Below the pieces are notes generated by a model that had not been told where the DNA came from, did not search any database, and worked only from the letters and a program-made list of their open reading frames with translations. 24,000 bases of DNA from Shouchella oshimensis (GTDB taxonomy: Bacteria > Bacillota > Bacilli > Bacillales > Bacillaceae_D). The translations under genes were made by a program, and so were the position numbers. Positions within the stretch are counted from its first letter, which is position 1, and each line of letters opens with the position of its first letter. This document shows positions 1 to 24,000 of the stretch, one piece after another. Where the stretch lies: positions 2,866,792 through 2,890,791 of the forward strand of contig NZ_KV917380.1 in assembly GCF_002019765.1 (NCBI RefSeq), given 5' to 3'.

Positions 1-1
1 A

Positions 2-871
2 GTTGGTCAAAAATTAACACACTATTTAGTCGAACAAGGACATTCCGTCACTATTTTAACGCGAAATGCAGCAAATAAGCAAAACAAAGAACACGTTTCC
101 TATGTAGAATGGCTTCAGCCAGAGGCCACTCCTGCTGAGCATTTAGAAGGAACAGACGCATTTATTAATTTGGCAGGAGAATCAATCATGGGCAGGTGGA
201 CAGCATTAAAAAAAGAACGTATCCTCTCAAGCCGACTAGAAGCAACCACCGAACTCATTTCCATAATGAAACAACTGAAGAAAAAGCCCACTGTTTTAGT
301 TAATGGTTCAGCTATGGGCTACTATGGCTATTCTGATACAAAACAATTTACAGAAGAGGATGAGCCGGCGAACACACCTTTTCTTGGTGAGGTAACCCAA
401 AAGTGGGAAAATGCCGCATCCTTAGCCTCAGAATTTGGTATTCGAACAGTATATATGCGAATTGGCATTGTGTTCGATGAAGAAGGAGGCGCACTTCCGA
501 AAATGCTTCTCCCCTACAAACTTTTTGTCGGCGGGAAAGTAGGATCAGGAAAGCAATGGATGTCTTGGATTCATAGTAACGATTTAATTCGTTTATTCTT
601 ATTTGCTATTGAAAAAGAAGCGATCTCTGGTCCTTTAAATGCAACAGCCCCTCACCCGGTTCGCATGAATCAACTAAATCGAACCATTGCTCAAGTAATG
701 AATCGTCCCCATTGGCTGCCTGCACCGTCTTTTGCTTTAAAGACCACTCTTGGCGAAATGAGTACGCTTATCCTTGATGGAGCCTACATCTTTCCTCGTA
801 AAGCCATTCAACACGGTTTCACATTTCAGTACAACGAACTGGAAGTCGCACTCAAACAACTGTTAAACTAA
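2..871 (+). CDS. TIGR01777/YfhF-like NAD-dependent epimerase family protein with C-terminal DUF1731 region, 5'-truncated by the window edge
   Basis: The reading frame is open from base 2 (VGQKLTHYLVEQGHSVTILTR...), upstream of the ORF-track Met at 170. The C-terminal half (GKQWMSWIHSNDL...NATAPHPVRMNQL...RPHWLPAPSFALK..LGEMS) matches the conserved pattern of this family as I remember it. Confidence 0.85.
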   Translation, partial: VGQKLTHYLVEQGHSVTILTRNAANKQNKEHVSYVEWLQPEATPAEHLEGTDAFINLAGESIMGRWTALKKERILSSRLEATTELISIMKQLKKKPTVLVNGSAMGYYGYSDTKQFTEEDEPANTPFLGEVTQKWENAASLASEFGIRTVYMRIGIVFDEEGGALPKMLLPYKLFVGGKVGSGKQWMSWIHSNDLIRLFLFAIEKEAISGPLNATAPHPVRMNQLNRTIAQVMNRPHWLPAPSFALKTTLGEMSTLILDGAYIFPRKAIQHGFTFQYNELEVALKQLLN

Positions 872-879
872 TGACAAAA

Positions 880-911
880 CGCATGGTTTCAGTCAATCCT
901 GACACCATGCG
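880..911 (-). terminator. Hairpin between convergent genes, probable terminator of the 98-aa gene
   Basis: CGCATGGT(t)TCAG-tcaatc-CTGA(c)ACCATGCG gives about 12 bp with a 1x1 mismatch. On the minus strand it is followed by TTTTG. There is no good T-run on the plus strand. Confidence 0.5.
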
Positions 912-916
912 CTAGT

Positions 917-1213
917 TTAATGAAGCAGCACTTTCTCGAACTTTATACTTTGTTCCTCAATACCAAGCTTCTTTAAGAACTGCTCTGCTTGCCTTAACGT
1001 ATCAAGTGGATATTGAGTTTGACAAAGTTGTGTAGCTCTTCGAAGACTCTCTTGAAACTGCTTGTTTAATGCCAAGTCACGCTTTACATTATAAATTGCT
1101 TTTAAAACCTTTTCATCTCGCTCAAAGCTAACAAATCCCTCTGTTTGATTATAATATACAATAAGAGGTACGTGGGTATGGGGATGAATAATGTGTGTCT
1201 TGTATAACTGCAT
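917..1213 (-). CDS. Hypothetical 98-aa protein, no family recognised
   Basis: Intact ORF with GGAG..GAGGAG purine tract just upstream of the ATG and a hairpin after the stop. It sits downstream and co-oriented with the aimR/aimP-like pair. Confidence 0.55.
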   Translation of the reverse strand: MQLYKTHIIHPHTHVPLIVYYNQTEGFVSFERDEKVLKAIYNVKRDLALNKQFQESLRRATQLCQTQYPLDTLRQAEQFLKKLGIEEQSIKFEKVLLH

Positions 1214-1228
1214 GACTCCTCACACTCC

Positions 1229-1576
1229 GTGGACGTTTTTCTTTTATCTTATGTAACGATTGTACCACGGTTAAAACAAATGCCTAGTTCAAATAAATAT
1301 TGTTGTCCTCGCACTACTCCACTTTACCCCTTTACAATTAAAATGATTCCTACTTTTCATTCTTCTTGCTACACTGTAGTCATACGTACGATCATGCTTT
1401 TACTGCTTGCACTTGGACCAACCCTCACTATGCTTTCTGTAACAATTGAGCTAGAGTGGCTTGCACGTACCGTCAGAGTAATCGGGGGAATTCTGTTTAT
1501 GAACACCATCATTTTTTATCGAGAAATAAGAGCGTCCCTCCACAAAACTCTAGCAAAACGAAAAAAGACTCTCTGA
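1229..1576 (+). CDS. Doubtful ORF; if real, probably only the C-terminal ~60-77 aa forms a small 2-TM protein with a basic tail
   Basis: Two hydrophobic segments followed by REIRASLHKTLAKRKKTL. No recognisable SD precedes any candidate start (1229, 1343, 1394). The ORF ends inside the 1558-1585 hairpin. Confidence 0.25.
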   Translation: MDVFLLSYVTIVPRLKQMPSSNKYCCPRTTPLYPFTIKMIPTFHSSCYTVVIRTIMLLLLALGPTLTMLSVTIELEWLARTVRVIGGILFMNTIIFYREIRASLHKTLAKRKKTL

Positions 1577-1585
1577 GGAGTCTTT
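1558..1585 (-). terminator. Rho-independent terminator downstream of the aimP-like ORF
   Basis: AAAGACTC-n6-GAGTCTTT is an 8-bp stem. On the minus strand the stem runs into TTTTTTCG. It lies about 60 nt after the peptide ORF stop. Confidence 0.7.
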
Positions 1586-1591
1586 ATATTA

Positions 1592-1622
1592 TATATCGAA
1601 ATGTAGTTTCTTTATCTATATA
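1592..1622. promoter_or_regulatory. Imperfect inverted repeat between the aimP-like stop and the terminator, candidate operator
   Basis: TATATCGAAA-tgtagt-TTTATCTATATA, with one mismatch and one indel between the arms. In described arbitrium systems the AimR operator lies downstream of aimP. The region is AT-rich, so a chance match is possible. Confidence 0.25.
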
Positions 1623-1645
1623 GTTAGAATGGTTTCACAGTCCTA

Positions 1646-1768
1646 TTAAGTTCCGCCGGGTTGCGTCGGTCCGCCTTTTACTTCAACTAAATCAGGTGTA
1701 GTACCCGTTGTCAGTTGAGCAAACGGCGAACTTAGTAAAAATAACATCACAACGATGATACTTATCAT
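1646..1768 (-). CDS. aimP: Secreted signalling pro-peptide, AimP/Phr-like, 40 aa from the ATG (44 aa if initiated at ATA 1780)
   Basis: Found by manual translation; too short for the ORF track. Sequence: MISIIVVMLFLLSSPFAQLTTGTTPDLVEVKGGPTQPGGT, i.e. a hydrophobic signal-like N-terminus followed by a polar Gly/Pro tail. It starts 26 nt after the stop of the AimR-like gene on the same strand and is followed by a terminator. Confidence 0.6.
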   Translation of the reverse strand: MISIIVVMLFLLSSPFAQLTTGTTPDLVEVKGGPTQPGGT

Positions 1769-1794
1769 TACCTTTTTTATACGCCAACACCTCT

Positions 1795-2895
1795 TTAAAT
1801 TATACTATCTAGCTTTGTTGTGAAGAACGTTGCAAAGTAATTATTGCCACTTTGCTTCATTTCGCCGTAACCTTCAAACACATGATGTACATTTTTTGTA
1901 CATAAACCTAAATAGAGCTTACCAAAAGGACTTAGTTGACTTTGACTTTTAAGCAACCGTAGTGCCTTATTCACCTCCCCTCGAACGTAATGTTGATGAG
2001 CAACTTCTTCTTCATCTCCACAGCTTAAACAGCGATCATGAATGACATTGTTAATACTCAACACAAATGCTATATCTTGTTCCATCTGTTCATGTTTCTT
2101 TGAATTTGCTTTTTTATAACAAGCTTGAGCCATCTCCAAATAACGAATAGCCAAATCAACAGAATGACCTTGATAGGCATGTCCAAGTAAGTGATTCGCA
2201 CTAGCTACAATGAAATCCGAGGCTAGCGGGCTCTTAAGAATTTTATTCGCATTTTGTATTGCATCTTGAATATCCATGCGGTTATATAAACTATCATAAG
2301 CTCGTTGTAAATCATATTTAAGTAACAACGAATCTTTTAAAAACCCTTCTCGCAATACATGTACTTTTCGATCTGTTCTCGCAAGAAAATTGTTCATATC
2401 GTAAAAATTATGTTTGAATGTTAAAGTAGATTCAATTAACTCCAGCTTTAACAGCGCTTCTGGTATGGTCACTTTTCCAAATAAGCTTCGGCATCTCTCC
2501 CATGCCATTTCTGGAGTCAGTAAACCTTTATCCCGCTCAAACCGGTATATGTCTATCCATTCCTTTACTTCGCCTTTATGGTCTTGATGAACAGATAACA
2601 AATCATCAAGCAAATCTCTCCTGTTAAAATTCGAAGCATATTCGAGGGAACTTAAAATACCAATTGGCTTCGTTAACGTCCGACAGTAATCATCCATTAC
2701 ATCTAAGTAATCTTCTTCTTCAATATAGCGAATAATAGCAAAGGAATTAGAAAACTGCAGATCTTTCTGACCTTTTTTATCCACAAACATAGAAATGAGC
2801 GGCTTCGAAATTCCTGTTGCTTTTGAGATGTCTACTTGCTTATTCCCTTCTATACTTAGATAATCGCTAACAAGTTGATATAGATAATTAGACAA
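1795..2895 (-). CDS. aimR: AimR-family (RRNPP-type) HTH + TPR-like peptide-sensing transcription regulator
   Basis: N-terminal HTH (VDISKATGISKPLISMFV) followed by about 300 aa of helical repeat. The blocks DDYCRTLTKPIGILSSLEYA, FVLSINNV and EVAHQHYVRGE resemble phi3T/SPbeta AimR blocks (DYCLNL....SALEYA, CFLNNV, ELAMHYYLKG) as I recall them. Start re-set to TTG 2895, 8 nt after GAGGGG; the ORF-track GTG at 2916 has no SD. Confidence 0.75.
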   Translation of the reverse strand: MSNYLYQLVSDYLSIEGNKQVDISKATGISKPLISMFVDKKGQKDLQFSNSFAIIRYIEEEDYLDVMDDYCRTLTKPIGILSSLEYASNFNRRDLLDDLLSVHQDHKGEVKEWIDIYRFERDKGLLTPEMAWERCRSLFGKVTIPEALLKLELIESTLTFKHNFYDMNNFLARTDRKVHVLREGFLKDSLLLKYDLQRAYDSLYNRMDIQDAIQNANKILKSPLASDFIVASANHLLGHAYQGHSVDLAIRYLEMAQACYKKANSKKHEQMEQDIAFVLSINNVIHDRCLSCGDEEEVAHQHYVRGEVNKALRLLKSQSQLSPFGKLYLGLCTKNVHHVFEGYGEMKQSGNNYFATFFTTKLDSII

Positions 2896-3111
2896 GACAG
2901 ACGCCCCTCTCTTCACTACGGTGACGTAGGATGTGATTAATGTTTATTATATAGCAACAATAAAAATATTGCTGTCGAAAAATAAAAGAATTTCTACTTT
3001 TTTAGCGTTTTTCTCTAGCCTCTTCTTAAAAGGAACCAGTTTCCTTATGATGACCTATCCTTCTCTAATTAGCGATAATGAATAAAAGCCTCTCTAACTT
3101 ACGGTCATACA

Positions 3112-3190
3112 AATAAACCCTTAATGGTGCTACACCCCAAATGCTAGCTTGGCACTCTAACTTTTTAGGGGCAATACCAATAAGGGTTCT
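3112..3190 (-). terminator. Long multi-tier hairpin immediately after the SHOCT gene
   Basis: On the minus strand, the outer arms AACCCTTATTGG / CCATTAAGGGTT match 11 of 12. Inner pairings are CCCC(t)AAA / TTTGGGG and TGC/GCA around a GCTAGC centre. It is followed by TTTATTTG. Confidence 0.5.
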
Positions 3191-3192
3191 TT

Positions 3193-3963
3193 TTAACGTA
3201 AAAGCTCAAGTTTCTTTTTATGAAATTCTTCCTCTGTAATGATTCCATCGTCAAGTAATTCTTTAAATTTTTTAATTTCATCTGCTACTGAAAAAGCTGT
3301 TTCAGTAAGGGGCTTTTGATTATTCTCCCGATCACAAATAACCTGAAACGTCGATACACATTCTTGAGCTTGTTCAAATAAAGACCTATACACCATTTCA
3401 TCTCTTTTTGACTTAGCATTTTTCAAAAAATGTATGTAAACGACTGGATCATTTATATCATTCATCGTTACTTTAATTTGTAAACTATTACACACACCCC
3501 GGGTTCTACGCTTGCCAGTTAAACCTCCAGCCATTGTTCCGGTATGACTAAAATACCCTCCATTAATAGGTGCTCTCCCTTGGCCACCGCTTGCAATCGA
3601 TTCGCCATCATCCAGTAATTCAAAGTCGAGTATGTCCTCGTATCGATAAACGATTGAACGATTTCTTCTTCCAAGTATTTCTGACAATACCAACCATTTT
3701 TTTTGATGATCATCAAATTCTACTAGTGTTCCAATTTTCTTTGTCGCCTTAAAATGATCCAGTTCTGTTGAATTATTGCTAGTTTTCGCTATAGCTTCTC
3801 TGATTTCATCGGCAGTCGCTTTTGCAATAAATTTCTTTAAACTAGAACCAGCCTTTTTATAACAAGTAGGACAAACCCATTCTTTGTTAGCAATTCTATA
3901 ACGATGTAACCCTGCTTCACCATCGCAGACCGCACATATTGCTTTTAGATCAAAAAAACCCAT
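3193..3963 (-). CDS. Zinc-ribbon (DUF4428-like) protein with C-terminal SHOCT domain
   Basis: N-terminal CxxC...CxxC (CAVCDGE...CPTCYKK). The C-terminal SVADEIKKFKELLDDGIITEEEFHKKKLELL is a typical SHOCT motif. SD GGAAGGGTG precedes the ATG. Confidence 0.8.
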   Translation of the reverse strand: MGFFDLKAICAVCDGEAGLHRYRIANKEWVCPTCYKKAGSSLKKFIAKATADEIREAIAKTSNNSTELDHFKATKKIGTLVEFDDHQKKWLVLSEILGRRNRSIVYRYEDILDFELLDDGESIASGGQGRAPINGGYFSHTGTMAGGLTGKRRTRGVCNSLQIKVTMNDINDPVVYIHFLKNAKSKRDEMVYRSLFEQAQECVSTFQVICDRENNQKPLTETAFSVADEIKKFKELLDDGIITEEEFHKKKLELLR

Positions 3964-4063
3964 CCCATATCACCCTTCCGTTTACACTACACTGATATTA
4001 TATATAAGATGAATTAGACAATACAATAGAAATAGGTAAATTTATCTAGTATAAGAATGAATA

Positions 4064-4103
4064 AGCATATTGACTCCTTAGTGCACTAAGGAGTCAATAT
4101 GCT
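4064..4103. repeat. Perfect 40-nt palindrome, probable terminator or insulator hairpin
   Basis: AGCATATTGACTCCTTAGTG|CACTAAGGAGTCAATATGCT is a perfect 20+20 palindrome centred on GTGCAC. Its edge overlaps the TAG stop of the 429-aa gene. There is no clean U-run on either strand. Confidence 0.6.
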
Positions 4104-5391
4104 AGGCGTTAATCCAAGATGTCCATGTTCCACCAGTCTTTCTACGTTTTCTTAATCCAATGGAAGATTGTACAAATGGTGTAGCTATTTGCAAAGCATC
4201 ATTATTTAACTGATAGTGATCAATCATCCAGGCTGTTTGTCCGGCAGGAACATTCTTAGCGCCAGTTTGTCTGATCCAGTAGCGACCGTTCTCGCTTATT
4301 GCATTTGCATCTGTTAAAGCTTTGGATTGACTGTGGAATGTGCCTAGTGTCCCTTTTAAAGATGAAATCGTACCATCTGGTTGGACTCTAAAAACTGTTC
4401 GATCATTTTGATAATCGTACAAAGACAGAAATTCTTCTCGTAAATTCAGTTTCACTTTGCGGTTGTTCCCCTCCCACACTTCAATTCCTTGGGTTTTATA
4501 ACCCTCCACTCCTCGAAGTTGTATGAAGCCCCTGTTGTACTCATCAATTCGCTGTACCATAGACTCTACTTCTTGAAGGCGTTTAGAGATCCTGCCAACG
4601 TCAGATCCCAACGAGTGAAGATCTTGAGCCGAAACACCGTTCATTGGTTTTTGAATGTAAAAGAAATCAGGTACTTTTCTTTCCGTCATGCCATTATTAT
4701 CGATTGACCGATTAACCATGGCACCTCTCACTATGGTTTGAGCGCTTCCACCGCCATCCAGTGTAAAAGCAAAAGCAACCTTCTCCTGCAACATAATTTC
4801 TGCTGACTCATGGGAAGTGAAGCCCCTATCAAAATTCGTACGACCATCTACAGTCAAAATGACAATATCTCCAGTAGTCTTTTGACCAAAAATTTGTGCG
4901 GGCTGAGGATTTTGATTATGCTCATAGTCATCATAAACAGTCTGGGGAAGTTTAGCACCATTTTCTATTAAAGGGATAAACCCAGTAACTGCATTCGTAT
5001 AGCCCTCGTTCAAAATTGTGGTTGCTGTAGTATGAGGTCGAAATACTTTAAATAGATTGTTATCATTAAACGCAAGGATGTATCTAGCTTTATCTGTTCT
5101 TCTATCGGATAGAATCCTTCGATTAACAATATTGACTCCCGATAAAGTCATTTGAGTAGGGTGAAAAATACCTGCATTTAATGTAACTGTATTTGAGTTA
5201 CGTTGTGCAAATGACCTTGCAGTTTCACCTGTTTGTGCGTTATTAGCTAACCCATGCTTGAGAGTGACCCCTTCTGAAACTTCGATTGTAGTTATATAAT
5301 AAGTAGTACCGTTCTTTCTTCCTTCTCTAGTTGTAACACCACTATAAAAAGCTGAATTTTCAAGCTTGTTTTTACTGTTACTATCCTGCAT
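4102..5391 (-). CDS. Phage tail-fibre/receptor-binding-like protein: phosphodiester glycosidase (NAGPA/DUF2233-type) domain, coiled-coil and pyocin-knob-like C-terminus
   Basis: FAFTLDGGGSAQTIV carries the NAGPA hallmark DGGGS. No signal peptide. Coiled segment DVGRISKRLQEVESMVQRIDE. The C-terminus (ENGRYWIR...NVPAGQTAWMIDHY...LRKRRKTGGTWTSWINA) fits the knob-domain pattern G.Y...P..G.....RR...G.W..W. SD AAGGAGA lies 9 nt before the ATG. Confidence 0.8.
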   Translation of the reverse strand: MQDSNSKNKLENSAFYSGVTTREGRKNGTTYYITTIEVSEGVTLKHGLANNAQTGETARSFAQRNSNTVTLNAGIFHPTQMTLSGVNIVNRRILSDRRTDKARYILAFNDNNLFKVFRPHTTATTILNEGYTNAVTGFIPLIENGAKLPQTVYDDYEHNQNPQPAQIFGQKTTGDIVILTVDGRTNFDRGFTSHESAEIMLQEKVAFAFTLDGGGSAQTIVRGAMVNRSIDNNGMTERKVPDFFYIQKPMNGVSAQDLHSLGSDVGRISKRLQEVESMVQRIDEYNRGFIQLRGVEGYKTQGIEVWEGNNRKVKLNLREEFLSLYDYQNDRTVFRVQPDGTISSLKGTLGTFHSQSKALTDANAISENGRYWIRQTGAKNVPAGQTAWMIDHYQLNNDALQIATPFVQSSIGLRKRRKTGGTWTSWINA

Positions 5392-5814
5392 AGGTTTCCA
5401 TCTCCTTTTTACATTGTTTCACTATACATAGAGAAATAAAGCAACAATAATCAAAGGTCGTTCATCATTTTTCTTAGTTTATAAGGTTTTACCTATTTAT
5501 CTTGGTAGCTTCCATCTAATTTTGTATAGTTGTTCAATTAGGTTACATACATAAAAAGAGAACCACCTAAAAGGAAGTCCTCTTTATTGCTTTAGTATTG
5601 GAGAATCCCTTTGAAAAAGAAGTCTGCTTTCTTTTTGTTGTTGGGACAAAATCCAATTAGCACACTGTTATTTTAGTACTATTTAAACTATACGTCCTCG
5701 CAGTTGTTAACGTTCTTTCAAACCCGCATCAATTCTTGTGTGAAAAAATTCTTAGTTTTAGCACTCCTTATACGAGGTATGGATGGATATAACTTATTTT
5801 TAGGAGGATTAAAA

Positions 5815-6000
5815 ATGTTCGCTAATAAGTGTTTTAGGAATGCCCTAGCAGTAGGTTTTGCAGTAGCCATTTTTTTAATGATTGTCTCAAGACTTAATAC
5901 ACAATCAGTCCTCGGAATTATAGTCATTTCAACAGTCGTTTATTTCATTTGTTATGTTACATCACGTGAAAAAAACCGTACTGTTTTTAATAAAGAGTAG
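5815..6000 (+). CDS. Small 61-aa two-TM membrane protein with basic C-terminal tail
   Basis: Start re-set to ATG 5815, 7 nt after AGGAGG; the ORF-track start at 5704 has no SD. Two hydrophobic helices, then SREKNRTVFNKE. A hairpin (GTTAAGGG...CCCTTAAC) follows the stop. Confidence 0.65.
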   Translation: MFANKCFRNALAVGFAVAIFLMIVSRLNTQSVLGIIVISTVVYFICYVTSREKNRTVFNKE

Positions 6001-6250
6001 CGTTAAGGGAGGGGTTTAACCTACTCCCCTTAACTGCTTATTCTAATATTTTAACGTCCTTAAGTGTACGAATGAATAATCATTTATTTGAGGTTATCTT
6101 TTACCTCTACATACTGCTTTCTCATTCATTTCGGTGACTATTCAATCGTAGAGAACTGGTTCATTCATTTAGTTATTGCAGCTGGATTAACCGTTGATCT
6201 ATGTGCTTTTCCTTTACTGTTTAAAAAAAGAAAAACATAGGAGGTACGCC

Positions 6251-6451
6251 ATGTATCGATTTAACAAATGGATTGACTCTTTTCTATTAGCTCTCGTGTG
6301 CGGTAGTGTTTACTTAACATTGAGCATAATTCACGATGATCAGGTTAAATGGCTAAATGCTTTAATAATTGCCACCTCTCTATTTCTTACATGGGCATTA
6401 GTCTTTCCTCGCCTTCGCGAAACAAGAAGTAAAACCAATACCAAAAAATAA
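6251..6451 (+). CDS. Small 66-aa two-TM membrane protein with basic C-terminal tail
   Basis: Start re-set to ATG 6251, 6 nt after AGGAGG. Two hydrophobic helices, then PRLRETRSKTNTKK. Same architecture as the 5815-6000 product. Confidence 0.65.
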   Translation: MYRFNKWIDSFLLALVCGSVYLTLSIIHDDQVKWLNALIIATSLFLTWALVFPRLRETRSKTNTKK

Positions 6452-6570
6452 GAGTAGCTCTAAGATGGGGACAATGACTAGAAATTCTTGTTTAGCAAAA
6501 TCCTACCTTATAAAGATCTTCACGGGAAAACTCATTGTGGTTAAAATGTGGTCAATCGTTATTAGAATAG

Positions 6571-6596
6571 AGAAAAAACCCTGTATTTACAGGGTT
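6571..6596 (-). terminator. Rho-independent terminator of rlmD, overlapping its stop codon
   Basis: Minus strand reads AACCCTGT-aaat-ACAGGGTT followed by TTTTCTC, giving an effective T6 run. Confidence 0.8.
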
Positions 6597-7969
6597 AGCT
6601 CGGTTACACTTTCAACTTGTGCGGTCCATGGGAACATGTCGACAGGTTGAATGTTTTTGATTTTATAGCCTTTTTTCATCAGTTGTTCAATGTCTTTTGC
6701 AAGAGTGGATGGGTTGCACGAGACGTAAACCACTCGTTTGGGTCTTGCTTTTACAATGGATTGAAGAAGCTTCCCATCACATCCGCTTCGAGGGGGATCA
6801 ACAATCACAACATCGGGTTTATAGCCTTCTTTTAGCCAGAGTGGCATCCATTTTTCGGCTGTTCCTACTTCATAAGTCGCATGGATTCCGTGTTGCTTAG
6901 CATTCTTTCGTGCGTCAGCAATTGCTTCTTTCGTCGTGTCCATTCCTCGTAACTCTTTTGCATTCTTACCTACCCACTGTCCAATGGTGCCAACACCACA
7001 GTATGCATCAATTAGATTTTCTTTTCCTGTGAGTTTCGCTGCTTTTTTTGCTTCATTATAGAGCTTCACCGTTTGGGTAGGATTAAGCTGAAAAAATGCT
7101 CGTGCAGATAAATCAAAAGCAAACTCACCTAATCGTTCGTTAATCGTTTCTTCTCCATCTAAATGAAGAGTGTCTTCACCAAAGATAAGTGAAGTTCGCT
7201 CGTGATTTATGTTCTGCATAAAAGATGTGACTTGAGGTAGCTTCATTCGAACTTGCTCAATGAGTAATTCTTTTTTTGACAGCTCTTTTGTTCGTGTTAC
7301 AAGTACTAGTTGCACTTGCCCTGTTTCGAATCCAACTCGCGTAACGATGGTTCGTACTTGTCCATTATGTTTTTTCTCATTATAAATCGGAATTGATAAG
7401 TCTTGTAAAATAGATTTTACTACTTGTGTTACGGCATTAAGCTCTTTATGCTGAACAAGACATTCCGATAAGTCAATGAGTTCGTGTGTCCCTTCTTTAT
7501 ACAAACCTGCCGCAACTTTTCCATTGGTCTTTCTCGTTTGTAATTGGCTTTTGTTACGGTAAAACCATGGATTGTCCATTCCAATCGTATCGTTTAACGG
7601 GAGTTTTTCTTCGCTTAACTTCGTATAGCGATAGAATGCTTGTGCCACAATGTCTTTTTTTCCACGCAACGTTGCGGTGTAATCCATATGCTGAAGCTGA
7701 CATCCACCGCATTCATTATAAATTGGACACGGAGGATCTTGACGTTCTTGTGAAACCTTTCGTAACTTCCGAACCTTTGCTTCAGTAAACCGTTGGCTTG
7801 CTTTCGTTACTTCAACAACGACTTCTTCTCCTGGTAATGCGCCTTTAACGAATACGACTTTCTTCTTAAAATATCCTACACCTTCACCATTAATACCTAA
7901 ACGTTTAATTGTCAGTGGGAATCGTTGACCTTTTGTTAGTTGAATACTGCTTTGTACCTTGTCATTCAT
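6587..7969 (-). CDS. rlmD: 23S rRNA (uracil-C5)-methyltransferase, RlmD/RlmCD (TrmA) family, with TRAM domain and 4Fe-4S cluster
   Basis: N-terminal TRAM-like segment ([26 protein letters not shown]). Cluster cysteines [17 protein letters not shown]-binding [11 protein letters not shown]-terminal [14 protein letters not shown]. Confidence 0.9.
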
Positions 7970-8085
7970 AAAAATAAAATTTTTTCCTCCTAATTAAAAC
8001 CCTAATGTATTGCGCTTTTCTTTTACATAGTATAACAAATTTTTCTACCCTTCCTAAACTTTCTAATTCATCTTATGAAAACTTC

Positions 8086-8094
8086 TGATAAAAT
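8086..8094 (+). promoter_or_regulatory. Extended -10 element (TGaTAAAAT) upstream of the GAF-like gene
   Basis: TGATAAAAT lies about 35 nt upstream of the SD. The -35 is weak. Confidence 0.35.
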
Positions 8095-8127
8095 GGAGAA
8101 GTAATTGTGTTCGGAGGTGGTGATAAG

Positions 8128-8490
8128 TTGTCTATTCCTACGGATATAGCTTCTCTAAAAATTATGGCTCACGTTTACAAAAAACAAGACACAAATTATG
8201 TATTTGAAAAAACAGTTGAAAGCTTAGTTGAGACAGTACCTTATATTGACTGGGTTGGCATCTATATGTATGACGATTTAAACCATACACTTGTGGCCGC
8301 TTCTTGTTTCAGTAATGATTTACGTTGGGAATGTAATGGTGAATTAAAATTTCCAGTAAAGAATGCTGCTAGCACCGAAATTGGTATGATGATTGTACGG
8401 ACAAAAGAATCGATTGCATTTGACGTAACCGATTTGTCAACGTTGGAAACCATCGCAAGCGCCATTGCTTACGATAGTCAAATGAATTAA
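8128..8490 (+). CDS. Small cytoplasmic protein, possibly GAF-like fold (tentative)
   Basis: Start re-set to TTG 8128, 10 nt after GGAGG; the ORF-track GTG at 8107 overlaps the SD. The length and alternating beta/alpha pattern suggest a small ligand-binding fold. The family was not confidently recognised. Confidence 0.55.
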   Translation: MSIPTDIASLKIMAHVYKKQDTNYVFEKTVESLVETVPYIDWVGIYMYDDLNHTLVAASCFSNDLRWECNGELKFPVKNAASTEIGMMIVRTKESIAFDVTDLSTLETIASAIAYDSQMN

Positions 8491-8520
8491 AAAGGAGCTG
8501 CATTTGCGGCTCCTTTTTTT
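8491..8520. terminator. Bidirectional terminator between the GAF-like gene and pdaA
   Basis: AAAGGAGCTG-catttg-CGGCTCCTTT, flanked by an A-run on the 5' side and T7 on the 3' side. Confidence 0.8.
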
Positions 8521-9301
8521 ATGGTAATGGTTGGTTTAATGCTAAGTCATCTAGGCTTTTAAATGTATAACCTTGTTCTTCACAAGCATCAATAATATCA
8601 CCTAAGGCAGCTGCATTATCTGGTGAAACGGAATGAATTAGCATGACAGCTCCTGGATGAATTCGTTTCATCACTTGTTCAAATGCATACTCTTTGCCTC
8701 TTTGTTTATCGACTTCCCAGTCCTTATAAGCGAGCGACCAGAACACATTGGTATAGCCTAATTCTTTTGACAACATGAGTGTGCGTTCACTAAACTCCCC
8801 TCTAGGCGCTCTCAAATACTGCATGTGCGCTTCTCCAGTTATGGTTGTGAACATTTCTTTAACAGCATCCAACTCATCTTTAAGTTTGCTATCGTTTACC
8901 GTTGGCAAGCTCGGATGGTGGAAGGAGTGGTTTCCAACAATATGACCTTCGTCCACCATACGTTTCACTAAAGGTTCCGCTGTTTTTAAATAGTGCCCTG
9001 TTACAAAAAAAGCACCGGGAACTTTTTTTTCTTTTAACACATCTAAAACTGTTTCTGTATAGCCATTCTCATAGCCGTTATCAAACGTTAAATAAAGTGT
9101 TTTTTCCTCTGTATTTCCAATATAATAACTGTCTGACTGCTTTAATAATGCTTTATACGTTTCCTCGGTGTCTGCTGGTGTATGAGTAGGCGCAGGCTTA
9201 TAGCTCCAGTTATACTTGGTATTATCAAAAGCGTGAGCTGGCTTTACTGCTACTGCGATAAGTGCAAAGAATATAAGAATAAAAACCATCCATCTTTTCA
9301 T
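8519..9301 (-). CDS. pdaA: Delta-lactam-biosynthetic polysaccharide de-N-acetylase PdaA (NodB homology domain)
   Basis: Signal peptide, then YLTFDNGYENGYT, FFVTGHY, GHIVGNHSFHHP, LRAPRG, FWSLAYKDW and GAVMLIHSVS. These are nearly collinear with B. subtilis PdaA as I recall it. Confidence 0.9.
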   Translation of the reverse strand: MKRWMVFILIFFALIAVAVKPAHAFDNTKYNWSYKPAPTHTPADTEETYKALLKQSDSYYIGNTEEKTLYLTFDNGYENGYTETVLDVLKEKKVPGAFFVTGHYLKTAEPLVKRMVDEGHIVGNHSFHHPSLPTVNDSKLKDELDAVKEMFTTITGEAHMQYLRAPRGEFSERTLMLSKELGYTNVFWSLAYKDWEVDKQRGKEYAFEQVMKRIHPGAVMLIHSVSPDNAAALGDIIDACEEQGYTFKSLDDLALNQPLP

Positions 9302-9333
9302 TTCGTTCCTCCCGTTAAACTGTACTTTGATGT

Positions 9334-9363
9334 TAGTATGAGGTTCACCGGAAAAAACTATTC
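9334..9363 (-). promoter_or_regulatory. Forespore sigma-G/sigma-F-type promoter upstream of pdaA
   Basis: The minus strand reads GAATA-N18-CATACTA, matching the GnATR-N18-CATnnTA consensus, about 30 nt upstream of the GGGAGGAA SD. This is consistent with the known sigma-G dependence of B. subtilis pdaA. Confidence 0.6.
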
Positions 9364-9456
9364 GATTTACACATCTTTCGTTTTTTTTCGACTTGCATGT
9401 TCACATACGCTATGGTTTGATTGGAATTGGTATGAATGAATATTGGAGGCACGTGC

Positions 9457-10281
9457 ATGTTTAAATGGACAAATTTCTTTCGCGGCTTTGCAATGGGGGT
9501 TACTGAAACCGTTCCTGGCGTAAGCGCAAGTACAATCGCAATGTTAATGGGTATTTATGAAAAACTACTTGGCTCATTAAGCGACATTACAAAAGGAAAC
9601 ATAAAGCGAGCGCTAGGCTTTTTAATACCTTTAGGAATTGGAATGGTCTTCGCTTTACTTATTACTGCAAAATTTATTAAATACTTACTTGCAGAACATC
9701 CTATTCCAACAATGTTCTTATTTGTTGGTCTTGTAGTTGGTATCCTTCCTTTTTTATGGCGCTCAGCTCATGCGGAAACGAATAAACGATTTAAGCCTTA
9801 TCATTTTGTATTAATTGGGGTTTCATTCACGCTAATGGCTCTCACTAGCCTTATCGGTGAACCTGTAGAAACGGTCATTACTGACTTTAATGCTGGAACG
9901 TACATTTATTTGTTTTTTTCCGGTGTACTAGCAAGCATGGCCCTTGTTCTTCCTGGTATTAGTGGTGCATTAGTACTAATGGTGCTTGGCGCTTATTATA
10001 CGGCTATTTCCGCTCTTGATTCGTTTCATATCCCTGTGATTGCAGCGATTGGTTTAGGTGTCGCATTTGGTGTTTTATTTACAAGTAGAATTATACGTTA
10101 TTTCTTAAAAACGTACACGCAAGCTACTTATTCTATTATGTTAGGCCTTGTAGCAGGATCTATACTTGTTATTGCACCATCCTCGTTACCGGATACCTTT
10201 TTATATGGCCTTGTTACATTTTTTACGTTCTTAGCCGGATTAGTCACTGCGTTGACTTTCGGACGAGCTGAACGTTCCTAG
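9457..10281 (+). CDS. DUF368 family polytopic membrane protein (family proposed as PopT-type polyprenyl-phosphate transporter)
   Basis: The N-terminal FRGFAMGVTETVPGVSASTIAM matches the DUF368 signature (G.A..VPGVSGGT). Multiple TM segments, with an internal repeat containing PGISGALVLMVLG. Start re-set to ATG 9457, 7 nt after GGAGG. Confidence 0.85.
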   Translation: MFKWTNFFRGFAMGVTETVPGVSASTIAMLMGIYEKLLGSLSDITKGNIKRALGFLIPLGIGMVFALLITAKFIKYLLAEHPIPTMFLFVGLVVGILPFLWRSAHAETNKRFKPYHFVLIGVSFTLMALTSLIGEPVETVITDFNAGTYIYLFFSGVLASMALVLPGISGALVLMVLGAYYTAISALDSFHIPVIAAIGLGVAFGVLFTSRIIRYFLKTYTQATYSIMLGLVAGSILVIAPSSLPDTFLYGLVTFFTFLAGLVTALTFGRAERS

Positions 10282-10312
10282 TGCTAAACAACTAAACGTT
10301 TAGCACTTTTTT
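10281..10312 (+). terminator. Rho-independent terminator of the DUF368 gene
   Basis: GTGCTAAAC-n8-GTTTAGCAC followed by T6. Confidence 0.85.
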
Positions 10313-10341
10313 GAATTGTTAATTTTTTTTAAATAAAGTGT

Positions 10342-10370
10342 TTGACGTTCTTCTAAACTTCCCATAAAAT
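10342..10370 (+). promoter_or_regulatory. Sigma-A-type promoter driving the CNNM leader
   Basis: TTGACG, then a 17-nt spacer, then TAAAAT. Confidence 0.6.
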
Positions 10371-10666
10371 ATAAGTACTTAATAATGAGAGCGGGGTGAT
10401 TCGATGGTGGAGAGTACAAAGTAGATAGAAAAACGATACATGCGTGCAATTATCGTTTGGAACTTCTCGTTTGCTTCCCAATCGAGTCGGGCTTCCGCTA
10501 TTCTTGCGAAACCATCTACTTCACATAAAACACATTGTCATTGTACGCACTACGTTTACACATTTGGTAAAGAATATGCGTTAGCCTGTTGTTCCAAACT
10601 AGGAAGCTTAACAAGCCTATTTTTTGAACATTACAGGAGGTGACTCCCTCTTTACGAGGGGAATAT
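10371..10666 (+). promoter_or_regulatory. Long structured 5' leader of the CNNM gene, candidate cis-regulatory RNA of unassigned class
   Basis: About 290 nt lie between the promoter and the start. Contains hairpin ACGATA-n12-TATCGT (10434-10456) and ACCATCTACTT (10512-10522), which can pair with either GATGGT (10404) or AAGTAGAT (10420). A terminator-like hairpin plus T6 sits at 10600-10625. The segments GGAG (10636) / CTCCCTC (10644) / GAGGGG (10656, the SD) form mutually exclusive pairings. Confidence 0.5.
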
Positions 10667-12013
10667 TTGGACATACAACAGGGACTTAGCCTTATCGCTG
10701 TGGCGATATTAATTGGATTAACCGCATTTTTTGTGGCATCAGAATTTGCAATCGTAAAAATAAGAAGTACGCAGCTTGAACCGCATTTAGAAGCTGGAAA
10801 GAGATCAGCGAAGTACGCCAAAAGGGTAACGACGCATTTAGATGAATATTTATCCGCTTGCCAACTCGGGATTACGATTACCGCCCTAGGAATTGGACGT
10901 TTAGCTGAACCAACGTTCGAGCAAATGCTCCATCCATTCTTTGAAGGGGTCGTACCGCCTGCAATGGTAACAACACTTGCTGTCGTTGTTTCATTTAGCT
11001 TTGCAACGTTCCTACACGTTGTTATCGGTGAACTTGCACCTAAGACGATTGCAATCCAACGAGCAGAACAAGTCACTCTTTTAATTGCCCGTCCACTCGT
11101 CTGGTTCTATCGCTTACTCTATCCTTTTATCTGGGTTTTAAACGGATCTGCTCGGATCTTAATACGCCTTTTAGGCTTTAAACCAATGTCAGAGCATGAA
11201 GTAACCCATTCCGAAGAAGAGCTGCGCCTAATTATTTCTGATAGTTACAAAGGTGGGGAAATTAATCAGTCTGAGTTTAAGTATGTTAGCAAAATCTTTG
11301 ACTTTGATAACAGGTTGGCCAAAGAAATTATGGTTCCACGAACTGAAATTTCTGCCGTCTCAATAGAAGATAGTTTAGACGACAATTTAGCCATTATGCG
11401 TGAAGAGAAATTTACACGCTATCCAGTAGTAAACGGTGATAAAGACAACATTTTGGGCATTGTTAACGTTCGTGAAGTGCTAACAGATATTGTCTCCCCA
11501 GCCATTACTGAAGAAATAAAATTGGAAAATTATATTCGCCCCGTCATTAACGTAATTGAATCGATTCCAGTCAACGACCTTCTTGTAGAAATGCAAAAGA
11601 AACAGACGCATATGGCGATTCTTTTTGATGAGTACGGTGGCACTGCTGGATTGATAACGGCTGAAGATATTATTGAAGAAATTGTTGGCGAAATTAGAGA
11701 CGAATTCGATGTGGAAGAAGACCCTCTTATTCGTACCATTAATGACGATCATTATCTTTTAGATGGTAAGACACTAATCTCTGATGTTAATAAATTGCTT
11801 CATGTTGAACTAAACGAAGATGAAGTCGATACAATTGGTGGTTGGGTACTTACAGAAAAGTACGATATTGAAGTCGGTGAAACCATGATCTTTAACGACT
11901 ATGCGTTTACAGTAAAAGCCTTTGATGGTCACCAAATTAAATTAGTAGAAGTATTGAAGCGATCCGATGAACAAGACATTGAGGATCACTTTCAAGCTTA
12001 TGGTACTTCTTAA
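10667..12013 (+). CDS. CNNM/CorC-HlyC family transporter (DUF21 TM domain, CBS pair, CorC_HlyC domain), a family implicated in Mg2+ efflux
   Basis: LTAFFVASEFAIVKIR, DEYLSACQLGITITALG, ELAPKTIAIQRAE, a CBS region (KEIMVPRTEI..., RYPVV) and a C-terminal transporter-associated domain. Start re-set to TTG 10667 (MDIQQG...), 5 nt after GAGGGG; the ORF-track GTG at 10640 lies inside an SD-like AGGAGGTG. Confidence 0.9.
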   Translation: MDIQQGLSLIAVAILIGLTAFFVASEFAIVKIRSTQLEPHLEAGKRSAKYAKRVTTHLDEYLSACQLGITITALGIGRLAEPTFEQMLHPFFEGVVPPAMVTTLAVVVSFSFATFLHVVIGELAPKTIAIQRAEQVTLLIARPLVWFYRLLYPFIWVLNGSARILIRLLGFKPMSEHEVTHSEEELRLIISDSYKGGEINQSEFKYVSKIFDFDNRLAKEIMVPRTEISAVSIEDSLDDNLAIMREEKFTRYPVVNGDKDNILGIVNVREVLTDIVSPAITEEIKLENYIRPVINVIESIPVNDLLVEMQKKQTHMAILFDEYGGTAGLITAEDIIEEIVGEIRDEFDVEEDPLIRTINDDHYLLDGKTLISDVNKLLHVELNEDEVDTIGGWVLTEKYDIEVGETMIFNDYAFTVKAFDGHQIKLVEVLKRSDEQDIEDHFQAYGTS

Positions 12014-12023
12014 GAAACGAAGG

Positions 12024-12060
12024 AAAGACGCATACCGCTATTGTATGCGTCTTTTATTTT
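12024..12060. terminator. Bidirectional terminator between the CNNM gene and the histidine phosphatase gene
   Basis: AAAGACGCATAC-n7-GTATGCGTCTTT is a 12-bp stem, followed by TATTTT. Confidence 0.8.
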
Positions 12061-12706
12061 ATAAAATTCCTTTTCGTGCTTGATGGTCAGCTTTAACTGC
12101 TTCTAAATGAGCCGTTCGGTTTGTGTAGTCGATATAAAAACGATTGGATTCAAGATCCCATTCAACAAGGCTGACGCTTGTATTGCCAATCACAAATGGG
12201 CGATTTGCCCCTCCCCACTGTTTACCAACAATTAAATACGTGAGTACCATGCTAATAAAACCACCGTGAGAAACGAGTACAACCGATTCGTCGTTTTTAT
12301 GCTTCTCTTTTAGTAGAGAAAATAATTGTTCACAGCGTTCACTGAGGTCGTCTGTTGTTTCAGCACCCTCTATATCAGCACCAACAAGCGGTTTTCCTTT
12401 TAAATGAGGATATTCTGTATAAATGTCTTCTCGTGTTTTACCTTGTATGGAACCTAGATGTACTTCTCGTAATAGAGTCGTTTCCTTTAACGGTTGAGTA
12501 AGCTTTTGCGTAATCGCTTGTGCAGTATGAAGAGCACGGGTCAAATCACTTGTATAAATTTGATCAACTGGTATTGATCGCGTGAATTCAGCCACTGCCT
12601 CTGCTTGTCTTTCTCCGAGCTTACTTAATGGAAAATTCATCGTTCCTTGAATTTTCCCCTGTTTATTTCCTTCAGACTCTCCATGACGAATAAAATATAG
12701 CTTCAT
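12059..12706 (-). CDS. Histidine phosphatase (phosphoglycerate mutase-like) family protein
   Basis: MKLYFIRHGESEGN carries the RHG catalytic motif, and a VLVSHGG motif follows later. SD AAGGAGG lies 8 nt upstream and overlaps the end of the preceding 63-aa gene. Confidence 0.85.
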   Translation of the reverse strand: MKLYFIRHGESEGNKQGKIQGTMNFPLSKLGERQAEAVAEFTRSIPVDQIYTSDLTRALHTAQAITQKLTQPLKETTLLREVHLGSIQGKTREDIYTEYPHLKGKPLVGADIEGAETTDDLSERCEQLFSLLKEKHKNDESVVLVSHGGFISMVLTYLIVGKQWGGANRPFVIGNTSVSLVEWDLESNRFYIDYTNRTAHLEAVKADHQARKGIL

Positions 12707-12722
12707 AGTTACCGCCTCCTTC

Positions 12723-12914
12723 TTAAGCGTTTGGCCAGTCTCTACGAAATTGTTGACATTTTACCTCGATATCGTCAATCATTTTCAAAATCGAATCGAG
12801 CTCTTCAACGCTAGCAGAATCAGCATCCATTCCTTCAATAACAGATGCTACTAATTCGAAGCGCTTTTGTAAATAATCAAGTTGTTCATTCTTTGTTGAT
12901 ACGGCACGGCCCAT
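12723..12914 (-). CDS. Small acidic 63-aa helical protein, hypothetical
   Basis: SD AAGGAGAG lies 5 nt before the ATG. It is 16 nt from the phosphatase gene, so probably in the same operon. Confidence 0.6.
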   Translation of the reverse strand: MGRAVSTKNEQLDYLQKRFELVASVIEGMDADSASVEELDSILKMIDDIEVKCQQFRRDWPNA

Positions 12915-13033
12915 TTTATCTCTCCTTTTTACTTACATGCAATGGCTTAAGTTTAACAAAGTATGCATATACTCTCAAACAGTCTTTTGTTTCTTGACAA
13001 GATACGATAAGATAGACGTTGGAGTAAAGGAGT

Positions 13034-14158
13034 ATGATTTTAATGATTACAAACTATTCTACAAGCATCACACCAAAAAATGACCCTTGGGAAGCGTACA
13101 TCGATGTAGCTGAAACAGGACAACTTTCATTAACAAATATTGAAATAACCACGACTACTTTATGTAATATGAGATGTGAACATTGTGCTGTTGGCTATAC
13201 ACTATCTCCAAAAGATCCTGAAGCACTTCCATTAGAATTAATTATCCAACGACTCGACGAAATTCCTACGCTTCGCGCCTTTAGCATTACTGGTGGCGAA
13301 CCGATGATGTCTATGAAGTCCGTTCGAGAATACGTTGTTCCGCTTTTAAAATACGCTCATGAACGTGGAGCAAGAACGCAAATTAACTCCAATTTAACCA
13401 TGCCATTAGAGCGTTATGATCTTATTATCCCTTATTTAGATGTTCTACATATTTCACACAACTATGGGAGTGTTAATGACTTTCATCTTATTGGATTTGC
13501 TCATGCTGAGCGGAAGCCCGGAAAAAAGCAACGTGAAGCTATGTTTAACCGAATGATTGATAATGCGAAGTCATTAACGTCTAGAGGGGTATTGGTATCA
13601 GCAGAAACAATGATTAACAAACGAACATTGCCTCATTTGGAATCCATTCATAAACAAATTGTTGAAATGGGTTGTCAGCGCCATGAAGTTCACCCAATGT
13701 ATCCAAGCGACTTTGCATCTGCATTAGAGACTGCTTCCCTAAGTGAGATTCGCAAAGGCATTCATCGCCTTTTAGACCATCGAGATCCGAATGTATGGAT
13801 GTTGTTTGGAACATTGCCATTTTATCCTTGTTCCGATAACCAAGATGATCTTGATTTACAAAGACGATTGTATGGAGAAGAGAACGTGACGGTTCGAAAT
13901 GACCCTGATGGGCGATCTCGACTAAATATTAACTTATTCTCTGGAGATATTATTGTTACTGATTTTGGGGATGCGCCTGATTTGGGTAACATACAGCATA
14001 CCTCATTACCAGACGCTTATAGAATTTGGCAGACCTCTTCGTTAAATGAGGGGATATCTTGTCATTGTCCAGCTGTAAAATGTCTTGGACCAAACTTACT
14101 TGTCCGTGACGCTTATTACAGTGACATTGACTTTACAAAAAAAAGCTCAAATCTATAG
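13034..14158 (+). CDS. yfkAB: Radical SAM / CxCxxxxC motif protein YfkAB
   Basis: CNMRCEHCAV is a CxxxCxxC radical-SAM cluster motif. The C-terminal CHCPAVKC matches CxCxxxxC. The position next to pdaA and a yfkD-like gene matches B. subtilis. The true start may be ATG 13043. Confidence 0.85.
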   Translation: MILMITNYSTSITPKNDPWEAYIDVAETGQLSLTNIEITTTTLCNMRCEHCAVGYTLSPKDPEALPLELIIQRLDEIPTLRAFSITGGEPMMSMKSVREYVVPLLKYAHERGARTQINSNLTMPLERYDLIIPYLDVLHISHNYGSVNDFHLIGFAHAERKPGKKQREAMFNRMIDNAKSLTSRGVLVSAETMINKRTLPHLESIHKQIVEMGCQRHEVHPMYPSDFASALETASLSEIRKGIHRLLDHRDPNVWMLFGTLPFYPCSDNQDDLDLQRRLYGEENVTVRNDPDGRSRLNINLFSGDIIVTDFGDAPDLGNIQHTSLPDAYRIWQTSSLNEGISCHCPAVKCLGPNLLVRDAYYSDIDFTKKSSNL

Positions 14159-14161
14159 CTT

Positions 14162-14197
14162 AAAAAAAGAAGTCCACATTGAGTGAACTTCTTTTTT
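14162..14197. terminator. Bidirectional terminator between yfkAB and the yfkD-like gene
   Basis: AAAGAAGT-n13-ACTTCTTT, flanked by A7 on the 5' side and a T-run on the 3' side. Confidence 0.75.
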
Positions 14198-14200
14198 GTT

Positions 14201-15001
14201 TTATCTAGGTTTTGTTGATGCCATAAAAGTAAAAGATAAATTATCTTGAACTGGAATCCACGCACCAATTCCTTGCTCTGTTACGTTTTTCACATCTAAT
14301 TTTGGCTTACCGCCTCGTAAGGTTAAATAGACTTCTCCGTATGTGACATCTCCTTTTTCATGTACAGCCGGTACATAGCCATACAAGTACCCTACTTGGT
14401 TTGCTGGTACGTTATATTGATTATTCTTTACCGTGCTTTGACCAATAACTGTATCAAACGCTAAAGGAAGGTTTGTTTTCTCCGCTGCAGAAATCATCAT
14501 CATTTTTTCTACCGCTTCAGAATTCGGTATCTTTGCTGTTAAACCACCGGTTATTTTCTTTTGTTGTTCCTGATAATACGACATTGTTTTTGGCGCATTC
14601 CCGCCTCGATTATCAATATAGTTTGTATTCACTTTTTGATATTCCCAATTCACTTCTGTTCCTTTTGATTCATAAGCAAGTGGCCATTCACCTAAATAAA
14701 TCGATGCTTTCATAGCAAATCCTAATTTGGCAAATTGGATGGATGATTCATTCATTATACGAATAAGGTCTGGGTTCTCAATTTCTTCATTTGTTGAATC
14801 CAACAGTTGCTGAGCCAATTCACTTGGTTGTAAATAAGGAAGATCTTGAGTCGGATTTTTATAAGTATTTTCTTTTGATATCGATAAGACAGACTGGGGA
14901 ATCATGAACGTATTTTCTTCTTTTGGTGACTCTTCTGCAGCAAAAGTAAGATTTGATTGAATGAGCAGGAATAGCAAGGATGCGATCATTATCTTTTTCA
15001 T
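14201..15001 (-). CDS. YfkD-like secreted protein
   Basis: Start re-set to ATG 15001 (MKKIMIASLLFLLIQSNLTFA, a signal peptide), 8 nt after GGAGA. The call rests on position next to yfkAB and overall similarity to the YfkD family as recalled. Confidence 0.65.
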   Translation of the reverse strand: MKKIMIASLLFLLIQSNLTFAAEESPKEENTFMIPQSVLSISKENTYKNPTQDLPYLQPSELAQQLLDSTNEEIENPDLIRIMNESSIQFAKLGFAMKASIYLGEWPLAYESKGTEVNWEYQKVNTNYIDNRGGNAPKTMSYYQEQQKKITGGLTAKIPNSEAVEKMMMISAAEKTNLPLAFDTVIGQSTVKNNQYNVPANQVGYLYGYVPAVHEKGDVTYGEVYLTLRGGKPKLDVKNVTEQGIGAWIPVQDNLSFTFMASTKPR

Positions 15002-15084
15002 CAAATTTTCTCCTTTTTTATTGATGTGCTTAGTGTGAAACAATTACCACAGTTTTATCCACATCGAAAAAGAGAATGTTTACC

Positions 15085-15119
15085 AAAAAAAACAACAGCA
15101 GCGCTTGGCTGCTGTTGTT
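15085..15119 (-). terminator. Strong rho-independent terminator, 230 nt downstream of the YtxH-like gene
   Basis: AACAACAGCAGC-gcttg-GCTGCTGTTGTT is a perfect 12-bp stem. On the minus strand it is followed by a T-run. Confidence 0.8.
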
Positions 15120-15351
15120 GCAATAAAATCATCTGCTCTAGGGTAGAGTCGATTTTTGTCTTTTGGAAACACCTTCCTTCATCATGTATGGTCTTACATG
15201 ATAAAAAAGACATTTACATTGCTCAACGCAACCACCTCTTCTAGTTATAGAAAACGTGTGACAATCAACATGTAACTAGCACAACTGATTTTAATGAAGA
15301 ACTGTAGCATAGCTACCGTCCTTACGTATAGAATAACCCGTTGTTTTTATT

Positions 15352-15693
15352 CTATTCAAGTTCCCGTTGCTTTTTTAATGCTTTAATTTCGTCTGCTGCT
15401 TCCTTTGCTGCATGAATTGCTTCTTCAGAGGTTTCTCTAATATGGACAGCTTTTTCTGTAATTGCTCGAACATCATTAGCAACATCTTTCCAAAGAAGAT
15501 TTACGCCTTCAATCGTCTCTTTTGCTTGAGAAACCATTTCTTCCCGATTATCACGTAAGAATGTATACGCCTCTTGCGCTTGCTTACAAGCAAGCTTTGA
15601 TTCTATGCATACTCGCTCCCGCCATTCTTTTTTAGACGCTACTGCAACAACAACTGCTGTTACAAGAATGAAACCCCATTTACGCTTTTCCAT
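15352..15693 (-). CDS. YtxH-like general-stress-type protein: N-terminal TM anchor plus long amphipathic helices
   Basis: Start re-set to ATG 15693 (MEKRKWGFILVTAVVVAVA...), 9 nt after AGGAGG. Helical, Glu/Lys/Ala-rich remainder. Confidence 0.6.
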   Translation of the reverse strand: MEKRKWGFILVTAVVVAVASKKEWRERVCIESKLACKQAQEAYTFLRDNREEMVSQAKETIEGVNLLWKDVANDVRAITEKAVHIRETSEEAIHAAKEAADEIKALKKQRELE

Positions 15694-15731
15694 TATCTTC
15701 ATCCTCCTAAGCACTAACTTGTTCTACTATC

Positions 15732-15761
15732 ATTTTAAAACAATTTTCGACGCTTTTGCAA
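15732..15761 (-). promoter_or_regulatory. Candidate sigma-A promoter of the YtxH-like gene
   Basis: Minus strand reads TTGCAA, then an 18-nt spacer, then TAAAAT, about 35 nt upstream of the SD. Confidence 0.4.
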
Positions 15762-15770
15762 AGAAGAATG

Positions 15771-15800
15771 AAAAAACTGTCAGCGAAATTTCGCTGACAG
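15771..15800 (-). terminator. Rho-independent terminator of the 48-aa gene
   Basis: Perfect 24-nt palindrome CTGTCAGCGAAA|TTTCGCTGACAG, followed on the minus strand by T6, 2 nt after the stop. Confidence 0.85.
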
Positions 15801-15802
15801 GG

Positions 15803-15949
15803 TTAATTGTATGTCTGCACCAGTGATTTATCCGTTTCTAATTGTTCAAAATTTGGATAGGATTTTTGCTTAAGTTCATTCATTTCCTTTGAAAGCGCAT
15901 GTATCTTGGCCTCTAAACTTTCCATACGTTGACGATCTTTTTCTGTCAT
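15803..15949 (-). CDS. Small 48-aa coiled-coil protein, hypothetical
   Basis: Start re-set to ATG 15949 (MTEKDRQRMESLEAKIHALSKEMNELKQK...), 7 nt after GGAGGGG. The N-terminal 45 aa in the ORF track have no SD and read like translated noncoding sequence. Confidence 0.5.
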   Translation of the reverse strand: MTEKDRQRMESLEAKIHALSKEMNELKQKSYPNFEQLETDKSLVQTYN

Positions 15950-16101
15950 TAAGCTTCCCCTCCATTTTTTAACGTACCCATATTTTCTTTTATATATGCA
16001 GAATAGTTTACCAAATGTACACCCTACGTGTAAAGTGTATCTCTTAAAAATACACAAACTTTTTTTAGTGACTTTTTTCGACATAAATCTTCTTTATCGA
16101 A

Positions 16102-16116
16102 AATTTGTAACAAATT
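16102..16116. promoter_or_regulatory. Perfect 7-1-7 inverted repeat, candidate operator in the divergent intergenic region
   Basis: AATTTGT-A-ACAAATT lies 34 nt upstream of the fbpB-like start. The geometry is that of Fur-family 7-1-7 boxes, but the sequence is not the Fur consensus. Confidence 0.3.
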
Positions 16117-16149
16117 CCCCTTGCATATACAAATAGAGGTGATATACTG

Positions 16150-16353
16150 ATGTTAGGAAATATTCAGAAAAAGGTGATGGATTTGCGCAGAAGACATTCT
16201 GTTCGTTATGAAGACTTAATGGCTAGAAATCGGGATGAATTATTGAAAGATGCAGACGCACTTTCAAAAATAGACGACAAGTTATACGAACGTGCTCTTA
16301 AAAAGAATCGAGCTTCAGTAGACAATACTTCTAACAAGTCACGTCGTTACTAA
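16150..16353 (+). CDS. FbpB-like small basic protein (Fur-regulated basic protein family, tentative)
   Basis: RRRHSVRYEDLMARNRDELLKDADALSKIDDKLYERALKK resembles the FbpB pattern (basic N-terminus, F..L...N..ELL....L..IE..L). SD GAGGTG lies 8 nt before the ATG. Confidence 0.5.
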   Translation: MLGNIQKKVMDLRRRHSVRYEDLMARNRDELLKDADALSKIDDKLYERALKKNRASVDNTSNKSRRY

Positions 16354-16358
16354 ATACG

Positions 16359-16415
16359 AACTCTTTCTCGTTCTACTCACTCTTAGTAGTGAATGAACTT
16401 GAGAGAGTTTTTTTT
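16359..16415 (+). terminator. Rho-independent terminator after the fbpB-like gene
   Basis: AACTCTTTC...GAGAGAGTT gives 9 bp including one G-U pair, with an inner CTACT/AGTAG stem, followed by T8. Confidence 0.8.
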
Positions 16416-16474
16416 GTATATTTTCTTTTCACCTGCACAAATTACCTCTTAAACAAAGTGAAAAGAGGATTCAC

Positions 16475-17815
16475 ATGGATAATGTCTTACTTTCAAGAAT
16501 GCTATTCGGTACGTCAATGGCATTTCACATCATTTTCGCCACCCTAACCGTTGGTATATCACTCATGATTTTTTTTGGTGAACTAATGCGGGTTATTCGT
16601 AAAGATAACGACTATGCTGTTTTAGCAAAACGCTTGACAAAAGGCTTAGCGATTTTACTGGGAGTGGCTATCCCAACAGGTACGATTGTTGCGGTCATGC
16701 TCTCGCTCCTCTGGCCTGGGTTTATGGAAATCGTTGGTCAGGTCATTGCACTACCATTCCAAATTGAAATTTTTGCGTTTTTCCTTGAATCCTTATTTTT
16801 AGCGATATATGTCTATGCCGCTGACCGGCTCACAACACCTATGCGCATAGTTAGCTCGTTTTTTATAGCCTTTGGCGCGGTTGCTTCAGCTGTTCTTATT
16901 ACAAGCGCTCATGCATGGATGAACACACCTGAAGGTTTCGACATCGTAGACGGAGCGATAACGAATGTTAGTCCGCTTTCTGCGGCATTATCCACCAGTT
17001 TTTGGGCGACGTCTTTACATGTTGTTAGCACCGCTTATATGACAGGTGCATTTGTGCTCGTCGCTGTTGCGGCTTATAAATTAATGAAACCCTCTATTAC
17101 CCAAGCTGAGCGTCGCTACCATCATAAAGGAATGCTTCTAGCGCTCGTCTTCGGATTAGGAATGTCATTATGGACTGGTTTAACAGGTCATGACACTACA
17201 GTAATGCTCTATGAGGAAATTCCGATTAAACTCGCTGCTGCTGAAGGATTATTTGAAACGCAGTCAAATGCTCCCTTAACCTTATTCGGGGTCCCAAGTC
17301 CTGAGGAAAATGAGGTAATCGGTGGAATTGAAATACCAGGACTATTAAGCTGGTTGGCTACTTACTCAACAGACGGCGTCATACAAGGTTTAAATGATTT
17401 TCCACAAGATGACTGGCCACCCCTTATCGTCCACACTTTATTTAATGTCATGGTCTTTATTGGTGGAGGGTTAATCGCCATATCGGCTGGTGGATTATTG
17501 TATTGGTTTATAAAACGGAAAACGGAGAACTTTGCGTTTCCGAAGTGGATTTTAGCTGCGTTTGTAGCCTCTGGACCACTTGCAATGATTGGGATTGAGA
17601 CTGGCTGGATTTTCAGCTGCACTGGTAGGCAACCATGGACCATTTTCAACATTCAACGAACATCTGAAGCCGCTACCACTTCAGGAAACTTAGGAATCAT
17701 TTTCTTCTTTTTCGCTGTACTCTACGCGGTTCTCTTAGTCATCACAAGTCTTGTTCTTTATTTCTATTTTAAACGTAATCCGCTTGCACAAGACATGAAT
17801 GCGATTGGATCATAA
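16475..17815 (+). CDS. cydA: Cytochrome bd-type quinol oxidase subunit I
   Basis: 446-aa polytopic protein. The N-terminal LSRMLFGTSMAFHIIFATLTVG is typical of CydA/YthA. SD GAGGA precedes the ATG. Confidence 0.9.
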   Translation: MDNVLLSRMLFGTSMAFHIIFATLTVGISLMIFFGELMRVIRKDNDYAVLAKRLTKGLAILLGVAIPTGTIVAVMLSLLWPGFMEIVGQVIALPFQIEIFAFFLESLFLAIYVYAADRLTTPMRIVSSFFIAFGAVASAVLITSAHAWMNTPEGFDIVDGAITNVSPLSAALSTSFWATSLHVVSTAYMTGAFVLVAVAAYKLMKPSITQAERRYHHKGMLLALVFGLGMSLWTGLTGHDTTVMLYEEIPIKLAAAEGLFETQSNAPLTLFGVPSPEENEVIGGIEIPGLLSWLATYSTDGVIQGLNDFPQDDWPPLIVHTLFNVMVFIGGGLIAISAGGLLYWFIKRKTENFAFPKWILAAFVASGPLAMIGIETGWIFSCTGRQPWTIFNIQRTSEAATTSGNLGIIFFFFAVLYAVLLVITSLVLYFYFKRNPLAQDMNAIGS

Positions 17816-17827
17816 GGAGGTTAGCGA

Positions 17828-18865
17828 ATGGAATCCGTATATGTTGGTATTTTATTAATCTGGATCCTATTATTTATTTACGCAGTGGCAGGTTCAATTG
17901 ATTTTGGAACCGGTTTTTGGGCAATGTATTATGAACGAAAAAATAATGTTCAAGCTTCGCGTATTGCCAATAACTTTTTGTCACCAGCGTGGAAAGTGAC
18001 GAACGTGTTTCTTGTTTTACTCGTTGTCGCCTTCGTTGCTTTATTTCCTGGTGCTGCTCCTACACTAGGCACATTAATGATTGTGCCACTCTGTCTAGTG
18101 TTGCTACTCTTAACCATTCGAAGTGCGTTTATGGTTTACGCTTTCAGTACCGAAAAGTATTCAAGGGTGCTTACACTTGTTTCCGGCGTTTGCGGACTCA
18201 TTATTCCCGCTATCTTAATAAGCATTTTACCAGCCGCGATTGGTGGCTTCGTAACAGTTGCAGGGGACCAACAATACATTCTACTAGATGGCCTTCTGCT
18301 GAGCCCTGCATTCTATACCCATATTGGCTTTGGCTTAATGACTGAGCTTTTTATTTCTTCTCTCTTTATGGCAGATTACGCTAAAGAGGCAGGGGATTTT
18401 GATACTGCTCAAACGTATCGAAGAAACGCCTTAATCCTCGGACCACTCACACTGGTTATTGCTATCGCAGCGATTTTCACGCTTATTCCAGAAGCGCCGT
18501 GGATGTTTGATAATTTTATGGACCTATGGGGATGGTATACAGCCTCTTTATTTGCTTTCGCCATTGGTTATAGTGCTTTATGGTGGCCATCAAAAAACAA
18601 AGAATTGGGGCAGCCGCGGATGGCACTTTTGTTCACCGTCATTCAGTTTGGTCTTGCCAGTTTAGCTTATGGGATGGCGCACTTGCCTTATCTGTTATAT
18701 CCAGACGTAACGATCTACAATTCTTTCACGAACGAAACCATGTTCCACTATTTATTAATTGGCTTCATTATCGGCCTCGCCATTTTAATACCTGTTTTTA
18801 TATGGTTCTGGCGCTTGTTTTTTAAAGATAAGGCGTATTTACAAAGCGATGGTCACGACTATTAG
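17828..18865 (+). CDS. cydB: Cytochrome bd-type quinol oxidase subunit II
   Basis: 345-aa polytopic protein starting 12 nt after cydA, with SD AAGGAGG 7 nt upstream. The GSIDFGTGFW motif is typical of CydB/YthB. Confidence 0.9.
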   Translation: MESVYVGILLIWILLFIYAVAGSIDFGTGFWAMYYERKNNVQASRIANNFLSPAWKVTNVFLVLLVVAFVALFPGAAPTLGTLMIVPLCLVLLLLTIRSAFMVYAFSTEKYSRVLTLVSGVCGLIIPAILISILPAAIGGFVTVAGDQQYILLDGLLLSPAFYTHIGFGLMTELFISSLFMADYAKEAGDFDTAQTYRRNALILGPLTLVIAIAAIFTLIPEAPWMFDNFMDLWGWYTASLFAFAIGYSALWWPSKNKELGQPRMALLFTVIQFGLASLAYGMAHLPYLLYPDVTIYNSFTNETMFHYLLIGFIIGLAILIPVFIWFWRLFFKDKAYLQSDGHDY

Positions 18866-18873
18866 ACAATAAG

Positions 18874-18906
18874 AAAAGAAGCACTCTTTAGAGGAGGCTT
18901 CTTTTT
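18874..18906. terminator. Bidirectional terminator between cydB and the lipoprotein gene
   Basis: AAAAGAAGC-n14-GCTTCTTTT followed by TA. Confidence 0.7.
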
Positions 18907-18909
18907 ATA

Positions 18910-19809
18910 CTATCGTTCATCAATTACTGGATATTGACTACTATAGCTTATTTGAAAATCTGCTTCAGTTAGTTCTACATCTGAATCGAACATGGTCAGT
19001 CGAGAAACCGTTCCATTATAGCCTGCGAAAAATTCATTTTGTCGGATTTGAATGCCGGTTTCTGTATCGAACCACAGGTTAATTTCTGTGTCTCCCTTTT
19101 CTGTTTCAGCAAAGATATGGTACGCCTCATAGCCCTCTGTTTCAAAAATCCCTCTGTAACTCAGCTGATAGGGCGCAGTTTGATTGGTAAATTCATGAAG
19201 GTCTCGGATGGAGATTGTTGGAACGAATTCATCAGAAGCTGTTTGCAAAGTCACTTGATCTTCACCTTCAATATAGAGAGTCCTAGCTTCTGGCGTTTGG
19301 GCCTCATATACCGTAGATGCGTCATTCTCCTCTAATTCTACACCGGAATCCTCTCGATAAAAATAGTCTGGTCCGTTTTCGTTTTCCATATATTTAATGA
19401 GCGTAAACCCCTTCGCTTCCATCACCGATCCATCCTCTGCTACATCATGATGCTGCCACTCAAGTGAATAAGATGAAAATTGGGTTTCAGCCTCAATCGC
19501 TCGATTAATGATGTCTACTGGATTTAAAACGTCTTCTTCATCAATGGCTTCGTCTTTTTCCTCTTCCTCCGAAGGCTGGTCCTCTTCATCCTTTTCTTTC
19601 TCATCATCTGAAGAGTCATCAAGCTCATGATCCGTTTCGGTCTCTTCTTCTCCCACTTCAGTTTCAACTTGATCCTCTTGATGTTGACCGTTCTCTACTT
19701 GTTCATTGGCACCCTCATCAACCTGCTCTGTCTCTGTAGGTTCTCGATCTTCAGCACAAGCCGTGAGCATCATTGCACTGCATAAAAGGAAAAACGACGC
19801 TTTTTTCAC
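18910..19809 (-). CDS. Lipoprotein with a highly acidic low-complexity linker and a C-terminal beta-rich domain
   Basis: Start re-set to GTG 19809 ((M)KKASFFLLCSAMMLTAC, with lipobox LTAC), 8 nt after GGGG; ATG 19827 and ATG 19851 are alternatives. About 80 aa of D/E-rich linker (EEETETDHELDDSSDDEKEKDEEDQPSEEEEKDE). Confidence 0.7.
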   Translation of the reverse strand: MKKASFFLLCSAMMLTACAEDREPTETEQVDEGANEQVENGQHQEDQVETEVGEEETETDHELDDSSDDEKEKDEEDQPSEEEEKDEAIDEEDVLNPVDIINRAIEAETQFSSYSLEWQHHDVAEDGSVMEAKGFTLIKYMENENGPDYFYREDSGVELEENDASTVYEAQTPEARTLYIEGEDQVTLQTASDEFVPTISIRDLHEFTNQTAPYQLSYRGIFETEGYEAYHIFAETEKGDTEINLWFDTETGIQIRQNEFFAGYNGTVSRLTMFDSDVELTEADFQISYSSQYPVIDER

Positions 19810-20128
19810 CTTTATTGCCCCTTTCATTCTAAAAACAACAGAACTTCTCATTATTTATAATGTATGCGGTCATACATCACACATACGATATTCATTAAGC
19901 GCATACAAATTAGCACGGCAAAGGGAAAATAAGACACTTCCCTTATTTTATAACTAAGATACACTGAAACCTCTACCTTTGTCAGTGGTTATTTCACTTT
20001 TTTATTCTTTTACTAAATCTATCCCATCAATAACGATCGGGTTGATCATTTAGAGAATTCTACATTACAGTCAAACTTCCCTATTTGAATAGAGCTAAAC
20101 ATCATACTACCTTTTTTCAATCATCTAT

Positions 20129-20160
20129 AAAAAAAACGTACAGCTCGCATGGCTGTACGT
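20129..20160 (-). terminator. Rho-independent terminator of the M3 peptidase gene
   Basis: Minus strand reads ACGTACAGC-n7-GCTGTACGT followed by T8. Confidence 0.85.
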
Positions 20161-20169
20161 TGGCGATTA

Positions 20170-21933
20170 TTAAAATTTGCGAATATCCTCTAACACTACA
20201 TCAATAGCCTCTTGCCAGAAGTCAGGTTTTGTTAAGTCTACATTCAAATGTTTCTCTGCTAATGCTTCAACACTCATACTGCCGCTATCTTGGAGCAAGG
20301 AGATATACGCACTTTCAAAGGATGTTTCAGACTTTAAAGCGCGCGCATAGATTCCCATACTAAACAAATATCCGAATGTATATGGGAAGTTATAAAATGG
20401 CTGCCCAGTAATGTGGAAGTGTAGTTTTGATGCCCAAAAATAAGGATCGTAAGAAGATAATTTATCACCATATGCCTCTTTTTGAGCATCTACCATTAGC
20501 TCATTCAAACGCTCTGTTGGTACCATACCGTTTTTACGCTCTTCATAGAACCGTGTCTCAAATAAGAACCGCGAATGAATATTCATAAAGAAAGCAAGAG
20601 AACGGGACAGTTTATTTTCTAGCAACATCTTTTTTACATCTGAGCTCTCGGCTTCGTCAACAAGAGCGTCTGCTACAATCATTTCTGCAAACGTTGAAGC
20701 TGTCTCGGCAATACTCATCGGATATTGCTTTTGTGATTGTACGTCATTGTCTTTTAAACACCAGCTGTGATAAGCATGTCCTAATTCATGGGCAAGGGTA
20801 GCAACATTCGACATCGATCCGTCATACGTCATGAAAATACGTGTTTCTTTATTCATTGGGAAGTTCGTACAAAAGCCTCCTGGACGCTTTCCAGAACGAT
20901 TTTCTGCTTCTACCCAACCTTCACGCAGTGCCATTTCTGCGAACTCAGCCATTTTTGGACTAAACCGGTTGAAATGTTTAATAATTAAGTGACACGCTTC
21001 TTCATATGGAATGGTATTTTTTGACGCATCTTCGAGTGGAAGTGGCGCACCTACATCATGAATCGATAACTGATCCACACCGAGTAATGTTGCTTTTTTA
21101 TCCATGTACGCATAGAATTCAGGTTTATTTTTTGTAATGGTCGCCCACATTGTATTTAAAGTGTCTTCCGTCATACCGTTAAGCTCTAGTGGTTCTTTTA
21201 AAACATTTTCCCACCCACGCTCTTCATAAAGCTTTAAGCGAAAGCCCGCTAAACGGTTTAACGTCTGCGTAAACAATGGTGCCTGCTCTTCCCAAGCATG
21301 TAAAGCAGCCTCTGATGCTCGTTCTCGAACTTGTCGGTCTGTACTTCCTAAGCGATTATGTAGTTGACCTGCTGACAACATCTTTGTTTCCCCATCTTCT
21401 TCAAACGGGATAACCATTCGTCCGACAGCTTCATTGTAAACGGAACCCCATGCATGGTAGCCATCTTTAGCCAGTTTTGTGGCTAATTCTTCTTTTTCTG
21501 TATTCATTTTATCTAAAGCGTGTGAACGTGTTTTCTTTAAAAGATAAGCAGACGGCTTCACTTGCTCATTTGTAAGCAGTTGATTGAATGCGTCATCTGA
21601 CATACTTCGCAATTCTTCCTCTAAAAATAAATAAAGCTTTTGCGCTTTCACTTTTTGTTCTTGAACGTTTTCTGCTAGAAGCAATGCCTGTTTATCATTT
21701 ACATCTTGAGCAGCTAAGCATGAAACAAATGCAGCCGTTTGCCAAAGTCTTGGGCTAATTGATTCTATAGCTTGGACTAGTGCTTCCACCTCAACAGACG
21801 ATTGATCTACCCATTGATCTAATTGCTTGTTTGTTTCGTTGAAGAATTCTGTGAATTCATTTGAATCGCTTCCGCCTTCAAAAATTGAATGTAGATCCCA
21901 CGTAATTGGAAAGTGAACAGTTTCTTTCATCAT
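20170..21933 (-). CDS. M3 family oligoendopeptidase (PepF-like zinc metallopeptidase)
   Basis: HELGHAYH is an HExxH zinc motif, with a downstream E (IAETASTFAE). The 587-aa length is typical of the pepF/M3 subfamily. The start is probably the second ATG (21930) given SD spacing. Confidence 0.9.
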   Translation of the reverse strand: MMKETVHFPITWDLHSIFEGGSDSNEFTEFFNETNKQLDQWVDQSSVEVEALVQAIESISPRLWQTAAFVSCLAAQDVNDKQALLLAENVQEQKVKAQKLYLFLEEELRSMSDDAFNQLLTNEQVKPSAYLLKKTRSHALDKMNTEKEELATKLAKDGYHAWGSVYNEAVGRMVIPFEEDGETKMLSAGQLHNRLGSTDRQVRERASEAALHAWEEQAPLFTQTLNRLAGFRLKLYEERGWENVLKEPLELNGMTEDTLNTMWATITKNKPEFYAYMDKKATLLGVDQLSIHDVGAPLPLEDASKNTIPYEEACHLIIKHFNRFSPKMAEFAEMALREGWVEAENRSGKRPGGFCTNFPMNKETRIFMTYDGSMSNVATLAHELGHAYHSWCLKDNDVQSQKQYPMSIAETASTFAEMIVADALVDEAESSDVKKMLLENKLSRSLAFFMNIHSRFLFETRFYEERKNGMVPTERLNELMVDAQKEAYGDKLSSYDPYFWASKLHFHITGQPFYNFPYTFGYLFSMGIYARALKSETSFESAYISLLQDSGSMSVEALAEKHLNVDLTKPDFWQEAIDVVLEDIRKF

Positions 21934-22111
21934 ATCCTCCTCAAAAAAACGGTTTTATTTCGTATTCCGTAATATCGTACCATTAATAGTTTAGATTTGC
22001 ACGTTATAGTTAAAAGAACAAACTTGAAATCATAAACAAAACAGTTAAAGCACTTACGATTAGTAACACTTTCTCCTGCTTACAATACCTTGTCCACCAA
22101 TTCAACATAAT

Positions 22112-22153
22112 AAAAGCCCCCTCTGTTCTCACTTAATCGTATGAGAGCAGAGG
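22112..22153 (-). terminator. Probable terminator of the amidohydrolase operon
   Basis: Minus strand reads CCTCTGCTCTCA-n10-TGAGAACAGAGG (11 of 12 bp), followed by GGGCTTTTATTA. Confidence 0.6.
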
Positions 22154-22164
22154 CAGGCTTATGC

Positions 22165-23019
22165 TTATATCAATGCATGTAATTTCGGAAATACGTGAAG
22201 CGCAGTATCGTGAAAGAATGCCTCATGGTGCTTTTCTGGAATAATCCCACCTAACCATTCTGCGTATGGCTTAATGGGGACAAGCGGCCAATCGGTACCA
22301 AACATGTAACGATCATAAGCATCCCCATAAATAAGCGCATGTTTAAAATGATCAAAGTACGAATTATCTTTTCTCATATGCTGCGCTACTTTATCAGCTG
22401 TCCCCACGATTAGACCAGATAAGTCCGCATACACATTGCGGTTCTTATACATTACTTCTGCCGCCGTTAAACACCACGGATCTCCTAAATGAGCCATAAC
22501 AAATGTAACATCTCGATGTTTTACAGCTACCTCATCAATCGTTAAAGGATGTGCATATTTTAATATCGCTCCTTCTGCATACGTATCACCAGTGTGAAAT
22601 ACAACTGGAACACGATGCTTCTTTGCAAGTTCATATACAGGCTGATACACCTCATCAAATGCGTAATATGGGTAATAGCCTAAATAAATTTTCACCCCAA
22701 CAAATTCTCTTTCTTCTAGTAGAGCATCTAGCTTTTCAACTGATTCCTTTGAAAAACGAAAGGGGTTTATCCCGATACATATGCCCATTGTTTTAGGTCG
22801 ATCAGGCAAGTTTAACCCCATTAAATCGGGAGCTGAATGATCGGGGAAAGCACCTGTAACACTTTCTTCCACACCCATACCTACTGTTGCAATAACATTC
22901 GCATCTTCACATTCTCGCTCAATCCCTTTATGGTCATAAGCCAGCATGCTTGCATCGACTGCTGTTCGTTGGAAGGTGTGAATTCTTGAAAAATGAACAT
23001 GTGCATCAATGATTTTCAA
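22165..23019 (-). CDS. Amidohydrolase-2 (TIM-barrel metal-dependent hydrolase) family protein
   Basis: MKIIDAHVHF is the N-terminal HxH metal motif. Later His and Asp residues (FHTGD, MAHLG, GTDWP) fit the family. TTG start 11 nt after AAGGAGG, which is embedded in the end of the upstream gene, suggesting translational coupling. Confidence 0.85.
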   Translation of the reverse strand: MKIIDAHVHFSRIHTFQRTAVDASMLAYDHKGIERECEDANVIATVGMGVEESVTGAFPDHSAPDLMGLNLPDRPKTMGICIGINPFRFSKESVEKLDALLEEREFVGVKIYLGYYPYYAFDEVYQPVYELAKKHRVPVVFHTGDTYAEGAILKYAHPLTIDEVAVKHRDVTFVMAHLGDPWCLTAAEVMYKNRNVYADLSGLIVGTADKVAQHMRKDNSYFDHFKHALIYGDAYDRYMFGTDWPLVPIKPYAEWLGGIIPEKHHEAFFHDTALHVFPKLHALI

Positions 23020-23025
23020 CGGTCG

Positions 23026-24000
23026 TTATTCCTCCTTAAATTGCAATGAACTTAACCATTCCCATCCTTCTGCTCGCGCTAAACCTTTTGCCCATACAAA
23101 ACTATGTGGCTGCGAAACAGCGGGTCCATGCCAGTCAATGGTTTCTCTACTCATGTACGAAAATACATCTTTATTCTCATAAAATTCTGGTTTGCGCTGG
23201 TGCTTCGGTCTAGCTAAAAGAAGCGTCTCATCCGTCTCTTCACAATAGAGGCGCGCTACTTTTTCTAATTGATTTCCAGCAAAAGTTTGTGTCCTTTCTC
23301 CTAATTGAAACGAAAGCTGATTCGAGTCGGTAGGGTAAAGGAATAATTGATCACGATTAAAAAAACATCCCATTAACCATTCTTGCTCATCGATTCGATC
23401 CTGTCTATCTTCCAGTTCTGTATAATGTGTCAGCAACATACAGCCTGGCAACGTAAGAAAATATTGGCTAATCGTGGCATTTTTCCAAATTGGATGATCT
23501 GAAAAGGTTATTGATATTCTAATCCCCGTCCACTTTTGATTCCAATTATCCACTCTCGTCACAAAGTTTGTCTGACGTTTTTGTTCATATACCGTTCTCA
23601 ATTGTAGATTAGCAGGTATAGTCATTAAGCCGCCACCCCATGGATTCCACCAACTTTTTGCACCTGCTGTAGGGAAAGAGTGATGAAGCCACTCTCTTTT
23701 CGTCTTAATCGAATACAACGACGGATAAAACGAATTGGCAGCTTTAAATGTGAAAACACCATTATCAACAAGATGAACATCTACACCATTCTCCTGCACT
23801 ATTTGTGTCGTGACAGTCTTCTCCCCAACATATAGCGCTTGCAAATAATGAGTAGATCGGATGGATTTACCTTGAACAGTAACGGCAAGTGTCGTTACTG
23901 GTTGGTCTGGTTGGTTTAACTTATGCTGAATGGTTTCTGTGCCCTTCATCGGCTCATACGGATAAGTAACAGATTTGTCATCAACGATTGTAATAATCCC
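23026..24000 (-). CDS. Hypothetical protein, 5' end outside the window, family not recognised
   Basis: The frame stays open upstream of the ORF-track Met at 23949 to the window edge (GIITIVDDKSVTYPYEPMKG...). Contains a Trp/Gly-rich motif SWWNPWGGGL. Its stop lies 6 nt before the amidohydrolase start. Confidence 0.7.
   Translation of the reverse strand, partial: GIITIVDDKSVTYPYEPMKGTETIQHKLNQPDQPVTTLAVTVQGKSIRSTHYLQALYVGEKTVTTQIVQENGVDVHLVDNGVFTFKAANSFYPSLYSIKTKREWLHHSFPTAGAKSWWNPWGGGLMTIPANLQLRTVYEQKRQTNFVTRVDNWNQKWTGIRISITFSDHPIWKNATISQYFLTLPGCMLLTHYTELEDRQDRIDEQEWLMGCFFNRDQLFLYPTDSNQLSFQLGERTQTFAGNQLEKVARLYCEETDETLLLARPKHQRKPEFYENKDVFSYMSRETIDWHGPAVSQPHSFVWAKGLARAEGWEWLSSLQFKEE

Follow-up and report, generated by a model that had tools for sequence, protein, structure and literature searches.

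Here, we found that the small ORF directly behind an AimR receptor gene in the window (the whole 24-kb stretch of DNA that was analyzed) is, judged from its sequence and that of its relatives, a genuine aimP-type propeptide gene and the partner of the adjacent receptor. The pair belongs to a clade of AimR systems from Shouchella and further alkaliphilic Bacillaceae, and the copy described here carries one signal unit, GGPTQPGGT. The explanation that we put forward, which combines aimP identity, a mechanism carried over from the family and the setting of a prophage remnant, seems likely to us as a whole. Part of it was already known, as the AimR protein is annotated in RefSeq and a propeptide gene downstream of it was to be expected; the case is of moderate interest for a Gly-Pro-x-x-Pro signal class that is usually duplicated, for an ATA at the start position and for a constrained receptor kept in a remnant without an output arm.

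The AimR receptor and the adjoining propeptide gene

The original prediction described an ORF for a secreted propeptide on the minus strand, and re-reading of the DNA confirmed both this ORF (1646..1768, 40 codons from an ATG start; product MISIIVVMLFLLSSPFAQLTTGTTPDLVEVKGGPTQPGGT) and all the coordinates and sequences given with it. The receptor stop codon TAA occupies 1797-1795, 26 nt upstream of ATG 1768, and is followed by the Shine-Dalgarno (SD) sequence AGAGGTG (1794-1788), a 7-nt spacer (1787-1781) and an in-frame ATA (1780-1778) that adds I/M-K-K-V; the minus strand reads ...GATAGTATAATT TAA AGAGGTG TTGGCGT ATA AAA AAG GTA ATG ATA AGT... The aimP-type ORF as a whole covers 1646..1780 (minus strand), with 44 codons from the ATA or 40 from ATG 1768, plus the stop codon. 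It had been missing from the ORF track because the default cut-off for ORFs is 60 aa. The 40-aa form is present in RefSeq as hypothetical protein WP_269083154.1, and most of the assemblies that we looked at have no call for the propeptide ORF. Searches for overlapping features gave no Rfam family, tRNA or competing long ORF, and no stable RNA fold was found around the two starts (z 0.62). The first 6 kb contain 57 ORFs of at least 25 aa, so the ORF by itself is not above the level of chance, and the case for it rests on the comparison across loci.

The neighbor of this ORF (1795..2895, minus strand; 366 aa from TTG 2895 in RefSeq, 373 aa from GTG 2916) is an AimR receptor according to Pfam, NCBIfam and the predicted fold. 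It scored 76 bits against Pfam AimR (PF22871, cut-off 26.7) and 140.7 bits against the lysogeny_AimR equivalog of NCBIfam (NF038310, cut-off 70), and it also matched phrog_1728; the RefSeq name of the receptor (WP_055735123.1 and others) is 'AimR family lysis-lysogeny pheromone receptor'. No match to a Rap family was found in Pfam or NCBIfam. An AlphaFold (AF2) model built from 11 relatives was all-helical (pLDDT 86, pTM 0.81), and the receptor has the N-terminal HTH domain and the TPR-like helical repeats of the AimR family. The 16 best fold matches of the model in the PDB were all solved AimR proteins, from phages SPbeta, phi3T, Katmira33 and ATCC13952 (TM 0.64-0.79, mostly ~0.75; E down to 2e-9), to which the receptor is only 14-21% identical. 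A sequence-profile search of the PDB with the receptor returned nothing at E ≤ 0.01, and the kinship to the solved AimR structures thus appears at the level of the modeled fold and not in the sequence search of the PDB.

Receptor relatives were taken from the protein database and from IMG/VR. Close relatives were few (ten 90%-identity clusters, in which all named members are Shouchella), and a profile search of the full database found ~405 AimR-like representatives further out, the nearest again from alkaliphilic Bacillaceae. Scans of genome contigs with the receptor, and then with its alignment, gave no confirmed relative, and a metagenome scan gave none. The original prediction would not have survived homologous loci without a conserved small ORF at this position; in every recovered locus with sequence continuing downstream of aimR, a small ORF is present, at -4 to +14 nt. 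The comparison covered 13 distinct propeptides, most of them on prophages, from Shouchella and further alkaliphilic Bacillaceae. All of them start with M-K-K, continue with a hydrophobic stretch and end in GP[T/S/N]xP... units, and 9 of the 13 carry the signal unit twice. The alignment has no invariant positions other than M1, K2 and the G-P-x-x-P of the final unit; K3 is conserved at 90%. Examples, each read to its stop codon, are L001 ((TTG)KKLLLSIVAVTILVSGSVTLTEVAGPTQPGTGTAPTSTPLSGPTQPGTGT), L004 (MKKVLSFIVAVVVAGVITTSSFDHLSGPNQPGTGSGPSLAPSHEKTSGPNQPGTGS) and the C-terminal parts of L008 (...LAGGPTQPGAGAVTSETFGGPSQPGA), L022 (...VSGPTLPGTGPASTDSELQRGPTLPGT), L021 (...KPFGPTDPDVT), L026 (...IEAGPTNPPVDRPSSVNGPTNPPVDK) and L027 (...DEAGPTNPIGTDKQSQQLQSPKGPTKPIGTD).

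A bias in codon position had been set as a test beforehand, and the ORF passed it. Among 13 copies of G-P-T-Q-P-G, the third codon position varies in six of the six codons, the second in one of the six and the first in none; the sole second-position change falls in the T/N/S codon. The reality of the ORF is established by conservation across loci, and the codon pattern indicates that this conservation acts on the protein. The AimP/Phr layout that had been proposed beside the receptor was likewise borne out, by the AimR identity of the receptor together with the conserved position and design of the small ORF. In the window product, the predicted signal sequence (M/I)KKVMISIIVVMLFLLSSPFA (1718..1780, minus strand), recognized by inspection and from the propeptide alignment, consists of a Lys-Lys n-region and a 13-residue hydrophobic core with a candidate cleavage site, by inspection, after LLS or PFA. 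The signal unit GGPTQPGGT is present in a single copy at the C-terminus (1649..1675, minus strand), with the G-P-x-x-P that is invariant in the family and with free third codon positions.

The start codon and the mature signal

Initiation at the ATA had been raised as a possibility from the single sequence, and the comparison of loci strengthened it. The ATA (1778..1780, minus strand) aligns codon for codon with the starts of relatives, which are ATG in L004 and L010 and TTG in L001, L008, L011 and L012; it appears to mark the ancestral start position of aimP. These starts lie 5-9 nt after GGAGGTG or GGGGGTG, the same type of SD as the AGAGGTG of the window (1788..1794, minus strand), which was read directly and aligns with those of the relatives. 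The AAA AAG GTA (K-K-V) that follows the window ATA is identical to that of L012. In addition, all eight orthologous loci share an identical ATA, SD and first 29 codons. The AGAGG core and the ATA are 9 nt apart, a spacing usual in Bacillus, and only a start at ATA 1780 gives the window product a Lys-Lys n-region. Because the ATA aligns with ATG and TTG starts and is invariant in the eight orthologous loci, a 44-aa MKKV... product is plausible, as is the use of the ATA itself.

Translation could also begin at ATG 1768, yielding a 40-aa product without Lys-Lys and leaving the ATA as a dead former start, a reading that we hold possible but rather doubtful. ATG 1768 is a canonical start and is the one picked by PGAP; moreover, ribosomes that end at the aimR stop codon 26 nt upstream could re-initiate there by translational coupling, which needs no SD, and AUA is a poor initiator and a rare start codon in table 11. 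However, this ATG, the nearest one and four codons past the ATA, has no usable SD: the SD core is 21 nt away and the only local run of purines, AAGGT, stops 1 nt short of the start, which agrees with the original remark that SD spacing is almost absent here. It also lies inside a weak predicted hairpin. Furthermore, translation from this ATG would leave out the K-K, which is invariant or close to it in all 13 relatives, a Lys-Lys n-region being what Bacillus Sec signal peptides normally need, and the homologous start position is held by the ATA, not by the ATG.

Precedents for AUA starts exist. In Staphylococcus aureus, which also belongs to the Bacillales, the AUA starts of infC, ccpN and citZ were verified by ribosome profiling and reporters, with an output of ~10-30% of AUG and each time with an extended SD (PMC13009471), and in Escherichia coli an AUA start gave 1-2% of AUG (bioRxiv 10.1101/063800). 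On balance we lean toward the ATA as the start, because of its homologous position, its SD spacing, the retained Lys-Lys and the AUA precedent in S. aureus. Whichever start is used, less signal would be expected than from the relatives.

The original prediction further held that the C-terminus does not fit the SPbeta-group peptides and might mark a new specificity class. The first part stood, as GGPTQPGGT is unlike xxRGA. The second was tempered by published work in which AimR clades already differ in their peptides: it describes 9-10 clades, every one of them having a peptide profile and size of its own (PMC6669507, PMC13220667). For the SPbeta-type 'clade 2', 74% of the peptides end in RGA, and the clade is defined by a C-terminal hexapeptide that mostly ends in RGA or has G-A/G-G at positions 5-6 (PMC13220667); the Wbeta arbitrium peptide is EIKPGG (PMC8878798) and the peptide region of vB_BtS_B83 ('clade 7') is ...MADPGGSVG (PMC6669507). 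The window peptide does not fit the 'clade 2' hexapeptide, its family unit being GP[T/S/N]xP plus a variable tail. A C-terminus without RGA is normal for the whole clade described here, with GP[T/S/N]xP... as its signature. After the conserved GP-x-x-P(G), the loci have no residue, A, T, GT, GS, TGT, TGS or AGA, so the last six residues are out of register between loci. The motif also shifts with receptor identity, from QPG at 46-51% through LPG at 43% and DPD at 34% to NP/HP further out, a qualitative trend over ~13 pairs.

A penultimate proline protects peptides from aminopeptidases. Because such a proline would shield the peptide at this end, we took Gly-Pro as the mature N-terminus and, as a guess from the sequence, a mature peptide of 7-9 residues from there. 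In several two-copy propeptides, inspection showed the first unit to start right after ...A or ...AG, resembling a signal-peptidase site. Intragenic duplication of the signal region has been reported for RRNPP propeptides in the legend of Fig. S1 of the supplement of PMC10075063. An IMG/VR DNA scan for GGPTQPG gave 83 matches, which were set aside as chance matches in GC-rich contigs, all without a signal-peptide layout and without an AimR neighbor. A literature search outside the 2019 AimR clade survey found no paper that links Shouchella or clausii to arbitrium or to AimR, and did not find the PTQPG motif in an arbitrium context. Among the RRNPP_detector table entries listed in the supplement of PMC10075063, the S. 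lehensis G1 ortholog AIC93797 is absent. 'Cluster_21 (Alkalihalobacillus)' of that supplement was considered as an AimR relative and dropped, as the figure text there groups the cluster with Rap.

From the ways of the family, aimR and aimP would be co-transcribed and translation of aimP would most probably start at ATA 1780 with reduced efficiency, giving a 44-aa pre-propeptide, although some or all initiation may fall to ATG 1768. After export through the Sec pathway, signal peptidase and proteases outside the cell would process the product to a Pro/Gly-rich peptide of about 7-9 residues starting at the conserved Gly-Pro. Opp would bring this peptide back into the cell, where AimR would bind it. 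A signal so rich in Pro and Gly might withstand the alkaline proteases that abound in these bacteria.

The downstream region and the prophage remnant

An intrinsic terminator (1564..1585, minus strand), located by terminator scan and direct reading, would end the aimR-aimP transcript; it is bidirectional and is shared with the convergent small gene. In at least seven relatives (L001, L004, L008, L010, L011, L022 and L026), aimP is followed by a terminator hairpin, a long palindrome and a small gene. The palindrome is ACACATATGCATAGGAA-N10-TTCCTATTTATATGTGT in L022 and is more diverged in L008 and L011; the small gene in L001, L004, L008, L010 and L011 encodes a conserved protein of 52-59 aa (M..S.FW[DN][IF]E..GE[IL]IVH...SP...). 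By analogy, palindrome and small gene seem to occupy the place of the AimR operator and of aimX. The window copy does not have this operator and aimX-type output downstream of aimP: tblastn with the small downstream protein of the relatives found no such gene in the window (E > 1), and a regex search of the 24-kb window found no intact palindrome. Local alignment to L010 and L026 pointed to a segment of 32 nt (1591..1622) that matches the center and right arm of the palindrome, with 18 of 20 positions identical to L010 (2-nt gap) and 26 of 31 to L026. Its score of 29 makes it the top segment of the window, and shuffled sequences scored 17.6 ± 2.6, with 1 in 1000 as high. We regard it as a probable degraded operator remnant, not a certain one, because a chance 14-mer match elsewhere in the window scores 28.

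The aimR-aimP pair is located in an island of ~5 kb between rlmCD and the yfhF-like epimerase and recX genes, and the window outside the island is core chromosome. The gene order is rlmCD, small ORFs, an NAGPA protein, a DUF4428/SHOCT protein, aimR, aimP, a convergent 67-aa gene, a 98-aa gene, the epimerase gene and recX. Pfam domains and phrog matches mark the DUF4428/SHOCT protein (3193-3963, minus strand) and the NAGPA-domain protein (4102-5391, minus strand) as phage-derived; the matches of these two genes (3193..5391) are to phrog_888 (E 2e-67) and phrog_14029 (E 8e-107), the latter covering only positions 340-772 of 1115, the middle of the profile. The island was found at the same chromosomal site in at least five genomes, including S. 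lehensis G1 (CP003923), S. miscanthi (CP042163), LT899437, JCM 19047 and others. The aimR loci of relatives lie in prophages, beside integrase, CI/Cro, endolysin/lysis or replication genes, or on 50-kb IMG/VR prophage contigs. The window copy is not carried on a temperate phage, prophage or mobile element; with the phage-derived genes in its island, it is the leftover of an old prophage that has become fixed in the Shouchella chromosome. It is atypical in having one signal unit, no gene at the aimX position and a degraded operator. In S. miscanthi, the chromosomal copy (GGPTQPGGS) is accompanied by a prophage-type one that carries GPTQPGTGT twice.

Constraint, decay and relation to known systems

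Divergence was measured between the window lineage and the S. miscanthi-type lineage. aimR has accumulated 76 synonymous and 17 non-synonymous changes (pS 0.34, pN 0.019, ratio 0.06), which clearly points to a receptor maintained under strong constraint. In aimP there are 2-3 synonymous and 4 non-synonymous changes (T>I, D>E, V>I and T>S), too few to prove constraint, and over such a small divergence the ORF could remain open by chance. All four residue changes fall outside the GGPTQPGG core; the core is unchanged and the last residue is T or S. Constraint on aimP at the nucleotide level, which a pS of 0.06 against 0.34 for aimR might suggest, was rejected because low divergence is island-wide (93-100% identity, with the flanking core genes at 83-89%) and an invariant run of 118 nt, as seen around the start, is unremarkable where identity is ~95%, as in the island.

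It is conceivable, at something like the same low probability that we give to the ATG start, that aimP is a decaying relic without a working signal, and that AimR is kept for another reason, either to respond to the peptides of related prophages or to act without peptide. The start codon replaced by ATA agrees with decay, as do the single unit against two in 9 of the 13 propeptides, with a linker 'TTGTTP' that matches, in the alignment, the end of a first unit since lost, the degraded operator, the absence of the aimX-position gene and of a surrounding prophage, the excess of non-synonymous over synonymous changes in aimP (4 against 2-3) and the presence in S. miscanthi of this copy alongside a prophage-type copy with GPTQPGTGT twice. 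However, none of the eight orthologous loci, which come from two lineages that differ at 34% of the synonymous sites of aimR, has lost the ORF, the SD or the GGPTQPGG core, and the four residue changes spare the core or are conservative. Furthermore, a pN/pS of 0.06 in a receptor is usually a sign that it has a ligand. The sequences fit a functional signal gene with weak expression and one in slow decay alike.

We also considered, as an unlikely case, that the AimR-AimP remnant is a domesticated host module whose AimR, under strong purifying selection, hears or disturbs the GPTQPG-type signals of related Shouchella prophages. If so, the ATA and the single unit would serve to keep the module's own signal deliberately weak, prophages making two copies, and the host or the remnant could bias the lysis-lysogeny decision of incoming or resident phages. 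A strongly constrained receptor in a prophage remnant, whose signal gene is weakened and whose output arm is missing, is a natural test case for arbitrium cross-talk or eavesdropping; cross-talk between arbitrium systems was recently shown for SPbeta-type phages (PMC13220667).

Returning to the pair as an aimR-aimP system, it resembles the SPbeta/phi3T arbitrium in the AimR fold (TM ~0.75 to 6HP3, 5ZVV and 6S7I), in aimP lying directly downstream on the same strand, and in the MKK plus hydrophobic segment followed by a C-terminal signal; this secreted-propeptide gene has a predicted signal sequence in the window, with Lys-Lys only from the ATA. It differs from SPbeta/phi3T in a C-terminus, GGPTQPGGT, that is not xxRGA, in a conserved unit of more than six residues, in having neither aimX nor operator downstream, in its location off a phage and in the ATA at the start position. 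With the Bacillus cereus-group systems (Wbeta, B83), it shares non-RGA peptides with a Pro-Gly-Gly motif (PMC8878798, PMC6669507), and its prophage relatives L008, L011 and L021 share the location beside a CI/Cro/integrase region. In contrast to those systems, the clade of the window has a GP-x-x-P core, a unit that is usually duplicated, and alkaliphilic Shouchella/Alkalihalobacillus hosts.

Rap-Phr and other RRNPP systems likewise have a secreted propeptide adjoining a TPR receptor, and a duplicated signal region is reported there; the window receptor differs from them in its HTH domain and AimR fold and is not of the Rap type, and the window propeptide is a single unit. That the ORF arose by chance, or encodes the Phr peptide of a Rap receptor, is highly improbable: short ORFs are common (57 with 25 aa or more in the first 6 kb) and Shouchella genomes have many Rap-Phr pairs (supplement of PMC10075063), but this reading is refuted by the codon pattern, with position, design and motif kept across relatives while third positions vary, by the propeptide alignment and by the receptor fold, which is that of AimR and not of Rap (best Rap structure TM 0.38, E 1e-3, against about 1e-9 for AimR; all of the 16 best matches AimR).

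For annotation, RefSeq names the receptor AimR and leaves its partner as a 'hypothetical protein', probably with the wrong start, and an MKK...GP-x-x-P profile would permit systematic annotation in alkaliphilic Bacillaceae. The comparison brings to light, in an experimentally unstudied clade, a class of peptides with a Gly-Pro-x-x-Pro core that is usually duplicated within the propeptide, and yields candidates for synthetic peptides as well as the candidate operator ACACATATGCATAGGAA-N10-TTCCTATTTATATGTGT. The prophage-borne kin of the window pair (L001/L013, L004/L014, L008, L010, L011, L022, L021 and L024-L027) share with it the receptor clade, at 34-51% identity for the nearer ones, the SD, the start position, the MKK signal sequence and the GP[T/S/N]xP motif, and differ from it in two units in 9 of 11, in ATG or TTG starts and in their prophage location. 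Among annotated phages, B83 is the only one with a detectable AimR match, at 23.5% identity to the window receptor.

Candidate regulatory elements beside aimR–aimP

The prophage-borne AimR–AimP relatives have in common a terminator and, 3' of it, a long palindrome (ACACATATGCATAGGAA-N10-TTCCTATTTATATGTGT). The region concerned lies at positions 7263–7571 in L001, 7285–7595 in L004, 1841–2159 in L010, 3549–3807 in L011, 1738–2093 in L022 and about 3740–3800 in L026. In addition, a conserved gene of 52–59 aa (M..S.FWDIEN..GEIIVH...SP...), which had no family match, was found 3' of the palindrome in L001, L004, L008, L010 and L011, and a different 67-aa ORF takes its place in L022. In this AimR clade, the palindrome is a candidate AimR operator, and the small downstream gene a candidate aimX equivalent. 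Upstream of the window's aimR, an imperfect inverted repeat of 20 nt (TTTATTATATAGCAACAATA / TATTGCTGTCGAAAAATAAA; 2943..2986) overlaps the likely –10 region; aimR expression might be regulated through this site.

Conservation of the island and its ORFs

The island (window 871..6587) showed 93–100% identity between the two Shouchella lineages, compared to 83–89% for the flanking core genes. This higher conservation suggests that the island either was exchanged recently through recombination or is under unusual constraint. A 98-aa ORF (917..1213, minus strand), which had no match in Pfam, NCBIfam or PHROG, adjoins the island and shares its strand with aimR. Because comparison of the two lineages revealed 17 synonymous and no non-synonymous differences in it, this ORF is, judging from its substitutions, a real protein under very strong constraint. 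Comparison of the orthologous loci also revealed a conserved, convergent hydrophobic ORF of 67 aa (MNTKRTIMLLLLALGPTLTMLSV...KRKKTL; 1229..1576, plus strand). A 37-nt deletion private to the window (junction ~1385/1386), relative to the seven other orthologous loci, removed the start codon (MNTK...) and upstream region of this ORF; an internal ATG is still present. Further along, a NAGPA-domain protein (4102..5391, minus strand) matched phrog_14029 and covers only positions 340–772 of its 1115, and is probably a piece of a larger phage protein. It is 429, 431 or 459 aa long depending on the orthologous locus, and its neighbours also differ among these loci, with DUF4428 missing in S. miscanthi.

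AimR–AimP pairs in S. miscanthi and a distant peptidase gene

S. miscanthi CP042163.1 carries two AimR–AimP pairs, L001 (3.28 Mb) and L017 (1.45 Mb). One pair is the chromosomal remnant, with the signal GGPTQPGGS. The other, 51% identical, has the signal GPTQPGTGT in two copies; the element that carries it contains FtsK/SpoIIIE and integrase fragments. This double set provides a natural setting for cross-talk.

In Bacillus subtilis, overproduction of PepF interferes with Phr peptide signalling. A PepF-type oligoendopeptidase gene (Peptidase_M3; 20170..21933, minus strand) is present in the window at a distance of 18 kb, which is probably a coincidence.

Follow-up and report, generated by a model that had tools for sequence, protein, structure and literature searches.

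An aimR-aimP pair in a chromosomal islet of Shouchella

The locus described here is probably the surviving aimR-aimP core of an ancient prophage or integrative element, held at one site in the Shouchella lehensis/miscanthi lineage with its receptor gene under purifying selection. It lies in an islet of ~5.3 kb (about 1300–6560) within the window, by which we mean the whole 24,000-nucleotide stretch of DNA analysed (identical to LJJD01000002). The islet sits between two core genes: on the left border a TRAM/tRNA(U5)-methyltransferase-like, rlmCD-like gene (6587–7969, minus strand; Pfam) and on the right border a 98-aa gene conserved in Shouchella/Alkalicoccobacillus, which has its own promoter (917–1213, minus strand). 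Because these core chromosomal genes bound the module on both sides inside the window, no prophage continues outside the islet, which a preliminary description of this DNA had allowed for. The 5′ truncation of an epimerase gene at 170–871 is due to the window edge only, as the gene is a full 300 aa in locus L010.

Apart from aimR-aimP, the islet carries only a NAGPA gene, a DUF4428-SHOCT gene, and small membrane-protein ORFs. The NAGPA phosphodiester glycosidase (4102–5391, minus strand, 429 aa; PF09992) is of phage origin, matching phrog_14029 (positions 340–772 of 1115) and showing 35% identity to SPO1 gp2.43; it is intact in all islets, and a perfect 40-bp palindrome (4064–4103) lies by its gene. 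Also of phage origin is the 256-aa DUF4428 zinc-ribbon/SHOCT protein (3193–3963, minus strand; Pfam; phrog_888, E 2e-67), the gene for which is truncated in loci L008 and L011; L017 keeps only a short C-terminal fragment of it, not called as a gene. Two small membrane-protein ORFs occupy 5815–6451 on the plus strand (61 aa at 5815–6000 and 66 aa at 6251–6451, from the gene calls in L010), the second of which shares 53% identity with an ORF that lies 2.8 kb downstream of a prophage-end aimR in S. miscanthi. At the other end, on the plus strand at 1385–1576, is the remnant of a 67-aa two-TM ORF, the start of which was removed in this strain by a 37-nt deletion at 1384/1385, as seen by alignment with L014, L016, and L008; the ORF is intact in other islets.

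The preliminary description saw no integrase, repressor, capsid, or terminase gene in the window, and none turned up when the window's main ORFs were scanned against Pfam and PHROG. No tRNA was found in the window, no replication or packaging genes in the islet, and no RNA family (Rfam) within 1–7000, while PADLOC gave no defence-system match for any islet protein. Att-like direct repeats are not evident at the islet borders on reading the sequence; the repeat search covered inverted repeats.

The receptor

The aimR gene (1795–2895, minus strand) encodes a 366-aa HTH and TPR arbitrium receptor starting at TTG 2895, which has a good Shine–Dalgarno sequence (AGAGGGG) with an 8-nt spacer. The frame, ending at 1795, is also open from GTG 2916 (373 aa); it is the N-terminus of the 366-aa form that aligns in register with those of the homologues. 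Membership of the AimR family, as first proposed from the letters of the sequence, is borne out by Pfam AimR (PF22871, E 3.8e-21, 76 bits against a cutoff of 26.7 bits, spanning profile positions 4–307 of 309), by the NCBIfam equivalog model NF038310, lysogeny_AimR (140.8 bits, cutoff 70 bits), by phrog_1728, and by Foldseek. The AF2 model is all-helical with 22 helices (pLDDT 96, pTM 0.92) and superposes on solved AimRs, in agreement with the N-terminal HTH and long helical body described earlier. In the Foldseek search of the PDB, the best 16 matches are all AimR (TM 0.67–0.84); Rap comes next after them (0.41), with NprR at 0.44 and PlcR at 0.25. The profile and structure check suggested at the outset thus places AimR best and Rap, NprR, and PlcR far behind, and the profile, fold, and annotation evidence together support the AimR family over Rap, NprR, PlcR, or PrgX.

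At the level of single sequences the protein is remote from characterised AimRs. A phmmer search of PDB sequences with the islet protein gave no match, while a 54-sequence family profile matched all solved AimRs (E about 1e-53 to 1e-58), so that these are linked to the islet protein only through that profile and the fold search. Among 50,697 phage records, tblastn with islet AimR returned only B. thuringiensis phage B83, at 23.5% identity. Two scans of the GTDB genome collection (protein and alignment) yielded no relatives, though NCBI assemblies hold them, and we treat the empty scans as a limitation of the tool or the collection. Of three motif likenesses to SPbeta/phi3T AimR given in the preliminary description, one stands on alignment with SPbeta AimR: DDYCRTL...SSLEYA is truly homologous to KDYCLNL...SALEYA. 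The other two do not, SINNV and FLNNV being offset by 3–4 columns and HQHYVRGE pairing with SPbeta HCFINFNE, not with MHYYLKGR.

We compared the residues that anchor the peptide in SPbeta AimR (N202, R228, N239, E300, and D360), mapping them on an alignment of 16% identity. The equivalent of E300, the anchor of the peptide N-terminus, is kept as E297, and F276 is kept as F277, whereas N202 is replaced by Y, R228 by F, N239 by H, and D360 by N. These four substitutions are present in all phage-type Shouchella AimRs and are therefore sub-family traits; indeed, the phage-type and islet proteins are identical at the SPbeta-mapped pocket positions Y204, H239, E296, E297, N351, F277, and F354. Islet AimR also retains 82 of the 95 positions invariant in its seven closest relatives, with mostly conservative changes at the others. 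Judged by its sequence, with intact HTH, TPR body, and family-conserved residues, the 366-aa protein is shown to be a full-length AimR.

Upstream of the gene, the putative promoter region (2943–2986, minus strand) has a −35-like TTCGACA, an inverted repeat CAGCAATA-TTTT-TATTGTTG, and a TATAAT. The motif TTTCGACA...TATAAT is also present in the phage relatives. The inverted repeat is not, and is invariant in 11 of 12 islet sequences (the window and 11 fetched loci, some from the same contig).

aimP and the region that follows it

The pro-peptide ORF noted earlier directly after aimR is confirmed. aimP (1646–1780, minus strand), identified from sequence, gives a 40-aa product from the annotated ATG at 1768, MISIIVVMLFLLSSPFAQLTTGTTPDLVEVKGGPTQPGGT, with a hydrophobic N-terminus (h-region) and the C-terminus GGPTQPGGT; the ORF as annotated (1646–1768) begins 26 nt past the aimR stop on the same strand. 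The start itself is doubtful: the strong RBS AAAGAGGTG (1788–1796) is spaced for ATA 1780 and not for ATG 1768, and would yield (M/I)KKV-MISII..., while ATG 1768 has a poor context and its product is without a basic n-region. All 10 of 10 islet loci have an intact aimP with an identical 5′ region. The C-terminus reads ...GGPTQPGGT in clade A and ...GGS in clade B, and between the clades there are four non-synonymous and two synonymous changes. This ratio and the doubtful start suggest that the signal arm may be weak. The GPTQPG core is common to islet AimP and the AimPs of phage relatives, the latter ending in TGT, TGS, or GA; the well-studied ...RGA/...GA C-terminal hexapeptide type (PMC6458997) is not matched by islet AimP.

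After aimP comes a non-coding block (1591–1623, minus strand), 25 nt of which are invariant. Its ATATAGATAAAGAAACTACATTTCG is invariant in both clades and lies within a 31-bp pseudo-palindrome (1591–1621), the right arm of which differs between the clades. The GAAA-N5-TTTC core is similar to the middle of the palindromes that precede aimX in phage relatives. The block may be a candidate AimR operator, vestigial or functional. A bidirectional intrinsic terminator (1564–1585) then serves both aimP and the convergent 67-aa ORF. With this terminator and the convergent gene following aimP, there is no sign of aimX: the aimX-like proteins of L001 and L005, used as tblastn queries, found nothing in the window or in any islet locus. 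A 47-aa ORF (1369–1512, minus strand) was rejected as aimX, since it has no properly spaced RBS and runs antisense to the 67-aa gene, which is better supported. Nor does the islet have the extended aimR-aimP-aimX-aimC-aimL module of Kabel et al. 2025: there is no aimC, the small convergent HTH repressor gene, and no cro-like aimL, the convergent gene encoding the two-TM protein, with no HTH.

The 3′ end of aimR and the 5′ end of aimP appear extra conserved (221 nt with 7 differences; binomial P about 0.0015, for a region chosen post hoc), perhaps because of a functional element or a recombination tract. We considered an RNA structure across the aimR stop and the start of aimP (inverted repeat TCACAAC...GTTGTGA) and rejected it on a z of 0.62.

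Distribution and selection

At least 10 Shouchella genomes, from two clades, carry the same islet in this position. In S. shacheensis the site is empty, with the rlmCD-like gene directly abutting the 98-aa gene, and in more distant Shouchella it carries other cargo. Between the clades, aimR has a dS of 0.454 and a dN/dS of 0.041 (16 non-synonymous and 76 synonymous changes), against a dS of 0.19–0.60 and a dN/dS of 0.012–0.085 (about 0.01–0.09) for 17 flanking core genes. Since both values match those of the flanks, aimR was inherited vertically and is under strong purifying selection. It is an intact 366 codons, free of frameshifts and stops, in every finished genome; the frameshifts in L004, L009, and L015 are in low-quality drafts that split core genes too. 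The between-clade dS values of NAGPA (0.12, dN/dS 0.22) and DUF4428 (0.09) are much below that of aimR, so the locus has also recombined, and its history is not purely vertical. These sequence comparisons show the islet to be older than the split of the two clades, with an aimR that evolves like a core gene.

Relatives of islet AimR at 41–51% identity are found in prophages or beside integrase and repressor genes (P0002–P0008; loci L001, L005, L023, and L024; L026 and L027 from IMG/VR). Their aimR-aimP-aimX modules adjoin integrase and CI/Cro genes or lie where a prophage of roughly 50 kb ends; S. miscanthi carries both the islet pair and a prophage-end pair. On the neighbourhood question raised in the preliminary description, whether this gene is always inside a prophage: islet aimR occupies one non-prophage site, and its 41–51% relatives are prophage- or integrase-linked.

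What the pair may do

The module was first taken to be either the last relic of a prophage or domesticated. Both are supported and are not exclusive, given the phage-derived neighbours, the loss of the lysogeny module and aimX, and the aimR dN/dS of 0.04, and the comparative data suggest that the host now uses the aimR-aimP pair. By analogy with SPbeta and phi3T, Sec would export pro-AimP, and trimming outside the cell would leave a C-terminal peptide with GPTQPGG(T/S); re-imported by Opp, the peptide would bind the TPR groove of dimeric AimR and lock the receptor in a form unable to bind its operator. As the islet pair has lost its own effector gene, its output must lie elsewhere. Our best guess, at rather less than even chances, is action in trans on related arbitrium phages of the genus, with host-made peptide and/or host AimR on phage aimX operators biasing phage lysis–lysogeny decisions; such action would amount to eavesdropping or jamming and would protect the population. 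With lower confidence still, we propose that the lineage may have domesticated a phage receptor–pheromone pair and kept it through speciation as a communication-level counter-measure in a GPTQPG-type dialect, steering phages to lysogeny or sensing their activity. If true, such a defence or manipulation would target the decisions that phages make and not their nucleic acid.

Some observations count against these ideas. Action in trans would best account for selection on aimP, but it is aimR that shows the strongest measurable constraint. For the explanation that we prefer overall, the surviving core of an ancient element, the putative operator arm differs between clades and the GGT/GGS ending departs from the RGA/GA peptide type (PMC6458997); the doubtful aimP start with its four-to-two ratio of changes and the recombination seen in NAGPA and DUF4428 count against it too.

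The main alternative, though a somewhat unlikely one, is that AimR-AimP has become a domesticated host quorum-sensing regulator, PlcR/NprR-like and phage-independent, with host or islet targets; candidates would be autoregulation, the NAGPA gene, the 67-aa membrane protein, or unlinked genes. The core-gene-like constraint on aimR, the islet-specific inverted repeat within its promoter (invariant in both clades and absent from phage relatives), the invariant 25-nt block after aimP, and the intact NAGPA gene in all islets fit such a regulator, of which the RRNPPA family includes many (PMC9765709). Against it are the loss of DUF4428 and the 67-aa gene in some strains, the weakened look of the aimP translation signals, and a peptide dialect that is still that of same-genus phages. 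The ATA at the expected aimP start, together with the truncated or deleted neighbouring genes in some strains and the missing aimX, integrase, and repressor, could instead mark non-functional prophage debris with decay still pending. We disfavour this as quite improbable, for neutral sequence would show a dN/dS of ~1 and disruptions, whereas aimR has 0.04 over a dS of 0.45 (16 against 76 changes) and no frameshift or stop in finished genomes, those in L004, L009, and L015 lying in low-quality drafts.

Least probable of all is that the arbitrium locus is an ordinary one, belonging to a live prophage or to some other mobile element, such as a satellite, with its remainder nearby or missed. In favour of this, the closest relatives reside in prophages or beside integrases, and the rlmCD/98-aa site is a variable hotspot. 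Core genes, however, flank the 5.3-kb islet on both sides in the window and in the 20-kb loci, there are no integrase, replication, or packaging genes and, on reading the borders, no att repeats, and both the identical junctions and the divergence in step with the flanks speak against mobility; the prophage version is refuted.

Arbitrium is usually seen as a channel owned by phages, although surveys have noted non-prophage AimRs and speculated on host eavesdropping. The reading as a surviving aimR-aimP core gains from comparative evidence at this locus: an orthologous position, an outgroup with an empty site, and core-gene-like dS and dN/dS. Natural controls are at hand in phage-borne relatives with the same peptide core in the genus, in S. 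miscanthi even within one genome, and as the S. lehensis G1 and S. miscanthi genomes are finished, bacterial exploitation of phage communication is now directly testable. The locus is also a documented case of an arbitrium peptide dialect that is non-canonical and has no Arg; its phage versions have two pheromone copies per pro-peptide.

Comparison with known systems

The Shouchella phage modules are the closest to the islet, sharing the aimR promoter motif, a GPTQPG-core AimP, identical mapped pocket residues, and 41–51% AimR identity. They differ in having two pheromone copies per pro-peptide (in those examined) where the islet has one, in the roughly 50-bp palindrome and 52–57-aa aimX-like gene that follow their terminator, and in their integrase and CI/Cro neighbours or prophage-end position, none of which the islet has.

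SPbeta/phi3T-type arbitrium (PDB 6HP3, 5ZW6, 5ZVV, 6S7I, 9F36) has the same HTH and TPR receptor fold (TM about 0.8), an aimP immediately downstream on the same strand, and a conserved DYC...LEYA block with the E300 and F276 equivalents. Islet AimR is, however, only 15–20% identical to these receptors (16% to SPbeta AimR), and unlike theirs the islet pair has no aimX and no surrounding phage, is chromosomally fixed, and is vertically inherited. Its peptide ends in GPTQPGGT and not in the xxRGA of that type, in keeping with the pocket changes D360 to N and R228 to F/Y.

The location of aimR outside a prophage, emphasised in the preliminary description, holds in that core genes border the islet, but it is less unusual than was implied. 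AimR genes outside predicted prophages are an already described class, proposed to be eavesdroppers, about 89% of which are without a pro-peptide gene (Felipe-Ruiz et al. 2022, PMC9765709), and the generic “RP” architecture has been described by Kabel et al. 2025 (bioRxiv 10.1101/2025.11.23.689978). Like both, the islet lies in a non-prophage region without aimX, aimC, or aimL neighbours; unlike most of the chromosomal class it keeps aimP, falling in the roughly 11% minority. It is thus a well-documented case of a known class and not a new kind. To that class it adds an orthologous position in two clades and purifying selection, evidence for which we found no report, in the literature searched, for any chromosomal non-prophage AimR locus. 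Experimentally, AimP from a resident element pushes incoming cross-talking phages to lysogeny and protects the population (PMC13220667).

PlcR-PapR, NprR-NprX, and Rap-Phr resemble the islet as chromosomal, vertically inherited pairs of a receptor and an adjacent pro-peptide gene, with a peptide-gated TPR regulator. Their fold and profile matches to the islet protein are far weaker than those of AimRs, and the origin of the pair is demonstrably phage arbitrium.

The receptor and its gene

An open frame on the reverse strand runs from GTG 2916 to 1795 (373 aa); its 366-aa form begins at TTG 2895, with which the N-termini (MSE..) of homologues align and which has a well-spaced Shine-Dalgarno (AGAGGGG + 8 nt). 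Curated models, a 54-sequence profile, and structural matches make its membership of the AimR family secure, despite 16% identity to SPbeta AimR. The 366-aa product covers the whole Pfam AimR profile PF22871 at 76 bits (cutoff 26.7) and matches the NCBIfam equivalog NF038310, "AimR family lysis-lysogeny pheromone receptor," at 140.8 bits (cutoff 70), with phrog_1728 as a third curated model; RefSeq already gives the same name to identical or near-identical proteins from S. lehensis G1, S. miscanthi, and others. A single-sequence search of the PDB sequences returned no match, and the 54-sequence AimR profile found every solved AimR at full length (E 1e-53 to 1e-58). The AlphaFold2 model built from the 54-sequence alignment (pLDDT 96, pTM 0.92, 22 helices) has only AimR structures as its best 16 PDB matches (SPbeta, phi3T, Katmira33, ATCC13952; TM 0.67–0.84), the non-AimR folds Rap, NprR, and PlcR coming next at TM 0.25–0.44. 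One block by which a preliminary description had recognized the family, DDYCRTL...SSLEYA, is homologous in the alignment to SPbeta KDYCLNL...SALEYA, while the other two blocks it named fall in different columns from their SPbeta counterparts.

Across the protein's seven closest relatives 95 positions are invariant; the protein keeps 82 of them, and the replacements are mostly conservative. In SPbeta AimR, D360 forms a salt bridge to the peptide arginine (PMC6458997); the equivalent residue is Asn here and Asn or Gln in the seven relatives, while the equivalent of E300, the anchor of the peptide N-terminus, is kept. The aimR promoter contains, between its −35-like and −10 elements, an inverted repeat (2943–2986; CAGCAATA-TTTT-TATTGTTG), invariant in both clades of islet-bearing genomes apart from one substitution in a single islet locus (L011) and missing from the phage relatives, which is a candidate autoregulatory operator.

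The pro-peptide and its dialect

The pro-peptide gene aimP (1646–1768, reverse strand) is a 40-aa ORF, MISIIVVMLFLLSSPFAQLTTGTTPDLVEVKGGPTQPGGT, starting 26 nt past the aimR stop. Its annotated ATG at 1768 is preceded only by AAGG + 2 nt and gives a peptide without a basic n-region; a strong Shine-Dalgarno (AAAGAGGTG, 1788–1796) lies instead 7–9 nt from ATA 1780; a product begun there would read (M/I)KKVMISII..., closely resembling MKKVLSFIV... in a phage relative. The ATA and the entire 5' region of aimP are identical in 10/10 islet loci. This placement suggests an ancient ATG to ATA change, together with either non-canonical initiation or weak expression.

The islet gene carries one pheromone copy, with an invariant GGPTQPGG core and a C-terminus that is GGT or GGS depending on the clade; it lacks the SPbeta-type ...RGA C-terminus. 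In each phage-borne pro-peptide of the sub-family, a 9–10-residue GP(T/N/S)QPG unit occurs twice: GPTQPGTGT twice in S. miscanthi (L001, 11089–11262), SGPNQPGTGS twice in strains JCM 19045/19046 (L005, 11114–11284), GGPTQPGPT... then GGPTQPGTGS in phage locus L023 (3402–3548), and GGPTQPGA... then GGPSQPGA in phage locus L024 (1268–1432). By their sequences these are "chatterer"-type pro-peptides with a non-canonical, Arg-free pheromone, and the islet peptide reads as a single-copy member of the same Arg-free GPTQPG dialect. An Arg-free peptide fits the receptor, in which Asn replaces D360 and the E300 equivalent is kept. On the 3' side of aimP, an invariant 25-nt block has a GAAA-N5-TTTC core resembling the center of the phage palindromes described below and is a candidate operator; one arm of the pseudo-palindrome around it differs between clades.

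Content and inheritance of the islet

Besides aimR and aimP, the islet (~1300–6560) contains two small membrane ORFs, an NAGPA phosphodiester glycosidase (phrog_14029; 35% identity to SPO1 gp2.43), a DUF4428/SHOCT protein (phrog_888), and, convergent on aimP, the forward-strand remnant (1385–1576) of a 67-aa two-TM ORF (MNTKRTIMLLLL...HKTLAKRKKTL), whose RBS and first codons are gone with a 37-nt deletion at 1384/1385 found in this strain only. The ORF has its terminator in common with aimP; in other islets it is intact and ~95% conserved, and it might be a small toxin- or holin-like membrane protein. A perfect 40-bp palindrome (4064–4103; AGCATATTGACTCCTTAGTG/CACTAAGGAGTCAATATGCT), terminator-like and unusually long, overlaps the NAGPA stop codon. 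Pfam and PHROG scans of the window's main ORFs found no integrase, repressor, replication, or virion gene in the islet, which also lacks aimX and aimC/aimL, and the locus has no MGE context.

The window, 100% identical to LJJD01000002 (GCA_001420645.1), holds no tRNA and, outside the islet, no phage-family match except one histidine-phosphatase core gene (a PHROG of unknown function). Bacillus-type housekeeping genes fill 6587–24000 (rlmCD-like methyltransferase, pdaA-like deacetylase, CNNM/CorC, yfkB, yfkD, cydAB, M3 oligopeptidase, and others), and on the opposite flank lie a 98-aa conserved gene and an epimerase, the latter truncated by the edge of the window. Coding regions differ by ~11% between the clades, but the ~95 nt ahead of the 98-aa core gene (1213–1310), with a TAGGCA-16-TGnTACAAT promoter among them, show 100% identity, which indicates a strongly constrained regulatory region for this gene of unassigned function.

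With the 98-aa gene as a handle, we found the same islet at the same site in ten loci of two clades: clade A (~99% identity to the window), including S. lehensis G1 (CP003923) and LT899437, and clade B (flanks ~88–89% identical), including S. miscanthi (CP042163), CP117834, and strain JCM 19047. The site is empty in S. shacheensis, where the 98-aa gene follows the methyltransferase gene by 70 nt, and carries unrelated cargo in more distant Shouchella (an aminoglycoside phosphotransferase-like gene and Peptidase_S66). On this comparison the islet goes back to a single insertion that preceded the split of clade A from clade B. The rlmCD-like/98-aa intergenic site is an insertion hotspot in Shouchella (loci L018, 5604–10001; L028/L029; L020, 9930–10001). 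Clade B islets exceed that of the window by ~1.9 kb; part of the extra DNA encodes a 171-aa RDD-domain membrane protein (e.g., 4553–5068 in islet locus L016), which was either lost from the window or never there.

In a Nei-Gojobori comparison of the window strain with clade B, aimR (dS 0.454, dN/dS 0.041; 16 non-synonymous and 76 synonymous changes) falls among the 17 flanking core genes (dS 0.19–0.60, dN/dS 0.012–0.085), with rlmCD at 0.53 and 0.043, mutY at 0.55 and 0.077, and an ABC transporter at 0.60 and 0.013. Every finished genome has 366 intact aimR codons, frameshifts occurring only in drafts where core genes are split too. By these measures aimR has co-diverged with the chromosome under purifying selection of core-gene strength. 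For aimP, 4 non-synonymous and 2 synonymous changes (dN/dS 0.67) are too few to judge. NAGPA (dS 0.12, dN/dS 0.22) and DUF4428 (0.09 and 0.11; truncated in two strains, a short fragment in a third) have a dS far below aimR and the core flanks, which indicates a later recombination tract (3090–5390), possibly of phage origin, in an otherwise vertically inherited islet.

Phage-borne relatives

A word-indexed search of 5.8 billion proteins gave only eight matching 90%-identity clusters at E <= 1e-3, and an exhaustive search gave 124 representatives. The closest outside the islet cluster (41–51% identity) occur, among readable contexts (one relative, P0008, has no contig on record), in two settings: at the ends of ~50-kb prophages, downstream of tail, holin, and amidase genes (L001, L005; L026 and L027 from IMG/VR), or with aimR directly adjoining an integrase, a CI-like S24 repressor, and a cro-like gene (L023, L024). 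In the S. miscanthi genome the islet pair coexists with a second pair at a prophage end.

All four phage-borne loci read in detail share one order: aimP, a terminator, a ~50-bp palindrome, and a homologous 52–57-aa ORF with the motif FW(D/N)xE..G.I..H, located where SPbeta has the AimR operator and aimX. The palindromes (L001 ~11325–11375; L005 ~11355–11410; L023 ~3575–3625; L024 ~1490–1545) are phage-specific, their outer arms differing from phage to phage, and are likely AimR operators. Small AimX antirepressors have been described for most arbitrium systems (bioRxiv 10.1101/2025.11.23.689978), a description that the 52–57-aa ORF fits; the window and the islet loci hold no trace of this aimX-like gene.

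Possible output and place among known systems

What the islet holds is an intact, constrained AimR beside an intact pro-peptide gene in the dialect that phages of the genus use; neither effector nor phage is left. If the established mechanism (PMC6458997, PMC6536502) applies, the pro-peptide, once exported, would be trimmed and re-imported by Opp, and the peptide, bound in the TPR groove, would release dimeric AimR from DNA. Our tentative suggestion, which we hold at somewhat less than even confidence, is that the pair acts in trans, with related phages as its target: peptide made by the host could tip GPTQPG-type phages, whether incoming or resident, toward lysogeny, and host AimR could sit on their aimX operators or report phage activity. 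Just such cross-talk, with a protective effect on the bacterial population, is already demonstrated for Bacillus phages (PMC13220667), and chromosomal AimRs have been proposed as eavesdroppers (PMC9765709). Action in trans sits less easily with constraint being strongest on the receptor, and with the weak-looking translation signals of the signal gene.

A new host or islet regulon, for which the two invariant non-coding elements (the aimR promoter repeat and the block after aimP) would offer candidate operators, seems to us rather doubtful. That the pair is neutral debris is very improbable at an aimR dN/dS of 0.04, and a live prophage or mobile element, against which core flanks and co-divergence both speak, is barely credible.

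The islet locus is not a complete arbitrium system, since aimX, the MGE context, and the ...RGA terminus are all missing. The preliminary description's observation of an AimR-family receptor outside a prophage, next to a pro-peptide ORF, is confirmed, and its interpretation as a prophage relic or a domesticated module is supported. A limited literature search found no paper tying AimR to Shouchella and none on arbitrium domestication. The locus falls in the described class of AimRs outside predicted prophages, which make up 13% of AimR hits and of which ~89% have no pro-peptide (PMC9765709); it also matches what Kabel et al. call the "generic RP" architecture (bioRxiv 10.1101/2025.11.23.689978). 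The present case adds three things: an example, orthologous and dated, that selection has maintained together with its pro-peptide gene still in place; a GPTQPG dialect free of Arg, whose phage versions have two pheromones per pro-peptide; and the presence, within one genome, of a related system at a prophage end. The gene family is ordinary; the locus makes a clean, testable case that a host can retain the machinery of phage communication.
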